Source: Thermoproteota archaeon (GTDB lineage Archaea > Thermoproteota > Methanomethylicia > Methanomethylicales > Methanomethylicaceae). From it: a stretch of DNA of 64,000 nt. The position numbers and the translations under genes were made by a program. Within the stretch, counting starts at the first letter, position 1. Each line of letters opens with the position of its first letter. Positions 1 through 64,000 of the stretch are shown piece after piece. The notes beneath the pieces are model-generated. The model did not search any database and was not told where the DNA came from. It saw only the letters and a program-made list of their open reading frames with translations. The stretch is taken from NCBI GenBank assembly GCA_029887795.1, contig JARXPE010000001.1:1386-65385 (forward strand), given 5' to 3'.

Positions 1-76
1 ATTGCAGGCACCATCTCTATATCTGATTGTGTAATCTCTTCCTTACTCGTGCAGGCTTCGTTCAAGGGTTATCAGC

Positions 77-1126
77 TCATAGGGAATCCGTGATTCTTTC
101 GGCAATCGCTTGCACAGTGGCGTTTGAATAGTCTTCGATATTTCCATTATCGCACGCTGCAGAGAGTTCAGGATCTATCGGGATCGAGCCCAAGAATTTA
201 GTATTGATCTTCTCCGCAAGCATCCGCCCTCTCGGTTCGCCGAAGAGGTTTATCCGCTCACCACATTTCGGGCATATGACATAAGACATGTTCTCTACGA
301 TACCCAAGATGGGGACGCCGAGCATTGTGGACATATTGATCGCCTTTGAAACGATGAGGTTAGCTAGTTCTTGCGGCGAGGTCACTACAACTACACCGTC
401 TAGTGGAAGGATCTGCATCACTGTTAGCTGAGCGTCGCTCGTCCCGGGAGGCAGATCAACTAGTAGGTAATCGAGTTCCCCCCAGTCCACGTCAACATAG
501 AACTGCCTTATGGCGCTGCTCACAAGCGGACCCCTCCAGATTACTGGGGCCTCTTGCCGACCAGTGATAAGGTTCATTGAAATTATCTTGATGCCGCTCT
601 TCGATGCCGGCGGCACTATCTTACCCTCCAGCACGAACGGCGGGGTATTCACGCCGAAGATCTTTGGGATGCTTGGACCAGTTATGTCGGCGTCCAAGAT
701 TCCAACCCTCATACCTTTCCTGGAGAGGGTTGCCGCTATGAGGGCGGTCACCGAGGATTTTCCGACCCCACCCTTCCCAGAGACTATAGCAATGATCTTC
801 TTAATCCCCCTCTTTGGTAGCTTCTCGAGGAGGTGTGCGCTCCTAGCCTTTATCTTGGCGGAGAGGGACCTCAACTCGTCTTCGTTCATGGTAGTCAGCT
901 CCAGCTCTACCTTACCTACACCCTCAATGTTCTTTACGGCGACCTCGGCCTCCTCCTTTAACCTACTAGCAAGCGGGCACGAGTCTGAAGTGAGGGCCAT
1001 TACAATCTTTACGTCGCTCCCCTCTACCTTTACGTCACGGACCATGTTAGCAGTGACTATGTCCATGCCTAGTTCGGGATCCACTACGCCCTTCAAAGCC
1101 TCCAAAACAGCATCCTTATTGACCAA
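77..1126 (-). CDS. Mrp/NBP35-family Fe-S cluster carrier ATPase (ApbC-like) with N-terminal DUF59/MIP18-like domain
   Basis: Deviant Walker A 'VSGKGGVGKSS'. N-terminal 'LKGVVDPELGMDIV' segment typical of the FeS-assembly DUF59 domain. C-terminal 'CPKCG' CxxC motif. 349 aa. Confidence 0.85.
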   Translation of the reverse strand: MVNKDAVLEALKGVVDPELGMDIVTANMVRDVKVEGSDVKIVMALTSDSCPLASRLKEEAEVAVKNIEGVGKVELELTTMNEDELRSLSAKIKARSAHLLEKLPKRGIKKIIAIVSGKGGVGKSSVTALIAATLSRKGMRVGILDADITGPSIPKIFGVNTPPFVLEGKIVPPASKSGIKIISMNLITGRQEAPVIWRGPLVSSAIRQFYVDVDWGELDYLLVDLPPGTSDAQLTVMQILPLDGVVVVTSPQELANLIVSKAINMSTMLGVPILGIVENMSYVICPKCGERINLFGEPRGRMLAEKINTKFLGSIPIDPELSAACDNGNIEDYSNATVQAIAERITDSL

Positions 1127-1252
1127 TGATAACGCCTCTTGAAGTGCTAAATATTTACCAGTCTTATAAATTTCTGCCTTGGTAGAACATCTTTATGGAT
1201 ATATGGTGTGGGGGAACCAAAAGTTTTTTAGTTGGATGGATAGACTATCCAT

Positions 1253-1831
1253 ATGGTACCGCATATGGAAGAAAGGCTGCCAAGGGTAAAGACGGTAACA
1301 TATACGGCCATGGTGATCGCCCTAGCGGTATCGTTAAGGTTGATCAAGTACACACTCTTCGGCTCTATTCAATTCGTAAACTTTCCCGCGGTATTCACCA
1401 TAATCGGTGGCGCACTTTTAGGACCTTCTTCTGGAGCGGTGATAGGATTCTCTTCCTATGTTCTGTCTGACATTATGATTGGGCTGCCTGGACCTTGGAC
1501 TGCCGTAAACTCAATTCTCATGGCTGGGTTTGGTTTTTTGAGTGGTCTTATATGGGGAAGGAGTGGTGTTAAACAGATAGGAAGACTAGGGCTTGCAGTC
1601 GGCGCCTACATAATGCTTTTGGCTTTTGATATCACAAACTCTTGGGCACTATTGGTCATTATGGGTTTTGACTGGTTAAGTGCCTTGATCATCGGGATAG
1701 TCGGCCTGTTCTTGCCGGCGGCGGGGGGTTACCTTTACGGTGTCGGACCGATCACGGAGGCGACCACTGTAATACTCATAGTGACGATAGTTAGCATGTT
1801 GAAGAAAAATGGGTTTTTGCTGAGAGCTTAA
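1253..1831 (+). CDS. Polytopic membrane protein, ECF-transporter S-component-like (substrate unknown)
   Basis: 192 aa with about 5–6 hydrophobic helices. The Gly-rich TM pattern and size resemble energy-coupling-factor S components. No adjacent EcfA/T genes. Confidence 0.45.
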   Translation: MVPHMEERLPRVKTVTYTAMVIALAVSLRLIKYTLFGSIQFVNFPAVFTIIGGALLGPSSGAVIGFSSYVLSDIMIGLPGPWTAVNSILMAGFGFLSGLIWGRSGVKQIGRLGLAVGAYIMLLAFDITNSWALLVIMGFDWLSALIIGIVGLFLPAAGGYLYGVGPITEATTVILIVTIVSMLKKNGFLLRA

Positions 1832-1898
1832 TATAACGGATATAGAAGAGAAAAATAAAAATAAAATAAAAATGAAAATGAAGGCTAAGCACCTACTT

Positions 1899-2351
1899 CT
1901 AGAACTTCGTTAGTTCCCACTTTATAGTCTCGCCGTTCTTCAGCATGTATTGGTCTGCACCCACAGGGCCCATGCTCCACCCGTTGGAAGTCCACGTATA
2001 CCAGATCCAGTATTTGTTTGCTGCAGGATCCTCTGAAACACCATTTATGGAATTTATCCAAATTCCCATTGAGGGATATACTGTGAATCTTACATTGCAG
2101 AGCTTTGCTGTGGCGTTAAAAAGGGTCCAGCCTATTGGCAAGTACGTGTCGTTGTACCACGTAACTGTCCCGTTGCCATAGCTAACAGCGAGGTTCACTT
2201 TAATTGCAACGTTTGAGACAATGGATTGGAGGTTCTCTATTGTGGTTTGCTGCCTCTGCGAAAGCATGTAGTAGTTCGAGGTTGCGACGGTGGCGCCTAC
2301 CGCCCAGACCAGAAATATGATTGAGGCAATAGCCCATATGTTGATCTTCAA
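1899..2351 (-). CDS. Secreted or membrane-anchored hypothetical protein (possible DUF4430-like fold)
   Basis: N-terminal signal/TM 'IWAIASIIFLVWAVGA'. Trp/Tyr-rich beta-type sequence ending '...YMLKNGETIKWELTKF'. 150 aa. Confidence 0.45.
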   Translation of the reverse strand: MKINIWAIASIIFLVWAVGATVATSNYYMLSQRQQTTIENLQSIVSNVAIKVNLAVSYGNGTVTWYNDTYLPIGWTLFNATAKLCNVRFTVYPSMGIWINSINGVSEDPAANKYWIWYTWTSNGWSMGPVGADQYMLKNGETIKWELTKF

Positions 2352-2444
2352 AATCTCCTCACCATTTGGACAGATAATCCATCCACAATATAAGCGTTAC
2401 TGGTAGATTTATATTTATAAGGGTATTGAAAACTGAAGAGTCCT

Positions 2445-2888
2445 ATGAGGGTCAAAGGCAAAGTGTTATCTTTCGGAATGGAGCCTGTTAGCGCGCTACC
2501 AGGTTTCTCCTGCAGGAGATGTGCAAGATGCTGTAAAGGTAAAGTCGTGGTACTTACAGACCAAGACATCTCCAGACTCAAACCCCATGTAAAAAATGAG
2601 TTTTTCGTGAAGACTTCAAAACTTGAGAAGAGACTGACAGGGGCGGATTATAAAATATTGATGGTTAATGGTCATTGTGTATTTCTAGACGGGAATTCTT
2701 GTGCCGTTTATGACTACAGACCAGACACCTGCAGAAGGCACCCTTTTCTGGTCACCGAGCGGTACATTCTTGTAGCAAAAGAGTGCCCTGGCATCGATTG
2801 GGGACGGACCCAAGAGACGGACTACTATAAAGAACTTTCAAAAAGCATAGCGCGAAATATAGAGAGGGCTCTTGAAGAAGGGTTTTAG
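2445..2888 (+). CDS. YkgJ/UPF0153-family putative zinc- or iron-chelating Cys-rich protein
   Basis: 'FSCRRCARCCKG' CxxCxxCC cluster followed by conserved 'NGHCVFLDGNSCAVY'. 147 aa. Confidence 0.6.
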   Translation: MRVKGKVLSFGMEPVSALPGFSCRRCARCCKGKVVVLTDQDISRLKPHVKNEFFVKTSKLEKRLTGADYKILMVNGHCVFLDGNSCAVYDYRPDTCRRHPFLVTERYILVAKECPGIDWGRTQETDYYKELSKSIARNIERALEEGF

Positions 2889-2943
2889 AGGAATGCAAAT
2901 TTTGGAAAAACAATTAAAAGGACAAGCCTCTAGAGACCATTCA

Positions 2944-3963
2944 TTAAGAATTCTCTACCCTTAGTCCAGGGCTTGAAAGGGACACGTCAAAAGGCATACC
3001 CCCAGCTAACCTAATTGCGAGCGAGACTTCCTTCACCCTATCAGGGCAGAGAGCCAAGATACAACCGCCACCACCCGCCCCGGTCATCTTTGACCCCAAA
3101 GCGCCAGCGCTTCTCGATGCGTAAACCATGTCATTTAGTGCCTTTGTAGAGACTCCCAAAGAGTCCAGTAGCCCATGGTTGATGTTCATCAGTGCCCCAA
3201 ACGAGGCCGGGTCTCCTTTTTTAATACAGGACCGGGCCTCCTCCACCAGCAGACCTATGGCATCCATTATCAGACCCACCACTTCGGGGTTTCGATCCTT
3301 TGCAGCCCTCACTTTTTTCAGTATCTGGGAGGTTGTCTCCTCCCTTTGAGTGTACCCCAGAACGGATGTAAAGTCGCATGGGATCTCTATGCGCTCCATA
3401 AGGGGCTTGGTGCCTTCGGGCTTAATATATAGGGTGCCGCCGTAGGTGGTGATTGCCGTATCCATCGGGCTCGCGATCCCCTGAACGGCAACCTCGGTGG
3501 CGTGACCCATCCTCGCGATTTCGTCGAGAACTATATCATGTCCAAGGAGTGCCGAGTATGCTGCAACCGTTCCGACAGAGATTGCGGCTGATGTTCCCAG
3601 ACCGGCTCCGATCGGCATTTCTGATTGAATAAAGATATTTGCGCCTGATTTTTTGTCGTAGTTCTCAGAGGCAACCTCTATAGCCTTAAGTATGTAGCGC
3701 AGAGGTTCTAGGATTTGGGATTTCCTCTCCCCCGCCTCAAACTCGAAATCGCCAAGACTCCTGTTTATTTTTAATGTTAGCCCTTGAAGTTTCAAGTCAG
3801 GCGATGAGACCTTTATAGAGGAGTCGCTCCTCCTCTCTGCCGTCACGTAAATCCTCCTGTTGATGGCGGATACAAGTGCAGGCTTTCCATAGACTACTGC
3901 ATGCTCGCCCAGTAAAGTGACTTTGCCGGGAACTGAGACGGTTATTCGCATCAGACCACCCAT
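2944..3963 (-). CDS. mvk: Mevalonate kinase (GHMP kinase family)
   Basis: N-terminal 'PGKVTLLGEHAVVYG' and GHMP ATP-binding 'PIGAGLGTSAAISVG' motifs. 339 aa. Confidence 0.85.
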   Translation of the reverse strand: MGGLMRITVSVPGKVTLLGEHAVVYGKPALVSAINRRIYVTAERRSDSSIKVSSPDLKLQGLTLKINRSLGDFEFEAGERKSQILEPLRYILKAIEVASENYDKKSGANIFIQSEMPIGAGLGTSAAISVGTVAAYSALLGHDIVLDEIARMGHATEVAVQGIASPMDTAITTYGGTLYIKPEGTKPLMERIEIPCDFTSVLGYTQREETTSQILKKVRAAKDRNPEVVGLIMDAIGLLVEEARSCIKKGDPASFGALMNINHGLLDSLGVSTKALNDMVYASRSAGALGSKMTGAGGGGCILALCPDRVKEVSLAIRLAGGMPFDVSLSSPGLRVENS

Positions 3964-4107
3964 CCGAACGTGGATCTTGAAATTGCTTAACTTATTTCAC
4001 TGAAAACCAAGCTTATAAGCAGTTTCACCCTAAGAAGATTTTAATCGATAACTCCAGATAGGTTAAAACAAATTTCAACAAAAACACCAGAAACAAAGGG
4101 GATTCTG

Positions 4108-5433
4108 ATGAAAGAGAAACTCTTCTCAATTGGCGAGGAGGTATTGGGTGCCCTCCTTAAGAAAGGGGCTGATGGAGGCATAGTCATCCCTGTGCACAGA
4201 GATAGGACTATGATAAGGTTCGCAAACAACAAGATAACGGTAGTTCAGAGTTGGTCTATCATCGGTGTGGATTTTTTGTGTACATTTGGCAGAAGGAGGG
4301 TGATAGGAAGAATTGAGGGCCTCTCTGAGGGCGCGGTTAAATCGAGTGTTGAGAGGGCTTTGGCTGAGGCAAAACTCGTGCCGGAGGATAAAGAGTTTGT
4401 GCCCATACCTGAAGGCAATAAGTACGCCGAAAGGGCTGCGGGTGAAGAGATAGACCCCGATAGGATGAGTGAAAGCGCAAATGATGCCATCGATGCTGCC
4501 CTTAAAGAGGGGGCCGAGAGGGTTTCAGGAGCATTTACTGGGGATATAACAAGGCGCTGCATATTGAGCAGCAAAGGGGCAGAAGGGTACGACGAAAGAC
4601 CGTCTTATGAGCTGAATGTCAGAGCCTTCAAGGGAGAGGCCTCGGGCCAGGGGCTGTCTTGTGCAACGTCCATAAAGTTCATTGATGCTGAGGGTGCAGG
4701 AAGGGAGGCGGGATTGATAGTCAGGAAGGGGGCGAATTTCATAAGTTGGAGTGAGGGCAAATACCAAATCCTGTTAGGACCAATAATAGCGGCTAATCTT
4801 ATAGAACACTTGGGAGAGTCGGCCTCCGCATTCTCTGTCGATGCGGGACTATCCTGTCTGGCAGGGAAGATCGGGGAAAGGATCTTCTCCGAGGATCTTA
4901 CGGTGATTGACGACGGATCATGCGAGGAGGGGCTCTCTTCAAGAACGTTTGATGATGAGGGCATAAAGACTAGGAAGAATATAATCGTGGAGAAAGGAAC
5001 GGTTAAGGGGTACCTTCACAATGTCAAGACCGCTTTAAAATTCAAGACAGAGAGTACTGGAAACGCAGGATGGATAATGCCATCACCTTGGAATTTGGTG
5101 ATCGAAAAAGGAAGTATTGGATTCGAAGATGCCCTTGAGGAAATTAAAAACGGCTTGTACATAGTGAGCAATTGGTACACAAGGTTCCAGAATTACAGCA
5201 CAGGGGACTTCTCCACAATATGCAGAGACGGCGTATTCTTAATTGAGAATGGTGAGTTGAAAGGAGCGCTCAAAGGCGTAAGGATCAGTGACAACATTGT
5301 AAGGCTCTTCAGTTCAATAAGCGCGGTTTGTAAAGAGCGAAAGTGGGTGAGGTGGTGGGAAGTCAGAACACCCGCATACCTTCCGGCGATGGTAGCAAAC
5401 GACGTTAGGGTAACGAAAGCTCAAGGGACCTAA
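4108..5433 (+). CDS. TldD/PmbA-family metallopeptidase
   Basis: 441 aa, with size and sequence pattern of the PmbA/TldD family. Family-level call only. Confidence 0.65.
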   Translation: MKEKLFSIGEEVLGALLKKGADGGIVIPVHRDRTMIRFANNKITVVQSWSIIGVDFLCTFGRRRVIGRIEGLSEGAVKSSVERALAEAKLVPEDKEFVPIPEGNKYAERAAGEEIDPDRMSESANDAIDAALKEGAERVSGAFTGDITRRCILSSKGAEGYDERPSYELNVRAFKGEASGQGLSCATSIKFIDAEGAGREAGLIVRKGANFISWSEGKYQILLGPIIAANLIEHLGESASAFSVDAGLSCLAGKIGERIFSEDLTVIDDGSCEEGLSSRTFDDEGIKTRKNIIVEKGTVKGYLHNVKTALKFKTESTGNAGWIMPSPWNLVIEKGSIGFEDALEEIKNGLYIVSNWYTRFQNYSTGDFSTICRDGVFLIENGELKGALKGVRISDNIVRLFSSISAVCKERKWVRWWEVRTPAYLPAMVANDVRVTKAQGT

Positions 5434-5452
5434 GTAAAATAAGAAATAGTAA

Positions 5453-5515
5453 GCGCTTTTTTAATCAAATTTTATATTAAACAAAAATGGCAATAAAACA
5501 AAAAAATGGAAATAT
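5453..5515. terminator. Convergent intergenic oligo-T/oligo-A tracts (archaeal-type terminators for TldD and the aminotransferase)
   Basis: 'GCGCTTTTTT' on the + strand after the TldD stop. 'CAAAAAAATGG' is T7 on the minus strand after the aminotransferase stop. Confidence 0.3.
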
Positions 5516-5570
5516 GAAAGGAAGAGTAGAAAGGATTTTTAAGTGATCAACCAGGGGTGTGAGGGGACCC

Positions 5571-6923
5571 TCACTTCTCCACTTCTGCGTCAGCGATCTT
5601 CAGTGCCTCGTCGAAGGCATCTATCGCAAAGTCGATCTGCTCTTTATTGATTATGAGCGGTGGCGCAATTACGAAGTGGCTTATCCAAGAAGATATGGAT
5701 ACCCCGCGCTTATTGAGTTCTGCCGCAACCTTGTCGACCATCAGTGGAAGCCCTGCTGCTTTATCTGCACGTGTGTTGAATGGCTTCTTCGTCTTCCTGT
5801 TCTTCACGATCTCCAAAGCCCAGAATAGACCAATCCCTCTCACGTCGCCGACCGAGACATGCCTATCCTTGAGTTCATTGAGCCTCTTACCAAGGTAAGC
5901 CCCCATAGTTTTGGCATTCTCGAAGAGGTTAAGTCGCTTGTACTCATTGATTGCGGCTACGACGGGCGCCATTGCCAGTGGGTGTGCTTCGTAAGTGTGA
6001 CCGTGTGCGAAGTAGTTCTCCTCAAAGTAATCGGCAATCTTCTTCGTTGTTGCAGTAATGCCCAGCGGCGTGTAAGCCCCGGTGCTACCTTTAGCAGTGG
6101 TTAGTATGTCGGGCTTAACTCCCCAGTTTTCGACGGCGAACCAAGTCCCAGTTCTGCCCCAACCAGACATAACCTCATCAGCGATAAATATTACATTATT
6201 CTCCTCTGCAATCTGCTTTAGCCTCGGTAGGTACTCCTTAACTGGAACCAATACCCCGTTCGTTCCAACAACAGGTTCAACTATAATTCCGGCAACGTTC
6301 GCCTCGTTCTTTATCATATAGTCAACATACTCAGCACAAGTTATGCCGCAGTCGGGATACTCCTGTTTAAATGGGCACCTGTAGCAGTAACAGTCAGGCG
6401 CGAATATTACGCTCGAGATCTTGCCAGTCGGCTCTATGAACCATCTTCTTGGATCGCCCGTGCAGGCGACAGATCCCATTGTCGATCCATGGTAGGAGTG
6501 GTATCTAGAGATAATTTTGTATGCGCCCCTCGGCTTCTGGTACATCATCACTATCTTCAGGGCAGCCTCATTAGCCTCAGTGCCAGATGTCGAATAGAAT
6601 ATCTTTTCGAGCCCCTGTGGCAATACCTCAACTAGTGCTTGGCTCACTTTTGCCCTTACTTCAAGGGCGTAGGCAGGGGATATATAGGGTATCTTCTTTG
6701 CCTGCTCTATTATGGCATCTATGACGGCCTTGTTCTTGTGACCAAGGTTGGAGCACATTAGTTGCGAGGAAAAGTCCAGCAGTTTCCTCCCGGTAACATC
6801 CGTAAAGTATACACCTTCAGCATCTACTATGTGGGGCGGTTTCTTCCAGGCTTTTTGGGCACGCCATGTGCCGTAGGTATATTTTGCTACTAACTCAACA
6901 ATTTCATCAGGTTGTCCGGACAA
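5571..6923 (-). CDS. Class III (acetylornithine/GABA-type) PLP-dependent aminotransferase
   Basis: 'DEVMSGWGRTGTWFA' PLP-lysine region and 'GHTYEAHPLAMA' motif. 450 aa. Substrate not assignable from sequence. Confidence 0.8.
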   Translation of the reverse strand: MSGQPDEIVELVAKYTYGTWRAQKAWKKPPHIVDAEGVYFTDVTGRKLLDFSSQLMCSNLGHKNKAVIDAIIEQAKKIPYISPAYALEVRAKVSQALVEVLPQGLEKIFYSTSGTEANEAALKIVMMYQKPRGAYKIISRYHSYHGSTMGSVACTGDPRRWFIEPTGKISSVIFAPDCYCYRCPFKQEYPDCGITCAEYVDYMIKNEANVAGIIVEPVVGTNGVLVPVKEYLPRLKQIAEENNVIFIADEVMSGWGRTGTWFAVENWGVKPDILTTAKGSTGAYTPLGITATTKKIADYFEENYFAHGHTYEAHPLAMAPVVAAINEYKRLNLFENAKTMGAYLGKRLNELKDRHVSVGDVRGIGLFWALEIVKNRKTKKPFNTRADKAAGLPLMVDKVAAELNKRGVSISSWISHFVIAPPLIINKEQIDFAIDAFDEALKIADAEVEK

Positions 6924-7095
6924 GTTTCGGCCTCCTGTAGTGCGTATGGATTGATTGTAGATGGTATTAAGCTTTTGCTATAAATTTTGATGTTAATATT
7001 ATGGATAAAAATTGTCAAAATGATGCATTCCTGGTATTTCTCCTACTGAATGTTTTAAAAACAAGGAGTCTGCTTATATGATAGGTTGAGTTGGG

Positions 7096-8355
7096 ATGGC
7101 ATTCCTTTCAAGAAAGAGGGGTTTTGAAGGGCTGAAAAAAGTAAACGAGGCACTTGAATTGGTTATGAAGTTCTGCGGATCGAAGAATTTGGGGTCTGAG
7201 GTAGTACCTTCCAAAGAGGCGTGTGGTAGGATATTAGAGGAGGACGTGGTATCCAAGATCGACGTGCCGCCTTACGACAGGTCAGCCGTAGATGGTTTTG
7301 CGGTGAGGTCCCAAGAAACCTTCAGCGCGACTCCTTCCAACCCAGCTTTCTTTAGACTTAAAGGAACGATCGAGGCGGGATCGTTTGCGGGTGAGGTTGG
7401 TGAAGGGGAGTGCTACGAAGTTTACACGGGGGCGCCCATGCCAAAAGGTGCAGATGTAGTGGTGATGTTAGAGGATTGTGAAATTGAAGGAGAGTATGTA
7501 AAAGTCAAGAGGGCAGTCCCCAAGTTTGCCAATGTATCCCTCAAAGGGGAGGACATTAAGGCAGGAGATATTATCATCCGCAAGGGCGAGCTTTTGAGAC
7601 CGTGGCACATCGGAGTCTTGGCATCCGTAGGGGAGGAGAAAGTGGTTGTGAGGAGAAAGCCAAAGGTGGCCATCCTCTCAACAGGGGAAGAATTGATAGA
7701 GGTTGAGGATGCAAAAAAGGTCTCTGGTAAGATCGTAGACTCGACAAGACCAATGATTGTTGCGGCTTTGAAGGAGATCGGATGCGAGGTCATAGACAGA
7801 GGCATTGTACCAGACGATTTTAATCGGATTTCAGACGAGCTGATAGCTTTGTCGAAATTAGCAGATATGATCATAACAATTGGTGGAACCTCGATGGGTG
7901 GCAAAGATCTAGTTCCAGAGGTTGTGAAGAGGAAGTTTTTCTTGGCTTTCCATGGGCTCTCGGTTAAGCCTGGCAAGCCCACAGGGTTCGGGATTGTTAA
8001 TGAAGTTCCAGTAGTGATGTTGCCAGGCTACCCAGTCTCAGCATTTATCGGTTTTGAGAATATAGCCATGCCCGTATTATACAATTGGACGGGAAAGAGG
8101 CACCCTAAGAGAGAGAAAGTCAGGGCGATCATGGCAAGGAGGATAGCAAGTACGCCAGGTGTGAGGCACTTCTTGAGGGTGACGCTGGTTGAAAGGGAAG
8201 GAAGGGTGTTCGCAGAGCCCATAGCCATCACTGGCTCAGGACTCCTCTCTTCTATAACGAAGGCTGACGGGCTTGTGGTAATCACGGAGGATCTTGAAGG
8301 TATCGAGGAGGGATCTGAGGTAGAGGTAGAACTGCTCAGGGAGGGGTTCCAGTGA
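7096..8355 (+). CDS. moeA: Molybdopterin molybdenumtransferase MoeA
   Basis: MoeA N-terminal, MoCF-binding ('ILSTGEEL', 'GGTSMG') and C-terminal domains. 419 aa. Confidence 0.8.
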   Translation: MAFLSRKRGFEGLKKVNEALELVMKFCGSKNLGSEVVPSKEACGRILEEDVVSKIDVPPYDRSAVDGFAVRSQETFSATPSNPAFFRLKGTIEAGSFAGEVGEGECYEVYTGAPMPKGADVVVMLEDCEIEGEYVKVKRAVPKFANVSLKGEDIKAGDIIIRKGELLRPWHIGVLASVGEEKVVVRRKPKVAILSTGEELIEVEDAKKVSGKIVDSTRPMIVAALKEIGCEVIDRGIVPDDFNRISDELIALSKLADMIITIGGTSMGGKDLVPEVVKRKFFLAFHGLSVKPGKPTGFGIVNEVPVVMLPGYPVSAFIGFENIAMPVLYNWTGKRHPKREKVRAIMARRIASTPGVRHFLRVTLVEREGRVFAEPIAITGSGLLSSITKADGLVVITEDLEGIEEGSEVEVELLREGFQ

Positions 8356-8375
8356 GAAGGATATTCCACCGACTG

Positions 8376-10298
8376 ATGAGTATCGAAGAGGCTAAACAAA
8401 GGATTCTCAGCAGAGTCAAGAAGGACTTGGGGACAGAAACCGTTAAAATCTCGGATGCCTGTGGAAGGGTTCTGGCAAGCTTTATAATTTCGAGGGTAGA
8501 TCTGCCTCCTTTCGACAGGGCGGAGATGGACGGGTTTGCGGTGTGTTCTTCGGATCTGGAGGGGGCTTCGGAGCAAAGACCAGTCGGGTTGAGGGTTGTA
8601 GGCAGAATAGACGCAGGCGATAATATATTGAAAGAGATCGGTAGTGGCGAGTGTGTCGAGATAGCCACCGGCGCACCAATGCCAAAAGGGGCAGACTCGG
8701 TGGTGATGGTCGAGTACACCAAAAAGGTTGACGACCATGTTCAGATCTTTAGGGGAACCACGCCCGGAGAGAATGTGGCATCTGCAGGTTCGGACATTCA
8801 AATGGGAGAGTTGGTTCTCAGGAAGGGAACTGTATTGGGCAGAAGAGAGATCGGTTTGCTCGCTGCAATAGGTCTTGAAGAGGTCGAGGTGTTGAGGCGA
8901 CCGAAGGTCGGACTGCTGTCCACGGGGAACGAACTTGTGGGGCAGGGCGAAAGCCTTGAGTTCGGAAAGATTTACGACGCCAATGCGCCCTCGATAGCCG
9001 CCGCCCTTAAGGAGGAAGGGGCAGAATGCGTCGATCTGGGCAGAGCCAAGGACGATTACAGAGATATAAAAGACCGAATAATTGAGGGGTTAGGGATTAG
9101 TGACGCGGTCATCGTCTCAGGAGGAACCTCTGCAGGCATCGGGGATATTGTTTATCGGGTTCTTGAAGACATTTGTGACCAAGGCATCATTGTCCACGGC
9201 CTAAACGTAAAACCAGGAAAGCCGACCGTTGTAGCACTGCACCAAGGAAAGCCTGTTTTCGGGCTTCCGGGCTATCCCGTATCGGCATTAATGATCTTCA
9301 ACGAAATTGTGGGGCCTTATTTAGAGCACGTCTCTTCTGTAAGAAGAAGAGGGAATGCAAAAATATCGGCAAAACTATCTGAGAGGGTCAATGCTGCAAA
9401 GGGGAGGAGATGGTTCCTCCCGGTACATATTATGAAGAAAGGAACGTCCAAGATAGCCCACCCGATCTTCGCTAGTTCGGGTGCCATCGGGACTCTCGCA
9501 AAGGCTGACGGATATATCGTCGTCCCCGAGGATGTAGAATTTCTGGAAGAAGGTAAAGAGGTTCAAGTCAATTTGTTCAAAGATGAAGAGGACCTGGCAG
9601 ATCTTGTCATAATTGGTAGCAACTGCCCTGGGCTCGATCTCCTGTTGGAGATGCTCTTCGAGAAATCATGCATAAGATCTAAGGTTGTAAATGTGGGATC
9701 TCTCGGAGGTCTGGACGCGGTGGCAAAAAAAGAGGCAGACATAGCAGGGATCCACTTGCTTGACCCTCAGACCATGAGATACAACGAAGATTTTGTTAAG
9801 AGGTTTGGTCTTCCAGAAGTAAGCCTAATTAAGGGTTACAGGCGCCTCCAAGGAATAATAGTAAAGAAGGGCAATCCAAAGTCAATAAGAGGTTTGGAGG
9901 ACCTTTTGAGGGAGGACATATTCTTTGTTAACAGGAATAGGGGCTCTGGGACTAGGGTCCTGACAGACCATATGTTGAAAAAGATATGCAGTGATGCGGG
10001 AATTAATTTTGATGACTTTATAAAGAAGATCAGGGGATACAGATGGGAGGCTAAGACACATTCTGCTGTGGCGGCGGCGGTGTATCAGGGAAGGGCAGAC
10101 ATGGGAGTCGGCGTGATGAGTGCTGCAGTAAACTATGGGCTTGATTTCATACCCATCGGATATGAAGAGTACGATTTTGTTGTCTCCCCGGAGAGTTTGA
10201 AAAAAGAGGAAGTCAAAGAGTTCTTGAGGTGCCTCAAATCAAAAGAGTTTCGGGAGGAGCTTTTGAAGTTGCCCGGTTATGGCGTGCCTTCTGATTGA
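8376..10298 (+). CDS. moeA: MoeA paralog with C-terminal periplasmic-binding-protein-like (PBP_like) domain
   Basis: MoeA core ('LLSTGNEL', 'GGTSAG') followed by an extension of roughly 250 aa resembling the PBP-like domain fused to archaeal MoeA. The start could instead be the GTG at 8352, which overlaps the upstream stop (GTGA). Confidence 0.75.
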   Translation: MSIEEAKQRILSRVKKDLGTETVKISDACGRVLASFIISRVDLPPFDRAEMDGFAVCSSDLEGASEQRPVGLRVVGRIDAGDNILKEIGSGECVEIATGAPMPKGADSVVMVEYTKKVDDHVQIFRGTTPGENVASAGSDIQMGELVLRKGTVLGRREIGLLAAIGLEEVEVLRRPKVGLLSTGNELVGQGESLEFGKIYDANAPSIAAALKEEGAECVDLGRAKDDYRDIKDRIIEGLGISDAVIVSGGTSAGIGDIVYRVLEDICDQGIIVHGLNVKPGKPTVVALHQGKPVFGLPGYPVSALMIFNEIVGPYLEHVSSVRRRGNAKISAKLSERVNAAKGRRWFLPVHIMKKGTSKIAHPIFASSGAIGTLAKADGYIVVPEDVEFLEEGKEVQVNLFKDEEDLADLVIIGSNCPGLDLLLEMLFEKSCIRSKVVNVGSLGGLDAVAKKEADIAGIHLLDPQTMRYNEDFVKRFGLPEVSLIKGYRRLQGIIVKKGNPKSIRGLEDLLREDIFFVNRNRGSGTRVLTDHMLKKICSDAGINFDDFIKKIRGYRWEAKTHSAVAAAVYQGRADMGVGVMSAAVNYGLDFIPIGYEEYDFVVSPESLKKEEVKEFLRCLKSKEFREELLKLPGYGVPSD

Positions 10299-10417
10299 TC
10301 TGCCTTTTCATCAATTCTAGACTGCGAAGGCGACATCAATTATTCTATAAAATGGCTTCACAAAAAGGTATTTACACTTTAAAAACGATATACTTTCAGG
10401 TCTTTGGAGTTGATAAA

Positions 10418-11512
10418 ATGGGAAAAAGAACAGTCCTTCACAAAGTCCATAGTGAAGAAGGGCACATGGTTGAGTTTGCGGGTTTTGATATGCCATTATT
10501 TTACAAGAGTATATCCGAAGAAGTGATGAGCGTCAGGGAGAGAGCGGGAGTATTTGACGTAAGCCACATGGGCAGGGTCATCTTCTCGGGAAAGGGCGCG
10601 GGCTCTTTTTTGGACTTAATCACTTCCAATGAAATATCCAAATTGGAAATAAACCAAGCGAGGTATGCACTGATCCTTAACGAAAATGGGGGTATCAAAG
10701 ATGACATTATAGTGGTAAGAAGGGGTGAAGACTCGTTTTTGGTGGTTTGGAATGCTGCAAACAGGGGTAAGAACCTAGCTTGGGTCGAGGAAAACTCCAA
10801 GAGTTTTGACGTAGAAATAAAGGACATATCGGACAAAAGTTTTATGCTCGCACTTCAAGGACCTCAGGCGGAGAGGATTTTGCAGCAGATATGCGATAGA
10901 AAGTTGGACGCGGTGAAGAGGTTCAGGGGCACAGAGGGGTATGTTAAGGCGGCAAAATGCCTCATAACCAGGACGGGATATACAGGCGAGGACGGGTTCG
11001 AGTTGATTTCGGAAGACACTGAGATGGCGGAGGACATCTGGAGGAACCTTATCTCGTTGGGCGCCAGTCCTGCAGGACTAGGTGCCAGGGATGTCCTTAG
11101 GATCGAGGCAGGGCTGCCGCTGTACGGGCACGAGATAAACGAGGATATTAATCCCTTCGAGGCAGGGCTTGAGTTTGCTGTGAAACTTCAAAAGGAAGAT
11201 TTTATTGGAAAGGCAGCTCTGGAGAGACTTAAGGACAACATTAGTAGAAAGAGAATGGGAATAAAAATGACGGGGAAGGGAATACCGAGAGAGGGATACA
11301 AGGTTTATTCGGATGGTAAGGAGGTTGGCTTCGTAACGAGCGGGACTTATTCCCCAACCATAAATTGCGGGATAGCTATGGCATATTTACCCGTAAGTGT
11401 AAGGGTGGGAGATAAAGTAACAATTAGGATCAGGGGGCGCGATGAGGAGGGTGTAGTCTCAGAGTTCCCATTTTATGATGTTGAGAGGTATGGATGGAGG
11501 AGAAAGAAGTAG
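10418..11512 (+). CDS. gcvT: Glycine cleavage system T protein (aminomethyltransferase)
   Basis: 'GVFDVSHMGRV' and overall GcvT pattern. Start set at the internal Met 'MGKRTVLHKV'; the upstream part of the track ORF looks non-coding. Confidence 0.85.
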   Translation: MGKRTVLHKVHSEEGHMVEFAGFDMPLFYKSISEEVMSVRERAGVFDVSHMGRVIFSGKGAGSFLDLITSNEISKLEINQARYALILNENGGIKDDIIVVRRGEDSFLVVWNAANRGKNLAWVEENSKSFDVEIKDISDKSFMLALQGPQAERILQQICDRKLDAVKRFRGTEGYVKAAKCLITRTGYTGEDGFELISEDTEMAEDIWRNLISLGASPAGLGARDVLRIEAGLPLYGHEINEDINPFEAGLEFAVKLQKEDFIGKAALERLKDNISRKRMGIKMTGKGIPREGYKVYSDGKEVGFVTSGTYSPTINCGIAMAYLPVSVRVGDKVTIRIRGRDEEGVVSEFPFYDVERYGWRRKK

Positions 11513-11600
11513 TGGCGGAGGTAGACATGAGGTAAAGGCTAAAAAGAGGATATACGCATAGACAGGTTTATCAAAATCGACCGGTATTTTATGAAGGAAG

Positions 11601-12032
11601 GTGCGGATGTTGAACATAAACATAACCATAAACTTAAGCCATATTTCCGGAGAGAAGCTTATAGAAGCTGGAGGAGCTAGCAATATTCAGATTACTACTA
11701 ACATAAGTGTTGTGAAGCTTACTCCGGTCGACGATAGCCTCGAGTGTAGTTTTATATTTAATGTGAACTACAACCCCGCGGTTGCGACTTTGACGATAAA
11801 GGGTGTAGCAAGGGTGACCGGAGAGAGAAAGGATTTGGAGGAGATCAAGAAGTCCTTCGAAAGTAGGAGGGTGCTCCCATCGCCGCTATTACAGACTATT
11901 GCGAACGTATCGTTCATTGAGGGGGTCATACTCGCCAGATCCCTCAACATACCACCCCCTTTACCGCTTCCCACAATCCCACAACCGTCTGAAACCAAAG
12001 AAGGGACTGTGAGACCCAGCTACATAGCCTGA
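11601..12032 (+). CDS. Hypothetical protein
   Basis: 143 aa ORF on the same strand as its neighbours, with a beta-rich N-terminal part and Pro-rich C-terminus. No recognisable motif. Confidence 0.35.
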   Translation: MRMLNINITINLSHISGEKLIEAGGASNIQITTNISVVKLTPVDDSLECSFIFNVNYNPAVATLTIKGVARVTGERKDLEEIKKSFESRRVLPSPLLQTIANVSFIEGVILARSLNIPPPLPLPTIPQPSETKEGTVRPSYIA

Positions 12033-12187
12033 TCGTCTCATTGCGCAATGGCTTTTGTTTACCAGTAGGATCAAATACAGTAGTGATACTGATGCGAATC
12101 AGAAAAGCCAGCTCAAATTATGAACTTTTGAGGTTTTCTCGCAAAAGCTCTTATAGAGAACCAGCACACGTATTTAGGGAGAATTCT

Positions 12188-12346
12188 ATGAAAGTAAGAG
12201 TGGTTGTGGACGGAAAGGAGATACCCATCAACGAGTTTGTTAACCAGATACTTGGCGGTACAATCTCAGGGGCTGTTATGAGTTTAAAGGGTGTAGATAA
12301 GGATTGGGGGACCATAGAAATCAAAGTAGAAAGAGATAGAGACTAA
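12188..12346 (+). CDS. Small hypothetical protein (about 52 aa)
   Basis: Internal Met 'MKVRVVVDGKEIPINEF...' of the 12041..12346 ORF. Coding-like composition. Speculative. Confidence 0.2.
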   Translation: MKVRVVVDGKEIPINEFVNQILGGTISGAVMSLKGVDKDWGTIEIKVERDRD

Positions 12347-12522
12347 CCCGTCCAACACTTCCATAAAATACCAAGCATCATACATTTTTACCATATTTTG
12401 AAATAGAAGACTCTCTAAACTCTTTATTATAAAAACTATTGAAATATTAAAGCCAAAAGCGCAGATAATTTGTTTTAAAAGATTGCTCTTGAATTTTTCC
12501 TGCGCCACTGACTTTAGGGAGT

Positions 12523-13065
12523 TTAACCCTTGGCGGATACCGACAGGTAGATTTCTGCGAAGAATTCACGCTTTGCCTTGCAAATGGGGCATATGTAGGG
12601 AGGTTCCTCACGGAAAACTACATAACCACATTGCTTACAATACCATAATTTCATACCACCGACCACCTCCGTAATTCTCTCTTCCTTCTTAACTTCCTGA
12701 GGATATTCAGGAGTTATGCGACCGCTCAGCGCCCTTTCTATCAGTTTGCCGGGTCTGCGCTCGGGCACCGGTTGAAGCTTTTTCTTTCCCTCATATACCT
12801 CTTTGCTTACGAAGAGACCGCAATAGCAAGCACCAAACTCTTCCACATCAATGTCCCTATAATCGCAAGGGCATATAATGTCCTTATCAAGCTCAAAGAT
12901 CCCTGTGGCATACCTGCAAGGGCAGGAAGGATAGCCATATCGTTCCTCGTTGGTCTTTAGACCCTCAAGCAGGTCGTTAAGGAAAGAGAGATCAGGGTTT
13001 AGTTTGTAGCCTCGAGATTCCGCATCTGCTTCTGCCCTTCTTCTTACTTCCTCAAGAGAGGTCAA
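12523..13065 (-). CDS. Ferredoxin:thioredoxin-reductase catalytic-subunit-like protein fused to a C-terminal rubredoxin domain (FDR-like)
   Basis: 'CPCRYATGI...ICPCDY...CYCGLF' matches the FTR catalytic CPC/CxC cluster. C-terminal 'CKQCGY...CPICKA' rubredoxin knuckles. Confidence 0.7.
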   Translation of the reverse strand: MTSLEEVRRRAEADAESRGYKLNPDLSFLNDLLEGLKTNEERYGYPSCPCRYATGIFELDKDIICPCDYRDIDVEEFGACYCGLFVSKEVYEGKKKLQPVPERRPGKLIERALSGRITPEYPQEVKKEERITEVVGGMKLWYCKQCGYVVFREEPPYICPICKAKREFFAEIYLSVSAKG

Positions 13066-13343
13066 GCTAGAGCACCATTTATTTTATCTTCTCTAAACCC
13101 AGTGATCATCACTTTATCGTCAATTATTATTAGAGGGAATTGTAGCGGGGCTCCGCGACTGGTAATTTCGTTTTTGACTTTTTCCAAATCCTCTTTTGAG
13201 AGTAGATCTACATCCACGTATTCATACTCTACGTCTTTGTCTTTCAGGAACTGTTTTGTCTTTTTGCACCACGCACATGTGCTGAGGGCGTAAACGAAGA
13301 CCTTGTGCTTCTTATTATTTCCCGGTACTTTTTGGATTTTCAT
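13062..13343 (-). CDS. Glutaredoxin-like protein
   Basis: 'CAWCKK' CxxC active site in a thioredoxin-fold context. 93 aa. Its stop overlaps the downstream FTR-like start by 4 nt. Confidence 0.7.
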   Translation of the reverse strand: MKIQKVPGNNKKHKVFVYALSTCAWCKKTKQFLKDKDVEYEYVDVDLLSKEDLEKVKNEITSRGAPLQFPLIIIDDKVMITGFREDKINGALA

Positions 13344-13443
13344 GAATTATAATATGGTTTAAAGGAGTATTTTTGGATTTCTTCTAAAATAGAAATCTCA
13401 TTGAACATTTTTAAAATAGATAAAAATTATTAATTTTACAGTT

Positions 13444-13713
13444 TTAAGTCTTGATTCCTAGTTCCCTGATCAAGAGGTTTTTGAACTCTTCCTTGGAGGG
13501 CACCCTGCCAGAAAATACAACTTTGTCGTTTATCACCACGGCAGGTGTAGAAAGGATGTCGTACTTGTCTGCCTCGTCAGAAAGGGCGGAAACGTGCGTC
13601 ACCTTTACGCTCAGCCCCAACTCCTTGGACGCCTCTACAGCCACTCTCTCTGTCGCTTTACACCTCGCACAGGGCGGATCGGCCCCAAATATCTTTATGG
13701 AATATTCGGACAT
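13444..13713 (-). CDS. Small thioredoxin-like protein (redox-active disulfide protein type)
   Basis: 'CARCKA' CxxC. 89 aa. Lies immediately upstream of the ArsP-like permease. Confidence 0.55.
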   Translation of the reverse strand: MSEYSIKIFGADPPCARCKATERVAVEASKELGLSVKVTHVSALSDEADKYDILSTPAVVINDKVVFSGRVPSKEEFKNLLIRELGIKT

Positions 13714-13954
13714 GTCAACACCATTATCATATTAGGTTCAAATTCAAATATATAAATATCGCCAAGAATAGTTTTAATGATCGTCAATTTTCTGGGAAAA
13801 TCAGAGTCGGCCTATGAAATCGAAGTTTTAAAAGAGTAGAGGAATTCTCGATATGATGCAGAGAGCTTCTGAAATTATTCGTGTGGAAAGTCCAATTGTT
13901 TTATTATCAAAAGTGCTTATTCTGTGGAGTCTTACAACACTCAAGATTAAAAAG

Positions 13955-15028
13955 TTAAAACAGATTTCCAAGTGCAAAGGAGACAAACGTTGAGATAATT
14001 ACTACAGAAATTATGTAGACTATGCCTTTCCTCAGGTGAAAAATCCTCATTATAGCGATCATGTTTGGTAAGCTCATTCCTGGACCAGTAAGTAGTAGAG
14101 CCAAAGCCGGCGCTTTGCCCATACCCAGCCCAAGCAACATCTTCACAAATGGTGCTTCCGTCATTGTTGAGAAATAGCTCAAAGCGCCAACGATGTTAGC
14201 TAAGAATGTGGAAAGCAGGTCATTGCCACCGACAGCAGATTTGACCCAAGCTTCCGGTAAGATCGCTCCAATCACTCCGACTATAAAAACTCCAACGAGC
14301 AGCAGGGGAAATATCATCCTGACAAACCACAGGGTCTCATGAAGCCAACCCTTGATCTCCTCGGCAGATAAAGTGCGCCATGCGTAAATAGAGACAGGTA
14401 TGAGCAGAAGAACAAACATCAAAAATTTTTCTAAATATGATCTACCCAAGCCTAAATAGTTTGGAACCAACAAGAGAACCAATAATAACAAAATCAGCCC
14501 CAAAACGTTCTTGCTCTTTAAAGGTGCAGTTTCTTTTCCCGAGCCCGATTTAGACCTTGCGCCCCTTTCGAGCTCCTCCTTCTTAAAGACTGTGATCATT
14601 ACTAGTCCGACCAGAAATGATGTCGAGAGCGCACCGATGATCCTCATAATCACAAAATCTAATCCCAATATACTACCAGTATATGTAATAGCGAGAATGT
14701 TGAGGGCAGGTGCCGTCCAAAGAAATATGAAGGCAGGTCCGAGGCTACTCCCCCTCTTGTAAAGACCAGAGGCTATCGGGATTATGGTACACGAACAGAC
14801 CGCGAGACCGAGGCTAGAAACAGCAGCCAGAGGAAAAGAGACTAGTTTGCTCCTTGTGTACCCCAGATATCGGATTATGACGTCTTTTGAGAGGAATGTG
14901 TTAATAGCCCCTGCAATTAAGAAGGCTGGCACCAAGCACGTGACCACATGCAAGGCCACATAATCTACTAAGGAGTTTATGCCAGCCAGCAGAATCGTAA
15001 ATATTATTTCTAAGGACATTAAGCACAC
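13955..15028 (-). CDS. DUF318/ArsP-family permease (putative organoarsenical/thiol-compound efflux permease)
   Basis: Polytopic membrane protein of 357 aa with a conserved 'CSC' motif ('AVCSCTIIP') in a TM segment, as in ArsP-type permeases. Confidence 0.55.
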   Translation of the reverse strand: MCLMSLEIIFTILLAGINSLVDYVALHVVTCLVPAFLIAGAINTFLSKDVIIRYLGYTRSKLVSFPLAAVSSLGLAVCSCTIIPIASGLYKRGSSLGPAFIFLWTAPALNILAITYTGSILGLDFVIMRIIGALSTSFLVGLVMITVFKKEELERGARSKSGSGKETAPLKSKNVLGLILLLLVLLLVPNYLGLGRSYLEKFLMFVLLLIPVSIYAWRTLSAEEIKGWLHETLWFVRMIFPLLLVGVFIVGVIGAILPEAWVKSAVGGNDLLSTFLANIVGALSYFSTMTEAPFVKMLLGLGMGKAPALALLLTGPGMSLPNMIAIMRIFHLRKGIVYIISVVIISTFVSFALGNLF

Positions 15029-15109
15029 ACCAGATTATTTAAATAATCATAATATTCAGATATTTGAATGTTCGTGGGGGATTTAATTATAAAAGGGAAT
15101 CCTTACGGC

Positions 15110-16171
15110 TCACTTGAACTGGAGCTTGTAAAGTCGCTTTCTAAACCAAAATGCCACGTTTACCAAAGAAATCATTACAGGAACCTCTATCAGCGGACCA
15201 ATCACCGTCGCAAAGGCCTCCTTTGAGGCAAGGCCGAAAACAGATACAGCTACCGCTATTGCGAGCTCAAAGTTATTGCTCGCTGCGGTAAATGAGAGCG
15301 CAGTAACACGTTTGTAATCAAGACCGGAACGGTGACCGATCAAGAATGATAGAAGGAACATTATTACAAAGTATAATAGAAGTGGCATAGCGATCATTGC
15401 AACATCCATTGGTAGTGTAACAATGTATTCGCCCTTTAGAGAGAACATAACTATTATGGTGAATAGGAGGGCAAAAAGAGAGGTCGGGCCTAGCTTGGGC
15501 ATTAGCACTTTATCATACCATTCCCTGCCTTTGCTCTTTAGGAAGTAAAATCGCGTGAACATTCCGCCAAAAAATGGTATTCCCAGATATATTAGCACAG
15601 AAGTAGCTATGTCAATAAGAGAGATTTGGACCACCGTGCCCGCTCCACCGATCCAAGAGCTCACTAACGTGATATAGAAGTAAGCGTATATTGAGTAAAA
15701 TGCGATCTGAAAAACAGAGTTCAGTGCCACTAGTATGGCGGCCCACTCATTGTCACCTTCAGCGAGGTCGTTCCAAACTATAACCATAGCTATACACCTA
15801 GCGAGCCCAACGAGGATTATGCCATTTCTGAACTCAGGGAAAGGTGCAAGAAAGATCCAAGCCAAGACAAACATTAGAAAAGGTCCAACTAAATAATTCA
15901 GTATGAGGGACTCGGTCAGCATGACCTTTGATCCCTTCGCTGTCACGATCTTTTTAAGTTCTTCGTATCTGACTTTGGCCAGAGGAGGGTACATCATCCA
16001 TATTAATCCGAGTGCTATTGGGATGGAGGTAGTCCCAATACTCATTTGCCCCAAAAGGTCTGCCACTCCAGGAAAAACATAACCCAAACCAATGCCAACT
16101 ATCATTGCAAGGAAGATCCATAGGGTCAGAAACCGGCTCAGTATTGGAAGACCAGATTTTGAGCTGCTCAA
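15110..16171 (-). CDS. acr3: Arsenite efflux transporter, ACR3 family
   Basis: N-terminal 'LSRFLTLWIFLAMIVGIGLGYVFP' signature of Acr3/ArsB(YqcL). About 10 TM helices. 353 aa. Confidence 0.85.
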   Translation of the reverse strand: MSSSKSGLPILSRFLTLWIFLAMIVGIGLGYVFPGVADLLGQMSIGTTSIPIALGLIWMMYPPLAKVRYEELKKIVTAKGSKVMLTESLILNYLVGPFLMFVLAWIFLAPFPEFRNGIILVGLARCIAMVIVWNDLAEGDNEWAAILVALNSVFQIAFYSIYAYFYITLVSSWIGGAGTVVQISLIDIATSVLIYLGIPFFGGMFTRFYFLKSKGREWYDKVLMPKLGPTSLFALLFTIIVMFSLKGEYIVTLPMDVAMIAMPLLLYFVIMFLLSFLIGHRSGLDYKRVTALSFTAASNNFELAIAVAVSVFGLASKEAFATVIGPLIEVPVMISLVNVAFWFRKRLYKLQFK

Positions 16172-16184
16172 TGCCGATCCCCAA

Positions 16185-16200
16185 AATTAATTCATTAATT
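16185..16200. promoter_or_regulatory. Inverted repeat AATTAAT-tc-ATTAATT in the acr3/arsR divergent promoter (candidate ArsR operator)
   Basis: Perfect 7-2-7 palindrome read directly, lying about 15–30 nt upstream of the acr3 start. Confidence 0.3.
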
Positions 16201-16251
16201 GCAATTTTTAGATATAAAAGTATATCTATTGCTTTGCGTCCATAATCAATT

Positions 16252-16590
16252 ATGGATAAGAGCGTCTTGGAGCATAGAGCAAATCTTTTCAAGGCAATTG
16301 CAGATCCGGTTCGCCTCCAGATCTTGGAGTTTTTAAGGGATGGCGAGAAGTGCGTCTGCGAAATTATACCATTTATCGGCAGGTCACAGTCCACAACTTC
16401 AAAAAACTTGGACATGTTATATAGGGCAGGGATACTGGAGAGAAGGGAGGATGGGCGCCGGACTTTGTACAAAATAAAGAGTCAGAAAGTGTTAGAGCTA
16501 CTTAAGCTGGCAGATTCTTTGGTTGTAGACTTACTATCCACCTATGTAAAGACGGTGGAATATCTGGAGTCACAAAAGTCAAGCCAATGA
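16252..16590 (+). CDS. arsR: ArsR/SmtB-family metalloregulator
   Basis: 'VRLQILEFLRDGEKCVCEI' metal-binding plus HTH region. 112 aa. Divergent from acr3. Confidence 0.8.
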   Translation: MDKSVLEHRANLFKAIADPVRLQILEFLRDGEKCVCEIIPFIGRSQSTTSKNLDMLYRAGILERREDGRRTLYKIKSQKVLELLKLADSLVVDLLSTYVKTVEYLESQKSSQ

Positions 16591-16659
16591 ATTTCAGCAC
16601 AGACAAAAAATAAGTTTATGAATAACCGTTCGTTTTTAAAGACCAGTCGGCGATACTTG

Positions 16660-17622
16660 ATGATAATTGAAACTTTCGGCATAACTAAAGTCTTCAAAAC
16701 CTTGGTGGCAGTTGACCATATTGACCTCTCCGTGGAGGAAGGAGAGATCTTTGGGCTATTGGGACCTAACGGCGCAGGAAAGACAACCCTCTTATCGATG
16801 CTCGCTACGATCCTAAAGCCAACTGAGGGCACGGCAAAGATAAATGGCTATGACATCATTAGTCAGCCAGCAAAGGTCAGAAAGTCAATAGGCATGGTCT
16901 TTCAGGCTCCGAGCTCCGACGAGTTACTTACAGGTTGGGAGAACCTGTACTTACATGCCATGATGTACGGTGTTCCATCCGACGTGAGAAAATCGAGAAT
17001 TAATGAGGTCTTGGAACTTGTGGATCTGAAGGACAGGGCAAAGGATCTCGTGAAGACTTATTCAGGTGGCATGAGGAGGAGGCTTGAGCTCGCGAGGGGC
17101 TTGCTCCATAAGCCAAGGGTTCTATTCTTGGATGAGCCCACCCTAGGGTTGGATCCCCAGACTAGGTCTCACATATGGGATTACATAAAGAGGCTCTCAA
17201 AGGAAGAGGGCGTAACCATTCTGATTACGACTCATTATATGGAGGAGGCTGATGCTCTCTGTGACAGAGTCGCCATAATAGACCACGGAAGGATAAAGGC
17301 GCTCGACTCACCAGCAAATCTGAAGATGAGGGTGGGCAAGAGCATGATAAGGGCTAAGGTAAAGGAGCCCAACCTAGAAAAGATAAAGACTCTACCTTAT
17401 GTGAGTAGGGCTGAGGCAAAGGATGGAGATGTGGTTATAATACTCTCGGAGGTGGGAGCCCACATACAAGAGGTTCTGTGCAATATCGGGGAGGCCTCAT
17501 TTGTGGAGCTGAGGGAGCCGACACTTAATGACGTATTTCTGCAACTGACTGGAAGAGGAATAAGGGAGGAGTCGGCGGAGGGCTGGGAGGAGAAGTTAAT
17601 TCAGGTGAGGCAGAATGGGTGA
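16660..17622 (+). CDS. ABC transporter ATP-binding protein (ABC-2 exporter type)
   Basis: Walker A 'GPNGAGKTT', signature 'YSGGMRRRL', Walker B 'LFLDEPT'. Start set at the internal Met; the track start is 16618. Confidence 0.85.
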   Translation: MIIETFGITKVFKTLVAVDHIDLSVEEGEIFGLLGPNGAGKTTLLSMLATILKPTEGTAKINGYDIISQPAKVRKSIGMVFQAPSSDELLTGWENLYLHAMMYGVPSDVRKSRINEVLELVDLKDRAKDLVKTYSGGMRRRLELARGLLHKPRVLFLDEPTLGLDPQTRSHIWDYIKRLSKEEGVTILITTHYMEEADALCDRVAIIDHGRIKALDSPANLKMRVGKSMIRAKVKEPNLEKIKTLPYVSRAEAKDGDVVIILSEVGAHIQEVLCNIGEASFVELREPTLNDVFLQLTGRGIREESAEGWEEKLIQVRQNG

Positions 17623-18361
17623 GCTTTCAGGGCTTTACGCGCTATGGTACCGAGAAGTGAAGGTATTCCTTAGGGAGAGATCTAGGATAGTCTCATCGAT
17701 TGTGAACCCCATTATTTGGCTGATCGCCTTTGGTGGAGGGTTGGGCTCAACCATATCTTTCGGCGGTGCAGACTACCAGACATTCATTTTTCCGGGGGTT
17801 TTGATGCTAACGGTGCTTTTTACATCAATATTCTTTGGGCTCTACATAGTATGGGACAAAAGGATGGACTTCTTCAAGGAGGTGATGGTTGCACCCCTCA
17901 GCAGAATCACACTCTTCACCGGTAAGATGATGGGCGGCTGCACGGATTCGCTCTTGCAGGGGTCGTTCTTAATCGTGATTGGGTTGTTCTTTAACATTAA
18001 ATATACCCTTTACTCCCTGATTGTGGTAATACTTTTCTTGCTATTCCTCTCTGCCGCCACTACGAGTTTGGGTCTGGCTATAGGGGCGCAGATGAGCAGT
18101 TTTGAAGGTTTCGGTTTGATTCAGAGCTTTGTGATAATGCCACTCTTCTTCCTCTCTGGAGCACTGTATCCTCTTGAAAACCTCCCGGCATGGCTGCTAG
18201 TTGTGACCAGGGTTAATCCACTAACATATATAGTGGACGGAATGAGGGGAGCGTTATTGGGGCTCAATCATTTTCCGATCTGGATGGACCTGGGAGTAGC
18301 GCTGGTGTTTATGATCACCATGATTTTAGCGGGTACCTTGAGCTTCATGAGAATGCGCTAG
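17615..18361 (+). CDS. ABC-2 family transporter permease
   Basis: Six-TM permease, 248 aa. 8-nt overlap with the upstream ATPase. Confidence 0.7.
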   Translation: MGELSGLYALWYREVKVFLRERSRIVSSIVNPIIWLIAFGGGLGSTISFGGADYQTFIFPGVLMLTVLFTSIFFGLYIVWDKRMDFFKEVMVAPLSRITLFTGKMMGGCTDSLLQGSFLIVIGLFFNIKYTLYSLIVVILFLLFLSAATTSLGLAIGAQMSSFEGFGLIQSFVIMPLFFLSGALYPLENLPAWLLVVTRVNPLTYIVDGMRGALLGLNHFPIWMDLGVALVFMITMILAGTLSFMRMR

Positions 18362-18383
18362 ACGTAAAAGAAAGAAGTGAGAT

Positions 18384-19079
18384 TTGATGTTTAAGGTCAC
18401 AATATCAAGGGTTTTTAAAAGAACAGAAGATGTCATGAGTTTTCAGTTCAGCAAACCTCAGGCATTCGAGTTCTTACCTGGGCAGTACCTCTTGGTATCT
18501 GTTCCAAAAAATGGGAAGGTCCTGACGAAGCCCCTCTCCATCTCAAGTAGTCCCACAGAGGATTTTTTAGAAGTTACGAAAAGGATTACTGGGCACGAGT
18601 TCTCTAACGTGATGGCAGAACTTCGCGTGGGTGATGAGATCTTTATCGATGGACCCAATGGCAACTTCACCTTTAAGGGAGAATATCCAAAAGTCGGGAT
18701 GCTGGCAGGGGGCATAGGAATAACACCCCTCATGAGCATGATGAAGTATTGTACTCATAGGAGGATCCAGTCCAACATTATATTGCTTTATGGAAACAGA
18801 TCAGAGGACAACATACCGTTCTTTGAGGATTTGAATCGATTGGCAAAAGATAACAACAACCTCAGGATTGTTCACACACTCTCCCGTGCAGGAGATTCCT
18901 GGAAGGGCAGAAGGGGGCACGTGGACTCTGAAATGATCAAGGAGCACATACAAGATTACCAGGAGAGGGTCTTTTACGTGTCTGGACCTCCAGGTCTTGT
19001 AAAGGACTGCGTTCAACACTTGAGATCTCTAGGGGTAATAGATGAAAGGATTAGGACTGAAAACTTCGTCGGCTACTGA
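18384..19079 (+). CDS. FAD/NAD(P)-binding ferredoxin-reductase-type oxidoreductase
   Basis: FNR-like two-domain pattern: 'PLSISS' FAD site and 'GGIGITPL' NAD(P) site. 231 aa. Confidence 0.6.
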   Translation: MMFKVTISRVFKRTEDVMSFQFSKPQAFEFLPGQYLLVSVPKNGKVLTKPLSISSSPTEDFLEVTKRITGHEFSNVMAELRVGDEIFIDGPNGNFTFKGEYPKVGMLAGGIGITPLMSMMKYCTHRRIQSNIILLYGNRSEDNIPFFEDLNRLAKDNNNLRIVHTLSRAGDSWKGRRGHVDSEMIKEHIQDYQERVFYVSGPPGLVKDCVQHLRSLGVIDERIRTENFVGY

Positions 19080-20455
19080 CGCGGCTCAAAGAGGCTCGCA
19101 GCAGCTCGATCAACGACTTCTGACAATGCAGGGTGGATGTGAACGGCCCTCCTGATGTTTTCCAAGGTGCCATCCCCGCACCTCATAGCGACCAGAACCT
19201 CGTGTATGAGAACTGAGGCGTCGTGTCCAAGGATGTGGCATCCGAGAATCTTTCCGGATTTACGGTCCACTAAGAACTTTACGAAACCTTCATCATCCCC
19301 GATTGCCTTTCCCATACCCGTTCCAGCATACCTATAGAAACCGATCAGGTAGTCGGCACCCTCAGACCTAAGCTGTTGTTCTGTCTTCCCGACACCGGCG
19401 ATTTGTGGGTTTGTGAAGACCGCGTGCGGTATTGCGGTATAGTCAACAGGAACCATGGCGTCGGGGTGAATTATGTTGTGGTAGGCGTATTCAGCCTCTA
19501 GGTTTGCAGCGTGCTTGAATTGGTATCGCCCAATGATGTCCCCCAGTGCGAATATGCCGTCGACATTGGTTCTCAGATACTCGTCCACTACGATAAAACC
19601 CCTGCTATCGGTCTTGACCCCAGTCCTTTCTAGATCAAGGAGATCGGAGTTTGGTGTCCTTCCAGCGGCTATGAGTAGTTGGTCCGAATAAATTAACCGC
19701 TGCTCTTTGGTCTCAACATTCTCGACCTTGACCTCATAGGTTCCGTTATTCTTTGAGACGCTCACGGGAGCGTGCCCTGTGAGTACGTTGAATTTTTTAG
19801 AGAATATATGAGTGAAGTGGGATGAGATCGATTCGTCCTCATTTGGCAAGAGGACTTTTCTCCTCTGCACGATATTGATCTCGGTGCCCAATGACCCGAA
19901 GAAATGGGCGAGCTCTGCTGCGATGTACCCCCCTCCAAGGATGGTTAAGATCCGGGGTTGGGTCTCAAGCCTGAGTGCTTCGTCGCTGGTTATGTATCCG
20001 GATTCTTTCAATCCAGGTATGTTGGGCACCTCTGGTCTGCTTCCGGCGGCGATAAGAATTTTCTCGGCGCGAAGCCTCTCCCCATCAACTTCGATAGTCT
20101 TCATGTCAACAAATCTGCCTATTCCCTTGTATAGGACAGGGTTTTTTGATCTTCTAAGATTCCTTTCTATTTCACGGGACTCCCTATCTACCTCATCCTT
20201 AACTCGCAAGACTATCCGCTTGAAGTCTACCTCAAAATCCTTTACATTAATTCCAAATTTATGCGCACTCCTCAAAGTCTCCATGATATCCGCGCTGTGG
20301 ATCAGCATCTTCGAAGGGATGCATCCCCTGTTGAGGCAAGTCCCGCCCAGCGGGCCCTTCTCTATTATTGCAACGCTCTTCCCGGCTTGTGAGGCAGCAA
20401 CCGCCACGTCCAGTCCAGAGCCGCTACCGACTACTATAAGATCGAATTCACGCAA
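19073..20455 (-). CDS. lpd: Dihydrolipoyl dehydrogenase-family pyridine nucleotide-disulfide oxidoreductase
   Basis: 'GGTCLNRGCIPSK' redox disulfide, two Rossmann 'GxGxxG' sites, C-terminal 'HIHPALSE' dimer-interface His motif. No C-terminal Cys pair, so it is not MerA. Confidence 0.75.
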   Translation of the reverse strand: MREFDLIVVGSGSGLDVAVAASQAGKSVAIIEKGPLGGTCLNRGCIPSKMLIHSADIMETLRSAHKFGINVKDFEVDFKRIVLRVKDEVDRESREIERNLRRSKNPVLYKGIGRFVDMKTIEVDGERLRAEKILIAAGSRPEVPNIPGLKESGYITSDEALRLETQPRILTILGGGYIAAELAHFFGSLGTEINIVQRRKVLLPNEDESISSHFTHIFSKKFNVLTGHAPVSVSKNNGTYEVKVENVETKEQRLIYSDQLLIAAGRTPNSDLLDLERTGVKTDSRGFIVVDEYLRTNVDGIFALGDIIGRYQFKHAANLEAEYAYHNIIHPDAMVPVDYTAIPHAVFTNPQIAGVGKTEQQLRSEGADYLIGFYRYAGTGMGKAIGDDEGFVKFLVDRKSGKILGCHILGHDASVLIHEVLVAMRCGDGTLENIRRAVHIHPALSEVVDRAAASLFEPRQ

Positions 20456-20563
20456 AATTCTTCCCCATTTAAAAACTTCGTGCTAAATATATATGAATTG
20501 AGTTTATTCTATTAGATTATTAAGATGTTCTAAATCTATATACACTACATGGAAGGGATAGTC

Positions 20564-21496
20564 ATGAGCGAAAGCCAACAAAGCAGAGTGTATGATGTTA
20601 TAATAGTCGGTTGCGGTCCTGCAGGCGTCTCTGCGGCGATTTATACAAAGAGAAAGATGCTTGATGTTTTGGTCATAAGCAAGGACATAGGCGGACAAGT
20701 ACTTTTAACAGGGTTTATTGAGAACTACCCAGGTTTTGAGGGGGTGCGGGGGGAGGCTTTGGTGGAGATCTTCGAGAGACAGTTAAAGGGACTTGGCGTT
20801 GATGTGAAAATTGGAGAGGTTGAGAGAGTCGAAAGGGATGGCGAGATCTTCAAAGTCATAAGTAGTGAGGGGAACTTTTCAGGAAAGGCTGTTATCGTGA
20901 CGGGCGGGAGCACCTACAAGAGGCTAAATGTCCCTGGTGAGGAAAGGCTCATTGGTAGGGGTGTTAGCTTTTGCGCAACTTGTGATGCCCCGTTCGCAAG
21001 GAATAGAGAGGTCGCTGTTGTGGGAGGGGGAAATGCAGCTCTCCAGAGCGCAGAGCTTTTGTCACGCTATGCCAAAATGGTCTACATCATCCACAGGAGA
21101 GATAAGTTCAGGGCGGACGAGGTACTTGTTGAGAGGGTGAAAAGGCATCAGAATGTCCAGTTCATTATGAATAGCGTTGTGACAGAGATCAAAGGGGACA
21201 AAAGGGTAGAAGGGATTACTGTGAAAGACAAAGAAGGAAATATTGCAGAAATGAAGCTTGACATGGTATTCATAGAGGTGGGCAGAGAGGTCAAGGCTGA
21301 TTATATTAAACATTTAGTTAGGACAAATGAGTGGGGACAGATAGTTGTGGATAGAAGACAAAGGACCTCATGTGAAGGGGTGTTCGCCGCAGGCGACATC
21401 ACGGACAGACCTTATCAGCAGGCGATAATAGCGGCAGGCGATGGCGCGGTTGCAGCCCTTTCGGCGTATGATTTCCTAACGGAAAAAGGTTATTGA
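20564..21496 (+). CDS. trxB: Thioredoxin-disulfide reductase
   Basis: 'VIIVGCGPAG' FAD site, 'CATCDAPF' active-site disulfide, 'VVGGGNAA' NADPH site. Confidence 0.8.
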   Translation: MSESQQSRVYDVIIVGCGPAGVSAAIYTKRKMLDVLVISKDIGGQVLLTGFIENYPGFEGVRGEALVEIFERQLKGLGVDVKIGEVERVERDGEIFKVISSEGNFSGKAVIVTGGSTYKRLNVPGEERLIGRGVSFCATCDAPFARNREVAVVGGGNAALQSAELLSRYAKMVYIIHRRDKFRADEVLVERVKRHQNVQFIMNSVVTEIKGDKRVEGITVKDKEGNIAEMKLDMVFIEVGREVKADYIKHLVRTNEWGQIVVDRRQRTSCEGVFAAGDITDRPYQQAIIAAGDGAVAALSAYDFLTEKGY

Positions 21497-21567
21497 ACTA
21501 AATGGTTCCAGCGTACAGGTAAGAATAATTGATGCAAAATGAAAGTTGGAAAGGGCAAGCGTTTATT

Positions 21568-22101
21568 TTAAATCATTTTTGCCAAGCTTACTGCCAATTC
21601 TGCGGCTTCCTCGGGGTTTTCTACGAAATGCATCTTTACCATACGTCGATGATCAATGAATCCATCAGGGAACATTAGTGCCAACTTGTCTGCCATCATG
21701 CCACTGCCCTTTAGAACAACTATTGGCTTTTTCAAATTGTAAGCGATCGATACCTCGGTGAGCGTCCCAACGCCTCCAGCAACGACAACGACCGCATCGC
21801 TGCTTCTGACCACAATGGAGCTTCTAGAGGTGAACGTCTGACCCGTCTTTATCTTTATAGTGTTATAAGGGTTGAACCAAGGGTGTTCTGGTCCTATATC
21901 CTCAAGCTCTCTGGCTAGTACTCCGACGGTTATGCCACCAGCCTTTCTTGCAGCTTCCGCCACCAAGGTCATAAGACCGCCATTTCCGCCTGTTATAACT
22001 ATAGCGCCTTGGGCGGCTAGCGCCTTACCCAACCTCTTGGCCTTCTCCTCAACCTCAGGCGGAACGGGATCATAGGTGGTGAGAACGCCAATTTGCACCA
22101 T
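21568..22101 (-). CDS. TIGR00725/LOG-like Rossmann-fold protein
   Basis: 'ITGGNGGLM...VVVAGGVGTLTE' pattern of the LOG/TIGR00725 family. 177 aa. Confidence 0.6.
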   Translation of the reverse strand: MVQIGVLTTYDPVPPEVEEKAKRLGKALAAQGAIVITGGNGGLMTLVAEAARKAGGITVGVLARELEDIGPEHPWFNPYNTIKIKTGQTFTSRSSIVVRSSDAVVVVAGGVGTLTEVSIAYNLKKPIVVLKGSGMMADKLALMFPDGFIDHRRMVKMHFVENPEEAAELAVSLAKMI

Positions 22102-22213
22102 GATAATTACTGCACATCCGGAAGATTTTAAGCGTGTGGGTTTTTGACTTGAAGTTGACTTTTTGTTATGAGCTTCAGTATTCGTTAAATTTCAGATAAC
22201 ATAAAAAAAGAAC

Positions 22214-22945
22214 TCAATCGATTATTACCGGAATGTTGCCCCTGTAGTGTATGACCCGCTCATTTTCAAGCGAAACTTTGAACGCCATTGTTGAAAGCCC
22301 GCGTCTTGAACCTTCCTTAACAGTTTGATAGAATAGAGGATCTGTTTCCATGTTAGGGCGTAGGCTATTTGCATCTGGTCGCATGACCACGAAAACAAGC
22401 AGAGGGCTAGCTCTGGGATACGCCAACATTCTCTCAATTTGTCGACTGCCCCTTGAAGTAGGCGCATCGGGGAATAGTGCAGTGCCTTCCCTGCAAAGCG
22501 TGCACCCCTTTACCTCGGTGATGAACCTTAACCCGTCCTTTTCTAGAAGGTAGTCAATCCTAGAATCACCACATCGCACCTCCTCGTCTATAATCTTATA
22601 ATCCAAAATTGAGAGTTCAATAGTCCTCTTCAATAGAATATTCGGCATCCTTGAATCCGTGATCACCCATAATCCTAAGGAACGGACCGCCAAAACATCA
22701 TACTGTGTTTTCCTGCCAATGCTTTGAATTTCCCTGAAGAGAACAGGGGCGCCTGGTAGGAGCAGTTCGCTGAGTCTACCAGGATCATGAAGGTGACAAG
22801 GCAGCGTTCTGCCATCATATTCCAACAAGACCGTAAAACGATTAGGTCTGGTTATGAAGGATCCCCTTCGAATTTTTCCAGGTATGTTGAGTAGAGGCAC
22901 ACGGACTGACTGTTTTACGCCCTCCATGAAAATCGCTCCCATCAA
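22214..22945 (-). CDS. sfsA: Sugar fermentation stimulation protein homolog SfsA
   Basis: 'RPNRFTVLLEYDGRTLPCHLHDPGRL' is characteristic of SfsA. 243 aa. Confidence 0.75.
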   Translation of the reverse strand: MMGAIFMEGVKQSVRVPLLNIPGKIRRGSFITRPNRFTVLLEYDGRTLPCHLHDPGRLSELLLPGAPVLFREIQSIGRKTQYDVLAVRSLGLWVITDSRMPNILLKRTIELSILDYKIIDEEVRCGDSRIDYLLEKDGLRFITEVKGCTLCREGTALFPDAPTSRGSRQIERMLAYPRASPLLVFVVMRPDANSLRPNMETDPLFYQTVKEGSRRGLSTMAFKVSLENERVIHYRGNIPVIID

Positions 22946-22985
22946 TCAATATTAGGAGGTTCCTCTTTATCATCTTTGACGGATT

Positions 22986-25877
22986 ATGGATGAAATTCTT
23001 TCTTACTTCTCCAAGCCGATTCAGAGGTTGCTAGCAGAGAGAGGGTTTGGAGAGTTCACTGAGCCCCAGAGGAGGGCTATTCCGACCATACTGGAAGGAA
23101 AGAACGTTCTGATAATTGCGCCCACTGGGACAGGCAAGACGGAGGCAGCGTTCTTGCCGATACTGGACAAGATTGTCAGGGAGGGTGGGAGGGGGGGCAT
23201 AAGGGTGCTCTACATAACGCCATTGAGGGCGTTGAACAGAGACCTCATGGAAAGGCTACAATGGTGGTGCGGAAGACTGGATCTAAGGGTTGCTGTGAGG
23301 CACGGGGATACGGAGACGAGGGAAAGGGGAAAGCAGGCGATGGCGCCCCCAGATGTTCTGATAACGACGCCCGAGACGCTACAAGCAATCCTCCCCGGAA
23401 AGAGGCTGAGGAGGCACCTCTCCAAGGTTAGGTGGGTGATAGTGGATGAGGTGCATGAACTCACAAATGACAAGAGGGGTAGCCAGCTCTCTGTAGGGCT
23501 GGAGAGGCTGAGGAGGATAACTGCGGCTGAGCCCCAGATAATCGGGCTCTCTGCTACCATAGGCTCCCCTGAGGAGGTCGCCAAGTTCTTGGTCGGCGTG
23601 GGAAGAGACTGTGAAATTGTGAGGGTCCCTGTAACAAAGGACATGGAGTTAGAGGTGGATATGCCTGAGGCGGACGAGGAGGACGTGAGGTTGGCAGAGA
23701 AGATAGCGACCTTCCCTGAGGTAGCAGCGAGGTTGAGGAGGATAAGGGAACTTGTTGAGAGATATCGTTCCACGCTGATCTTCACAAACACGAGGTCAGA
23801 GGCTGAGATCCTTGCAAGCAGGTTCAGGGTTTGGGACATGAACATGCCGGTGAGCATACATCATGGCAGCCTGGCAAAGTCCTCAAGGGTCGAGGCGGAG
23901 ACCAGCCTCAAGAGGGGAGAGCTTAAGGGCGTGGTTTGCACATCATCCTTGGAGCTTGGGATAGATATCGGAAGCATTGATCTTGTGGTCCAATACAATT
24001 CCCCGAGGCAGGCGACTAGGCTACTCCAAAGAGTTGGAAGGGCGGGGCACTGGGTGGGCGGGACCTCGAAGGGGGCAATCATCACCATGGACTCGGATGA
24101 CGCTCTGGAATCCTTGGTCATAGTCAAACGTAGCCTCAGGGAAGAGCTAGAGGAGGTTAAGATAATCCGCAAGCCCCTTGATGTTCTCGCCCACCAATTA
24201 GCAGGCTTACTCCTCGAATACGGCAGACTCACTGTTGATGATATTTTGGAGATCGTCAGGAGGGCTTATCCCTTCCAAGATCTGACAGAGGAGGAGCTCG
24301 GCGAAGTTTTGAACTACATGAGTGAGAGGAGACCTAGGCTTGCACTCTACGTGCCGGAAGAGGAGGTTGTGATAAAGACCAGACCTTACGAAAGTATCTT
24401 CAGGTATTATTTTGAGAACCTGTCAATGATACCAGAGGAGAAACACTACCTAGTAATTGACGAGGGGAAGGACGAGCCCATCGGCACGCTTGATGAGGCT
24501 TTTGTAGCAGAGTACGGCGAGCCTGGTGTGAAGTTCATAGTCAGGGGCTCGCCATGGAAGATAGTCCAAGTCTATAAAGATGTGGTTTACGTCAGGGCGG
24601 AGGAGGACCCGACAGGGGCTATACCGGACTGGGTCGGAGACGAAATACCCGTCCCCTTCGAGGTGGCACAGGAGGTCGGGAGGATAAAGGGCAGGGTTTG
24701 CGAGCTTTTGAGGCGCGGGATTCCATTCAAAGATGTGATCGAAGAGCTCAGAGCAGAGTACCCTGTATCGAAAGAACTGCTAAGTAAGGCTTTGACAGAA
24801 GTCAAGGAGCAGGCGGAAGGAAAATGGGAGGTTCCGACAGACAGGCTCATCACGGTTGAGGGGTGGGAGGGGTACGTAATAGTGAGTTGCTCCCTCGGGC
24901 TAATGATAAACAAGACGCTCTCAAGGGTACTAGCATACCTGATAACCATGAGGACTGGGAGCGGTGTGGGGGCATCTCAGGATCCCTACAGAATCTACCT
25001 GAAGACTTCGGTTGATGCTGAAATGGTGGCAGAGGTTCTGAAGAACCTCGATCCGAAAGACGTCGCCAGGTTGGCAGAGGTCTCCGTCGAGAAGACTGGA
25101 CTTTTCAGGAGGCGACTGCTCCACGTGGCAAAGAGGTTCGGAGTTGTGGAAAAGGGTGCAGACCTGAGCGATGTAGGCATGCAGCAACTAGTAGAAAGCA
25201 TGAGAGGGACTGTGATTTGGAGGGAGGCGATGAAGGAGGTTTTATTCAAGGATCTGGATGTCGAGGGACTCGAAAGATTTGCAAAGGGTCTCAAGGAAGG
25301 CACCTTCAAGGTCGTGGTTATGGACAGAGATCTCCCCTTATCGCCACTTTCAAGAGTAGGCATAAGAAAGCTGAGCTGGAAGACGGACCTAGTACCAGCC
25401 GATCGGTTGAGAAGGATCCTGATAGAGGCTGGAAAGGCTAGACTCCTGAACGAGGCAAGGATTGCGGTCTGCTCAGAGTGCTTCAGGTATGTGGAGAATG
25501 TAAAGATCAAGAGGTTTTTAGAGGGGCTTGCTTGTCCAGAGTGCGGGTCCAAGAAGATAGGTCTGGTGGATGGAGACATCCCAGAGGTTGCACAGATGGC
25601 ATCAGAGAGAGCGGAAAGGGGCAAAGTCTCTGATAAATTCAAGGAGATTTACAGGGCAGTGTTGGAGAGCGGAGAGCTAATAGGGATTTACGGGCTGCCA
25701 GCTGCCCTTGCGTTGGCAGCCAAGGGGCTTTCTAAGACTGCAATTGTGACATTGGCATCATCAAAGACGCCAGACATTGACTTTCTTGTGGATATGATCC
25801 TGAGAGAGGAAAAAGAAGTTCTAAGAAAAAGATACAAGAGAACGCATCCCCAGACTCAAACAGAAATGCAGGATTAG
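22986..25877 (+). CDS. lhr: Lhr-like large ATP-dependent DNA helicase (superfamily 2)
   Basis: 'APTGTGKT' motif I, 'DEVHEL' motif II, helicase C motifs and a long Lhr-type C-terminal region. 963 aa. Confidence 0.8.
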   Translation: MDEILSYFSKPIQRLLAERGFGEFTEPQRRAIPTILEGKNVLIIAPTGTGKTEAAFLPILDKIVREGGRGGIRVLYITPLRALNRDLMERLQWWCGRLDLRVAVRHGDTETRERGKQAMAPPDVLITTPETLQAILPGKRLRRHLSKVRWVIVDEVHELTNDKRGSQLSVGLERLRRITAAEPQIIGLSATIGSPEEVAKFLVGVGRDCEIVRVPVTKDMELEVDMPEADEEDVRLAEKIATFPEVAARLRRIRELVERYRSTLIFTNTRSEAEILASRFRVWDMNMPVSIHHGSLAKSSRVEAETSLKRGELKGVVCTSSLELGIDIGSIDLVVQYNSPRQATRLLQRVGRAGHWVGGTSKGAIITMDSDDALESLVIVKRSLREELEEVKIIRKPLDVLAHQLAGLLLEYGRLTVDDILEIVRRAYPFQDLTEEELGEVLNYMSERRPRLALYVPEEEVVIKTRPYESIFRYYFENLSMIPEEKHYLVIDEGKDEPIGTLDEAFVAEYGEPGVKFIVRGSPWKIVQVYKDVVYVRAEEDPTGAIPDWVGDEIPVPFEVAQEVGRIKGRVCELLRRGIPFKDVIEELRAEYPVSKELLSKALTEVKEQAEGKWEVPTDRLITVEGWEGYVIVSCSLGLMINKTLSRVLAYLITMRTGSGVGASQDPYRIYLKTSVDAEMVAEVLKNLDPKDVARLAEVSVEKTGLFRRRLLHVAKRFGVVEKGADLSDVGMQQLVESMRGTVIWREAMKEVLFKDLDVEGLERFAKGLKEGTFKVVVMDRDLPLSPLSRVGIRKLSWKTDLVPADRLRRILIEAGKARLLNEARIAVCSECFRYVENVKIKRFLEGLACPECGSKKIGLVDGDIPEVAQMASERAERGKVSDKFKEIYRAVLESGELIGIYGLPAALALAAKGLSKTAIVTLASSKTPDIDFLVDMILREEKEVLRKRYKRTHPQTQTEMQD

Positions 25878-26008
25878 AATCAAGGAACCGATGGAGCCTG
25901 ATCAGGGAATATTTAAACCCAATTTGCTAGTCCCTTCTGATTATGAGGGAGAAGAAGGGCATTTATTTTAAATAATTTTTTGGGCATTAATTATTAAGGT
26001 GAACGGGC

Positions 26009-26650
26009 TTGGTAACCATTAAATGGCTCGGGCATGCAGCCTTTCAGATCAGAGGTAAGGATAAGATAGTGTATTTGGACCTTGGAGAGGGAGCTAAGCC
26101 TTCAGATAAGGCAGACCTTGTACTCATTAGTCATTCCCATTGGGACCACTTTGATCCTAAGGTCATAGAGAGAGTCACGAAAGCAGATACCTTGGTAATC
26201 GCCCCGAAGGACTGTGCAAAGAGTCTGAAGGCGAATGTAAAGACCATCGAGCCTGGAGAGAGTTTGAAGATCGGCGATCTGGAGGTCATGGCTGTACATG
26301 CTTACAATGTAAAGAGGTTCAGGTCACCCGGTGTGCCCTTCCATCCCAAAGGGTTTGGTGTTGGCTATGTACTGACCATAGACGGCAAGAGCATATACCA
26401 CGCGGGAGACACCGATCTCATACCTGAGATGAAAGAGCTGAAGCGGGTGGACGTAGCTATCTTGCCAACAGGGGACACATACACGATGGACAATTCTGAG
26501 GCTGCCGAGGCGACCTTGACAATAAAGCCCAAGATAGCGATCCCAATGCACCGCTGGACCACAGATCCAGAGGAGTTCCGCAGAAAGGTCGAGGCAGGAT
26601 CTAGAGTATCAGTCAGGGTCCTAAAGGAAGGCGAAGAGATAGAGCTGTGA
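26009..26650 (+). CDS. MBL-fold metallo-hydrolase
   Basis: 'ISHSHWDH' HxHxDH metal-binding motif. 213 aa. Confidence 0.75.
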   Translation: MVTIKWLGHAAFQIRGKDKIVYLDLGEGAKPSDKADLVLISHSHWDHFDPKVIERVTKADTLVIAPKDCAKSLKANVKTIEPGESLKIGDLEVMAVHAYNVKRFRSPGVPFHPKGFGVGYVLTIDGKSIYHAGDTDLIPEMKELKRVDVAILPTGDTYTMDNSEAAEATLTIKPKIAIPMHRWTTDPEEFRRKVEAGSRVSVRVLKEGEEIEL

Positions 26651-26698
26651 GATATTCCTGTAAGGTGCCTCTAGCGTTGGTCAAATTCAGAAGGATAG

Positions 26699-27271
26699 TT
26701 AGGTCTGTTGAGGGTGAGGAGAAGACCCTGCGATAATGCTGACTAGGGTCTTACGATCTATCTCGGCGCGGGTCCTCCACCCAATGTAGAGGTTGCCTTC
26801 CTCGTCCTCATCCAAATAGCCCCTTCTTATAAACCTGTTAAGGTCCTGATCGACCTTCCAGTCTGGGAATTTTTCCTTCAGAAGCTCCTCAACTTCCCTT
26901 CTATTAGCCCTCCCCTGCTTTGAGGTTATGTAAGCCAAGGCTGCCGCCAGAACGGCAAGTGTGTCTATCCTCCAGCCTGAAAGTGAGGTCTCGCCGATCT
27001 GGAGGGGGGACTTGCAGATGACGTAAAATCGGGCCTGCTCAAGGTCGGCCTCCGTGGGCGTTTGATGGTCTAGACCGTCCTCGTAGACGATCTTTATCTC
27101 CAGCCCAAGCTCCTCCAAACGCCTCTCCAGAAGTTTTATTATCTTCATGTAATCCTTGCCCAATACCTTCCTCAGCTCCCACCCCTTCGCGCCTGGCAGA
27201 CGGTGGTGCTGGAAGAGTAGGAGCTGGGCAGCCTTCTTTAGTTTTCTAGATATGGTGACGTCCTCACTCAT
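26699..27271 (-). CDS. scpB: ScpB-like tandem winged-helix (kite) protein
   Basis: 'LKKAAQLLLF' ScpB N-terminal WH signature. Second WH 'LAVLAAALAYITSKQGRANRREVEELL...RGYL...GNLYIGWRT' matches the ScpB pattern. 190 aa. Confidence 0.6.
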   Translation of the reverse strand: MSEDVTISRKLKKAAQLLLFQHHRLPGAKGWELRKVLGKDYMKIIKLLERRLEELGLEIKIVYEDGLDHQTPTEADLEQARFYVICKSPLQIGETSLSGWRIDTLAVLAAALAYITSKQGRANRREVEELLKEKFPDWKVDQDLNRFIRRGYLDEDEEGNLYIGWRTRAEIDRKTLVSIIAGSSPHPQQT

Positions 27272-27275
27272 TCCT

Positions 27276-28157
27276 TTATCCCTTCATTTTTATGCTATTC
27301 CTCATCGCCATCCATTTCTCATAGGTTATAGAGATCGGAACGGATTTTCCTCCCTTCCTTTGCGTCTGTTTTCCCACGGTCTCGATCATAATAGTCTCCT
27401 CTACAGGGTTGATAATGAGGTTGGCGTAGCCATTCGATATGATGAAGCTGAGCGCGTATGCCCGCAACAGCGTCTCCTCATAGGTGTCTCTGATTACGAA
27501 CTTCCAGTAGTCCACGGGACCTCCCTCTGACTCTTTTGTCAACTCCTCTTGTAGCCTCCTGACCTCTTCATTGAATGCACGCTCAGAGAGAAACTTTAGC
27601 CTAATTAGCTCCGAGACCGCCAAGGTCTTTTCCTCCTGGAACTGGGCCGCCTCGAGTTCTCTCATCCTCTGGGAGAGTGGAAGGAGAACCCTCCAGTAGT
27701 CTAGCGCCTCCGAGAGCCTCTTTGGGGTCAGCTGCTCGGCGGCTATCAAAGGCCTCCAAGAGGCTAATAGGGCGGAGGCGAGCTCCTCTTTGCCAAGAAG
27801 CTTTATCTTAACCTCCACTAGGAAAGGGTCGATGAAGAGACCAGAGGCACGCCTCTTCACCCAGTCGCTCTGAAGTTTTACCATCAGGGAGAGCTCCTTA
27901 AGGGCTTCGGCATCCATGAGCAGCTCGTCAAGAAGTTTCCACTGAGGCAATAGCTTCTTGAGAACCTGCAGCTTTTGGGGGACGTCCACAAGGAAAGGAT
28001 CCTCCCCCTTTGCCCTTATGCTCTGGCACAGGTTTATTATGCGAGCGAGCTCCTCGTAGTACTCTTCTTTACGCGCTCGCTGTGGCAGCTTTGGCCACCT
28101 CCGACCTTCCGTGCACATTTTGGACGAATATGATGTTTGCGAACTCGCCCACCGCAC
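27276..28157 (-). CDS. scpA: ScpA-like kleisin
   Basis: C-terminal 'RAYALSFIISNGYANLIINPVEETIMIE' resembles the ScpA C-terminal winged helix. 293 aa. The annotated start overlaps the upstream SMC-like gene by about 89 nt, so the true start may be internal. Confidence 0.5.
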   Translation of the reverse strand: MRWASSQTSYSSKMCTEGRRWPKLPQRARKEEYYEELARIINLCQSIRAKGEDPFLVDVPQKLQVLKKLLPQWKLLDELLMDAEALKELSLMVKLQSDWVKRRASGLFIDPFLVEVKIKLLGKEELASALLASWRPLIAAEQLTPKRLSEALDYWRVLLPLSQRMRELEAAQFQEEKTLAVSELIRLKFLSERAFNEEVRRLQEELTKESEGGPVDYWKFVIRDTYEETLLRAYALSFIISNGYANLIINPVEETIMIETVGKQTQRKGGKSVPISITYEKWMAMRNSIKMKG

Positions 28158-29832
28158 TGAGCTGGCTCGGGGTAATCACTATAAACTGCACGTCCGAGCT
28201 GTCGTTCATGAAGGAGAAGAGCATCCTCATCATGGACTCCCTGTTGTGGGGATCCATGTGCACATCGAACTCGTCGACAGCCCTCACTGGCGATTTCAGG
28301 TGATCCTGCAAGGCTAGGAGGAACGCCATGGTTGCCACAGCCCTCTCTCCACCGCTCTGAGAGTATGCATCTAACAATACTGGCGAGGTGCCCCGGAACC
28401 CAACCGTGATCTCCACTCCAGCCCTGTCCGGGTCGTCCATGTTCAATAGGCGTATGGCACCGGTTCCGCCGACCCTTCCCAGGACAGAACGGTAAGTCGG
28501 ATTGATCTCCTCGATGAGTTTTTCCATCACGCCCCTCCAGACCCTCTTCCTTTCCTCCAACTCCTCGATAGTCTTTTTCCTGTTCTCTCCTACGACCTGA
28601 GCCTTTTGCTTCAATTCGTTGTAGGTTTTCAAGTAGGCCTGGTACATGGAAGGAGCGTCCTCGGGCACGTCGCCCAGGGATAGCAGGTGAGCGTTAACAA
28701 ACTTTATCTCGTCGGAGATCTCCAAGAGCGTCCTGCTGGTCTCGATCCTTTCACCTGCCTTATCCTTGAACTTCTCTGACTCCGCAAGAGATGCCTTGGC
28801 CTCCTGCAAGGAATTTTGCAACTCCTTAAGCTCTCTCTCGAGCTCGCCCTTGCGGTAGCGCATCACTGCCTCGTCAACCCTCAGCTCCACATACTTTTTG
28901 ACGACCTCGTCAAGTCTCTCGTCTATAAGACCCAGCGCTCTCAGCTCTGCGTCCTCTTTTTTGGTATTCAGAATGAAGCTCCGAAACTTTTCCTTCAGCA
29001 GAAGATAGTCGCCCCATAGGTTGCGTGCCTCCTCGCTCTTTGTGCGGATCCCCTTCTCAATAGCCTCGAGCTGGGAGGACTTCAAGCGGATCTTCTCTTC
29101 GATCTGTGCCACCGCACGCTCGTTCTTCAATATTTGGGCCCATATCAACTCCCTCTCGAGGTAGGCCTTCCTTTCGAGCAGGGACTTCTTCTCATTGTAC
29201 TTGTCGTTCAGCTCCTTCCAGTAAGCCAAGGTTTGCTCGGCACTGGCAAGGAGTTGTGAGGTGGCCTCCTCTTCGCCCAGTATCCTGTTGAGCCTCTCCT
29301 CCGACTCGTAAATGGCGCGCCTGTACTGTGAAAACCCGACCGCCTCTTCCACCATCTTGAGCTTCTCTTCAGGCGAGGTTATCGCAAACTCCTCAATCAT
29401 GTTTTGGTGCATTATTATGAGCATGTTATCAGGATTCATCCCGACCCCTTTGAAAAGCCTGTTCACATCAAATTTGCTCACTTGTCTGCCGTTTATCTCG
29501 AACCAGTACGTGCCGTCCTTCTTCAAATACCTTGAGACTGAGATGATATCGTTGTTTATGTACGGGACGGGGCGCTTTCCATCTTCTGCCCTGTTGTCCA
29601 ATATGAGTGTGACCCTCGCAGTTTCCTTGCCCCTTCGGATGAGATCTGCCAGCTTCCTAGATCGCTCGGTGTAGCTCTGCCCCGTTGCCACTGATATAGC
29701 TATGAGTATCGACGACTTTCCAGCGCCGTTGGGACCACATATCAGATTGAGACCGCGTCTGAGGGGCACCCTAGCGTACTCATAGGACATGAAATTTTCC
29801 AATACCACTTCGAGTATGGTGAGAGAGCTCAT
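28069..29832 (-). CDS. Half-length hinge-less SMC-like ABC ATPase
   Basis: N-terminal head with Walker A 'GPNGAGKSS'. Central heptad-rich coiled-coil region of roughly 230 aa. C-terminal head with signature 'QSGGERAVATMAFLLAL' and D-loop 'VDEFDVHMD'. The H-loop is 'FIVITPS', with no His. 587 aa. Confidence 0.75.
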   Translation of the reverse strand: MSSLTILEVVLENFMSYEYARVPLRRGLNLICGPNGAGKSSILIAISVATGQSYTERSRKLADLIRRGKETARVTLILDNRAEDGKRPVPYINNDIISVSRYLKKDGTYWFEINGRQVSKFDVNRLFKGVGMNPDNMLIIMHQNMIEEFAITSPEEKLKMVEEAVGFSQYRRAIYESEERLNRILGEEEATSQLLASAEQTLAYWKELNDKYNEKKSLLERKAYLERELIWAQILKNERAVAQIEEKIRLKSSQLEAIEKGIRTKSEEARNLWGDYLLLKEKFRSFILNTKKEDAELRALGLIDERLDEVVKKYVELRVDEAVMRYRKGELERELKELQNSLQEAKASLAESEKFKDKAGERIETSRTLLEISDEIKFVNAHLLSLGDVPEDAPSMYQAYLKTYNELKQKAQVVGENRKKTIEELEERKRVWRGVMEKLIEEINPTYRSVLGRVGGTGAIRLLNMDDPDRAGVEITVGFRGTSPVLLDAYSQSGGERAVATMAFLLALQDHLKSPVRAVDEFDVHMDPHNRESMMRMLFSFMNDSSDVQFIVITPSQLSAVGEFANIIFVQNVHGRSEVAKAATASA

Positions 29833-30043
29833 GTCGGGAACCCCTCAGGGCGCCTCAAATTCCACAAAAGACCCTTATAAGCCTCACTTTTGCCTTTTAT
29901 AGTCCGCACACTTGAAATTATTTTGATGGGTAAGTCAAAACCTATATTTTTTGAAGAACTTTGTTATTATTAATAAAGTTTATTATTTATAAATTTTAAT
30001 AATAATTTTAAACATCCTTTGCCTGCCAAAAAGGCGAGTAAAG

Positions 30044-30070
30044 TTTATGTAAATATGTTCATTTTTAAAT
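30044..30070 (+). promoter_or_regulatory. TATA-like elements upstream of topoisomerase IB (likely short-leader/leaderless promoter)
   Basis: 'TTTATGTAAATA' and 'TTTTTAAAT' lie 22–48 nt upstream of ATG 30092, in an AT-rich divergent intergenic region shared with the SMC-like operon. Confidence 0.3.
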
Positions 30071-30091
30071 TGGTGTTCATGGCGATCTTGG

Positions 30092-31630
30092 ATGGGAAGC
30101 ATTGAGATAAAACAGCTAATACATAATGGGGTACTCATACCCGTTTACAAGCCAATTGGCTTCAAGATAAAGTTCAGGGGGAAGGAGATCGCACTTAGCC
30201 CAGAGCAAGAAGAGATGGCGGTGGCTTGGGTTAAGAAGCTCTCTACAGACTACATTAAGGACAAAGTTTTTGTGAAGAACTTCTTCAAGGACTTTGGAAA
30301 GGCTTTGGGGGTAAAGGGCAAGATAGGACCTGAAGATTTTGATTTCTCGGAGATAATAGCCTGGTTGGAGAGGGAGAAGGCTAAGAAGGAGGCGATGAGC
30401 AAAGAGGAGAAGAAGGCGCTGGCGCAGGAGAGGAAGAGGATAAGAGAGGAGAATAAGAAGAAGTACGGCTTCGCGATTGTTAATGGAATGCCGATGGAGA
30501 TCTCCAACTACATGGTGGAGCCAGCCTGCATTTTCATGGGTAGAGGGGAGCACCCTCTTAGGGGTAGATGGAAACCAGGGGTCAAGGCAGAGGACATTAC
30601 GCTGAACCTCTCCCCAGACGCAAGGGTGCCCGATCCGCCGAATGGAGGCTCTTGGAAGTCCGTTGTGTTTGATCCCACATCGCTCTGGATCGCCAGTTGG
30701 AGGGACAAGCTCAGGGGCAAGATGAAGTACGTTTGGCTCTCAGACACGGCATACATAAAACAGGTGCGGGACATCGAGAAGTTTAACAAAGCTTGGGAGC
30801 TGGAAAAAATAATCGACAAGGTCAGGGAGCACATACAGAGGGGTTTGGAGTCGCACGATCAGCTTGAGAGGAAGATAGCGACCGTCTGTTACCTCATTGA
30901 CGAGCTGAAGCTCAGGGTCGGTGATGAGAAGGATGAGGATGAGGCGGACACGGTTGGCGCGACTACACTTAGACCCGAACATCTGAAGTTCAATCCGGAC
31001 GGCACCATAACTTTTGACTTCTTAGGCAAGGACTCTGTACGATGGGTCAGCACCATCAATCCGCCCGAGGTCGTCTATAGGAACTTGAAGGAGTTCATAG
31101 CAGAGGGAAACGAGACCATATTCAACGGGGTCAGATCGCAGAAGGTGAACGCATACCTAGCCGAGGTAATGCCTGGGCTGACTGCCAAGGTTTTCAGGAC
31201 TTACCACGCCTCCACAGCCACAAAGAGGGCTCTCCAAAGCGCCGATGTTGACAAAGAAGATCCGGTCTACGTCAAAAAGTACTATGCAACCATGGCGAAT
31301 TTGGAGGCTGCCAAGGTTTGCAACCACAAGAGGAAACTTCCCAAGAATTGGGAGGAGAGTCTAAGGAAGAAGGTTGAGAGGCTGAAGGCTCTCAAGGAGA
31401 AGAAGGCCAAAAAAGAGAAGATAGAGGAACTTAAGCTCAAGATAAATGCGATGAAGGCTACGAGAGATTACAATCTCAACACATCGCTGAAGAACTACAT
31501 CGATCCCAGGGTCTATGCCGACTGGGGGAGAAGGATAGATTTCGACTGGAAGCTTTACTATCCAAAATCGCTGCAGAGGAGGTTTGCTTGGGTGGATGGA
31601 GGAGAGACCGGAGTAGGTCCGATTATTTAA
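30092..31630 (+). CDS. Eukaryote-type DNA topoisomerase IB
   Basis: Core-domain motifs and the C-terminal active-site 'SLKNYIDPR' (catalytic Tyr about residue 469) in an SKxxY context. 512 aa. Confidence 0.85.
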   Translation: MGSIEIKQLIHNGVLIPVYKPIGFKIKFRGKEIALSPEQEEMAVAWVKKLSTDYIKDKVFVKNFFKDFGKALGVKGKIGPEDFDFSEIIAWLEREKAKKEAMSKEEKKALAQERKRIREENKKKYGFAIVNGMPMEISNYMVEPACIFMGRGEHPLRGRWKPGVKAEDITLNLSPDARVPDPPNGGSWKSVVFDPTSLWIASWRDKLRGKMKYVWLSDTAYIKQVRDIEKFNKAWELEKIIDKVREHIQRGLESHDQLERKIATVCYLIDELKLRVGDEKDEDEADTVGATTLRPEHLKFNPDGTITFDFLGKDSVRWVSTINPPEVVYRNLKEFIAEGNETIFNGVRSQKVNAYLAEVMPGLTAKVFRTYHASTATKRALQSADVDKEDPVYVKKYYATMANLEAAKVCNHKRKLPKNWEESLRKKVERLKALKEKKAKKEKIEELKLKINAMKATRDYNLNTSLKNYIDPRVYADWGRRIDFDWKLYYPKSLQRRFAWVDGGETGVGPII

Positions 31631-31727
31631 ATTTGGAATCTTGACCGAGTTTTAACCCATTTAAATATTTATATTTATAATGCGATTTTTCTCTTAATTC
31701 ATATAAATCGAATGGCAGGTGTTATAG

Positions 31728-32411
31728 ATGGTTCTTGCAGGGAAAGTCTTCAAGATCAAAGAGGACATTGATCTATCCACAATCTCGGGAAAATTGAAGG
31801 GGTATCGGCATGAGGAGGAATTCACACATGGTGATGAAAAGATAACACTGATCACAGAGATAGGGGAGCTCGTTTTGGGCTCAGACTACTTGGAGGGGGC
31901 TTTTTTCCAAGATATTCCTTTTACCGTACGGCATAGGGGAGGGGAACGCCTCGTTGTCAAGACCTTGGAGGCACCGTTTTTATTTCAGGTGGACAAGGAC
32001 AGACTCCTGCTTGTCGTTCTTGAGAAGAAGAGAACTGCAAACAATATAGCCAATCAGCTTAGCAAGATATTATTCATCTCAACGGGGAGCATCGTGGAGG
32101 CAAAGATCCCACCGGAGACCCTCAGGAAATTTCACGAGGCAAACCCAGAGGATACAAAGGTAATATTTTTTGATGGTGTGGATATACCCAATGTTGATAA
32201 ACTCTCGCTTTACGGATCTCAGCTCGCCGACACCGCACTCTATAATGAGTATTTAACACATGGAACCATTTGGTACATTGTATTCAAGTCAAGGAAATAC
32301 GGCATAGTTGCGGGGGTGACCAGGAACTCTGTTGTGACTGCGTTCAGTGAGGTAAAACCGAAGGATTTTCTTGACTACATCAGGGATGAGATCTTTCCAC
32401 TCATCGAGTAA
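31728..32411 (+). CDS. Hypothetical protein
   Basis: 227 aa soluble ORF with coding-like composition and no recognisable motif. Confidence 0.45.
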   Translation: MVLAGKVFKIKEDIDLSTISGKLKGYRHEEEFTHGDEKITLITEIGELVLGSDYLEGAFFQDIPFTVRHRGGERLVVKTLEAPFLFQVDKDRLLLVVLEKKRTANNIANQLSKILFISTGSIVEAKIPPETLRKFHEANPEDTKVIFFDGVDIPNVDKLSLYGSQLADTALYNEYLTHGTIWYIVFKSRKYGIVAGVTRNSVVTAFSEVKPKDFLDYIRDEIFPLIE

Positions 32412-32763
32412 ATGCCACATGGAAGTAATCCCGGACGACCCCGCTTCTGAGGCACAATATTACTACAAGTCGCATGAAGAGCAGCAACACATACAGTACT
32501 ATAGGATCAGAGAGGTATGAGAGGGCATAATTGATTATGTTAATGCCACTGAAAATCAGCCCAAAGATCCAAGCCCACCTAGACCCACGCATGAAGCCGA
32601 TAATAAGTATGAAGTCAAGGACACCCATTAGGTAAAACGTGAGAAATTCGATCCCGCCATAGTAGATGAATGTACCAGTCAAGAAAGGGGTCGCAAGATC
32701 GAATATTACAAACAGTGCCTGTAGGGTAGCCATAACGTATATGAGGTTCGGCCGACGCGCCAT
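32401..32763 (-). CDS. Small membrane protein (3–4 TM), hypothetical
   Basis: 120 aa hydrophobic ORF. Confidence 0.4.
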   Translation of the reverse strand: MARRPNLIYVMATLQALFVIFDLATPFLTGTFIYYGGIEFLTFYLMGVLDFILIIGFMRGSRWAWIFGLIFSGINIINYALSYLSDPIVLYVLLLFMRLVVILCLRSGVVRDYFHVAFTR

Positions 32764-32814
32764 TTGGGTCCCACCTCACGGCGTATCATAATGGATCCAA
32801 AAAGATTTTAATCT

Positions 32815-33180
32815 TTATTTTGAGGGCGAACAATCTTTGCAGCCCTCTACCTTTGGTAGTTCGAGGGAGCCCAGTCTCGTCGAAGATTTTACGATCTCAT
32901 TGGTCCCCGAGATCTGTCTCTCCTCGCTGCGAATTATGAACGCAGCATCATATATTATGTAGACCTCGTATGAAATTATCCTTGTGTCCCCTTTGGTTTC
33001 CTCGATCTGCTCTCCGTAAATTATCTTCGATCCTTCCATTTCATGAGCGTGAAGGAAGTGATATATTTCGTGGAGTTCCTTTTTGTTGTCCTCGACCCAC
33101 TTCTCGATGAGTTCCATGTCGTGCTTAGGAATATTAAGCTCATCAGGAGTCCCATACCATTCTATCATAAGCAAAACCAA
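32815..33180 (-). CDS. Hypothetical small protein with HExxH motif
   Basis: 'LHEIYHFLHAHE' contains HExxH plus extra His residues. 121 aa. Possible minimal zincin, not established. Confidence 0.35.
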   Translation of the reverse strand: MVLLMIEWYGTPDELNIPKHDMELIEKWVEDNKKELHEIYHFLHAHEMEGSKIIYGEQIEETKGDTRIISYEVYIIYDAAFIIRSEERQISGTNEIVKSSTRLGSLELPKVEGCKDCSPSK

Positions 33181-33216
33181 ATTTTAAAAACAAGATAGGA
33201 GTTATAAGCATTACCT

Positions 33217-34113
33217 TCATAGACCCATGAGCACAGATCTTATTTCCGACGGCGAGTATGAAAAGTCACCGAATATGAAGTAATCACTCCTGTAGACGCT
33301 CTTAGATTTTGCAAAGATATTCTTGACCAAGTCGGAATATTTTGAGTCTAGGTCCGATGATGATGGGAAGTGGAGCAGATAACGAACCGTCAAGCCCGAC
33401 TTAACGCTGCGCATCTCCCAATCTACATTGTAGGAATTGTTTCCAGACCTGAAGTAAGAGAAGCTGAGCTGGTCTTCCCCCAATGATGATAGGAGGTACC
33501 CGATTTTTATGGAGTCGTTATTAAAGAAAGGACTGGAGTCAGAGTCAATTATCAGCTTTATACCATCTGTCTTTTTGCCCTCGCTGAGTATGAGTGCTCC
33601 CTGGTGCAGGCAGATCCAAGCAGAATCCTGCATGGTTATAGGGGATAGAGGTAGCAAGTAAAGGGTTACGTTTCTGTAGGTTGTGCTTTCTAGGGAACTA
33701 GCATTAAGTGCAGAAGAGACCTCGTCTCGAATCGAAGGGTTTAGTGCAATCACGCTGACTATCATATCTTCGCCTATGAGCATGTCGAGACCGTATGTAA
33801 CATCGGACAGGCTGATGTTCAAGTTGATGTCAGGGATAGATAGTATTGTTCCGCCAGAGAAAAGGTTCGGATACGAAGAGAGTGAGGTTATGTTCAAGTA
33901 CCTGAAGCCTTCAATCTGCGACGGTATCATGGACATCCATTCGGATTGTTTAAAGGAAGAAGGGGAAGGCGGGGCAACGTAGTTTGAGGAGAATGAAAAG
34001 AAATAGGCAACATAACTCAAAACCAATATTAGAATAATTAAGGGAATGAATGCTTTTGTAATCTTTGATGGTCCGGATTTTCGTTTACTCTTTTGTGGCA
34101 AATCTTTCACCAA
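33217..34113 (-). CDS. Membrane-anchored extracellular hypothetical protein
   Basis: Basic N-terminus then a single TM 'AFIPLIILILVLSYVAYFF' followed by a Ser/Asn-rich domain of about 250 aa. Confidence 0.45.
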   Translation of the reverse strand: MVKDLPQKSKRKSGPSKITKAFIPLIILILVLSYVAYFFSFSSNYVAPPSPSSFKQSEWMSMIPSQIEGFRYLNITSLSSYPNLFSGGTILSIPDINLNISLSDVTYGLDMLIGEDMIVSVIALNPSIRDEVSSALNASSLESTTYRNVTLYLLPLSPITMQDSAWICLHQGALILSEGKKTDGIKLIIDSDSSPFFNNDSIKIGYLLSSLGEDQLSFSYFRSGNNSYNVDWEMRSVKSGLTVRYLLHFPSSSDLDSKYSDLVKNIFAKSKSVYRSDYFIFGDFSYSPSEIRSVLMGL

Positions 34114-34264
34114 TTCTTAATGCGAGGATGACTCACTATTATGCGGATAGCGACCGCATCCTTAAAATTGTTTTTATTTTAGGAATTATCAGAACAATAT
34201 CTTTATTGGAGGATATTTTATTAGAGTACATAGAGTGTAGAGTTAAACCATAAAAAGGTCGTTT

Positions 34265-34651
34265 ATGTTGAACAAATATGTTATAGATATTTCTATAATT
34301 AATGTGGCTACATTGTTAATGTCAGCAGTTATCTACGTTTTAGGAAAGAATTTCTTGGATGCATTTATGTTACTTCTGCTTATAGAGAGTGCTGTTGCTC
34401 TCATTATTGGAGGGGTCTACGGCTCCATAGTCTCAAGTGCCTCTTTCCATGGAATTGAACGATATTTCAAAAGAGAAACTGGAAAATTGAGGGTTCAATT
34501 GCCAGCGATGCAAAGAGATCAAGAGGAAAAAGAACGAAAAAATGAGATAGAGAGAACAAAAAGAGAGGTCAGGATGGGAAAGAGGTTTGTAGTACTTGGA
34601 GCCGCGTTATTATTAGAGTCTATTTTGATAGCATTTTCGTTGATATTGTGA
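34265..34651 (+). CDS. Small membrane protein (3 TM) with charged loop, hypothetical
   Basis: 128 aa, hydrophobic segments plus a 'QRDQEEKERKNEIERTKREVR' loop. Confidence 0.4.
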   Translation: MLNKYVIDISIINVATLLMSAVIYVLGKNFLDAFMLLLLIESAVALIIGGVYGSIVSSASFHGIERYFKRETGKLRVQLPAMQRDQEEKERKNEIERTKREVRMGKRFVVLGAALLLESILIAFSLIL

Positions 34652-34704
34652 GGTTAGATTAAAAATAAAAACTAAAATAAAAAAAAGAAAAGTTGTTATT
34701 TTCT

Positions 34705-37101
34705 TTATTTTTTACGCATGCCAAGAATCGCAGCTATTATTATCGCAATTATTGCCAACACGATGGCACCATAAGCCAAGTTTGTAAGCGAGGCAACCTG
34801 CGAGTTCAGCGATGCTACTTGTGAGTTCAATTGGGAAACCTGGTTCTTATAAGTAGTCAGCATATCATCAATTGAGGTTACCGTTACTTTTACTGACTGT
34901 GTTTTTTGTGGTGGAACGGCCAATGTTAGTCCGCTGTACGGGAATGTTGGACCAGTCGCAGTTGATGCTGCAGCAGTCTTCGCCCCAACACCAGGGAGAC
35001 TTACTCTGAAGTAGTATGTTCCAGTACTCGTTGGAACGTAGACTAATTGGTAGTATCCACCAGTGGTTGTTATGGTCTGTGCAACTGGCGTAAATGTTGA
35101 GTTGTCAGTGCTCATCTCTAATAGCGCTACGAATCCACCCTCCTGTACAGCAGCCACAGGATCGACTATAAACTGTCCTGTGAAGACTATTGGTTCATTG
35201 ACCAAGTATGAGGCACCGACAGTGACCTGCCCTCCCGCGGCTGGCACTTTGTACCCAGCCATTGCTAAGTATTCCTTGGCTTTCTCAGGGTTGTAATCTC
35301 TGGGCACACATGCAGTGTTGTAGTACGGGCTGAGCGGGTTAACATGCACAGAGGCAGGCTCCGCAAATCCGCTAAGGAGGTTCTCTATGATAAGCTTGCG
35401 CGGTATGAGGTACTCAAAGGCAAGTCTCACATATCTTGCCGCCTCAGCAGCCCTCGACGGGTCCTGCTTGCCCAACGGGGTCGCTGTACCAGTTCCAAAG
35501 ACAGGGTGTCTCATGTTATATCCCAGTTGTTGAATTCCAGAACCTCTGAGTATGTAGTTAGTGGCGAAGTTGAGGTTGCCTGCCTGGTAGTCCCTTGAGA
35601 GCTGGTAGTTCTGGTCGAGTATGTGGACTTCGCCGTTCTTGAGTGCAGCGATTGCAGCGTCTTTCTCCACTATGTACCTAACGTAGAACTTCTGAACTTG
35701 GAAGAGACCTTGAGCTTCTAAGTTAGCCTTGTTCCAGTAGTTATTGTATTTCTCCAGTGTCACTATTGCCCTTACTGGGTCGTAGCTAACGAACTTGTAT
35801 GGACCGCACCCTATAGGACCAGAGAAGGTCTGACCGTTAGAGACATATGTACCAGTTCCCTTGTTGAATGGGTGCTCTTTCCACTGCTCGAATGGGACGT
35901 TGCCGAGTACGTGTTTCGGAAGTATTGCTACACCATCACCCTCGGGGTGGAATGTTGCTGCAGGCTTACCAAGTTCACCAAAGTCTGCTATTGTTATTCT
36001 TACAGTGTACTTATCAACAGCCTCTATTGTGGCCTTTCTTGGGTTGCTCACGTCATCAGGTGCAGGGTAGTAACCAACACCGTTTTCTAAGTCTATGACG
36101 AGCCTTGTTGTTGATCCGTCAAGCCACTTAAAGGTAATGTCCTCACCAATATATCCAGCCTCATAGGCTGATTGCTGTGATCCAGACTGCGGGTTAAGGT
36201 ATGCCAAAAATGAGAAGACAACATCGTCTGCAGTTACCTCAATGCCATCATGGAAGTAAACACCTGGTCTGATTTTATACGTAAATGTTCTTCCATCAGC
36301 TGAAACTGTTGGATGATCTAAGGCTATGGCAGGCTTGAACTCGTAGTTTGAATCAAGGTAGTAGAGGGAGTCAAACACGGAGTTAAATACCTCTGTATCG
36401 TACCAGGAATTGGATAGTGGCGGACAGAGATCTAACAATTCACCAGTAGTTGCAAGCACAACTTCGCTCCTTCCTGTAAGGAACTGAGGTGTCGGACCGA
36501 TGTTGTCAAAGATCCATTCGTAGCCATGGAAGTTTAGAGCACTATCAGCTGTGAAAACTGCCTGTGAGAAGAATATCTGCGAGGCCGGAACGTCGTTATA
36601 TTGGACCATTTGCCAGTCCTTGAACGCCTGTATTCCTTCAGGAGTGTAACCCTTGGTCATGAAAGATTCTATCAATCTGTCGCTCTGTGGATTATTCCAA
36701 AGGAAATAGTTTGAGTTCGGAGGGAGGTTTTTGCTGTAGTAGATTTGGAATGCGCCAGAGAATGGTGTAGAAGGAGCTCCAGGCGTCCATCCTATAAACA
36801 GAGCATCCCAGCCACCCTCATCCCAAGTCTTTCCAATGTTCTCAGGCGGTGGAGTCAATATTCTGTCATAGACAGAGCCCCATCCTAAGAAGACAACCCT
36901 AGCATCTATTCCGACAGATTGGAATGAATTCGCTATGATCAGACCCCACTGTCTTCTCAGTAGGTTGGCGCTACCAGGTGCCACAAGTGTCATTTTGAAT
37001 AGTGGCTGATCTGCAGAAAGCACCAATGGTTGTACAAAGGCAAACACCGAAACAACCATTATCCCTGCTATTGCTATCGCAAAAATAGATTTGCTTTTCA
37101 T
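34705..37101 (-). CDS. ABC transporter substrate-binding protein, family 5 (oligo/dipeptide type) with C-terminal stalk and TM anchor
   Basis: Signal peptide and SBP_bac_5-like core. C-terminal Thr-rich segment with the repeat 'QVSQLNSQVASLNSQVASL' and terminal TM 'AIVLAIIAIIIAAILG'. 798 aa. Confidence 0.8.
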   Translation of the reverse strand: MKSKSIFAIAIAGIMVVSVFAFVQPLVLSADQPLFKMTLVAPGSANLLRRQWGLIIANSFQSVGIDARVVFLGWGSVYDRILTPPPENIGKTWDEGGWDALFIGWTPGAPSTPFSGAFQIYYSKNLPPNSNYFLWNNPQSDRLIESFMTKGYTPEGIQAFKDWQMVQYNDVPASQIFFSQAVFTADSALNFHGYEWIFDNIGPTPQFLTGRSEVVLATTGELLDLCPPLSNSWYDTEVFNSVFDSLYYLDSNYEFKPAIALDHPTVSADGRTFTYKIRPGVYFHDGIEVTADDVVFSFLAYLNPQSGSQQSAYEAGYIGEDITFKWLDGSTTRLVIDLENGVGYYPAPDDVSNPRKATIEAVDKYTVRITIADFGELGKPAATFHPEGDGVAILPKHVLGNVPFEQWKEHPFNKGTGTYVSNGQTFSGPIGCGPYKFVSYDPVRAIVTLEKYNNYWNKANLEAQGLFQVQKFYVRYIVEKDAAIAALKNGEVHILDQNYQLSRDYQAGNLNFATNYILRGSGIQQLGYNMRHPVFGTGTATPLGKQDPSRAAEAARYVRLAFEYLIPRKLIIENLLSGFAEPASVHVNPLSPYYNTACVPRDYNPEKAKEYLAMAGYKVPAAGGQVTVGASYLVNEPIVFTGQFIVDPVAAVQEGGFVALLEMSTDNSTFTPVAQTITTTGGYYQLVYVPTSTGTYYFRVSLPGVGAKTAAASTATGPTFPYSGLTLAVPPQKTQSVKVTVTSIDDMLTTYKNQVSQLNSQVASLNSQVASLTNLAYGAIVLAIIAIIIAAILGMRKK

Positions 37102-37274
37102 TCAATATCACCCATATTAGTGGTGTATTGAAATATTAATCTTAAAGTGTATTTAAGATCTGCCATTCTAATCGGTGCCTGTAAAAAATACTTATAATAA
37201 AAAAATAAATGAAAATAGAAACGACGGTGAAAGTGTACAAAGTTTCCAATTAACGAGTTTTGATATTTTGAGAC

Positions 37275-38294
37275 TCAGACAAATTTATGCCAGTAGTGGC
37301 ATGACACGAAGTGATCTATGTCAACTTCAGACAGTACAGGTTTCTCTTCCTTGCACTTTGAGTCTGCGTATTGGCATCGTGGGTGGAATCTGCAGCCAGG
37401 AGGTGGATTAATTGGACTAGGGACTTCCCCGGGGAGGACTATAATGTTCATCTTCCTTTTTGGGTCAGGGATTGGAACTGCTGACATTAGCGCCTTGGTG
37501 TAGGGGTGCACTGGACGATCGAACAGTTTCTCGGTTGGGGCATGCTCAACGATCTCCCCAAGGTACATTACAATTACACGTTGGGAGATCTGTCTAACCG
37601 AACTGAGATCGTGGGAGATGTATAGATAGGACATACCAAGTCTTTCTTGAAGCTCCATTATAAGGTTCAAGATTTGAGCGCGTATCGAGACATCCAGAGA
37701 GGAGACCGGTTCATCGGCAATAATGAACTTCGGCTCAACAGCCAAAGCCCTTGCGATACAGATTCTTTGCCTCTGTCCTCCACTGAACTCGTGCGGGTAC
37801 CTTTCCGCATGGTATGGTTCGAGACCAACCATCTCTAGTAGTTTGTAGACCCGCTCCTTCCACTCGCTTGAGGGCACGTGCTTATGTATCTTGAAGGGCT
37901 CGCTTATGATGTCGTAAACTGTCATTCTTGGATCCAATGAGGCGTAAGGGTTTTGGAAAACCATCTGCATTGATCTTCGGAGCTTCATTTGCTCTTCTTT
38001 TGATCCTTTCGAGAACGTTTGGACGATCTCCTTGCCCTCAAAGAAGATCTGCCCAGAGGAAGGCTTCTCTAAGTAGAGGATGAGTTTGCCCGTCGTGGTT
38101 TTTCCACAGCCACTCTCGCCCACCAGTCCTACAGTTTCCCTTTCATTCACAGTAAACGAGATGTGGTCGACGGCGTGTACATTTCCGATGATCTTCTTTC
38201 TGAAGATGCCCCTAGAATATACAGGGAAGTATTTTACAAGATCCCTCACTTCGAGCAGCGGTGGCAAATCAGGATCTACCTCCTTGAAGTTCAC
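37275..38294 (-). CDS. ABC transporter ATP-binding protein (OppF/DppF-type)
   Basis: Walker A 'GESGCGKTT', signature 'FSGGQRQR', Walker B 'IIADEPVSSLD', C-terminal oligopeptide-transporter Cys motif. Confidence 0.85.
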   Translation of the reverse strand: MNFKEVDPDLPPLLEVRDLVKYFPVYSRGIFRKKIIGNVHAVDHISFTVNERETVGLVGESGCGKTTTGKLILYLEKPSSGQIFFEGKEIVQTFSKGSKEEQMKLRRSMQMVFQNPYASLDPRMTVYDIISEPFKIHKHVPSSEWKERVYKLLEMVGLEPYHAERYPHEFSGGQRQRICIARALAVEPKFIIADEPVSSLDVSIRAQILNLIMELQERLGMSYLYISHDLSSVRQISQRVIVMYLGEIVEHAPTEKLFDRPVHPYTKALMSAVPIPDPKRKMNIIVLPGEVPSPINPPPGCRFHPRCQYADSKCKEEKPVLSEVDIDHFVSCHYWHKFV

Positions 38295-39243
38295 GCCATC
38301 TATGGCATGAAATGAAGTGGGAATTTCCGACGTCCTCCAACGGCGGCTTCTTCTCTTTACATAGGTCTATAGCATACTGGCAACGAGGATGGAATCTGCA
38401 GCCTGAAGGAGGATCAATGAGGTTTGGAATGTTCCCGGGTATTGAGATCAGCTTTCTAGTCTCGTCAAGTCTTGGAACAGCCTTCAATAATGCTTCTGTA
38501 TATGGGTGGGGTCTCTCAAAGATCTCTTCTATACTGCCGCTCTCCATGACGTTACCTGCGTAGAGGACGACTACGTATTTACACATCTCTGCCACGATGC
38601 CCATGTCATGAGTTATCATAACTAATGTCATGCCAAGTTCTCTCTGAAGATCTTTGAGTAAGGCAATAATCTGTGCCTGAATTGTCACGTCTAGGTTTGT
38701 TGTTGGCTCGTCAGCGAACAAAAGTTCCGGGTTGAGCAGTAGGGCCCTAGCTATACAGATCCTCTGCTTCATGCCCCCGCTAAACTGGTGCGGATATTGG
38801 TATATGGCATGCTCCGGATCGGGAAGTTTCACAATCCTAAGCGCTTTAATCACCCGGTCCAGAGCTTCCTCCTTCTTCACTTTCTCGTGTTCGATAACAA
38901 TGTCTGCGAGCTGAGAGCCTATGGTAAAAAGCGGATTTAATGAGCTTGTCGGATCTTGAAAAATGAGAGAGATCTTTTTACCCCTATACTTTCTCATCTC
39001 TTCTTCCTTTTTGAGAAGGAGGTCCTCGCCATTAAACAGAATCTTGCCACCTATTATTTTTCCGGGTCTTGGTACTATTCTTAGGACGGACTGAGCTGTG
39101 ACTGATTTTCCGCTTCCGCTCTCCCCGACCAATCCAACGGTGCAGCCCCTTTCTACGGAGAGGGTCACGTCATCGACTGCCTTGACTACCCCTGCTTCTG
39201 TAAAGAAGTAGGTTTTAAGGTTCTCGATCTCAAGCAGGTTCAT
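38269..39243 (-). CDS. ABC transporter ATP-binding protein (OppD/DppD-type)
   Basis: Walker A 'GESGSGKS', signature 'FSGGMKQR', Walker B 'LFADEPTTNLD'. Confidence 0.85.
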   Translation of the reverse strand: MNLLEIENLKTYFFTEAGVVKAVDDVTLSVERGCTVGLVGESGSGKSVTAQSVLRIVPRPGKIIGGKILFNGEDLLLKKEEEMRKYRGKKISLIFQDPTSSLNPLFTIGSQLADIVIEHEKVKKEEALDRVIKALRIVKLPDPEHAIYQYPHQFSGGMKQRICIARALLLNPELLFADEPTTNLDVTIQAQIIALLKDLQRELGMTLVMITHDMGIVAEMCKYVVVLYAGNVMESGSIEEIFERPHPYTEALLKAVPRLDETRKLISIPGNIPNLIDPPSGCRFHPRCQYAIDLCKEKKPPLEDVGNSHFISCHRWRELQGGRS

Positions 39244-39249
39244 TTTGAA

Positions 39250-40200
39250 CTACTCCCTCAGTCTTGGATTCAATGCGTCTGAAAGGCCATCACCAACAAG
39301 GTTGAATGCAAGAACTGTAAGAAAGACGGCCAGTCCGGGAAATACTTCTGCCCACCAGACTGTCGAGAGGTCTTGCAGACTCTCCTCCATCAGTCGGCCC
39401 CATGTTATCGTGTTAGGATCACCAAATCCCAAGAAGCTCACAGCAGCTTCCACTAAAACTGCAGAAGCCATTGTGAGCGTTCCCAATACGATAACCTGTG
39501 GCAATATGTTAGGGAAGATGTGGCGCAGCATGATCCACCTAGAGCTTGCTCCAAGACTTTTTGCTGCTTGGATGAACTCACATTCCTTCATCCTCAGAAC
39601 TTCGCCCCTTATAACACGCGCATAGGATGCCCAGCCGAATATAGAGACTATAATCACAACTATTGTGAGACCTACTGGAATTTTTATGCCAAAAACATCC
39701 CAGAACGGTTCCGCGACACCCAATTGGTAAATTCTTGAGAACAAAAGTATGAAAAGTAGAGATGGAAATACCAAAAATACCTCGGTCACCCTCATCAGCA
39801 CATCGTCTACAAGACGACCAAAGTAACCAGAGACTATGCCAACGGCGACCGAAAGTGCCATGCTAATAAGCGTGACAGTTACGGCAACATATATGGTGTA
39901 TATAGATCCGTGAATAACTTCGCTGAAGACGTCGGTGCCCATAACGGTAGTTCCGAATGGATGCTTCCATGATGGTGGCTGTGCAGATTCCCCTTCATAT
40001 AGTGGCTTAAATGCATCGGGGTGGGGCCTTGCGGGGTAAGGCGCAATAACATTATGAAACGCGGCAATCACCAGAAGTACCATTATCATGCCAAGTCCTA
40101 CGAGACCGGACCGATGTTTTTTAAATCTGCGCCAGGCGACTGCCCACTGGCTTGCGCCCCTTTCCTTTGTTTCTTTGTCAGATCTCCGTCTAAGGTTCAC
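39250..40200 (-). CDS. ABC transporter permease (OppC/DppC-type)
   Basis: BPD_transp_1-type permease with EAA-like loop. 316 aa. Confidence 0.8.
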   Translation of the reverse strand: MNLRRRSDKETKERGASQWAVAWRRFKKHRSGLVGLGMIMVLLVIAAFHNVIAPYPARPHPDAFKPLYEGESAQPPSWKHPFGTTVMGTDVFSEVIHGSIYTIYVAVTVTLISMALSVAVGIVSGYFGRLVDDVLMRVTEVFLVFPSLLFILLFSRIYQLGVAEPFWDVFGIKIPVGLTIVVIIVSIFGWASYARVIRGEVLRMKECEFIQAAKSLGASSRWIMLRHIFPNILPQVIVLGTLTMASAVLVEAAVSFLGFGDPNTITWGRLMEESLQDLSTVWWAEVFPGLAVFLTVLAFNLVGDGLSDALNPRLRE

Positions 40201-40212
40201 TCTTGAAACCTC

Positions 40213-41193
40213 CTAGTCTATAGTTACTCGGGGATCCACCCAAGCGTAAACCAAGTCGGTGATTAGGTTCGCGATCAGAATCATTATTGTGATGATCATT
40301 GTTATACCCATTATGAGGGGGAAGTCCAATCTAAGGGATGCGGTTACGTAAGCCCTGCCCAGCCCAGGCCAACTGAATACTGTTTCGGTTACAGGCGCCC
40401 CAGCGAGCATTGCACCTATTGAGAGCCCCAACAGTGTGAGGAGGGGGGTTATAGCGTTTTTAAGTGCATATTTGTAAAGAACCTTCCTCTCGGGAATCCC
40501 ACTTGCCCTTGCTGCTAGAATATAATCTTGTCTAAGAACTTCAAGCATTCCAGCCCTAAGTAGACGGACGTTATAAGCCAAATTTGCAAATGTGAGAACT
40601 GTGACTGGCAATACAAGGTGAGCGAGTTCGTCTAAAAACTCATTTTTGATTCCAAATACTGGCCAAAGATAAGGAGCACCGTGTGCTCCAGCAGATGGTA
40701 GCCAGCCAAGATGGTAAGAGAATACAAGAATAAGGACTATACCAAACCAAAAGACGGGGACAGAGATTCCAAATATCGCAACGCTGGAGACCGTATAATC
40801 AGCGGCCGAACGTTGCTTTACTGCCGAGTACACCCCTGCAGGAATCGATATGAAGAAGGCAAGCAGTATTGATATTAACTGTAACTTGGCAGTCTCCCAC
40901 ACGAGGGAGGATATTATCTCATTGACAGGCCTGCCACCGTAGAGAGACTTTCCAAAGTCTCCATGGACGAAGTGGTCAAGCCATCTTAGGTATTGGACCG
41001 GAATGGGATCGTTTAGACCGTAGTATTCCCTGAGGAATTGTCTTTGGGCTTCGGTTATGCTAGGGTTACCGGCGGTGGCAAGCTGGATCGGATCTCCAGC
41101 AGCATACATAACGAGAAAACTAACGAGAGAGATGCCAATTATCAGAGGAACCATGTATATTGCCCGTCTTATGATGTACTTGGCTAGTCCCAA
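40213..41193 (-). CDS. ABC transporter permease (OppB/DppB-type)
   Basis: BPD_transp_1-type permease. 326 aa. First gene of the minus-strand operon. Confidence 0.8.
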   Translation of the reverse strand: MGLAKYIIRRAIYMVPLIIGISLVSFLVMYAAGDPIQLATAGNPSITEAQRQFLREYYGLNDPIPVQYLRWLDHFVHGDFGKSLYGGRPVNEIISSLVWETAKLQLISILLAFFISIPAGVYSAVKQRSAADYTVSSVAIFGISVPVFWFGIVLILVFSYHLGWLPSAGAHGAPYLWPVFGIKNEFLDELAHLVLPVTVLTFANLAYNVRLLRAGMLEVLRQDYILAARASGIPERKVLYKYALKNAITPLLTLLGLSIGAMLAGAPVTETVFSWPGLGRAYVTASLRLDFPLIMGITMIITIMILIANLITDLVYAWVDPRVTID

Positions 41194-41351
41194 GCAATGA
41201 CACCTTTTTTTTCAACTAATAGACTTTAGTATTTAAATTTTTGCAGATTTTTAACTGGATTTTATATTTGATTCTTTGTATCGTACTTCATCGTGGATGG
41301 GGCCTAAATTTAAAAAAGATACATTTTTAGTATGAATGGTGCGAATTTTTT

Positions 41352-42221
41352 CTATTCAACCATGGCTTCATATGCTCTTATGAGGGCCTGTGTTCCTTTC
41401 TCGCCTAAACCCTTTGCCTCTGCGATCCGGAATATCTGGTGCGCCAACCCTGTGGCGAGCAATGGTGCTCTAAGTTCCTCAGCAAGTTGGAGTGCCAATC
41501 GCAGGTCCTTTTGTTGAAGCCTTAGCTTGAAGCCTGGTTCCATATCCCCTGAGAGTATCTTCGGGGCAAGGTTTGATATGATATTTGACGCCCCCAGACC
41601 TCCGCTGACGACCTCGATCATCCTAGCAACATCAACGCCCGTTTTCTTGCAAAGAGCTATCCCTTCACACATGGACACTATGTTCAGTGCGCAGATCACT
41701 TGGTTGCAGAGCTTGACGATCTCGCCAGCACCGTTTCCGCCAACATGGACGATTACTCGCCCCATTGCCTTAAATATTGGCAGGCACCTTTCAAAAACTT
41801 CTTTCTTGCCACCCACCATTATGGAAAGGGTTCCCTCGATTGCCCCCTTCTGACCGCCGCTGACTGGTGCGTCCAGCATTTCCACGCCCTTGGTTGCAAG
41901 CGCATTGGCGATCTCGACGGTAACTTTGGGAGAAACCGTACTCATATCTATCACCACCATCCCAGAACGGACGCCCTCAATCACGCCGTTTTTGCCTAGA
42001 ATGACCTCTCTAACGTCTGGGGAATCAGGCAACATGGTGATTACGACATCTGTTTTCTCGGCAACCTCGCGACCTGAGAATGCGGGTTCTGCGCCTAAGT
42101 TGACAAGCTCATCTACAGGTTTTCTGCTCCTATTGTGCACCACGAGGCTGTAACCATTCTTTATCAGATTTTTTGCCATTGGCAGACCCATAATCCCAAG
42201 ACCAATAAATCCGACCTTCAA
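41352..42221 (-). CDS. NAD(P)-dependent 3-hydroxyisobutyrate/tartronate-semialdehyde dehydrogenase-family oxidoreductase
   Basis: 'VGFIGLGIMGLPMAKNL' Rossmann site and HIBADH family pattern. 289 aa. Confidence 0.8.
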   Translation of the reverse strand: MKVGFIGLGIMGLPMAKNLIKNGYSLVVHNRSRKPVDELVNLGAEPAFSGREVAEKTDVVITMLPDSPDVREVILGKNGVIEGVRSGMVVIDMSTVSPKVTVEIANALATKGVEMLDAPVSGGQKGAIEGTLSIMVGGKKEVFERCLPIFKAMGRVIVHVGGNGAGEIVKLCNQVICALNIVSMCEGIALCKKTGVDVARMIEVVSGGLGASNIISNLAPKILSGDMEPGFKLRLQQKDLRLALQLAEELRAPLLATGLAHQIFRIAEAKGLGEKGTQALIRAYEAMVE

Positions 42222-42365
42222 AGTTTTACGACCCCCATTCTCAAAAGTCTTTAATTATGTATAAGAGTTGTGCCTTATTTTCCAATATTTGTCGGCGATC
42301 GGCAGGATTCTCCCAAATTTTATATTTCATTGTACCATTAATATCTCAAGTGATTGAATTGAAAG

Positions 42366-42625
42366 TGTGTAAAAAATGCAGATGGTGGAGACCAGACGCA
42401 ATTCTGATATACGTAGGTGAGTGTGAGATAAAGCGTATCTCGACAAGAGAGTCAGAGGGGCCCTGTGAGGATTTTGCCGAAAGGGTTGAGGCAGAGTTTA
42501 TGTGGTGCAGTGATTGTAGAGAAACTTTTCATAAAAGTGAAAAAGAACGGCACAGAGAGCATAGCATACACCAAGGGGCTCATGTTGACGAGGATGCTCA
42601 CGAGTACATACAGGCTGGTGACTGA
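42366..42625 (+). CDS. Small Cys-rich (zinc-ribbon-like) protein
   Basis: 'CKKC...C...C...CSDC' arrangement. Start uncertain: the 5' part of the 42257 ORF looks like AT-rich non-coding. A GTG at about 42366 is proposed. Confidence 0.3.
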
Positions 42626-44524
42626 ATGGATTTAAATATCATCATAGGAGGACCTCAAGGTGGCGGCGTTGAGACGGCCGGCATGTTGTTAATAAGGGCA
42701 ACAGCCACCGCTGGGTTACAAGTCTTCGGCGTAAGGGAATACCACTCCAACATAAAGGGAAAGCATAGTTATTTCCATATAAGGACCTCAAACAAACCCA
42801 TCAACAGTATAAAGCATCCTGCCGACATTCTTGGAGGGCTCGACCCCGAGACACTTGCTACACACTTCTCTGAGCTGAGAAAAGGAGGGGTCGTTGTTTA
42901 TGACGAAGCGATCGAGAGTAAATCATTGACAAGATCACCTTCCATAGACCCAGCGAAAGCCAAAAGGCTCAGATCGGCGCTCACAGAGAAAGGGATAAAG
43001 GACACCGTTGAAGGTCTGAGGGAGTACCTAAAGGGGGAGGGGGTCAGCGTCTATGCTATCCCTTTTTCTAAAATCATCTCGAATGTACTAAAGGGAACGA
43101 ATATTCAGATCGAGAGAACCATGAATACCGCTATCACGTCTGCAATACTCTCTATTTTGGGTATGAAGAAGGACATTGTTTATGATGCTATCAGCAGTCT
43201 CTTCGCAGGTAAAGCAGGGATCATAGAGGTTAACAGAAAGGTCGCAGATGCGGTCTACGAAGAGTTATCCACAGCGGAGAAGTTTCAAGTTGAGAGCGCC
43301 AAAGGGGAAGATGATAAGAAGGGGCATGAAGAGGTAGGAAAGAGACTTTTACTTGCGGGAAATGATGCAGTGGCGATAGGCAAGATTCTCGGGGGATTGA
43401 GGTTTCAGACATACTACCCCATAACCCCAGCTGCAGACGAATCCTTGGTAATAGAGGAGATAGCCAAGATCTTCGATAATGAGGGCAGGATTATAGGATC
43501 GCCAATAGTCGTCCAGACCGAGGACGAGATATCTGCCGTCGGAATGGCAATTGGAGGGGTTCTGACTGGTGTTAGGAGTGCGACCTCTACCAGCGGACCG
43601 GGTTTCTCCCTTATGGTTGAGGGGCTTGGGTGGGCAGGTATTAATGAAGTTCCTTTGGTTATAACATACTACCAGAGGGGAGGACCTTCGACTGGACTTC
43701 CAACAAGGCACAGTCAATCGGACCTACTCTTCTCTATATTTGCAGGTCATGGAGAGTTTGCGAGGATCGTAATAGCCTCCGGCGACCATCGAGAGGCTAT
43801 GGAGGATGCTGTCAAATGCTTCAATTATGCCGAGATCTTCCAAGTGCCTGTGATTCACCTCCTCGATAAGGGTCTTGCCAACTCGGTCACGACAGTCCCC
43901 GTGCCGTCTATCGATATTCCTATTGTCAGAGGGAAAATCGTTGATGGTGGGGAGGAATATAAAAGGTTCAAGCTAACGGAGGACAGGATCTCACCAAGAG
44001 CCTTTCTTGGGAGAACCATCCAGTGGTACACAGGGGACGAACATAACGAATATGGGAACATATGTGAAGATCCGGTTGTTAGGGAAGAGATGTACAGGAA
44101 GAGAATGGAGAAGAGGAGGATGATCCTCGAGGAGTTGCCAGATTGGGACAAGGCAAGATTTTATGGTCCTGAGAAATACGATGACCTGCTCCTCACGTGG
44201 GGGACCACCAAGGGGGCTGTTGTGGATGCTCTGCCAGAGCTCAACGCCACTGGGGAGAGGGTTTCTGTGCTCCAAGTTAGGTTGATGGAGCCCTTCCCAG
44301 CAGATTACGTGTCCGAGTTCATTGCTGGTTCCAGAAGGGTGGTCTCAATCGAGGCCAACTATACAGGGCAGCTTGCTTGGCTAATTGAACGTTATTGCAA
44401 GATAAATGTAGATGGCAAAGTGCTGAAGTACAATGGGAGAACCATCTCAGAGGATGAGGTTCTAAATGGCTACCGTCGGATCAAGGAAGGGGAGACTAGT
44501 GTTGTTCTGACAGGAGGGGAGTGA
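42626..44524 (+). CDS. 2-oxoacid:ferredoxin oxidoreductase alpha subunit (fused gamma-alpha type)
   Basis: N-terminal gamma-like domain 'IIGGPQGGGVETAG' and an alpha core of about 630 aa, as in Sulfolobus-type two-subunit OFOR. Confidence 0.85.
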   Translation: MDLNIIIGGPQGGGVETAGMLLIRATATAGLQVFGVREYHSNIKGKHSYFHIRTSNKPINSIKHPADILGGLDPETLATHFSELRKGGVVVYDEAIESKSLTRSPSIDPAKAKRLRSALTEKGIKDTVEGLREYLKGEGVSVYAIPFSKIISNVLKGTNIQIERTMNTAITSAILSILGMKKDIVYDAISSLFAGKAGIIEVNRKVADAVYEELSTAEKFQVESAKGEDDKKGHEEVGKRLLLAGNDAVAIGKILGGLRFQTYYPITPAADESLVIEEIAKIFDNEGRIIGSPIVVQTEDEISAVGMAIGGVLTGVRSATSTSGPGFSLMVEGLGWAGINEVPLVITYYQRGGPSTGLPTRHSQSDLLFSIFAGHGEFARIVIASGDHREAMEDAVKCFNYAEIFQVPVIHLLDKGLANSVTTVPVPSIDIPIVRGKIVDGGEEYKRFKLTEDRISPRAFLGRTIQWYTGDEHNEYGNICEDPVVREEMYRKRMEKRRMILEELPDWDKARFYGPEKYDDLLLTWGTTKGAVVDALPELNATGERVSVLQVRLMEPFPADYVSEFIAGSRRVVSIEANYTGQLAWLIERYCKINVDGKVLKYNGRTISEDEVLNGYRRIKEGETSVVLTGGE

Positions 44525-44525
44525 A

Positions 44526-45428
44526 ATGGCAGCTGAATGGAGTTCTGATGTCTGGCCTGATTGGTGTCCCGGTTGCGGAAATTTTGGGATACTTTCCGCA
44601 TTAAAGTTGGCACTCTCAGAATTACGGATCAATAAAAGGGAATTTGTCATAGTCTCGGGCATAGGATGCAGCGGGAAGATTGCGCACTTTGTGAGGACAA
44701 ATGGAGTCCATACTCTCCATGGAAGGGCCATACCTTTTGCAAGTGGTATAAAGGTAGCGAATCCAGAACTGAAGGTAGTGGTTCACGGGGGTGACGGGGA
44801 TCTGCTCGGGATAGGCATGGGACACTTCATAGCACTAGGTAGGAGAAATATAGACATCTTGGTCGTGATACATAACAACGGGGTTTATGGACTCACGAAA
44901 GGGCAGGCATCACCAACTTTGGGTAAGGGAGTAAAGACGAAAGGCCTTGCCTTTCCCAACATCACAGAGCCGGTCAATCCTATCCTTTTAGGGATGATGT
45001 CGGGATATACCTTCCTTGCAAGAGGATATGCTTACAGTGTGGAGCATCTGAAGGACTTGTTGAAAGCAGGCCTAAACCACAAGGGTGCGGGTGTGCTCGA
45101 GGTCATCCAGCCTTGTCCAACATGGAACAATGTTACCACCACGGAGTGGGTCTCAAATAATACCTTCTACCTGAAGGATTGGAAACCGCTAGTCGAGAAA
45201 AAGGAAGACCTTGCCCAGAAGATGAAAGAAGTCTTATCTATGGAATACGGAGACAAGAGAGCACTTGGTATAATCCTCGAGGACAATACAAGAGAGGTTT
45301 ACCAGGAACGCGTAACGAAGTTAAACGAGATCTACGACAAATACCCACCTTCCAAACAGAAGATCGAATCAAACGGAAGAATCCTGCCGATAAGCTTCGA
45401 AAAGACGTTTGAGAAGTATCTAATTTAA
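44526..45428 (+). CDS. 2-oxoacid:ferredoxin oxidoreductase beta subunit (TPP-binding)
   Basis: 'WCPGCGNFG' Cys motif and TPP-binding 'GGDGD' region. 300 aa. One-nt gap from the alpha subunit. Confidence 0.85.
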   Translation: MAAEWSSDVWPDWCPGCGNFGILSALKLALSELRINKREFVIVSGIGCSGKIAHFVRTNGVHTLHGRAIPFASGIKVANPELKVVVHGGDGDLLGIGMGHFIALGRRNIDILVVIHNNGVYGLTKGQASPTLGKGVKTKGLAFPNITEPVNPILLGMMSGYTFLARGYAYSVEHLKDLLKAGLNHKGAGVLEVIQPCPTWNNVTTTEWVSNNTFYLKDWKPLVEKKEDLAQKMKEVLSMEYGDKRALGIILEDNTREVYQERVTKLNEIYDKYPPSKQKIESNGRILPISFEKTFEKYLI

Positions 45429-45477
45429 CAATACGACCGTATGACATAACGTAATTATTATCGGAGATGAAAACAAA

Positions 45478-46590
45478 TCAGAAGACCCATCTGTCAATTA
45501 TCTCAAAGTATCCTTTTTTAACACCCACGGCATCGAACTCACAGACCTCATGGCACACGTAGCACTTGATACATTTTGACTTGTCAATTCTTGCCATCCC
45601 ATTTAGCTCTATTGCACCTGCGGGGCAAGCCTCTGCGCAGTTCCCACAGCCAGTGCATCTTTCTGTGATGATGCGAGGAGAGGCGGTCACCATAGGTGTG
45701 AAGTAGCCTGCTAGAGAGGAGACCCTAGATACAAAAGTAGAGGGCATTTCAAATTTGACCTCTACCAAAGGATCTCCTAACAGATCTATTTCGTCAAAGG
45801 ATTTTGGTCCGAGACCTCTCTGAGAGGCTTCGCGAATGTAGGGGACTTTGAGGGGTTCGATGCCTGCCATCTTGAAGGAAGCCATATCCAGCGCCAATGC
45901 GTCGTTGCTTGCTAAGATTTTATTGACCCTTAAAGGATTTCCACCAGTGGGACCGTTTCCGTCCATGCAAACGATGGCGTCCATTACGTTGAGGGAGACA
46001 AGTGGGCGGATTGCGGAGTAAACATCAACCATAGCCTTTGCCATCCTATTATGAGTAATTCCTATTCGGTGTAACATTCCTTTACCAGAGCCAGGGATGC
46101 AGCCAAATGCGAGGTTTTTGATAGCCCCGGTCATCAAGGTTTGCATGTGTGTTTTGAGTTTTGGGACATTTATTATCCTGTGCTGGAATATGCAGGATGC
46201 TAACCCGATAGACTTTATAATCGCCCCATTTATCCGGACCACCTTAGGAGGCTCTCTCTCGAATTCCAAAAACTCGGCGCCGCTCTCCTCAATCGCCTTG
46301 AGCATACCAGTGAGTAAGAAGACCTCGCGGGCCTTTCCAGGATGGGCGTTTCCTGGTGAGTCGCCCACATAGACCTTGCACCCAAAACCCTTTGCGATCT
46401 CAACCAAAGCCGAAACAATTGAGGGGTCTGTGGTTACTCCCTCTTCGGAGGTTTTAGAGTTTATCATGTTGGGTTTAATTAGAATAGATTCATTTGAAGG
46501 GCATGCCCAGTCGATGAGTTTCACCGCTCTCCGAACGGCTTCCTTCACATCGCCCCTAAAGTCTATGACTCCGACAGAATAATTTTGCAC
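45478..46590 (-). CDS. DUF362-domain protein with C-terminal 2x[4Fe-4S] ferredoxin domain
   Basis: DUF362-like N-terminal part and C-terminal 'CTGCGNCAEACP...CIKCYVCHEVCE' dicluster motifs. 370 aa. Confidence 0.75.
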   Translation of the reverse strand: MQNYSVGVIDFRGDVKEAVRRAVKLIDWACPSNESILIKPNMINSKTSEEGVTTDPSIVSALVEIAKGFGCKVYVGDSPGNAHPGKAREVFLLTGMLKAIEESGAEFLEFEREPPKVVRINGAIIKSIGLASCIFQHRIINVPKLKTHMQTLMTGAIKNLAFGCIPGSGKGMLHRIGITHNRMAKAMVDVYSAIRPLVSLNVMDAIVCMDGNGPTGGNPLRVNKILASNDALALDMASFKMAGIEPLKVPYIREASQRGLGPKSFDEIDLLGDPLVEVKFEMPSTFVSRVSSLAGYFTPMVTASPRIITERCTGCGNCAEACPAGAIELNGMARIDKSKCIKCYVCHEVCEFDAVGVKKGYFEIIDRWVF

Positions 46591-46790
46591 GGAATACCAC
46601 CTTTACGCCCTAACTGCTCAGGCAATTATTTTTCATCCGAATTCTTGATCAGTTTTATGTTAATAGCTTTTGGCTAAATTAATTTTCAATCAAAATACTG
46701 GCCGGAATTATGCCTGACACGTCCAGTAACCATTTTTCAGTATTTCACTCTCCTATTATATCGATGATGATAGCGTCATAGATCCGTGAA

Positions 46791-47285
46791 TCATATCTTT
46801 TCCAAAGCCCTTATTGCCATTAAAAGCGAAAATATAGCCTTAGTCCTGTGTGCCAATATCTCAACTGTGCTCTTGTTCACATCGATATTTCTTATCTCGC
46901 TGAGGAGGTTTTCAAGTTGTTCAGAGTGTTTTGTCCCCTTTCCTGAAAGCACATCATTAAATGGTAAAATTAGGTCTTTGGAGTTACTCTTTAGTATGCC
47001 ATCATATGCCCTGTACATAAACCAAAGATAAGACGCTAAATTAAGACGGGAGACGGCGTCCTCCAGCGAAACGCCTGGAAGGATCCCTGTTAGTACGTCC
47101 CTCAAAATTGAGGGCACATTAGTTGCTGCGAAAGAGGAGAAGTCGGCGGGGACCTTTGCCGATTTGGGCTTTGTTGGAGCATCTACTACAATCCTATCAG
47201 AGAAAGCGGAGTCAGGGGATCTAAAGGCGTAGCATTCGGATCTTTCACATAAGGGGAGGCACTCTATGGCAGGGGAATCGCTCAA
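46791..47285 (-). CDS. Hypothetical protein (third gene of cysteine-desulfurase operon)
   Basis: 164 aa. N-terminal 'ECLPLCERSECY' Cys-rich segment. Its start overlaps the upstream stop (ATGA). Confidence 0.45.
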   Translation of the reverse strand: MSDSPAIECLPLCERSECYAFRSPDSAFSDRIVVDAPTKPKSAKVPADFSSFAATNVPSILRDVLTGILPGVSLEDAVSRLNLASYLWFMYRAYDGILKSNSKDLILPFNDVLSGKGTKHSEQLENLLSEIRNIDVNKSTVEILAHRTKAIFSLLMAIRALEKI

Positions 47286-47815
47286 TGGGCAGATTCGGCC
47301 CGGATTTTCCGGTTTACCGTTGCCCAGAGTAGCCTAACAGCCCTGCTAATCTCCCAGAAAGCTCTCTTCTCGTCTGCACCCCTCCTTATGATGACTTTGC
47401 CCTCCGAGAAGACCATCACATCGCCGGCTTCCGACTCGATACGGACGATCCCAAGGGATGGAGAGATCTTTAGGTTCGGTATTTGGCGATCGAATATACT
47501 GTCAGCGGTGATCATGTCAAAGTATCCGTAAGGAGAATGAGTTTGAGGGAGGACATTAACCTCTATCGTGACTTTGGTGGGCTCGCTTGGACATGGACGG
47601 ATGTAAGAGATCTTTTCGGTGGGAGGCTCTTTAAGATGGGGAGGCGAATAAGAGATCTTCGGAGAGGGAAGCTCTCCGGATTTGAAGTATATGCAGCTAT
47701 TCAGGTCAGACTTTCCTAGGCAATATCTTCTAAGCATTGTCAGGCATGAAGTACTTCCACAATAGCCACAGTCTGTGTGGGGGAAGAGCCGGTAGTAATC
47801 ATAAAGAGTTTTCAT
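47282..47815 (-). CDS. Putative Fe-S cluster-domain protein (CdhE-N-terminal-like C-x2-C-x4-C-x9-C)
   Basis: 'PHTDCGYCGSTSCLTMLRRYC' resembles the PF04060-type [4Fe-4S] motif. Start set at internal 'MKTLYDYY'; the track ORF extends to 47881. Confidence 0.5.
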   Translation of the reverse strand: MKTLYDYYRLFPHTDCGYCGSTSCLTMLRRYCLGKSDLNSCIYFKSGELPSPKISYSPPHLKEPPTEKISYIRPCPSEPTKVTIEVNVLPQTHSPYGYFDMITADSIFDRQIPNLKISPSLGIVRIESEAGDVMVFSEGKVIIRRGADEKRAFWEISRAVRLLWATVNRKIRAESAH

Positions 47816-47825
47816 AAATGGCACC

Positions 47826-49034
47826 TCACATAAGAGTCTTAGATATCTCCGCCAGGGTATCCAAGAATACATCCACATCATCGTAGTTGTTATACAAATA
47901 GACTGAGGCGCGCACCGAGCCGTTGGGGGCGTTTAATACGTGCTTGTGGAGAGGGAGGGCGCAGTGGTGACCAGACCGCACCATGACCCCGGATGTAGTG
48001 TCCAACGCAACGGCAACATCGTGAGGGTTCATGCCCTTAAGGTTAAATGATATGATCCCAGCCCTCTTTTCAGCATCCTTCGGTCCATATAAGCTGATTC
48101 CTTCGATGTTGGCAAGACCTTGAAGCATCCGCCTTGTAAGTTTTCGTTCATGGTCTTCGATGTTATCCATACCGATATTCATGAGGTATGTGGCGGCAGC
48201 GCCCATGCCTATAGCCTCGGCTATTGGGGGGGTTCCAGCTTCGTACTTGTTTGGACCGCCCCTGAGCCGATAATAGTCTATTCCGACATCGTCTATTGAG
48301 CCTCCGCCTATGCAAAGGGGTTCGACGGATGCTTGGAGGTCTTCCTTAATGTAGAGAGCCCCGACGCCAGTGGGACCACACATTTTATGGCCCGAGAATG
48401 CTAAGAAATCGCAGCCTAGTTCTTTCACATCTACCTTTGTGTGCGGAACTGATTGGGCGCCGTCGACCAGCACTAGCGAGCCTTGTTCATGTGCCAGTTT
48501 TACTATTTCCTTTATAGGTGGGCGAACGCCCAAGACATTTGAAGTGTGAGTTACTGCGACGAGCTTAGTACGTCTATCAATGTGAGCGGCAAAGTCCGAA
48601 GGTGACAGATGACCCTCCCTATCGCTCTGGACCACACTCAGTTCTAATTTCTTGGTATTTTTTACTCTTAGCCAGACAATATAGTTTGAGTGGTGTTCGA
48701 GAATTGTTGTGACAATCTTTTCTCCTTCTTGGAATTTGAGTCCATTTGCGACGAGGTTTGTGGCCTCGGTAGTGTTTCTAACGAAGATGATCTCCTCAGG
48801 CTTAGCGTTTATCAGTTTGGCCACTTCTGCTCTGGCATTCTCATAGGCTGAGGTTGCAGTCTGCGCAGTGTTGTATATACCACGCCCTACATTCGCTCTG
48901 TATTCACGGTAATATTCAAGAACTTTTTTAAGTACTGGCTCGGGTGTTAAGCTGGTCGCGGTTGAGTCTAAGTATATTCGCCCACTCCGGAGGAAAGTGA
49001 AGTCCTCTCTAATCTTATTTATATCTAGCATCAT
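47826..49034 (-). CDS. Cysteine desulfurase (class V aminotransferase, SufS/CsdA-like)
   Basis: 'SGHKMCGPTGVGALY' PLP-lysine region and 'HHCALP' region with the catalytic Cys. 402 aa. Confidence 0.8.
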   Translation of the reverse strand: MMLDINKIREDFTFLRSGRIYLDSTATSLTPEPVLKKVLEYYREYRANVGRGIYNTAQTATSAYENARAEVAKLINAKPEEIIFVRNTTEATNLVANGLKFQEGEKIVTTILEHHSNYIVWLRVKNTKKLELSVVQSDREGHLSPSDFAAHIDRRTKLVAVTHTSNVLGVRPPIKEIVKLAHEQGSLVLVDGAQSVPHTKVDVKELGCDFLAFSGHKMCGPTGVGALYIKEDLQASVEPLCIGGGSIDDVGIDYYRLRGGPNKYEAGTPPIAEAIGMGAAATYLMNIGMDNIEDHERKLTRRMLQGLANIEGISLYGPKDAEKRAGIISFNLKGMNPHDVAVALDTTSGVMVRSGHHCALPLHKHVLNAPNGSVRASVYLYNNYDDVDVFLDTLAEISKTLM

Positions 49035-49162
49035 ATCACCAATGTATTAAGTCAATATCTCAAAATTAGTATATAGAGTTGTTTGGGGTGAAACTTTTTC
49101 CAAAGGATCCTATTCGGCCCGAAGTGGAGGGCGGCATACATTATTAATAAACTAAGTTTTAA

Positions 49163-49444
49163 TTGTTGTTTGGTTTTTTAGAAAATTCACAATGCTTATA
49201 TTGCCCACAAAATAAAAAGTCGTTGAGGAGGATTAATGTGGGTAGAGTTGCTGTTTTAACAGCCTTTGCCGTAATAGGTTACTTCCTTGGAGTGGCTGCA
49301 TACTACATGGGCAAGAACCTCACGCCATGGCTTGAGAAGATATCGCCCTTCCTTGTGAACGCAGACTGGGTTATAGCAGGAGTAATAGGTGCAATTGTTA
49401 CAGTAATCGTAGTAGTAGTCTGGTCTTACACAACAAAAAGTTAA
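49163..49444 (+). CDS. Small membrane protein, hypothetical
   Basis: Two hydrophobic segments 'VAVLTAFAVIGYFLGVAAYY' and 'VIAGVIGAIVTVIVVVVW'. Start uncertain. Confidence 0.3.
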   Translation: MLFGFLENSQCLYCPQNKKSLRRINVGRVAVLTAFAVIGYFLGVAAYYMGKNLTPWLEKISPFLVNADWVIAGVIGAIVTVIVVVVWSYTTKS

Positions 49445-50769
49445 GTGGGAATTGCGCTTTTTTCTGGTAGTTTTATTCCCTCTTTACTCTTTGGTTTGCT
49501 GATCAGTTTGTATTGTATGAGCCAATGGTTTTCTTCAGAACTGAATATGCTATCCACCCTCACTGCGTCGAAGCCAAATACATCAAGAAGGCCCAAGAGA
49601 TAAAGACCCCATATGGACGGGGGTATATCGAAACCCCTTTCGTATGCCATTTTGTAATAGGCAGAGAGGTTTCCTGAAAGTTCTAATGTCAATATGTTTG
49701 GCTCCGCGTCATATGTGAGTTTGGATTCTACGCCCTCGTATAATAGATAAAGAGAACCCAAGAGATTTAATGACTCCTGCAAATCGGGGAGGATTAGTGA
49801 ATACTTTGTGGAGTTTATGATTCTGCTACCTAGCTCTCCCAAAAAAGAGAGCATCTTCTTACCCATCTTTACTGATAGGGCATCCATTAGGACAAAGAAG
49901 AAGATAGGCTCGAGCGGGTTTGTTCTGGCACCTGCAAAATACTCCCTGAGCTGTGGAGTGTGAATAAGTGGTAGCATTGTGGGCAGGTCAACTGCAATGC
50001 TCCAGTTCATGCCGGATATGAGAGAGTCTAGAGAGGAGCAGGCCTCTATCCCGGTGAAATATTCTGCCATTAGACATCTGGTTTTTTTATCTGTAAGAGT
50101 TATCCGCTTAAAGACCAACAGATCACGACCATCGGCAAGTATCAAATTGTTTTGGGGAGAGAACGGGATGTATTTTATGTCTATTAGGTCCGAAAATCTG
50201 CTGAGTAGAACAGAGTCGTCCTGTCCAGCCTCCATCATAATTTGAATGTGAACATCGGACTTTGAAACTGAATTAATGGAGTCGTAGCAGTTGTAAAATA
50301 GTACTTCCAGCCCTTCGTGGTTTAGCAACAGGCGGACGTCTTTTGAGGCGTTCGTCAGGATCTCCTTAATCCGCTTTATGGTCTCTTCATCGCTTCGGGT
50401 AATCCAATACTTTCGCTCTTCCAGCTTTTCTGAGGATGAGGAGGTTTCGTGGATCTTCCTCAGTTCCATTATGGCACTTTTCATGAGCTTCAGGTCTTTT
50501 TCCAATTCCTTTATTGGATCCACTAGGGCATTTATCGGGACTAGAGCCTTTGCTTTTTGCGGTTTGCCAGGAAATAGTGTGACGAGTTGGCGCTTCTCTA
50601 AGCTCTTAAGAACAGGATAAACCTTTGTCCTTGGAACTTTGCTATGTGCAGCGATATCTTTTATACCGCAGGCCCCCCTTTGTAAAAGGGTGAGGTAGAC
50701 CCTAGACTCATACTCCGTCAGACCAAACTTGGTCAATGCTTGAATCAAGTCTTTGGGTTGTAACTCCAA
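49441..50769 (-). CDS. TrmB-family transcriptional regulator with large uncharacterised C-terminal domain
   Basis: N-terminal 'GLTEYESRVYLTLLQRGACGIKDIAAHSKVPRTKVYPVLKSLEKRQLV' TrmB-type wHTH. The remaining roughly 330 aa carry no recognisable motif. Confidence 0.7.
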   Translation of the reverse strand: MELQPKDLIQALTKFGLTEYESRVYLTLLQRGACGIKDIAAHSKVPRTKVYPVLKSLEKRQLVTLFPGKPQKAKALVPINALVDPIKELEKDLKLMKSAIMELRKIHETSSSSEKLEERKYWITRSDEETIKRIKEILTNASKDVRLLLNHEGLEVLFYNCYDSINSVSKSDVHIQIMMEAGQDDSVLLSRFSDLIDIKYIPFSPQNNLILADGRDLLVFKRITLTDKKTRCLMAEYFTGIEACSSLDSLISGMNWSIAVDLPTMLPLIHTPQLREYFAGARTNPLEPIFFFVLMDALSVKMGKKMLSFLGELGSRIINSTKYSLILPDLQESLNLLGSLYLLYEGVESKLTYDAEPNILTLELSGNLSAYYKMAYERGFDIPPSIWGLYLLGLLDVFGFDAVRVDSIFSSEENHWLIQYKLISKPKSKEGIKLPEKSAIPT

Positions 50770-50866
50770 TAACTGTCACCGGAGTAACAGGCTCTGCGGT
50801 TACACTATACTCTGGTCACACGAGCCTTATAAAGTTTGGGATTTTACCGTAGAGTGGTGACCGAAA

Positions 50867-51505
50867 GTGAGCAAATTTGTGGAGAAATGGGAGGCCAAAG
50901 AGACTCCCAGCCTAGGGACTAGAGTTAAAGAAACAATTAGACCACCAGGTCCACTGAAGCCACGCTTGGATGCTGCCATCCGATCGATACAACTCCAGAT
51001 ACAGAAGTTAGAAATTGCCAATCAGAGGTTCCAAGAAAGGGACAGGGTGATGTTCAGTAAAGTCGTGGATGCTTACTCAAAACATGATATGGATCACGCT
51101 AAAATTTATGCTAATGAGTTGGCCGAAATTAGAAAGATGTCAAAGATGTTGATGCAAGCCAAGATGGCCCTCGAGCAGATCGTGATGAGGTTGAGCACTG
51201 TCACAGAGCTTGGTGACATAGTGGTTACACTTGCTCCAGCCATGGGTGTGATAAAGAGTGTAAAGACAGGAATTTCGACGTTATTGCCAGAGGCCGAGAA
51301 GGAATTCGGCGATATCAGCACAACGCTCAGCAGTATACTCGTAGACGCAGGACAGAGCGCAGGGCTCAGTCTAAACTTCGATTCTGCCAACGAGGACGCC
51401 ATGAAGATCCTCAACGAGGCGGCGGCCATAGCCGAGCAGAAAGTGAGGGAGAAGTTCCCAGAGTTACCGACAGGTGTGGCCACGGGAGAGAAGACAGGGT
51501 TCTAG
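50867..51505 (+). CDS. cdvB: ESCRT-III/Snf7-family protein (CdvB paralog, no winged helix)
   Basis: 'AKIYANELAEIRKMSKML...LEQIVMRL' Snf7-like core, parallel to the downstream CdvB. 212 aa. Confidence 0.7.
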   Translation: MSKFVEKWEAKETPSLGTRVKETIRPPGPLKPRLDAAIRSIQLQIQKLEIANQRFQERDRVMFSKVVDAYSKHDMDHAKIYANELAEIRKMSKMLMQAKMALEQIVMRLSTVTELGDIVVTLAPAMGVIKSVKTGISTLLPEAEKEFGDISTTLSSILVDAGQSAGLSLNFDSANEDAMKILNEAAAIAEQKVREKFPELPTGVATGEKTGF

Positions 51506-51632
51506 GAGAGCAAAAATGGCCACATCAAGACCCTCTTTTTTTACATCAACGCCGAGATACATAGAGAAGGTGTTTAAAAGCTTACAAGGAGCCCCATATC
51601 CCCAGACAGCCTAGTCCGAGAGGTGGAGTCGC

Positions 51633-52442
51633 TTGTTTAAGAGATTTTTTAGGCGGGCTCCACCTCTCAAGGACGCCCTAAATGACGCTATAATTAGGCT
51701 AACTCAACAGAAAAGAAAGTTAGAGATTCTCAGTTTAAAGATAAAAAGTAGGGAGAAAGCCCTCTTTGACTCAGTCACTATCGCTATAGAGAGGAAGGAT
51801 CCAGAGAGGGCAAAGATATATGCCAATGAGCTTGCCGAGGTTAAGAAAGTTCAGAAAAATGTAAAGAAGAGTATCCTAGTTTTGGAGCAGTTAGTAATCA
51901 GGATGGAGACGCTAAGAGAATTTGGGACGGCTTTTGCCCAATTAAAGCCCACACTGGAGGTGGTTAAGCAGGTCTCGGATCAGCTTTCGGAGGTAATGCC
52001 GGAGGTCTCCAACGAGCTCTCCAACATTGGAAGTGTCTTAGGGGACGCACTAATAGGTGTAAACATAAACTTGATGCAGGAAGAACTCCTCATTAATATG
52101 CCAAACTGTGATAAGATAATTGAAGAGGCAGCCGGTTATCTGAGCGAGAAGATTGAAAACGAGCTGCCTGTCCCTCCGATCGATGTTAGAACTGCTATTG
52201 CTATCGGCGGCGAAAGTGATGAAGAGTTTTTGGTTTCGAGCGGCAAAAATATCGACCCAGATGAGGCGGTTCTTTCATATTTAAAGGAGAATCAAGGTAA
52301 GTTGAACATAAAAGAGTGTAGCAGGCTATTTCAGATTCCAGAGGAAGAAATACCAAAAATTGTGGAAAGCTTATCAAGGAAGGGTTTAATTAAGATATTG
52401 ATAGTTGAGGGAATAACACATGGCGTTCGCAGCAGCAAATGA
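51633..52442 (+). CDS. cdvB: ESCRT-III-like cell-division protein CdvB with C-terminal winged-helix domain
   Basis: Snf7 core 'ERAKIYANELAEVKKVQKNV' plus C-terminal wH 'LSYLKENQGKLNIKECSRLFQIPEEEIPKIVESLSRKGLI'. 269 aa. Confidence 0.8.
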   Translation: MFKRFFRRAPPLKDALNDAIIRLTQQKRKLEILSLKIKSREKALFDSVTIAIERKDPERAKIYANELAEVKKVQKNVKKSILVLEQLVIRMETLREFGTAFAQLKPTLEVVKQVSDQLSEVMPEVSNELSNIGSVLGDALIGVNINLMQEELLINMPNCDKIIEEAAGYLSEKIENELPVPPIDVRTAIAIGGESDEEFLVSSGKNIDPDEAVLSYLKENQGKLNIKECSRLFQIPEEEIPKIVESLSRKGLIKILIVEGITHGVRSSK

Positions 52443-53610
52443 GATAGAGGCGGCGGCAATAAAGTATGCCAAAGAAGCTACGAGATTGGACCAACAGGGC
52501 TCCAAGGGTCTTGCAATAACCTATTATCAGAAGGCAATAGATGCCTTTCTCAAGCTTGTTAACCTATATCCGAATTATGAGTTGAACAAGGTTTACATTC
52601 AGCGTGCCATGATGTACCAAGAGAGGATAAAGGTCCTGCAGGTCGGGGCAGCAGCCGAGACACCTGAGGATACCTTGGAGATCAAGCCCATAAATAAAGA
52701 AGTAGAACAGAAGACCGAAGGCGCAGTGCCACAGAGAAAGGCGGCTTATGAGGACCTTTTGATAGTTGAAAAGCCAAATGTTAGATGGGAAGATGTTTCG
52801 GGTCTTGAGGAGACTAAAAAAGCACTCAAAGAGGCCATAATATACCCGTCAAAAAGACCAGATCTCTTCCCGCTGGGTTTTCCCAGGGGGATACTGCTCT
52901 ATGGACCACCTGGGTGCGGCAAGACGCTCACAGCCGCAGCGGTTGCAACTGAAATAGATGCGGCGTTCTATTCTGTTGACGCTGCATCTATTATGTCAAA
53001 ATGGTTGGGCGAGGCAGAGAAGAATGTTGCCAAGTTGTTTAGGTCAGCCAGAGAAGCCGCCATCAGCCAAGGTGCTGCGATCATATTCATTGATGAGATA
53101 GACTCGCTTTTGGGGGTACGCTACAATGAGGTCGGTGGAGAGGTTAGGGTCCGAAACCAATTCCTTAAAGAAATGGACGGGATACTCGACAAGGGCAAGA
53201 GTTGGCCACTTTATGTAATCGGCGCCACCAACAAACCATGGGCTCTAGACTGGGCATTCATAAGAAGATTTCAGAAGAGGATTTATGTTCCCGTGCCAGA
53301 TTTCGAAACACGACTCAAGATATACCAGCTGTACACGCAGAAACTTGTAATGGAAGGGGTTGATCTGGAAGAGGTAGCTAGACTCTCCGAGGGATACTCT
53401 GGCAGCGATATCAGAGACATTTGCCAAGCAGTACAGCTTAGGGTTGTAAGCGAACTTTTCGAGTCAGGAAAAATCTCGGACATGAAAGCCAGACCGCGAC
53501 CAATCACAATGGATGATTTCAGATACGTAATCTCACGACGGAAGCCAAGCATTACTCAGGAAATGATAAAAGCATACGAAGTTTGGGCTGAAAACTTCAA
53601 GGCTACGTGA
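52420..53610 (+). CDS. cdvC: Vps4-like AAA+ ATPase CdvC with N-terminal MIT domain
   Basis: MIT-like N-terminus 'AIKYAKEATRLDQQG...YYQKAIDAF'. AAA Walker A 'GPPGCGKT', Walker B 'IIFIDEIDS'. 23-nt overlap with cdvB. Confidence 0.85.
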   Translation: MAFAAANEIEAAAIKYAKEATRLDQQGSKGLAITYYQKAIDAFLKLVNLYPNYELNKVYIQRAMMYQERIKVLQVGAAAETPEDTLEIKPINKEVEQKTEGAVPQRKAAYEDLLIVEKPNVRWEDVSGLEETKKALKEAIIYPSKRPDLFPLGFPRGILLYGPPGCGKTLTAAAVATEIDAAFYSVDAASIMSKWLGEAEKNVAKLFRSAREAAISQGAAIIFIDEIDSLLGVRYNEVGGEVRVRNQFLKEMDGILDKGKSWPLYVIGATNKPWALDWAFIRRFQKRIYVPVPDFETRLKIYQLYTQKLVMEGVDLEEVARLSEGYSGSDIRDICQAVQLRVVSELFESGKISDMKARPRPITMDDFRYVISRRKPSITQEMIKAYEVWAENFKAT

Positions 53611-53682
53611 ATTCGAAAAATAATAATTCATCTTTTATTAGACTTATAAATTACAAATTTAGAAGGTTTTGGATGAAAGTCT

Positions 53683-54663
53683 ATGAAGATAAACATTGAT
53701 TGGATACTGGCACATGGAGATAGTGACGGGATATGTTCGGCGGCTATCGCCCTCTCGGCATTTAAAAACGCCAAACTCTTCTTTTCACATCCAGTCGGAC
53801 TTGCAACTGATTTGAGACAGGTCGACGGAAACCTTCTAGTTGTGGACATAGCCTTACCATCGAGGGACCACCACGAAGTACTTGGCGAGTTGCGGCGGAT
53901 ATCTGACGCTGGTCACAAAATAATATATATAGATCATCACCCATACCCGCCAAACTTTTCTTCGGAGGATTTTTCGGGAGAGTTGATCCATTCCCTGAAT
54001 GCCAGCGCCTCCGAACTTACCTACATGAGGTTCAAGAACCGCCTTGATCCTCATATGAGTAGAGTAGCTATTTATGGGGCGATAGGTGACTATCTGGACA
54101 GAACATACAATGTTGAGCGTCTGCTGGAACTTTGGGATAAAAGGCTCCTTTATCTAGAGAGCGGATTGTTGGTTCAAGCCATAGAGTCTATGGGAAGAAA
54201 TCATGACGCAAAAAGGGAGTTGGCAAGGTACCTTTCTGAGAACAACCTTCCCAGTGCAGACGAGAAGATCGTAAAAAGGGCGATCTCGGAGACCATTATA
54301 GAGGAAGACATGCGCAAGGTCATTGAGGCGGAGGCTAAGGTTGTGGGCAACATCGCGTATGTCATCGATCTCAAATGGTCGATGGGAAAATCTGCAATTT
54401 ACGCTAGGGCTGCAAAGAATGTTATGGTAGGTGTTGGTGCCGAAAGCAGAAAGGATTTTGTGGATATGAGTCTAAGGACGCCAGTAGAAGGACTTGAATT
54501 AAATAAGTCTGTGATCGAAGTAGCAGGAAGAATGGGAGGGAGCGGCGGTGGACATGCTAAAGCCGCGGGGGCAAGAGTGCCGAGGGAGAAGTTTAAAGAT
54601 TTTCTGGAGGAGCTCAACTCGTTGATATTGAGCAAGACCCGGAATAAAACTGTGGAGTATTGA
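53683..54663 (+). CDS. DHH/DHHA1-family phosphoesterase (NrnA-like nanoRNase/pAp phosphatase)
   Basis: 'HGDSDG' motif I, 'IDHH' DHH motif, DHHA1 'GGSGGGH'. 326 aa. Confidence 0.75.
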   Translation: MKINIDWILAHGDSDGICSAAIALSAFKNAKLFFSHPVGLATDLRQVDGNLLVVDIALPSRDHHEVLGELRRISDAGHKIIYIDHHPYPPNFSSEDFSGELIHSLNASASELTYMRFKNRLDPHMSRVAIYGAIGDYLDRTYNVERLLELWDKRLLYLESGLLVQAIESMGRNHDAKRELARYLSENNLPSADEKIVKRAISETIIEEDMRKVIEAEAKVVGNIAYVIDLKWSMGKSAIYARAAKNVMVGVGAESRKDFVDMSLRTPVEGLELNKSVIEVAGRMGGSGGGHAKAAGARVPREKFKDFLEELNSLILSKTRNKTVEY

Positions 54664-54754
54664 ATTAAACATCGATATTTGACTAATAGAATTTTACAGA
54701 AATCTTTATTAATAAAAATAAGTGTTAAGCAAAAATGCTCAAGGAGGGATTATC

Positions 54755-54925
54755 GTGAAATTGAAGTGCCCAGAATGTGACGGAGATATTGAGGTTAAGG
54801 AGGTTATAGAGGGAGAGATCCTAAGCTGTAACGACTGCGGTGCTGAACTAGAAGTAAACAAGAAAAAGGATGGAAGTATAGAGCTGAAGGTTGCGGAGTC
54901 AGAGGGCGAGGACTGGGGAGAGTAA
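54755..54925 (+). CDS. lysW: Amino-group carrier protein LysW
   Basis: Zinc ribbon 'CPECDG...CNDCGAEL' and acidic C-terminal 'EGEDWGE' tail. GTG start 7 nt after 'AGGAGGG' gives the canonical size of about 54 aa. The track ORF starts at 54722. Confidence 0.7.
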   Translation: MKLKCPECDGDIEVKEVIEGEILSCNDCGAELEVNKKKDGSIELKVAESEGEDWGE

Positions 54926-54931
54926 ACTTAG

Positions 54932-55792
54932 GTGCTGACACTCTCTCTCCTTTATGATAGGATTAGGACGGAGGAAAAAGTCCTCATTAATGCTGCTGAG
55001 AAGAAGGGAATATTTCTTAAACCAATAGATGCCAAGGAACTTCATTTAACCATTACTAATTTTTCAAGTGAGAGAGAATTATTCGGTGATGTGGCACTGG
55101 AACGATGTGTGAGCCACTTCAGGGGGCTCCACTTGACGGCGGCGCTGGAGAGCAAGGGGATCACAGTCATAAATCCCTATTCCGTTTCCAGCATCTGCGG
55201 GAATAAAATGCTGACAAGCATCGTACTAGCCAAGAATGGAATACCCACCCCAAAGACCATTGTGGCATTCACAAAGGAAGAGGCCATGAAGGCGGCTGAG
55301 GAGCTGGGCTTCCCCTCCGTTATCAAGCCAGTCTTCGGAAGCTGGGGGAGGCTGATAGCGCCACTAAAGGACAAGGAGACTGCCCAAGCTATACTCGAGC
55401 ATAGGGAAGAGATGGGAAACCCTCTCTATCAGATATACTACATACAGGAAATGATAAAGAGACCTCCTAGGGACATCAGAACCGTAGTTGTCGGGGAGGA
55501 GATAGTAGCATCAATTTATAGATACTCCGGTCCTGAAGACTGGAGGACAAACATAGCAAGGGGGGGCAGGGCGGAGGTCTGCAAACTAAGTGAAGAGAAT
55601 GCAGAGATCATACTCAGAGCCGCAAAGGCTGTTGGTGGAGGGGTACTTGGCGTGGATGCCATGGAAAGAGAAGAGGGGATAGTGATTCATGAGGTGAACA
55701 GCACTGTGGAATTCAAAGGAGCGATGTCTGTCTCAGAGGTCGATATACCGAGTAAGATTATAGAATATGCCCTCAACTTAGTTAAAAGGTAG
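54932..55792 (+). CDS. lysX: RimK-type ATP-grasp ligase LysX (carrier-protein ligase)
   Basis: ATP-grasp pattern. Positioned immediately after lysW. 286 aa. Confidence 0.75.
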   Translation: MLTLSLLYDRIRTEEKVLINAAEKKGIFLKPIDAKELHLTITNFSSERELFGDVALERCVSHFRGLHLTAALESKGITVINPYSVSSICGNKMLTSIVLAKNGIPTPKTIVAFTKEEAMKAAEELGFPSVIKPVFGSWGRLIAPLKDKETAQAILEHREEMGNPLYQIYYIQEMIKRPPRDIRTVVVGEEIVASIYRYSGPEDWRTNIARGGRAEVCKLSEENAEIILRAAKAVGGGVLGVDAMEREEGIVIHEVNSTVEFKGAMSVSEVDIPSKIIEYALNLVKR

Positions 55793-56351
55793 ACTTATAC
55801 CGATGGCTGGTTCTTGAGCCCTTAAGTTCATTTATCTTCGCTTCGGTTTCCTCTAAAAGTTTCTGAAGACATCGCATGATCTCCAAGATCATCTCCTTTC
55901 GTTCCTCGAGATCCTCAAGCTCGTCGAACTCTTCGTAGTCGGGCAGGAGAATTTTTAGTACGCTCGGGGGCGTGACGAGAGGATGCTCCAGTCCGAAGAC
56001 GTCTCTTAAGAAGTTTTCAAATAGTCTGTTGATCCCGAATGCGATCTCGCTCTGCTTTAGGATTACCCGTTCCAGCACCCGCTTTCCACTTTCAGTGATC
56101 TCATAGACCTTCTTCTTCCGACCCTTATAAGAGAGCCATTCGCCCTTTACAAGCCCTTCTTTCTCAAGTTTTTTAAGTACAGGATAGACCCCGCCGGGCG
56201 TGGGTTTCCAAGACCCCTGTGTGATCTCGCGCATGACCTGCATTATCTCATACCCAGTCATGGAGCGTTCGTTTATCATGAGGAGAAGGGCCATTCCCAT
56301 GTAGCCCTTCCTGCTCCACTCCAGACTTCTTGTGACTGGGTCGCTGAACAT
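55782..56351 (-). CDS. PadR-family transcriptional regulator
   Basis: 'MTGYEIMQVMREITQGSWKPTPGGVYPVLKKLEKEGLV' PadR wHTH. Confidence 0.65.
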   Translation of the reverse strand: MFSDPVTRSLEWSRKGYMGMALLLMINERSMTGYEIMQVMREITQGSWKPTPGGVYPVLKKLEKEGLVKGEWLSYKGRKKKVYEITESGKRVLERVILKQSEIAFGINRLFENFLRDVFGLEHPLVTPPSVLKILLPDYEEFDELEDLEERKEMILEIMRCLQKLLEETEAKINELKGSRTSHRYKSTF

Positions 56352-56643
56352 GGCACATCCCTTTGAATATATTTGAGTGAAATATATGAATCTTACGATG
56401 TGGATTCCATGAGCTAAACAATAAATTTGTTCTGAGGGGGCGCTAAAGTTCCGTGGTAAAGAACTATTACGGGTACTTAAATCAGAACAGACAGTATATT
56501 ATGATGTGTTCTGTTCGATTCGCAAAGGAATTCTTGGGACGGATGCCATTTTCAAGAAATCTATTGATCCGTATATGATCTTAATCCACAGCAAGTCTTT
56601 AAAAGAAGAAAATCATTAGAACATTAAAATCTGGTGGTCTTAA

Positions 56644-57906
56644 ATGGGAATGACGATTGCTGAAAAGATCTTGGCAAGAGCCTCTGGAAAGAGCAAGGTA
56701 GAGCCAGGAGAATATGTCATCGGGAAGATCGACCTAGCAATGGTTCACGATCTGACGGGCCCTCTAACGCTCAATGTCTTGAAGGAGGTTGGCTACGACA
56801 GACCTTGGGATCGTGAAAAGATCGTGATAATTCTCGATCATCAAGTTCCTGCAAATTCTACAGTGACGGCTTCGCTCCACCAACAACTCAGAGAGTATTC
56901 AAATAAGTACGGCATAAAGTTTCATGATGTGGGGAGACAGGGAGTATGTCACCAGATACTGGCTGAGAACTATGTCAAGCCCGGAATGTTGGTAGTGGGC
57001 GCAGACTCGCACACATGCACATTGGGTGCGCTGGGTGCTTTTGCTACCGGTATAGGCTCCACTGAAATGGCGTCTGTTTTCTTGACCGGCGAGCTATGGT
57101 TTAGGGTTCCAGAGACCATAAGGTTTGAGCTAAAAGGGAAGTTAAAGCAAGGTGTTTCGGCTAAGGACATAATACTATACATTATTGGGAAGATGGGGGT
57201 GGATGGTGCGCTCTACTGCGCGACTGAGTTCACTGGTGACGGTGTTGAGAGGTTGAGTGTTGACAGTAGACTGACCATCTGCAATATGGCTATAGAAATG
57301 GGAGGGAAGACTGGGATCGTAAACCCAGACGCAAAGACACTCGAATATACGAAATATACTGAGTCAAGGGAGATCCTCCGGAGTGACAGTGATGCAGTGT
57401 ATCGAAGTACAATTGAAGTTAACTTAGAGGATCTTGTCCCTCAGGTAGCACTTCCCCACTCTGTGGACAATGTTAAACCAGTCTCTGAGGTTGAAGGATT
57501 AGAAGCGGATCAGGTTTTCATAGGATCATGCACAAATGGCAGGCTTGAAGATCTTGAAGCGGCGGCTAAGATTCTCCACGGAAGGAAGGTCAAAGATGGA
57601 ACTAGGCTGATCGTTATTCCAGCCTCGCCAAGCGTGTACATTGAGGCGGAGAGAAGGGGGTACATTAAAACATTCATTGAGGCGGGGGGTGTGGTCTGCA
57701 ACCCCAATTGCGGACCCTGCCTTGGAGGGCATATGGGCATTCTTGCCGACGGGGAGGTCTGTGTGAGCACATCAAACCGAAATTTCATTGGGAGGATGGG
57801 AAGTCCCAAGTCCAAGGTCTATTTGGTCTCTCCCGAGACCGCCGCTGCTACGGCTGTGGAGGGGAAGTTGACTGATCCTTTAAAATATTTGAGGGGGCGA
57901 GAGTAA
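56644..57906 (+). CDS. leuC: 3-isopropylmalate / homoaconitate dehydratase large subunit (aconitase family)
   Basis: Aconitase-family Cys ligands in 'SCTNGR' and 'CGPCLG'. 420 aa. Confidence 0.8.
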   Translation: MGMTIAEKILARASGKSKVEPGEYVIGKIDLAMVHDLTGPLTLNVLKEVGYDRPWDREKIVIILDHQVPANSTVTASLHQQLREYSNKYGIKFHDVGRQGVCHQILAENYVKPGMLVVGADSHTCTLGALGAFATGIGSTEMASVFLTGELWFRVPETIRFELKGKLKQGVSAKDIILYIIGKMGVDGALYCATEFTGDGVERLSVDSRLTICNMAIEMGGKTGIVNPDAKTLEYTKYTESREILRSDSDAVYRSTIEVNLEDLVPQVALPHSVDNVKPVSEVEGLEADQVFIGSCTNGRLEDLEAAAKILHGRKVKDGTRLIVIPASPSVYIEAERRGYIKTFIEAGGVVCNPNCGPCLGGHMGILADGEVCVSTSNRNFIGRMGSPKSKVYLVSPETAAATAVEGKLTDPLKYLRGRE

Positions 57907-58412
57907 TGAGCATTATTAAAGGAAGAGCATGGTTGTTTGGAGACAATGTGGATACGGATGTTATACTGCCAGGCAAATATCTAGTGCTTACAGACCCGAA
58001 TGAGTTGGCTAAGCATGCGCTTGAGGGTTTGGTCCAAGACTTTTATAAGAAGATCTCAAAGGGCGACATCATAGTAGCTGGAAAGAACTTTGGATGCGGA
58101 TCCAGTAGGGAGCACGCACCAATCGCGCTTAAGTATGCAGGCGTGGGAGCGGTTGTCGCAGAATCGTTCTCCAGAATATTCTTCAGAAACTCAATAAACA
58201 TTGGTTTACCTGCGGTGATATCAAAAGGTGCGAGAGAAATAATAAAAGAAAATGAGTCTATTTCCATACACTTAGACGAGGGCTACATTTTGAGGGAAAA
58301 TGGCGAAAAGATACTCATAGAGAGTTATCCAGACTTTCTGCTGGAGATCTTGAAAGATGGAGGGCTTCTACAAAACCTTAAAAGAAGGTTTGCAAGGAGT
58401 GGAAAGGTATGA
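57906..58412 (+). CDS. leuD: 3-isopropylmalate / homoaconitate dehydratase small subunit
   Basis: LeuD-like swivel domain '[14 protein letters not shown]'. 168 aa. Start overlaps the large-subunit stop. Confidence 0.75.
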
Positions 58413-59410
58413 AGACCTACAGAATAGCACTAATGAGGGGCGATGGGATAGGACCCGAGCAGACCGATGCAACACTGAGGGTTCTCTCTGCGCTTGAGGA
58501 GATTTCAAATTTTAGGCTAGAATTTTTGGAGGTGGAGGGCGGAGACGAGTGCCTCAAAAAAAGAGGCACAGCTCTGCCAGAAGAAAGCATAGAAACAATA
58601 AGGAAGGCGGACGCCTGCCTGAAGGGTCCTGTTGGTGAGAGTGCGGCAGATGTGATCGTGAAATTGAGGATCCTCTTTGACCTTTATGCTAACCTGAGAC
58701 CCGTGAAATCTTACCCGGGCATATCTGCTCTCAGACCAGACATAGACATGCTCTTTGTCAGAGAGAATACTGAGGACCTGTACAAGGGTTACGAATTCTA
58801 CGTGGGCGAGGACACAGTTGCGCTCAGGGTCATAACAAAAAAAGGTTGCACAAGGATAGCCGAGATGGCATTCAAGTATGCCATGAAGAGGAGGAAAAAA
58901 GTCACGGCGGTGCATAAGGCAAACGTCATGAGGATAACAGACGGGCTATTCCGTGACATCTGCAGAGAGACCGCCAAGAAATACCCTGAGGTCGCCTTCG
59001 AGGAGCTTTATGTGGACGCAGCATCCATGCATCTAATCAAGAGACCGCATGAGTTTGATGTAATAGTAACACCAAACATGTTCGGCGATATCTTATCAGA
59101 TGAGGCAGCGCAGATAGGAGGAGGGCTGGGAATGGCTGCAGGAGCAAATATTGGAGACAATTATGGACTTTTTGAGCCAATTCATGGATCCGTCCCATCA
59201 AAGGCAGGCAGGAGGGTGGCAAACCCGACCTCCATGATACTGGCATCCAAGCTCATGTTGGAATGGCTAGGGGAGACTCAGGCCGCAAAGATTATCGAAG
59301 ATGCTGTGATAAAGACACTCATAGAAAAGAAAGTCCTAACTTATGATTTGGGGGGGACCGCCAGTACGGACGAGATGGGAGAAGAGATCGCAAAAAACTT
59401 GCGGGGTTGA
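58409..59410 (+). CDS. leuB: 3-isopropylmalate / homoisocitrate dehydrogenase (beta-decarboxylating dehydrogenase)
   Basis: 'IALMRGDGIGPE' N-terminus and 'NMFGDILSDEAA' metal/substrate motif. 333 aa. Confidence 0.8.
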   Translation: MKTYRIALMRGDGIGPEQTDATLRVLSALEEISNFRLEFLEVEGGDECLKKRGTALPEESIETIRKADACLKGPVGESAADVIVKLRILFDLYANLRPVKSYPGISALRPDIDMLFVRENTEDLYKGYEFYVGEDTVALRVITKKGCTRIAEMAFKYAMKRRKKVTAVHKANVMRITDGLFRDICRETAKKYPEVAFEELYVDAASMHLIKRPHEFDVIVTPNMFGDILSDEAAQIGGGLGMAAGANIGDNYGLFEPIHGSVPSKAGRRVANPTSMILASKLMLEWLGETQAAKIIEDAVIKTLIEKKVLTYDLGGTASTDEMGEEIAKNLRG

Positions 59411-59439
59411 AACTCATATAGCCCAGAATGGGTCAACTT

Positions 59440-59473
59440 AATATTTTTATTTATTTAATATTTTTATTTATTT
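59440..59473. repeat. Perfect 17-nt tandem duplication AATATTTTTATTTATTT x2 in a convergent intergenic region
   Basis: Read directly. Followed by degenerate T-rich copies. Lies between the leuB stop and the radA stop. Confidence 0.5.
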
Positions 59474-59578
59474 GTTTATTTTTATTAATAAATTTATTAA
59501 TAAAATTCTAAATTCGTTAGACTCCATAGAGGGATGGGCGAGTAAACATAAAAGGTGAAAGAATGGAGGTTTTGTAAA

Positions 59579-60535
59579 TCAGCGCGGTTCCTCGACGTCT
59601 ACCAGCCCTTCTGATGTTATTGCAAAGAGACACTCGCTCTCGGGGTGCATTGGTGAATCGATTATTCGGGCTATCCTACGATTTTCCTTGGACTTTCTCA
59701 ACCAGATCCTATAAGTGGACCCGTGTGCTAGGATATTCCCTCCAGCAGGCTTGTTGGGGTTGCCAAAGAAAACGTCTGGCGCAGATTGGATCTGGTTTGT
59801 AACTACCACGGCTATATTGAATATGTCAGACATCCTCAGCAACTGGTGCAGATGTTTATTTAGCTTCTGCTGTCTAGGTGCTAGAGCCTCCCTCCCTGGG
59901 TATTCCGATCTAAAATGAGTGATGACAGAATCAACTATGACAAGACGGACGTTATTGGCAGGTATCAAATTTGTTGCTTCATCGACTAATAGTATTTGAT
60001 GGTCAGAGTTATATGCCCTGGCGTATATTATGTTCCCCAACGCCTCATCAGGGTCTACGCCGAGTCCCTTGGCAATATTCATGATGCGCTCTGGTCGGAA
60101 TGTGCCTTCGGTGTCTATGTATAAAGCCCTACCACTGAGACCGCCCCTCTCGACAGGCAATTGGACAGTGACTGCCAATTCATGACAGATCTGTGTTTTT
60201 CCAGACCCGAACTCGCCTATGAGCTCTGTAATCGCCTGTGTTTCTATACCCTTGCCAAGCAAATTGTCCAAGGATTTTGTGCCAGTGGTTATAAACCCAA
60301 TGTTGGCCCTCTTTGACAGAACGTCCTTTGCTGTCGTGAATTTTATGTTGAGCAGTGCCCTAGCATTTTGGGTGATTATGGAGGCTTTTTCTTCTGTCAA
60401 TTCTGCGATTTCTACTAGGGTTCGCGGAGGCGTTACAGCAAGAGCCTCAACCGAAGTTATTCCGACGGACCTTAGCTTCTCTGCTGTAGCAGGACCAACA
60501 CCCTCAACATCCTCTAATTCGTGTCTTAGTGCCAA
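59579..60535 (-). CDS. radA: DNA repair and recombination protein RadA
   Basis: N-terminal HhH '[15 protein letters not shown]' and Walker A 'GEFGSGKTQ'. 318 aa. Confidence 0.9.
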
Positions 60536-60704
60536 CTCTCTTCTTCTCCTAATTTAGAGGGCTGCCGCGGAGGATTTAAACCTTTCAATCATAAAAATTA
60601 ATAAAGGTAATGGTGACGTTTTGGACGATACTTTTGACTGTACGACAAGCCGAAAGAGAGGGTCGAGTGAAAATATAGCATTTTTATTTTGAAGTTAGGA
60701 TTTT

Positions 60705-61328
60705 TTAGTTTTTATTCGTAGTTCTCATTTTGCCGATCGAGAGGCCAGCATCGAACGCTCTTAGATTCTCCTCCAAGAACCGGGGGATGTTCTCCTTTAT
60801 GGCCTCCTTCAGCAACCCAGATTCAAATGGTAGCACGCCAGAACCAGCCAGCACTCCTAGCATTACTATATTAGAGGCTATCGGAAGTCCCGAATCTTTA
60901 GCCACTTCAGTTGCGTCTAAGGCAATAACAGATCCAGCAATCTTACTAATTTCAGATAGGATCACATTAACATCCGGGTAGACTGCCTTGCCTATGTTGA
61001 CCTCAACGGGATATATTGGTCGAGTATTCATGATAACGAGCCCGCCTACCTTCAAAAATTTTGCAACTGCCCTAAGAGTCTCCATAGGCTCTAAGCCCAA
61101 GACGATGTCTGCCTTATGCTCCTCAACCAGAGATCCGTAAATCTCTTCCCCTATCCTTATGTGGCTGACGACAGGGCCTCCCCTCTGAGCAATTCCATAA
61201 ACATCCGATATCCGGACTTTGTATCTGGCTTTTATTGCAGCTGCCCCGAGGATTTGAGCTGCCTTAACATTTCCTTGCCCGCCCACTCCGGAGATTATTA
61301 TATTGAATTCTGATTCGGATTTTTTCAT
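60705..61328 (-). CDS. iorB: Indolepyruvate:ferredoxin oxidoreductase beta subunit
   Basis: 'IIISGVGGQGNVKAAQILG' gamma/IorB-type motif. 207 aa. Immediately downstream of iorA. Confidence 0.75.
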   Translation of the reverse strand: MKKSESEFNIIISGVGGQGNVKAAQILGAAAIKARYKVRISDVYGIAQRGGPVVSHIRIGEEIYGSLVEEHKADIVLGLEPMETLRAVAKFLKVGGLVIMNTRPIYPVEVNIGKAVYPDVNVILSEISKIAGSVIALDATEVAKDSGLPIASNIVMLGVLAGSGVLPFESGLLKEAIKENIPRFLEENLRAFDAGLSIGKMRTTNKN

Positions 61329-61330
61329 GT

Positions 61331-63268
61331 CTACTCCTCCGATAGTTTTATCGCACCGTATGGGCAGACGGTTATGCAGACCTTACATCCAGTACAGTCC
61401 AAGGCGTTTATGTAGGATTTTTTCTTCGCAGTATCGAAGCCCATCGCAGGGCAACCGAAAGCAGCCACGCAAGTCCTGCAGCCGATGCACTTTTCTTGGA
61501 CGACCACACATGGAATTATCTTTTCGCCCTTCCTCCTTGCGATTCGTAGGTACTCCTGAGCACATATCCGCCTGAATATGACGACCGCAGGACCAGGGAA
61601 TTTCAGAGCCTCCTCCATTGCTGCCACGCTGCTTTTTTGATCGTAAGGATCAACTATTTTCACGAAATCAATTCCGCAGGCGCGAGATATGTCCTCAATG
61701 TTGACTTTTTTAGTTTGTAAGCCCGTCGCCGTCTGTCCGCTGCCAGGGTGTGGTTGGTATCCAGTCATCCCAGTCACGTAGTTATCAAGGACCATTACCT
61801 TAATGTTGGCTTTGTTAAAGGTGGCGTTTATCAGGGCAGGTATCCCAGCATGGTAGAACGTGGAGTCGCCAATGGTGGCAATAACTGGATCGTTTATGCC
61901 AGTCTGGGCTATACCATTTGCTATTCCGATGCTACCACCCATACAGAAGACATCCTGCATAAATTTCAATGGAGGATACATCCCCAACGTGTAGCAACCT
62001 ATGTCACCCATCGCGATATACCGTCCTTTGGAGACGGTCTTTATAGCCTTTCTTGCCGCGTAGTAAGCCGCCCTATGCGGACATCCAGAGCACATGGTGA
62101 GCGTCCTTGGAGTTATCATTTTCGAAGACTTTTCCAAGATCTCCAGCTTCTCCTTGGGCGGCGAGGCATCGTATTTTAGACCCAAAACAGAGGAGAGGGC
62201 TCTCCCGACCGCGGAGAAGTTGAGCTCTCCTGTTCTCGGTAGGTGATATGAGAGTTTCCCGAAAATTTTAAGCCGCGGATTGTGACCTTTTGCCACACCT
62301 ACCAATTGTCTCTCTATAAAGGGCTCCCCCTCCTCAACAACAATTACCGATTCCAGTCCTTCTATGAATTCAGAGATAGTTTTTTCAGGAAACGGGTTGG
62401 TCAGACCCAATTTTAGAAGGTTTATCTTACCCCTTAAATCATTATACTTAAGGAAGTCCAGCACGTAATTCAGTGCAACTGATGATGAGACAATGCCAAC
62501 AGAAGCAAATGATCCCTCAGAGGTCCTCTCCATCCTGAAGAGCGACTTCTCTTTCGCTAGATCCTCAACTCTATTGAGTTTCTCGTGAAGGATCTCATGA
62601 AGCTGCGGTATGACTTTCGGACCGACTATGCCCTCCCCTAGCACAAAATCTCTGTAGTAATCGTCGTGAAAGTTTGGCTCAGCGGGATTACGCACTATCT
62701 CCCCAAGAACCACATCCCCCCTCGAATGACAGATTCTGGTGACCAGCCTTATCATGACGGGGAGTCGAATTTTTTCGGAGATGTCTGCAGCTATCTTAAC
62801 GTAGTCCTTTGCCTCTTGGACATCAGAGGGCTCCAATGCTGGAACCTCAGCCATCAATGCCATATATCGATTGTCCTGTTCATTTGCCGAACTGTGACCT
62901 GAGGGGTCGTCTGCTGATACAATTATTAATGAACTGTTAAATCCGTGGTATACGGCATGCATGAGTGGATCCATAATCCAGTTCGCACCGATGTGCTTCA
63001 TCGATGCCATTGATCTCTTGCCGCAGAGCGCACCTCCAATTGCCACTTCAAAGGCGACCATCTCGTTTGTGGACCATTGTACATGCATGTTGACTTCGTC
63101 GGCAACAAGGGCGAGAGTATCAATGATTTCTGAGGCAGGGGTACCGGGATAGGAGGCGGCGATTTCGATGTTTGACTCTATAGCGCCCCTAGCGACAGCT
63201 TCATTGCCTAGAAGTAGAACTCTCTCACCTGGAAAATTTTTTGTTATGATATGCTTCATTACTTGCAC
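61331..63268 (-). CDS. iorA: Indolepyruvate:ferredoxin oxidoreductase alpha subunit
   Basis: TPP-binding domains and C-terminal 2x[4Fe-4S] 'CIGCRTCVAAFGCP...CTGCKVCITVCPYGAI'. 645 aa. Confidence 0.8.
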   Translation of the reverse strand: MQVMKHIITKNFPGERVLLLGNEAVARGAIESNIEIAASYPGTPASEIIDTLALVADEVNMHVQWSTNEMVAFEVAIGGALCGKRSMASMKHIGANWIMDPLMHAVYHGFNSSLIIVSADDPSGHSSANEQDNRYMALMAEVPALEPSDVQEAKDYVKIAADISEKIRLPVMIRLVTRICHSRGDVVLGEIVRNPAEPNFHDDYYRDFVLGEGIVGPKVIPQLHEILHEKLNRVEDLAKEKSLFRMERTSEGSFASVGIVSSSVALNYVLDFLKYNDLRGKINLLKLGLTNPFPEKTISEFIEGLESVIVVEEGEPFIERQLVGVAKGHNPRLKIFGKLSYHLPRTGELNFSAVGRALSSVLGLKYDASPPKEKLEILEKSSKMITPRTLTMCSGCPHRAAYYAARKAIKTVSKGRYIAMGDIGCYTLGMYPPLKFMQDVFCMGGSIGIANGIAQTGINDPVIATIGDSTFYHAGIPALINATFNKANIKVMVLDNYVTGMTGYQPHPGSGQTATGLQTKKVNIEDISRACGIDFVKIVDPYDQKSSVAAMEEALKFPGPAVVIFRRICAQEYLRIARRKGEKIIPCVVVQEKCIGCRTCVAAFGCPAMGFDTAKKKSYINALDCTGCKVCITVCPYGAIKLSEE

Positions 63269-63547
63269 CTTGGAATGACTAAATAAAAACTGCAGAACAC
63301 TATTAAAGTTTTATTACGACCTTTAGAATTGCCAATTTCTTAACCTTGGTTTGATTTTTAATCGTTCCTTAGTGCATATCTCGAAATTCTCCGCCGATAA
63401 AGTTAAATCTTGATGTTAATTATATCTAGAGCAATCTGCCACTTTCGGAGGAAGGACTGGTGACCGCCTACCAAACCCATTAATTTGCATTTGTGGAAGC
63501 AATGTGCACATTCCGGAGTGTGGCAAAACAAATAGGAGGTTCTATTT

Positions 63548-64000
63548 TTGAATAAAGTCAAAGTTGGAATTTTGGGGTCCACAGGGTCCGTAGGGCAAAG
63601 ATATGTCAACATGCTTGAGTCCCACCCGTGGTTTGAGATTACGGCGTTGTCCGCATCCAGCGCCTCGGTGGGTAAAAGGTACGCAGAGGCAGCTAAGTGG
63701 GTTCTTGATAGCAGTATGCCAGAGAGTGTCAGAGACATGGTGATACAGCCTGCAGATGCTGATGCCCTAAAAAAGGAGGGCGTTGAACTCATCTTTTCTG
63801 CGCTTCCATCAGAAGTTGCCAAGGTAGTCGAGTCGAAGATGGTAGAGGCAGGCTTTCCGGTGGTTGCCGACACGAGCGCACATAGAATGGATCCGGATGT
63901 TCCACTCTTGATACCAGAAGTAAACAGCGAACATCTTGCGGCATTAGATGAGCAGAGAAAGAAAGGTAAAGGCATTATTGTCACGGGACCAAACTGTACA
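63548..64000 (+). CDS. asd: Aspartate-semialdehyde dehydrogenase, 5' partial (runs off window)
   Basis: TTG start 7 nt after 'AGGAGGT'. 'KVGILGSTGSVGQ' NAD site, 'IFSALPS', and active-site 'GPNCT' at the window edge. Not in the ORF track because there is no stop inside the window. Confidence 0.7.
   Translation, partial: MNKVKVGILGSTGSVGQRYVNMLESHPWFEITALSASSASVGKRYAEAAKWVLDSSMPESVRDMVIQPADADALKKEGVELIFSALPSEVAKVVESKMVEAGFPVVADTSAHRMDPDVPLLIPEVNSEHLAALDEQRKKGKGIIVTGPNCT

What the first reader, a model, noticed from the sequence alone, without database searches (positions are those of the whole stretch)
26699..29832. Compact operon: half-length hinge-less SMC-like ATPase + ScpA-like kleisin + ScpB-like kite protein
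Three co-directional, overlapping or abutting minus-strand genes encode the following.
(i) A 587-aa SMC-like protein with both ABC head halves: Walker A 'GPNGAGKSS', signature 'QSGGERAVAT', D-loop 'DEFDVHMD'. Only about 230 aa of coiled coil separate the heads, and there is no hinge domain. The H-loop His is replaced ('FIVITPS').
(ii) A 293-aa protein whose C-terminus ('RAYALSFIISNGYANLIINPVEETIMIE') looks like the ScpA C-terminal winged helix.
(iii) A 190-aa protein with ScpB-like tandem winged helices ('LKKAAQLLLF', '...LAYITSKQGRANRREVEEL...').
Canonical condensin SMC is about 1150–1200 aa with a hinge. Described archaeal SMC-like short proteins (Sph, ClsN, arcadin-type) are, to my knowledge, not reported with dedicated kleisin and kite partners in one operon. 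This could be a minimal condensin-like (or Wadjet/Mks-like without nuclease) DNA-organising or DNA-surveillance module. It might also be a lineage-specific replacement for canonical condensin.
Basis: partly seen in the sequence, partly recalled or inferred. Interest (0 to 1): 0.8.

Follow-up and report, generated by a model that had tools for sequence, protein, structure and literature searches.

The report
Archaeal SMC5/6-like short-arm complex operon
These three genes encode an archaeal relative of the eukaryotic SMC5/6 DNA-maintenance complex (ATPase, Nse4-like kleisin, Nse1/Nse3-like kite); this kind of operon is already described, but here the ATPase arm is half the usual length and ends in a plain hairpin instead of a hinge.

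Summary
Three co-directional minus-strand genes are present: 587 aa, 280 aa (293 aa if read from an upstream GTG) and 190 aa. All the quoted motifs are there.

This is an SMC–kleisin–kite operon, but not a ScpA/ScpB one.
- The ATPase family profile matches yeast Smc5 and human SMC6 best (E about 1e-50), ahead of canonical Smc (3e-36).
- The quoted "lost H-loop" sequence 'ITPSQ' aligns with Smc5 'ITPKLL'.
- The kleisin family hits Nse4_C and human EID3.
- The organism is a Methanomethylicaceae archaeon, not a member of Nitrososphaeria.

Such SMC5/6-related operons in TACK and Asgard archaea are already published (Yoshinaga & Inagaki 2021; van Hooff et al., bioRxiv 2024/25).

The short, hinge-less arm is real. 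It is about 120 residues (about 18 nm) with a 5-residue tip. Similar lengths (about 550–700 aa) recur in relatives from at least 536 species, so the gene is not a pseudogene. I found no paper that comments on this architecture.

Related lineages carry a central CxxC motif or a true hinge at the same position.

A conserved 227-aa gene of unknown function and an Lhr helicase gene flank the operon in many lineages.

The likely role is an ATP-gated DNA clamp for chromosome maintenance or repair. This role is inferred, not shown.

The parts
28069..29832 (-). SMC5/6-type ABC ATPase, 587 aa. Head N-lobe is residues 1-165, the helical arm 168-452 and the head C-lobe 456-581.
   Evidence: Pfam SMC_N 1.2e-33. 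The family profile (A3) scores best in the PDB against yeast Smc5 (8.7e-51), human SMC6 (8.6e-49) and yeast Smc6 (1.4e-47), ahead of Pyrococcus Smc (2.8e-36). AlphaFold2 model pLDDT 83.8. Foldseek top hit is the Pyrococcus Smc head + coiled coil + joint construct 5xei (2.7e-26), followed by Smc5/6 head structures.
29710..29736 (-). Walker A / P-loop GPNGAGKSS (residues 33-41)
   Evidence: Read directly from the translation. G33, P34, N35, G36, G38, K39 and S40 are invariant in the 27-sequence family alignment.
28477..29331 (-). Antiparallel helical arm, residues 168-452. The ascending helix is 168-288. The descending helices are 294-353, 369-386 and 393-452, with a joint-like break at 354-392 that holds the invariant residues R362, T365 and R367.
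   Evidence: DSSP assignment on the AlphaFold2 model. Invariant columns. The best structural match is an Smc head-coiled coil-joint construct.
28954..28968 (-). Arm tip: a 5-residue turn (residues 289-293) in the place where a hinge domain would sit
   Evidence: Model. No SMC_hinge hit. The tip residues vary among 67 close homologues and are flanked by conserved 'LW..YL..KEKFR' and 'LG..DE.LD' stretches. The protein has a single Cys (C32), so there is no zinc hook.
28342..28359 (-). ABC signature motif QSGGER (residues 492-497)
   Evidence: Translation. Invariant in the family. Aligns with TQSGGER of yeast Smc5.
28252..28287 (-). Walker B and D-loop VRAVDEFDVHMD (residues 516-527; D520 and E521 are the Walker B acidic pair)
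   Evidence: Translation. R517, A518, D520, E521, F522, D523, H525, M526 and D527 are invariant.
28162..28188 (-). QFIVITPSQ (residues 549-557): the SMC5/6-type sequence at the H-loop position
   Evidence: The family consensus 'qyivitPsqlt' aligns with yeast Smc5 'QYFLITPKLLT'. Q549, I553 and P555 are invariant; T554, S556 and Q557 are at least 90% conserved.
27276..28118 (-). Nse4-type kleisin, 280 aa from the ATG at 28118. The open frame runs upstream to a GTG at 28157. The gene overlaps the 3' end of the SMC gene by 50 nt.
   Evidence: Homologues are annotated at 276-282 aa. 18 of 19 family members hit Pfam Nse4_C (best 1.5e-7). The family profile matches human EID3 (3.3e-6) and yeast Nse4 (7e-4) in the PDB; its N-terminal region matches ScpA only at E = 0.12.
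27285..27518 (-). C-terminal winged-helix domain of the kleisin (residues 201-278 of the 280-aa form), the presumed binding site for the SMC head cap
   Evidence: Pfam Nse4_C match to residues 201-278 (E 0.0033 for this sequence alone; 18/19 family members). Alignment to EID3 residues 185-318. The binding role is inferred from known kleisins.
26699..27271 (-). Nse1/Nse3 (MAGE)-type kite protein, 190 aa, two winged-helix domains, no RING finger
29833..30091 (.). A+T-rich divergent intergenic region upstream of the SMC gene. It has TATA-like elements (TTATAA 48 nt and TATAAAA about 65 nt upstream of the ATG, read on the minus strand). Presumed operon promoter.
   Evidence: Sequence read. Promoter function is not tested.
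31728..32411 (+). Conserved 227-aa protein of unknown family, transcribed divergently from the operon. Candidate additional partner, based on gene association only.
   Evidence: tblastn finds it upstream of, and divergent from, the SMC gene in 49 of 80 loci, at 45-89% identity. The alignment has 48 invariant columns. No Pfam, NCBIfam, PADLOC or PDB-sequence match.

Best explanation
The locus encodes the archaeal 'SMC5/6-related' SMC complex. It has three parts: an SMC5/6-type ATPase (presumably a homodimer), an Nse4-type kleisin and an Nse1/Nse3-type kite, all made from one operon.

Shown here:
- The family identity of each protein.
- Intact ATPase motifs.
- A short arm (about 120 residues per strand, roughly 18 nm) that folds back through a 5-residue turn instead of a hinge.
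- Strong conservation of both the proteins and the gene order.

Inferred from solved Smc5/6, Smc-ScpAB and MukBEF structures:
- Two heads engage around two ATP molecules.
- The kleisin N-terminal helices bind the arm neck of one SMC, and its C-terminal winged helix binds the cap of the other head.
- A kite dimer sits on the middle of the kleisin.
- DNA is clamped on top of the engaged heads inside the kleisin/kite compartment.

There is no hinge and no zinc hook. The two SMC subunits are therefore probably held together mainly by the kleisin bridge and by ATP-dependent head engagement, possibly helped by the conserved sub-apical arm segments. On this reading the complex acts as a compact ATP-gated DNA clamp or bridge in chromosome maintenance or repair, not as a 50-nm ring.

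In Methanomethylicia it may be the only SMC complex.
For: ATPase:
- The family profile matches Smc5 and Smc6 (8.7e-51 to 1.4e-47) ahead of canonical Smc (2.8e-36) and Rad50 (1e-8).
- In a search of 1.84 billion representative proteins, the next best matches after the archaeal family are eukaryotic SMC6 and SMC5 and an Asgard (Thorarchaeota) protein.
- A neighbour-joining tree of the head columns agrees.
- The 'ITPSQ' motif equals Smc5 'ITPKLL'.

Kleisin: Nse4_C in 18 of 19 family members; PDB matches to EID3 (3.3e-6) and Nse4 (7e-4).

Architecture: AlphaFold2 model with pLDDT 83.8, helix 168-288, turn 289-293; no SMC_hinge hit; a single Cys.

A real and conserved system:
- At least 536 species genomes encode a relative.
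- The 80 best loci all have ORFs of about 580-700 aa.
- The order SMC, kleisin, kite is found in 56 of 57 non-euryarchaeal loci.
- Walker A, Q-loop, signature, Walker B and D-loop residues are invariant.

Housekeeping context: Lhr helicase, topoisomerase IB and the 227-aa gene are conserved neighbours.

Literature: the same operon type is reported for TACK and Asgard archaea, including a Bathyarchaeota example in the same gene order. A Methanomethylicaceae genome is scored there as having an Nse1/3-related kite.
Against: - No complex prediction or experiment links the three proteins.
- Sequence evidence for the kite alone is weak: no Pfam hit for this protein, and MAGE at 0.0026 in only 2 of 24 relatives.
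- The kleisin N-terminal domain has no significant match (ScpA E = 0.12).
- How a hinge-less SMC dimerises is unknown.
- In 9 of 9 euryarchaeal loci the same ATPase stands without an adjacent kleisin or kite. The ATPase may therefore work without them, or with partners encoded elsewhere.
- My phylogeny is neighbour-joining only, and support for the deep nodes is weak (38-62%).
- I did not confirm by accession number that this family is the published 'SMC5/6-related' clade.
Confidence: 0.8

Rival explanations
1. A minimal condensin of the Smc-ScpAB type: a shortened canonical Smc with ScpA and ScpB partners.
Against: There are no Pfam ScpA or ScpB hits at E <= 1. The kleisin C-terminus is Nse4_C. 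The kite aligns over both domains only with Nse1/Nse3. The ATPase profile prefers Smc5/6 by about 14 orders of magnitude in E-value.
Confidence: 0.04
2. An SMC-based anti-plasmid or anti-phage defence module (Wadjet/Mks-like or Lamassu-like) that lacks a recognisable nuclease.
For: PADLOC models mad3 (2.3e-31), AriA, LmuB (1.7e-16) and JetC (3.9e-8) hit the ATPase. Lamassu LmuB also has arms of about 20 nm (PMC12663957). Eukaryotic Smc5/6 restricts extrachromosomal DNA (PMC10586767, abstract). JetB and MukE appear among the kite's structural matches.
Against: - The PADLOC hits are generic SMC_N/AAA matches.
- The kleisin and kite hit no PADLOC model.
- There is no JetD/Toprim, LmuA or other effector next to the operon.
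- The system is in at least 536 species genomes, with identity that tracks taxonomy, and with conserved neighbours (Lhr, the 227-aa gene) across classes. That is the pattern of a core gene, not of a defence island.
Confidence: 0.07
3. A member of another short archaeal SMC-related family (ASRP/ClsN/Sph, arcadin-4) or a Rad50-like repair ATPase.
For: The length is similar (about 590 aa). There are weak NCBIfam hits to ASRP (4.1e-14), arcadin-4 (5.7e-11) and Rad50 models (2e-20).
Against: All these hits are far below their curated cut-offs (52 vs 300 bits for ASRP, 72 vs 700 for Rad50). The zinc hook found in most ASRPs and in Rad50 (PMC9389158) is absent: the protein has one Cys. No Mre11 gene is adjacent. 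A dedicated kleisin and kite are present.
Confidence: 0.02
4. A truncated or split pseudogene of a full-length smc, with the missing arm and hinge encoded nearby.
For: The gene is half the canonical length. Long forms (928-1047 aa) exist in the same family.
Against: The frame is intact and every catalytic motif is invariant. Lengths of 550-700 aa recur in hundreds of species. No second SMC-like ORF exists anywhere in the 64-kb window.
Confidence: 0.01

Closest known systems
Archaeal 'SMC5/6-related' SMC complex (SMC5/6-related aSMC of Yoshinaga & Inagaki 2021, PMC8665677; SMC + Nse4-related kleisin + Nse1/3-related kite operons of van Hooff et al., bioRxiv 10.1101/2024.01.07.573240)
   Same: - The taxa match: TACK archaea, including Verstraetearchaeota and Bathyarchaeota.
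- The gene order is the same: SMC, kleisin, kite.
- All three proteins show the same affinities, to SMC5/6, Nse4 and Nse1/3.

This locus is best filed as a member of this group.
   Different: In the text held here, those papers treat the proteins phylogenetically. They do not mention arm length or loss of the hinge. Here the arm is about half length and ends in a hairpin. I did not verify identity with their clade by accession number.
Eukaryotic Smc5/6 core (Smc5-Smc6 with Nse4, Nse1, Nse3)
   Same: - Head sequence, including the 'ITP' motif at the H-loop position.
- The Nse4_C winged helix.
- A kite with the Nse1/Nse3 fold.

By analogy it probably clamps DNA on engaged heads in the same way.
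   Different: - One SMC gene, so a homodimer, rather than an Smc5/Smc6 heterodimer.
- 587 aa rather than about 1100 aa.
- No hinge.
- One kite gene rather than two.
- The kite has no RING finger.
- No Nse2, Nse5 or Nse6 was recognised near the operon.
Bacterial and archaeal Smc-ScpAB
   Same: The same three-part logic (SMC, kleisin, tandem-winged-helix kite), encoded in an operon, with a homodimeric SMC.
   Different: Canonical Smc is about 1150-1200 aa with a hinge and arms of about 47-50 nm. The ScpA and ScpB families are not matched here.
Short-armed SMC-like ATPases: Lamassu LmuB, RecN, Rad50, and ASRP/ClsN
   Same: A short coiled coil of about 20 nm (LmuB, PMC12663957). Dimerisation does not use an SMC hinge.
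   Different: Those proteins lack a kleisin + kite pair. Rad50 and most ASRPs use a CxxC zinc hook. LmuB works with nuclease effectors. The sequence matches here are only generic.
Hinge-less SMC variants of marine Actinobacteria (PMC12153180)
   Same: A natural SMC predicted to lack the hinge domain.
   Different: They belong to a bacterial, canonical-SMC lineage. They are described as full-length-scale proteins and are not linked to Nse4/Nse3-type partners.

Membership tests
Archaeal SMC5/6-related SMC-kleisin-kite complex | ATPase heads closer to eukaryotic SMC5/SMC6 than to canonical SMC1-4 or bacterial/archaeal Smc | tested here: met
   PDB profile search: Smc5 8.7e-51, SMC6 8.6e-49, Smc 2.8e-36. 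The nearest non-family representatives are eukaryotic SMC6 and SMC5 and a Thorarchaeota protein. Neighbour-joining tree.
Archaeal SMC5/6-related SMC-kleisin-kite complex | Adjacent Nse4-related kleisin | tested here: met
   Pfam Nse4_C in 18 of 19 family members. Matches to EID3 and Nse4 in the PDB. The gene overlaps the SMC stop codon.
Archaeal SMC5/6-related SMC-kleisin-kite complex | Nse1/Nse3-related kite encoded next to the kleisin | tested here: met
Archaeal SMC5/6-related SMC-kleisin-kite complex | Placement inside the published clade by maximum-likelihood phylogeny or by shared accession numbers | not tested
   I made only a neighbour-joining tree with 100 bootstraps. The accession lists of PMC8665677 are not held.
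Eukaryotic Smc5/6 holo-complex | Hinge-mediated Smc5-Smc6 heterodimer with long arms (about 1100 aa each) | tested here: not met
   A single SMC gene of 587 aa. No hinge in the model or in Pfam.
Eukaryotic Smc5/6 holo-complex | Nse1 RING finger, Nse2 SUMO ligase and the Nse5/Nse6 pair | tested here: inconclusive
   The single kite is 190 aa and ends right after its second winged helix, so it has no RING. No neighbour gave a RING or SP-RING hit. The rest of the genome could not be searched.
Smc-ScpAB (prokaryotic condensin) | Smc of about 1150-1200 aa with an SMC_hinge domain | tested here: not met
   587 aa. No PF06470 hit at E <= 1. TIGR02169 scores 195 bits against a cut-off of 729.
Smc-ScpAB (prokaryotic condensin) | ScpA-family kleisin and ScpB-family kite | tested here: not met
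Wadjet (JetABCD) / MksBEF | JetC/MksB ATPase with JetA/MksF, JetB/MksE and the JetD nuclease | tested here: not met
   JetC matches only at 3.9e-8, on the coiled coil. The kleisin and kite hit no PADLOC model. No Toprim/JetD-like neighbour.
Lamassu | LmuB with LmuA effector and LmuC | tested here: not met
   LmuB 1.7e-16 is a generic head match. No LmuA or LmuC match among the neighbours.
ASRP (ClsN/Sph) and Rad50 | Family-level sequence score and a CxxC zinc hook at the arm apex | tested here: not met
   ASRP 52 bits against a cut-off of 300; Rad50 72 bits against 700. A single Cys at residue 32.

The most novel reading that the evidence does not exclude
The short forms are a natural 'minimal' SMC5/6-lineage machine.
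- The complex would be a hinge-less homodimer with arms of about 18 nm.
- The dimer would be closed only by an Nse4-type kleisin, a kite dimer and ATP.
- In Methanomethylicia it would serve as the sole SMC complex.
- It would work together with the conserved 227-aa neighbour, and perhaps with Lhr helicase and topoisomerase IB.

The arm apex would be an evolutionarily exchangeable module. This family shows a plain hairpin here, a central CxxC motif in some Bathyarchaeota, and a true hinge in Asgard relatives. That would mean the core activity of SMC5/6-type complexes does not need a hinge or a large SMC lumen.
Probability: 0.3. Interest if true: 0.75.

Novelty: new member of a known kind. Interest (0 to 1): 0.5.

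Why it matters
SMC5/6 is the least understood eukaryotic SMC complex, and its archaeal relatives are known only from phylogenies. This locus, with hundreds of relatives, shows that most TACK versions are compact: about 590-680 aa, no hinge, and one kleisin and one kite.

That makes them attractive for structural and biochemical work on three questions:
- What is the minimal working core of an SMC5/6-type machine?
- Does a hinge or a long arm matter for DNA clamping as opposed to loop extrusion?
- How did the eukaryotic complex arise?

Two cultivated relatives with complete genomes exist (Methanosuratincola petrocarbonis LWZ-6 and M. verstraetei LCB70), so the question can be tested experimentally.

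The conserved 227-aa neighbour and the recurrent Lhr linkage give concrete candidates for partners.

If the complex is the only SMC system in Methanomethylicia, it also qualifies the common statement that Thermoproteota lack SMC complexes.

Tried and rejected
- **ScpA/ScpB assignment.** No Pfam or NCBIfam hits. Profile and fold searches point to Nse4 and Nse1/Nse3 instead.
- **Defence-system assignment.** PADLOC hits only the generic ATPase head, and nothing for the kleisin, the kite or the 227-aa protein.
- **Split gene or pseudogene.** No other SMC-like ORF in the window.
- **The 227-aa neighbour as a second kite (an Nse1 counterpart).** hhalign against the kite family was negative (probability 0.5%). 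No Pfam hit in any of 19 members, and none in NCBIfam or by PDB sequence search.
- **Long relatives.** I tried to confirm that the central segment of the 982-aa relative P0355 is a hinge, and that the CxxC segment of the 1047-aa relative P0310 is a Rad50-type hook. PDB sequence searches gave nothing significant. Both remain look-alikes only.
- **Is there a canonical smc/scpA/scpB in the same genome?** Not possible. The supplements of PMC8665677 are not held. Papers on Methanosuratincola or Methanomethylicia do not address it.
- **Literature on hinge-less or short archaeal SMC5/6 relatives.** The only hinge-less SMC report found concerns Actinobacteria.
- **The 1202-aa ORF near the solitary ATPase in ANME-1 locus L066.** It is not an SMC; it gives only weak AAA hits.

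Full report
**1. The observation**

- 28069-29832, 587 aa
- 27276-28157, 293 aa from a GTG
- 26699-27271, 190 aa

Every quoted peptide is in the translations. The middle gene more likely starts at the ATG at 28118, giving 280 aa, because deposited homologues are 276-282 aa. With that start it overlaps the SMC gene by 50 nt. The third gene starts 4 nt after the second one stops. The tight spacing fits one transcription unit. It would be driven from the A+T-rich region 29833-30091, which holds TATA-like elements. Promoter function was not tested.

**2. The organism**

Proteins 100% identical to the ATPase are deposited from Candidatus Methanomethylicaceae / Verstraetearchaeota MAGs. The window is therefore not from Nitrososphaeria.

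**3. The ATPase**

- Pfam gives SMC_N at 1.2e-33 and no hinge domain, even at E <= 1.
- Every NCBIfam match (SMC_prok_A, Rad50, ASRP, arcadin-4, RecF, RecN) lies far below its curated cut-off.
- A profile of 27 diverse homologues (A3) was searched against all PDB sequences. The order of matches was yeast Smc5 (8.7e-51), human SMC6 (8.6e-49), yeast Smc6 (1.4e-47) and human SMC5 (4.9e-39). Only then came Pyrococcus Smc (2.8e-36), condensin and cohesin SMCs, and Rad50 (about 1e-8).
- In that alignment the family consensus 'qyivitPsqlt' pairs with Smc5 'QYFLITPKLLT'.
- The same profile was run against 1.84 billion representative proteins. It returned the archaeal family first. The next matches, at about 200 bits, were eukaryotic SMC6 (Sycon) and SMC5 (Anabrus) and a Thorarchaeota protein.
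- Walker A, Q-loop (Q143), signature, Walker B (D520, E521) and D-loop residues are invariant across the family. The enzyme should be active.

**4. Architecture**

The AlphaFold2 model (pLDDT 83.8) has these elements:
- head N-lobe, residues 1-165
- one continuous helix, 168-288
- a five-residue turn, 289-293
- returning helices 294-353, 369-386 and 393-452
- head C-lobe, 456-581

The break at 354-392 carries the invariant residues R362, T365 and R367. It corresponds to the SMC 'joint': the best structural match is the engineered Pyrococcus 'head + coiled coil + joint' construct 5xei (2.7e-26), followed by Smc5/6 head-region structures.

At about 0.15 nm per residue (general knowledge of coiled coils), the arm is roughly 18 nm long. 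Canonical SMCs have arms of about 50 nm.

The tip residues vary among 67 close homologues, but conserved segments flank them ('LW..YL..KEKFR' and 'LG..DE.LD'). The protein has one cysteine, so there is no zinc hook.

**5. The kleisin**

The sequence alone hits only Pfam Nse4_C, and weakly (0.0036). However, 18 of 19 family members hit that model (best 1.5e-7). The family profile finds human EID3/NSMCE4B (3.3e-6) and yeast Nse4 (7e-4 to 2e-3) in the PDB. ScpA appears only at E = 0.12, for the N-terminal region. It is a kleisin of the Nse4 type.

**6. The kite**

No Pfam model hits this protein. Two of 24 relatives touch the MAGE model (0.0026), and one database names a homologue a MAGE-domain protein.

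The AlphaFold2 model (pLDDT 83.9) has two winged-helix domains.
- Foldseek ranks MAGE-G1/NSE3 (4.6e-6) and the Nse1-Nse3-Nse4 complex (5.9e-6, TM 0.64) first. JetB and MukE come later.

It is a kite of the Nse1/Nse3 type, without the Nse1 RING finger.

**7. Distribution and synteny**

The best 80 come from Methanomethylicia, Nitrososphaerales, Bathyarchaeia, Hadarchaeales, Hydrothermarchaeota, ANME-1 and Methanosarcinales, with matches spanning about 580-660 codons.

HMMs built from the three family alignments find SMC, then kleisin, then kite on the same strand in 56 of 57 non-euryarchaeal loci with at least 1.6 kb downstream. They find this in none of the 9 euryarchaeal loci, where the ATPase stands alone.

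No second SMC-like ORF exists in the window. The gene is neither split nor decayed.

**8. What is already known**

Yoshinaga & Inagaki (PMC8665677) defined 'SMC5/6-related' archaeal SMCs, mostly in TACK lineages and including Verstraetearchaeota.

van Hooff et al. (bioRxiv 10.1101/2024.01.07.573240) showed that TACK and Asgard archaea carry a second operon encoding an SMC5/6-related SMC, an Nse4-related kleisin and an Nse1/3-related kite. Kleisin and kite were neighbours in all 31 cases they examined. Their examples include a Bathyarchaeota locus in the same gene order. Their table scores a Methanomethylicaceae genome as having an Nse1/3-related kite and no ScpB-like kite.

The locus is therefore a member of a described kind of system.

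In the text I could read, neither paper mentions the length of these proteins or the absence of a hinge. Further searches found hinge-less SMCs reported only for marine Actinobacteria.

**9. Variation at the arm apex**

Among the closest representatives most are 550-685 aa, but a few are long.
- Three Bathyarchaeota clusters (1016-1047 aa, for example RLI38935.1) carry a CxxC motif exactly at the midpoint ('PQIRCDKCGS'). In a neighbour-joining tree of the head columns they form one clade (99% bootstrap) nested beside short Bathyarchaeal forms (76%).
- An Asgard (Freyarchaeum) relative of 835 aa has a Pfam SMC_hinge domain (4.6e-11).
- A 982-aa form near the base of the family has a central segment that does not look like coiled coil.

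PDB sequence searches could confirm neither the hook nor that possible hinge. The apex appears to be exchangeable in this family. The direction of change is not settled, because support for the deep nodes is 38-62%.

**10. Genomic context**

Three neighbours recur:
- An Lhr-type helicase (22986-25877), convergent with the operon, in 21 of the 80 loci (two of these matches below 40% identity), spanning Methanomethylicia, Nitrososphaerales, Bathyarchaeota, a Hadarchaeales-like MAG and Hydrothermarchaeota.
- A eukaryote-type topoisomerase IB (30092-31630) just upstream in Methanomethylicales.
- A 227-aa protein (31728-32411), upstream and divergent in 49 of 80 loci. Three of these are euryarchaeal loci that lack an adjacent kleisin and kite.

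The 227-aa protein has 48 invariant positions and no match in Pfam, NCBIfam, PADLOC or PDB sequences. It is not a second kite. This context is that of core DNA-metabolism genes, not of a defence island.

**11. Mechanism**

Shown: the identity of the parts, intact catalytic motifs, the short hairpin arm, and the conservation.

Inferred from solved Smc5/6, Smc-ScpAB and MukBEF complexes:
- Two heads sandwich two ATP molecules.
- The Nse4-type kleisin links the neck of one SMC to the cap of the other.
- A kite dimer binds the central part of the kleisin.
- DNA is clamped on the engaged heads.

With neither a hinge nor a hook, the two SMCs are probably joined by the kleisin and by head engagement, possibly with help from the conserved sub-apical segments. 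The complex then looks like a compact ATP-gated clamp or bridge working in chromosome maintenance or repair. I put about 0.8 on the identity and about 0.5 on this mode of action.

**12. Rivals**

- A ScpAB-type condensin is disfavoured by every family test.
- A defence module is disfavoured by the core-gene distribution and the lack of an effector.
- ASRP or Rad50 membership fails on score and on the missing hook.
- A pseudogene is excluded by conservation.

**13. Verdict**

The locus is a new member of a known kind, the archaeal SMC5/6-related complex. Its half-length, hinge-less architecture is conserved and, as far as I could find, not commented on in the literature. That feature and the conserved 227-aa neighbour are what deserve follow-up.

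Noticed in passing
window 31728-32411 (+); also e.g. L010:5228-5896, L020:2240-2917, L067:5075-5773: A 227-aa protein with no match in any family library lies upstream of, and divergent from, the SMC gene in 49 of 80 loci (45-89% identity, 48 invariant positions). Three of these are euryarchaeal loci that lack an adjacent kleisin and kite. It is a candidate extra partner of the ATPase.
   Followed up: partly
window 22986-25877 (+): An Lhr-type helicase (Pfam DEAD, Helicase_C, WH_Lhr, DEAD_assoc) sits convergent to the operon. It keeps that position in 21 of the 80 loci (two of these matches below 40% identity), across Methanomethylicia, Nitrososphaerales, Bathyarchaeota, a Hadarchaeales-like MAG and Hydrothermarchaeota. 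This hints at a functional link to DNA repair.
   Followed up: partly
window 30092-31630 (+): A eukaryote-type topoisomerase IB (Topoisom_I_N 1.1e-61, Topoisom_I 2.8e-70, Topo_C_assoc) is inserted between the SMC operon and the 227-aa gene. It is found there in 10 of the 12 Methanomethylicia-type loci (L001-L012) and in no locus from another lineage.
   Followed up: partly
P0310 (1047 aa, RLI38935.1), P0314 (1028 aa), P0320 (1016 aa); Bathyarchaeota (no source gives a name for P0320): These are long members of the same ATPase family. Each has a CxxC motif exactly at the midpoint of a long helical region ('PQIRCDKCGS'). It looks like a Rad50/ASRP-type zinc hook on an SMC5/6-type head. They form one clade (99% bootstrap) nested among short forms (76%).
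   Followed up: partly
P0387 (835 aa, Candidatus Freyarchaeum deiterrae) and P0355 (982 aa): These relatives of the family keep a central globular segment. P0387 has a Pfam SMC_hinge domain (4.6e-11) on rather short arms. The central segment of P0355 gave no significant match.
   Followed up: partly
L047, L053, L058, L061, L066, L067, L069, L076, L078: In ANME-1, Methanosarcinales and 'Halobacteria' MAG loci the same short ATPase (about 640-680 aa) has no kleisin or kite gene within 3.5 kb on either side. Any partners must be encoded elsewhere, or the ATPase works alone.
   Followed up: partly
L056:8007-9248: One Bathyarchaeia locus has a 414-aa ORF with no Pfam match inserted between the SMC and kleisin genes. 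No kite gene is detectable after the kleisin; a ThiC gene follows instead.
   Followed up: no
window residues 262-322 of the ATPase (about 28867-29049): The segments just below the arm tip ('LW..YL..KEKFR' and 'LG..DE.LD..V..Y') are strongly conserved among 67 close homologues, while the tip itself varies. This may be an interaction or dimerisation surface.
   Followed up: no
window 22217-22945 (-): An SfsA-family protein (SfsA_N OB domain and SfsA RE nuclease-like domain) is encoded next to the Lhr gene. A homologue sits just beyond the Lhr gene in L002 and L006, and one is also present in L010.
   Followed up: no

What the first reader, a model, noticed from the sequence alone, without database searches (positions are those of the whole stretch)
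49441..53610. cdvB–cdvB–cdvC cluster without cdvA, divergent from a 442-aa TrmB-family protein
Two ESCRT-III/Snf7 paralogs are followed by a Vps4-like MIT-AAA ATPase, overlapping by 23 nt. The first paralog (212 aa) lacks a winged helix. The second (269 aa) carries a C-terminal winged helix ('...KECSRLFQIPEEEIPKIVESLSRKGLI'). In Sulfolobus the CdvB winged helix binds the CdvA C-terminal peptide, but no CdvA (PRC-barrel plus coiled coil) is encoded here. Instead, a large TrmB-family protein is transcribed divergently about 100 nt upstream. It has an N-terminal TrmB wHTH plus an uncharacterised C-terminal domain of about 330 aa. It could be a dedicated regulator of the division genes, or a partner for the CdvB winged helix.
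Basis: partly seen in the sequence, partly recalled or inferred. Interest (0 to 1): 0.55.

Follow-up and report, generated by a model that had tools for sequence, protein, structure and literature searches.

The report
Conserved TrmB-type regulator of archaeal division genes
Next to the ESCRT-like cell-division genes of this methanogen-related archaeon sits a DNA-binding regulator. The regulator and its palindromic binding site are conserved beside those genes across several archaeal classes, including ammonia oxidisers, which gives a testable candidate for how these archaea switch division genes on and off.

Summary
Window 49441-53610 holds a 442-aa TrmB-family gene (- strand), 97 nt from and divergent to cdvB1/2-like (212 aa), cdvB with a winged helix (269 aa) and cdvC (396 aa). 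cdvB and cdvC overlap by 23 nt, and no cdvA is in the 64 kb.

The organism is Methanomethylicia (Verstraetearchaeota), not Nitrososphaeria. Lack of CdvA in that class is already published.

The adjacency is not incidental. In 52 of 80 genome loci that encode a relative of the TrmB-like protein, cdvB1 lies divergently upstream. These loci span Methanomethylicia, several Nitrososphaeria lineages and one 'Thermoprotei' MAG. Seven Nitrosopumilus-type loci keep a degenerate version.

The shared intergenic region carries a palindrome, TGTCAC-N4-GTGACA, that resembles the TrmBL1 operator TATCAC-N5-GTGATA, plus extra half-sites bracketing both TATA boxes. The motif is almost exclusive to this spot. 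It is absent from Bathyarchaeia, whose cluster is cdvB1-cdvA-cdvB-cdvC without the TrmB gene.

The 'uncharacterised' C-terminal region is a TrmBL2-like coiled coil and PLD-like domain plus a family-specific domain with a weak Bet3/H-NOX-like fold.

Best reading: a dedicated, probably signal-sensing, autoregulated transcription factor for the cdv genes. The idea that it replaces CdvA as the partner of the winged helix finds no support. A conserved 68-aa membrane protein also travels with the cluster.

The parts
49238..49444 (+). Small 2-TM membrane protein (68 aa, MGR...WSYTTKS), convergent with the TrmB-like gene. It is a conserved companion of cdv clusters.
   Evidence: Called as 68 aa on the source contigs. 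It is homologous to the small protein divergent from cdvB1 in Bathyarchaeia (BLASTP 4e-18). The homologue lies next to the cluster in the window and in 40 loci. The family has 458 clusters, no Pfam model, and all members are named 'hypothetical'.
49441..50769 (-). TrmB-family protein, 442 aa (whole gene).
   Evidence: PF01978 E 1.6e-18. Full-length homologues at 45-93% identity occur in Methanomethylicia and at 20-34% in Nitrososphaeria. AF2 model has mean pLDDT 83.6.
50545..50757 (-). Winged helix-turn-helix DNA-binding domain (aa 5-75). Recognition helix is VPRTKVYP, with invariant P46 R47 T48 K49 Y51.
   Evidence: Y51 corresponds to the DNA-recognition Tyr50 of TrmB listed in PMC4158304.
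50437..50532 (-). Long helix (aa 80-111), which is the dimerisation coiled coil in TrmB/TrmBL2.
   Evidence: AF2 secondary structure. Foldseek matches the whole TrmBL2 chain 5bpd (E 1.8e-15) and TrmB 3qph.
50011..50412 (-). PLD-like alpha/beta domain (aa 120-253), equivalent to the N-terminal subdomain of the TrmB effector-binding domain.
   Evidence: Weak Pfam PF11495 hit on 122-230. Many orthologues carry precomputed PF11495. Foldseek hits 2f5t (E 3.5e-7), Nuc, Zucchini and PLD.
49498..49908 (-). Family-specific C-terminal alpha+beta domain (aa 288-424) with a Bet3/H-NOX/BcsD-like fold. Putative sensor or interaction domain.
   Evidence: No Pfam or PDB sequence hit. Domain-only AF2 model has pLDDT 81.7 and pTM 0.76. 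Foldseek hits Bet3/TRAPPC3, H-NOX and BcsD at E 4e-4 to 1e-2, TM 0.4-0.5. A profile search of 1.84 billion representatives finds only 30 hits. About 20 are full-length proteins of ~340-460 aa with the domain at the C-terminus. The rest are short fragments and four weak multi-stretch matches to long proteins.
49444..49497 (-). Disordered C-terminal tail (aa 425-442). Other Methanomethylicia carry a semi-conserved ...EK-x4-5-[DE]EK[EQ]hh-x-Kh[TSN] end. Nitrososphaeria orthologues have no tail.
   Evidence: pLDDT <50. Alignment A1, last block. C-terminal sequences.
50770..50866 (.). Divergent control region (97 nt) shared by the TrmB-like gene and cdvB1.
   Evidence: Start-to-start spacing is held at 89-99 nt in Methanomethylicia (one outlier locus at 109) and 90-91 nt in one Nitrososphaeria group. 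It is mostly 106-114 nt in the Nitrososphaerales-type loci, four of which measure 193-268 with uncertain start codons. It is the densest cluster of GTNACA/TGTNAC half-sites in the whole 64-kb window: 4 observed against 0.115 expected.
50774..50789 (.). Predicted operator palindrome TGTCACCGGAGTAACA (consensus TGTCAC-N4-GTGACA).
   Evidence: It is the only match in the window at <=2 mismatches. Its position is conserved in the relatives, and perfect palindromes occur in L020, L021, L025 and L053. In 854 kb of loci, 4/4 perfect and 32/33 one-mismatch matches lie in this spacer. For the relaxed pattern TGTNAC-N4-GTNACA, all 21 matches in 1.24 Mb lie in this spacer.
50799..50805 (.). Extra half-site GTTACAC, 9 nt after the palindrome.
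   Evidence: Nearly invariant in alignment A3. The same palindrome-N9-GTTACAC composite occurs in Nitrosopumilus L060.
50806..50814 (-). AT-richer stretch, likely the weak TATA box of the TrmB-like promoter (inferred).
   Evidence: Read from the sequence and alignment A3. Position inferred from the archaeal rule that the TATA box sits about -26/-27 from the start site (PMC4158304). Not verified.
50815..50821 (.). Extra half-site GTCACAC, directly upstream of the cdvB1 BRE/TATA.
   Evidence: The GT[CT]ACA core is invariant in A3.
50827..50833 (+). TATA box TTATAAA of the cdvB1 promoter.
   Evidence: Conserved in A3 (five of seven positions invariant, the other two in at least 90% of rows; one divergent locus reads TATTTAA). 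It lies ~34-40 nt upstream of the GTG start.
50856..50860 (+). GGTGA, probably the Shine-Dalgarno of cdvB1 (6 nt before the GTG). It also resembles a half-site.
   Evidence: Sequence. The mirror-image GGTGA (reverse complement of 50776-50780) lies 6 nt before the TrmB-like TTG. This is a caveat for the left half of the palindrome.
50867..51505 (+). cdvB1/B2-class ESCRT-III (212 aa, no winged helix). The ...FPELP motif at the C-terminus is MIM2-like (by eye).
   Evidence: NCBIfam CdvB1_B2, 198 bits over 3-206. It is 57-98% identical in the 52 loci, 57-64% outside Methanomethylicia, and 60-65% identical to Bathyarchaeial proteins.
51506..51632 (+). 127-nt gap in the position that cdvA occupies in Bathyarchaeia and L027. 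It holds a T7 run (51536-51542), a TATA-like TTTAAAA (51573-51579) and the SD GAGGTGGAG (51620-51628). It has no GTNAC palindrome.
   Evidence: Sequence. Bathyarchaeial order cdvB1-cdvA-cdvB-cdvC. L027.
51633..52442 (+). cdvB-class ESCRT-III with a MIM2-like LPVPP motif and a C-terminal winged helix (aa 210-255 = nt 52260-52397).
   Evidence: 9s97 CdvB2 E 3e-22; 9s9j CdvB E 6e-14; 2xvc_A winged helix E 0.001.
52420..53610 (+). cdvC/Vps4 (MIT, AAA, AAA-lid, Vps4_C). Overlaps cdvB by 23 nt.
53683..54663 (+). DHH/DHHA1 phosphoesterase (326 aa), directly downstream. Syntenic in Methanomethylicia. Membership of the module is uncertain.
   Evidence: Pfam DHH + DHHA1 and weak RecJ-family hits. It is found downstream of cdvC in every Methanomethylicia locus that extends far enough past cdvC, except L019. 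A 25-28% identical DHH gene lies beside the TrmB-like gene in five of the seven Nitrosopumilus-type loci, with only a short fragment match in a sixth.

Best explanation
The 442-aa protein is a sequence-specific TrmB-family transcription factor dedicated to the ESCRT-III/Vps4 (Cdv) division locus.

Proposed mechanism:
1. It binds as a dimer, through its wHTH and coiled coil, to the palindrome TGTCAC-N4-GTGACA at 50774-50789 (inferred).
2. The palindrome lies over the predicted start site and 5' leader of its own gene, so binding should give autorepression.
3. Further copies probably bind the half-sites at 50799-50805 and 50815-50821. These bracket its own weak TATA box and abut the BRE/TATA of cdvB1.
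4. This sets transcription of cdvB1 and, by read-through, possibly cdvB-cdvC.
5. The C-terminal PLD-like domain and the family-specific Bet3/H-NOX-like domain would receive the signal (a small molecule, lipid or protein partner) that changes DNA binding.

Shown here: the domain architecture, the conserved divergent gene pair, the conserved and locus-specific palindrome, and its co-occurrence with the TrmB-like gene.

Inferred: actual DNA binding, the sign of regulation (repressor, activator or both, as for TrmBL1/Tgr), the signal, and any link to the cell cycle.
For: (1) Architecture. The protein has a TrmB wHTH (E 1.6e-18), and the recognition-helix residues P46 R47 T48 K49 Y51 are invariant in 61 family members. 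Y51 equals the DNA-contacting Tyr50 of TrmB (PMC4158304). Residues ~1-255 superpose on the whole TrmBL2 chain and on TrmB (5bpd E 1.8e-15, 3qph, 2f5t).

(2) Conserved divergent pairing. In 52 of 80 genome loci found through the TrmB-like protein, cdvB1 lies immediately upstream on the other strand. In the loci long enough to show them, cdvB and cdvC follow. The loci come from Methanomethylicia, Nitrososphaeria of several lineages and one 'Thermoprotei' MAG. Spacing is constrained to 89-99 nt in most Methanomethylicia and 90-91 nt in one Nitrososphaeria group. The Nitrososphaerales-type loci have longer spacers. Seven Nitrosopumilus-type loci keep the order TrmB-like <-> divergent ESCRT-III - arCOG08707-like - cdvC.

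(3) Operator. The palindrome is the only match in the 64-kb window. The TGTCACC, GTTACA, GT[CT]ACA and TATA blocks are conserved (largely invariant) while the spacers between them vary. In 854 kb of loci, 4/4 perfect and 32/33 one-mismatch matches lie in this spacer. For the relaxed pattern, all 21 matches in 1.24 Mb lie there. Half-site density is 4 against 0.115 expected, the maximum of the whole window.

(4) Co-occurrence. Five Bathyarchaeia-type clusters that lack the TrmB-like gene also lack the palindrome (best match 4-5 mismatches) and have 0-1 half-sites upstream of cdvB1. An additional TrmB-type locus has the palindrome.

(5) Family precedent. The motif resembles the TrmBL1/Tgr operator TATCAC-N5-GTGATA. 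TrmB regulators repress when the site lies at or after the TATA box, activate when it lies upstream, and commonly autoregulate (PMC4158304).

(6) The C-terminal domain is confined to this family, as expected for a dedicated sensor.
Against: - There is no experimental evidence of binding or regulation in any organism.
- The left half of the palindrome overlaps the reverse complement of a GGTGA Shine-Dalgarno 6 nt from the TrmB-like start codon. The GGTGACC before cdvB1 is most simply an SD too. Part of the conservation in Methanomethylicia could therefore be translational. In Nitrososphaeria and Nitrosopumilus the palindrome lies too far from the start codon for this.
- The second promoter-like region, before cdvB-cdvC (51573-51579), has no such motif, so direct control may be limited to cdvB1 and the regulator itself.
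- The best structural match, TrmBL2, is a non-specific chromatin protein.
- Many of the 52 loci are close relatives, so the counts are not independent events.
- The L027 orthologue has only a degenerate palindrome (3 mismatches).
- The fold assignment of the C-terminal domain is weak (TM 0.4-0.5) and no ligand can be named.
Confidence: 0.72

Rival explanations
1. The TrmB-like protein is a structural partner of the division machinery. In CdvA-less Methanomethylicia it would take over CdvA's role by binding the 'orphan' CdvB winged helix (or the CdvC MIT domain), for instance through its disordered C-terminal tail, and would tether the ESCRT-III ring to DNA.
For: - CdvB keeps a winged helix that aligns to the CdvA-binding one (2xvc_A), although CdvA is absent.
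- Methanomethylicia orthologues have a semi-conserved, disordered C-terminal tail that Nitrososphaeria orthologues lack.
- CdvA itself has been reported to associate with DNA (PMC3132758, cited).
Against: - The TrmB-like gene co-occurs with a cdvA-like gene inside the same cluster in L027.
- It is conserved in Nitrososphaeria, which are reported to have CdvA.
- No PRC barrel or CdvA coiled-coil domain is present.
- No E3B-like motif of the Bathyarchaeial type (LPEPPxVVHVK) occurs in it or in any cluster protein.
- Nitrososphaerales CdvB also seems to carry the winged helix, while their TrmB-like proteins have no tail.
- The window's own tail departs from the class consensus.
- The architecture and operator fit an ordinary transcription factor.
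Confidence: 0.07
2. The adjacency is inherited synteny without functional coupling. The protein would be a TrmB-type metabolic (for example sugar-responsive) regulator that controls other genes and merely shares a bidirectional promoter region with cdvB1.
For: - Sources annotate the family as 'sugar-specific transcriptional regulator TrmB'.
- The published ESCRT neighbourhood tables list the gene as arCOG02037 but do not flag it as part of the system.
- Only local neighbourhoods were scanned for further operator copies, not whole genomes.
Against: - The pairing survives across classes in which the other flanking genes differ.
- The sugar-binding subdomain, with TrmB's G320/E326 residues, is replaced by another domain.
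- The operator is confined to this spacer in 1.24 Mb of sampled sequence and is missing wherever the gene is missing.
- Conserved divergent regulator-operon pairs are a well-established indicator of a regulator-target relation (general knowledge).
Confidence: 0.08
3. It is a TrmBL2-like nucleoid-associated protein that coats DNA without sequence specificity. Its gene would be co-located with division genes because chromatin state and division are co-expressed.
For: The best fold match over ~265 residues is TrmBL2, an archaeal chromatin protein (5bpd, E 1.8e-15). TrmBL2 also lacks the sugar-binding subdomain (PMC4158304).
Against: - A precise, conserved palindrome with one-turn spacing sits at its own promoter.
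- The protein carries an additional family-specific C-terminal domain absent from TrmBL2.
- Its own TATA box is weak, which does not suggest an abundant chromatin protein.
- The family is narrow, not a general chromatin component.
Confidence: 0.06
4. The conserved GTNAC elements are real cis-elements but belong to something else. They could be Shine-Dalgarno and promoter elements, or the site of a different, unlinked transcription factor. The TrmB-like protein would then bind elsewhere.
For: GGTGA motifs lie exactly 6 nt before both start codons. Bathyarchaeial cdvB1 promoters carry a different conserved element (GCATGTTAnCAATG-like), so cdvB1 promoters are under lineage-specific control in any case.
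Against: - The right half of the palindrome and the two downstream half-sites cannot be SD sequences.
- In Nitrososphaerales and Nitrosopumilus the palindrome lies 30-85 nt from the TrmB-like start.
- Presence and absence of the motif track presence and absence of the TrmB-like gene.
- The half-site core TCAC/GTGA is that of the TrmBL1 operator.
Confidence: 0.07

Closest known systems
TrmBL1 / Tgr of Thermococcales (TrmB family, binds the TGM operator TATCAC-N5-GTGATA)
   Same: - N-terminal TrmB wHTH with the conserved recognition Tyr, a coiled-coil helix and a PLD-like domain.
- A palindromic operator with the same TCAC...GTGA core and about one-turn spacing.
- Site positions (at its own start site, and upstream of or abutting a neighbouring TATA box) that in TrmBL1/Tgr give repression and activation respectively.
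- Autoregulation is common in the family.
   Different: - The sugar-binding C-terminal subdomain is replaced by a family-specific Bet3/H-NOX-like domain.
- The spacer is N4, not N5.
- The apparent target is a division locus rather than glycolytic or gluconeogenic genes.
- The site was found only at this locus in the sequence sampled.
- NCBIfam scores are far below the equivalog cut-offs (70 against 650 bits).
TrmBL2 (TK0471/PF0496), archaeal chromatin protein
   Same: Best structural match over wHTH + coiled coil + PLD-like domain (5bpd, E 1.8e-15). Both lack the sugar-binding subdomain.
   Different: TrmBL2 is 264 aa, abundant and binds DNA non-specifically. The protein here has ~180 extra residues forming another domain and is paired with a specific palindrome.
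aCcr1/aCcr2/aCcr3 and CCTF1 of Sulfolobales (cell-cycle transcription factors that repress division genes)
   Same: They are transcription factors proposed or shown to control cdv and other division genes (PMC12704734). They are the only known regulators of ESCRT-based division in archaea.
   Different: aCcr1 is a small ribbon-helix-helix protein (its homologues aCcr2 and aCcr3 are described as aCcr1-like). These regulators are not encoded next to the cdv operon. They are described only in Sulfolobales and, for aCcr1, their viruses. The protein here is a TrmB-family member with sensor-like domains, encoded divergently from cdvB1, in Methanomethylicia and Nitrososphaeria.
CdvA (PRC barrel + coiled coil + E3B peptide)
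   Same: It is encoded within cdv clusters. It is the known partner of the CdvB winged helix and has been reported to associate with DNA.
   Different: There is no PRC barrel, CdvA coiled-coil domain or E3B-like peptide here. The TrmB-like gene co-occurs with cdvA in L027. It is not a CdvA analogue on present evidence.
Bathyarchaeial cdv cluster: small TM protein <-> cdvB1-cdvA-cdvB-cdvC
   Same: It has orthologous cdvB1 (60-65% identity), cdvB and cdvC in the same order, and the same small membrane protein at the edge.
   Different: It has cdvA between cdvB1 and cdvB, where the window has a 127-nt gap. It lacks the TrmB-like gene and the palindrome.

Membership tests
TrmB family of transcription regulators | N-terminal TrmB-type winged HTH (PF01978) | tested here: met
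   66.8 bits against a cut-off of 25.6, E 1.6e-18, residues 12-76.
TrmB family of transcription regulators | Conserved DNA-recognition tyrosine in the recognition helix (Tyr50 in TrmB) | tested here: met
   Y51 is invariant in 61 family members, within the invariant segment P46 R47 T48 K49 x Y51. Reference residue taken from PMC4158304.
TrmB family of transcription regulators | Coiled-coil dimerisation helix followed by the PLD-like N-terminal subdomain of the effector-binding domain (PF11495) | tested here: met
   AF2 helix 80-111 and alpha/beta domain 120-253. Foldseek hits 5bpd, 3qph and 2f5t. The Pfam PF11495 score for this protein is only 19.4 bits (cut-off 22.2), but the domain is recorded for many orthologues.
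TrmB family of transcription regulators | C-terminal sugar-binding subdomain (Gly320/Glu326 of TrmB), needed for 'sugar-specific' regulators | tested here: not met
   The PF11495 match stops at model position 105 of 233. The C-terminal 180 residues form a different fold with no Pfam or PDB sequence match. The source annotation 'sugar-specific' is therefore not justified.
TrmB family of transcription regulators | Palindromic operator at its own or a target promoter | tested here: met
   TGTCACCGGAGTAACA at 50774-50789. It is conserved, locus-specific, and co-occurs with the gene. This is in silico only.
TrmB family of transcription regulators | Demonstrated DNA binding and effector-dependent regulation | not testable with these tools
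   Needs EMSA, footprinting, in vitro transcription or ChIP.
Cdv (archaeal ESCRT-III/Vps4) division system | CdvB-class ESCRT-III with MIM2 and a C-terminal winged helix | tested here: met
   NCBIfam CdvB model covered to position 258/260. PDB 9s9j and 9s97 match the core and 2xvc_A matches the winged helix. The LPVPP motif is seen at aa 178-182 (by eye).
Cdv (archaeal ESCRT-III/Vps4) division system | CdvB1/B2-class ESCRT-III without a winged helix | tested here: met
   NCBIfam CdvB1_B2, 198 bits over 3-206 of 212 residues. This is below the 350-bit equivalog cut-off.
Cdv (archaeal ESCRT-III/Vps4) division system | CdvC/Vps4: MIT + AAA + Vps4_C | tested here: met
   Pfam MIT, AAA, AAA_lid_3 and Vps4_C. 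NCBIfam CdvC, 513 bits against a cut-off of 650.
Cdv (archaeal ESCRT-III/Vps4) division system | CdvA (PRC barrel + CdvA coiled coil + E3B) | tested here: not met
   There is no hit in the window by NCBIfam or Pfam on the unassigned ORFs, nor by tblastn with two Bathyarchaeial CdvA proteins at E<=10. Absence from the whole genome could not be tested here. The literature reports that Methanomethylicia encode only CdvB and CdvC (PMC9723716).
Bet3 / V4R / H-NOX-like small-molecule-binding fold (for aa 288-424) | Two-layer alpha+beta fold superposable on Bet3/TRAPPC3 or H-NOX, with a ligand pocket | tested here: inconclusive
   Foldseek hits are consistent but weak (2pwn, 2j3r, 7b6d, 7yh3, 1u56, BcsD; E 4e-4 to 1e-2; TM 0.40-0.51). 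There is no sequence-level match. The pocket and ligand were not examined.

The most novel reading that the evidence does not exclude
The TrmB-like protein is the master switch of ESCRT-based cell division in Methanomethylicia and Nitrososphaeria, including the globally abundant ammonia oxidisers. Its family-specific Bet3/H-NOX-like domain would sense a growth or membrane-derived cue (for example a lipid or metabolite). It would then release or activate cdvB1 (and cdvB/cdvC) transcription once per cell cycle. The co-travelling 68-aa two-helix membrane protein would be a previously unrecognised membrane-proximal component of the Cdv machinery.
Probability: 0.2. Interest if true: 0.8.

Novelty: new variant of a known kind. 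Interest (0 to 1): 0.6.

Why it matters
How ESCRT-III-based division is controlled is known only for Sulfolobales, through the RHH repressors aCcr1-3, CCTF1 and the proteasome. Nothing is known for Thaumarchaeota/Nitrososphaeria, which dominate ammonia oxidation in oceans and soils, or for Methanomethylicia.

This work yields a concrete, testable candidate regulator with a predicted operator. It is conserved from Nitrosopumilus and Nitrososphaerales lineages (some members of which are cultured) to Methanosuratincola, which has recently been cultured (own knowledge).

The work also orders the evolution of the locus:
- Ancestral form: small TM protein <-> cdvB1-cdvA-cdvB-cdvC, as in Bathyarchaeia.
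- Gain of the TrmB-like gene, as in L027.
- Loss or relocation of cdvA.

It flags an orphan CdvB winged helix in lineages without an E3B-bearing CdvA. It also flags a small membrane protein that accompanies cdv clusters in at least three, possibly four, classes.

In the library I could search, the TrmB gene appears only as an unflagged row in supplementary neighbourhood tables. I found no discussion of it.

Tried and rejected
- CdvA hidden in the window: rejected.
- A single 'uncharacterised 330-aa domain': rejected. It resolves into a coiled coil, a PLD-like domain and a Bet3/H-NOX-like domain.
- V4R or another Pfam family for the last domain: no sequence hit in Pfam for 14 members or in PDB by profile.
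- E3B-like peptide in the TrmB-like protein or its neighbours: none found with motifs derived from Bathyarchaeial CdvA C-termini.
- AlphaFold-Multimer of the tail or C-domain with the CdvB winged helix: not possible.
- Bacterial-type promoter and terminator scan: uninformative for an archaeon, with counts equal to shuffles.
- Rfam: no RNA family in the window.
- 'Cryptic ESCRT-III' next to the TrmB-like gene in Nitrosopumilus: real but already annotated as arCOG15281 in Makarova et al. 2024, so not new.
- Operator upstream of cdvB/cdvC in the 127-nt gap: none seen.
- Further operator copies (a regulon) in the window or in 1.24 Mb of loci: none outside the spacer.
- Literature search for a described TrmB-Cdv link: nothing relevant.

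Full report
WHAT IS THERE

- A 442-aa ORF on the minus strand (49441-50769).
- After a 97-nt spacer, three plus-strand ORFs of 212 aa (50867-51505), 269 aa (51633-52442) and 396 aa (52420-53610). The last two overlap by 23 nt.

Pfam and NCBIfam identify them as follows.
- A TrmB-type winged HTH protein (PF01978, E 1.6e-18).
- A CdvB1/B2-class ESCRT-III (198 bits, full length).
- A CdvB-class ESCRT-III whose match runs to the end of the 260-position CdvB model.
- CdvC/Vps4 (MIT, AAA, lid, Vps4_C; 513 bits).

The CdvB C-terminus (aa 210-255) aligns to 2XVC chain A, the Sulfolobus CdvB winged helix crystallised with the CdvA peptide (E 0.001). Gene calls on three NCBI assemblies that carry the identical TrmB-like protein agree on all lengths.

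No CdvA is present in the window. Unassigned ORFs give no CdvA or PRC hit. tblastn with two genuine CdvA proteins, obtained later from Bathyarchaeia, finds nothing in the window even at E<=10.

WHOSE GENOME

Close homologues of the TrmB-like protein (45-93% identity, full length) are named Methanomethylicaceae, Methanosuratincola or Verstraetearchaeota. The best genome loci are Methanomethylicia MAGs. NCBI places the family in Thermoproteota; Methanosuratincolia. This is therefore not a Nitrososphaeria genome. [quoted passage not shown] The missing cdvA is thus known for the class.

IS THE ADJACENCY CONSERVED?

I fetched 80 genome loci that encode relatives of the TrmB-like protein and searched them with the window's proteins.
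- 52 loci (L001-L048, L050-L053) have cdvB1 (57-98% identity) immediately upstream on the opposite strand. Wherever the contig is long enough, cdvB and cdvC follow. These loci are Methanomethylicia (26), several Nitrososphaeria lineages including Nitrososphaerales and unclassified Nitrososphaeria MAGs, and one 'Thermoprotei' MAG (L027).
- Seven Nitrosopumilus-type loci have cdvC about 1.2 kb upstream. The two genes in between are a very divergent ESCRT-III (pairwise E 8e-8 to CdvB1; NCBIfam CdvB1_B2 E 2.7e-5) and a coiled-coil protein.
- The remaining 21 loci, nearly all Bathyarchaeia, share only the N-terminal DNA-binding region and have no cdv genes nearby. They are other TrmB paralogues.

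Start-to-start spacing of the divergent pair is 89-99 nt in Methanomethylicia (one outlier locus at 109) and 90-91 nt in one Nitrososphaeria group. It is mostly 106-114 nt in the Nitrososphaerales-type loci, four of which measure 193-268 with uncertain start codons.

THE CONTROL REGION

The 97-nt spacer reads, from the TrmB-like start towards cdvB1:
- TGTCACCGGAGTAACA (50774-50789)
- N9
- GTTACAC (50799-50805)
- an AT-richer 9-mer
- GTCACAC (50815-50821)
- N5
- TTATAAA (50827-50833)
- GGTGACC (50856-50862)
- N4, then GTG.

An alignment of 17 divergent Methanomethylicia spacers keeps TGTCACC, GTTACA, GT[CT]ACA and the TATA box conserved (largely invariant) while the intervening bases vary freely. 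Perfect palindromes occur in relatives:
- TGTCACCAGAGTGACA in L020 and L021
- TGTCACCGCGGTGACA in L025
- TGTCACTGCGGTGACA in L053.

Nitrosopumilus has TGTAACTATGGTTACT followed, after 9 nt, by GTTACAC.

The palindrome is the only match in the 64-kb window at <=2 mismatches. In the 854 kb of the 52 loci, all 4 perfect and 32 of 33 one-mismatch matches lie in this spacer, which totals 6 kb. With the relaxed pattern TGTNAC-N4-GTNACA, all 21 matches in 1.24 Mb lie there. The spacer holds 4 GTNACA/TGTNAC half-sites against 0.115 expected (Poisson 7e-6). It is the densest such stretch in the window.

The motif resembles the TrmBL1/Tgr operator TATCAC-N5-GTGATA. According to the TrmB family review, sites at or downstream of the TATA box repress, sites upstream activate, and autoregulation is common (PMC4158304).

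With the archaeal rule of a TATA box at about -26/-27, the palindrome falls on the predicted start site and leader of the TrmB-like gene. The two extra half-sites flank that gene's weak TATA box and abut the cdvB1 BRE/TATA. These positions are inferred, not measured.

A CAVEAT ON THE OPERATOR

The reverse complement of 50776-50780 is GGTGA, 6 nt before the TrmB-like TTG. GGTGA at 50856-50860 lies 6 nt before the cdvB1 GTG. Both look like Shine-Dalgarno sequences. Part of the conservation of the left half-site in Methanomethylicia, and all of it for the 'fifth half-site', may therefore be translational. The right half of the palindrome and the two middle half-sites cannot be explained this way. 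In Nitrososphaeria and Nitrosopumilus the palindrome lies 14-85 nt from the start codon.

THE REVERSE TEST AND THE cdvA SLOT

Starting from CdvB1 homologues, I looked at Bathyarchaeial contigs.
- Their cluster is cdvB1-cdvA(PF18822)-cdvB-cdvC, preceded by a divergent small gene. It has no TrmB-like gene.
- Five such loci have no palindrome (best match 4-5 mismatches) and 0-1 half-sites upstream of cdvB1.
- A further TrmB-type locus (L091) has TGTCACCAAGGTTACA and three half-sites.
- Operator and regulator gene therefore appear and disappear together.

In the window, the place where cdvA lies in Bathyarchaeia is a 127-nt gap (51506-51632). It holds a T7 run, a TATA-like TTTAAAA and a strong SD, but no GTNAC palindrome. 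This suggests that cdvB-cdvC also have their own promoter.

L027 is the informative intermediate. Its order is small TM protein, TrmB-like (467 aa), then divergently cdvB1, a cdvA-like ORF (tblastn E 1.9e-6 to Bathyarchaeial CdvA; PF18822 E 4e-5, below the cut-off), cdvB and cdvC. The regulator and CdvA thus co-occur. This argues against the idea that the TrmB-like protein substitutes for CdvA.

WHAT THE PROTEIN LOOKS LIKE

An AF2 model built on 61 sequences (mean pLDDT 83.6) shows the following regions.
- wHTH (aa 5-75).
- A 32-residue helix (aa 80-111).
- An alpha/beta domain (aa 120-253).
- An alpha+beta domain (aa 288-424).
- A disordered tail.

Foldseek against the PDB matches the first ~265 residues to the whole TrmBL2 chain (5bpd, E 1.8e-15), to TrmB (3qph) and to the TrmB sugar-binding domain's PLD-like half (2f5t). 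PLD/Nuc/Zucchini folds follow.

The last domain has no Pfam or PDB sequence match. Modelled alone (pLDDT 81.7, pTM 0.76), it resembles Bet3/TRAPPC3, H-NOX and BcsD at E 4e-4 to 1e-2 and TM 0.40-0.51. This is a consistent but weak signal, so I call the fold assignment inconclusive.

A profile of this domain finds only 30 proteins among 1.84 billion representatives. About 20 are full-length proteins of ~340-460 aa with the domain at the C-terminus. The rest are short fragments and four weak multi-stretch matches to long proteins. The domain is therefore specific to this regulator family. The sugar-binding subdomain that justifies the label 'sugar-specific' is absent.

The recognition-helix residues P46 R47 T48 K49 Y51 are invariant across the family. 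Y51 matches TrmB Tyr50.

MOST LIKELY MECHANISM

The protein is a dimeric TrmB-family factor that binds the palindrome over its own start site, giving autorepression. Together with further copies on the flanking half-sites, it controls the back-to-back cdvB1 promoter. The PLD-like and Bet3/H-NOX-like domains modulate binding in response to an unknown signal. I put this at about 0.72.

Shown: the architecture, the synteny, the motif conservation, specificity and co-occurrence. Inferred: binding, the sign of regulation, the signal, and any cell-cycle role.

Rivals:
- Adaptor for the orphan winged helix, 0.07.
- Incidental synteny, 0.08.
- TrmBL2-like chromatin protein, 0.06.
- The motif belongs to something else, 0.07.

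COMPARISON WITH WHAT IS KNOWN

Regulators of cdv genes are known only in Sulfolobales: aCcr1-3 (aCcr1 is an RHH protein, aCcr2 and aCcr3 are its homologues) and CCTF1. All are repressors and none is encoded beside the operon (PMC12704734).

The 2024 ESCRT survey does not mention TrmB, wHTH or transcription in its text. Its supplementary neighbourhood tables list an arCOG02037 'TrmB' gene beside ESCRT-III/arCOG08707/Vps4 in Ca. Nitrosopumilus sediminis and Ca. Nitrosotenuis cloacae, without the '+' flag that marks system components. They also list a 241-aa arCOG02037 gene after cdvA/cdvB in Acidilobus.

Full-text searches for TrmB together with CdvB, Cdv, ESCRT or Vps4, and for Methanosuratincola or Methanomethylicia with Cdv or ESCRT, gave nothing relevant.

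I therefore rate this as a new variant of a known kind. It is a TrmB-family regulator with a new C-terminal domain and a new, conserved target. The adjacency is visible in published tables but has not been interpreted there.

SIDE OBSERVATIONS

(a) The small ORF convergent with the TrmB-like gene (68 aa, two predicted TM helices, MGR...WSY motif) is homologous to the small gene divergent from cdvB1 in Bathyarchaeia.
- It is found next to the cluster in the window and in 40 loci.
- The family has 458 clusters, no Pfam model and only 'hypothetical' names.
- Four of four further members, chosen only for long contigs, sit beside a cdv cluster.

(b) The cdvB next to cdvC in a Nitrososphaerales-type locus aligns through the winged-helix region. 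Two papers state that thaumarchaeal CdvB proteins lack it.

(c) A DHH/DHHA1 gene follows cdvC in Methanomethylicia. A related one lies beside the TrmB-like gene in five of the seven Nitrosopumilus-type loci.

(d) Elsewhere in the window are a eukaryotic-type topoisomerase IB and an SMC-like ATPase with a possible Nse4-like kleisin.

VERDICT

Interest is 0.6. This is not a new kind of system. It is a well-supported and apparently undescribed regulatory link, and it makes control of ESCRT-based division in Nitrososphaeria and Methanomethylicia directly testable.

Noticed in passing
window 49238-49444 (+); also L086 5559-5816, L088 5555-5773, L027 11436-11648, L089-L092 at 5001-5225: A 68-85-aa protein with two predicted TM helices (N-terminal MGR, C-terminal W[SA]Y) accompanies cdv clusters in Methanomethylicia, Nitrososphaeria, a 'Thermoprotei' MAG and Bathyarchaeia. 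It lies either divergent from cdvB1 or convergent with the TrmB-like gene. It has no Pfam family and every member is named 'hypothetical'. It is a candidate unrecognised Cdv-associated membrane component.
   Followed up: yes
window 51506-51632; L086 6682-7395; L027 8518-9225: The 127-nt gap between cdvB1 and cdvB is the position that cdvA occupies in Bathyarchaeia (cdvB1-cdvA-cdvB-cdvC) and in L027. This suggests cdvA was deleted from an ancestral four-gene cluster. No residual similarity to CdvA is detectable in the gap.
   Followed up: yes
L084 8198-9121 (-), L028 8323-9147 (-): The CdvB encoded next to cdvC in Nitrososphaerales-type and other Nitrososphaeria loci aligns through the winged-helix region of the window's CdvB and of the NCBIfam CdvB model (to position 250-257 of 260). 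Makarova 2024 and Frohn 2022 state that thaumarchaeal CdvB proteins lack this domain. That statement may hold only for Nitrosopumilales.
   Followed up: partly
window 53683-54663 (+); L060 11665-12747 (-): A DHH/DHHA1 phosphoesterase (weakly RecJ-like) follows cdvC in nearly all Methanomethylicia loci that extend that far. A 25-28% identical DHH protein lies beside the TrmB-like gene in most Nitrosopumilus-type loci. In the one locus read in full (L060) it has a Lys-rich KKVATKKPATKK N-terminus.
   Followed up: partly
window 49444-49497 (-), tail of the TrmB-like protein; alignment A1 columns ~430-452: Methanomethylicia orthologues end in a disordered tail with a semi-conserved ...EK-x4-5-[DE]EK[EQ]hh-x-Kh[TSN] motif. 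The window's own tail reads KEGIKLPEKSAIPT. Nitrososphaeria orthologues stop right after the last strand. It may be a short linear interaction motif. It was not tested.
   Followed up: no
L084 5820-8201 (-); L041 5718-8093: In a Nitrososphaerales-type lineage the gene called at the cdvC position is 793 aa. The tblastn match to the window's CdvC is split by about 1 kb inside the AAA domain, which suggests an intein or other insertion.
   Followed up: no
L086 5817-6000, L088 5774-6000, L087 700-920: Bathyarchaeial cdvB1 upstream regions share a different conserved element (approximately GCATGTTAnCAATG...AATAATAC). cdvB1 there may be controlled by another factor.
   Followed up: no
window 30092-31630 (+): A eukaryotic-type DNA topoisomerase IB (Pfam Topoisom_I_N, Topoisom_I, Topo_C_assoc; E 1e-61 to 3e-70). 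NCBIfam gave no hit. Among archaea this enzyme is best known from Thaumarchaeota (own knowledge).
   Followed up: partly
window 26699-29832 (-): Three co-directional genes: an SMC_N-type ATPase (587 aa), a 293-aa protein with a weak Nse4_C (kleisin-like) hit, and a 190-aa protein with no hit. They may form a small SMC-like complex.
   Followed up: no
L012 2906-3493 (-): One Methanomethylicaceae genome has a second CdvB1-like paralogue (50% identity) about 700 nt downstream of the TrmB-like gene.
   Followed up: no
Makarova 2024 mBio supplementary file 9, Acidilobus saccharovorans ASAC_RS06275-06295: In Acidilobus the order is an 85-aa 'uncharacterized membrane protein' (arCOG08395), cdvA, a CdvB paralogue, then a 241-aa arCOG02037 TrmB gene. 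The link between TrmB, a small membrane protein and cdv genes may extend to Crenarchaeota.
   Followed up: no
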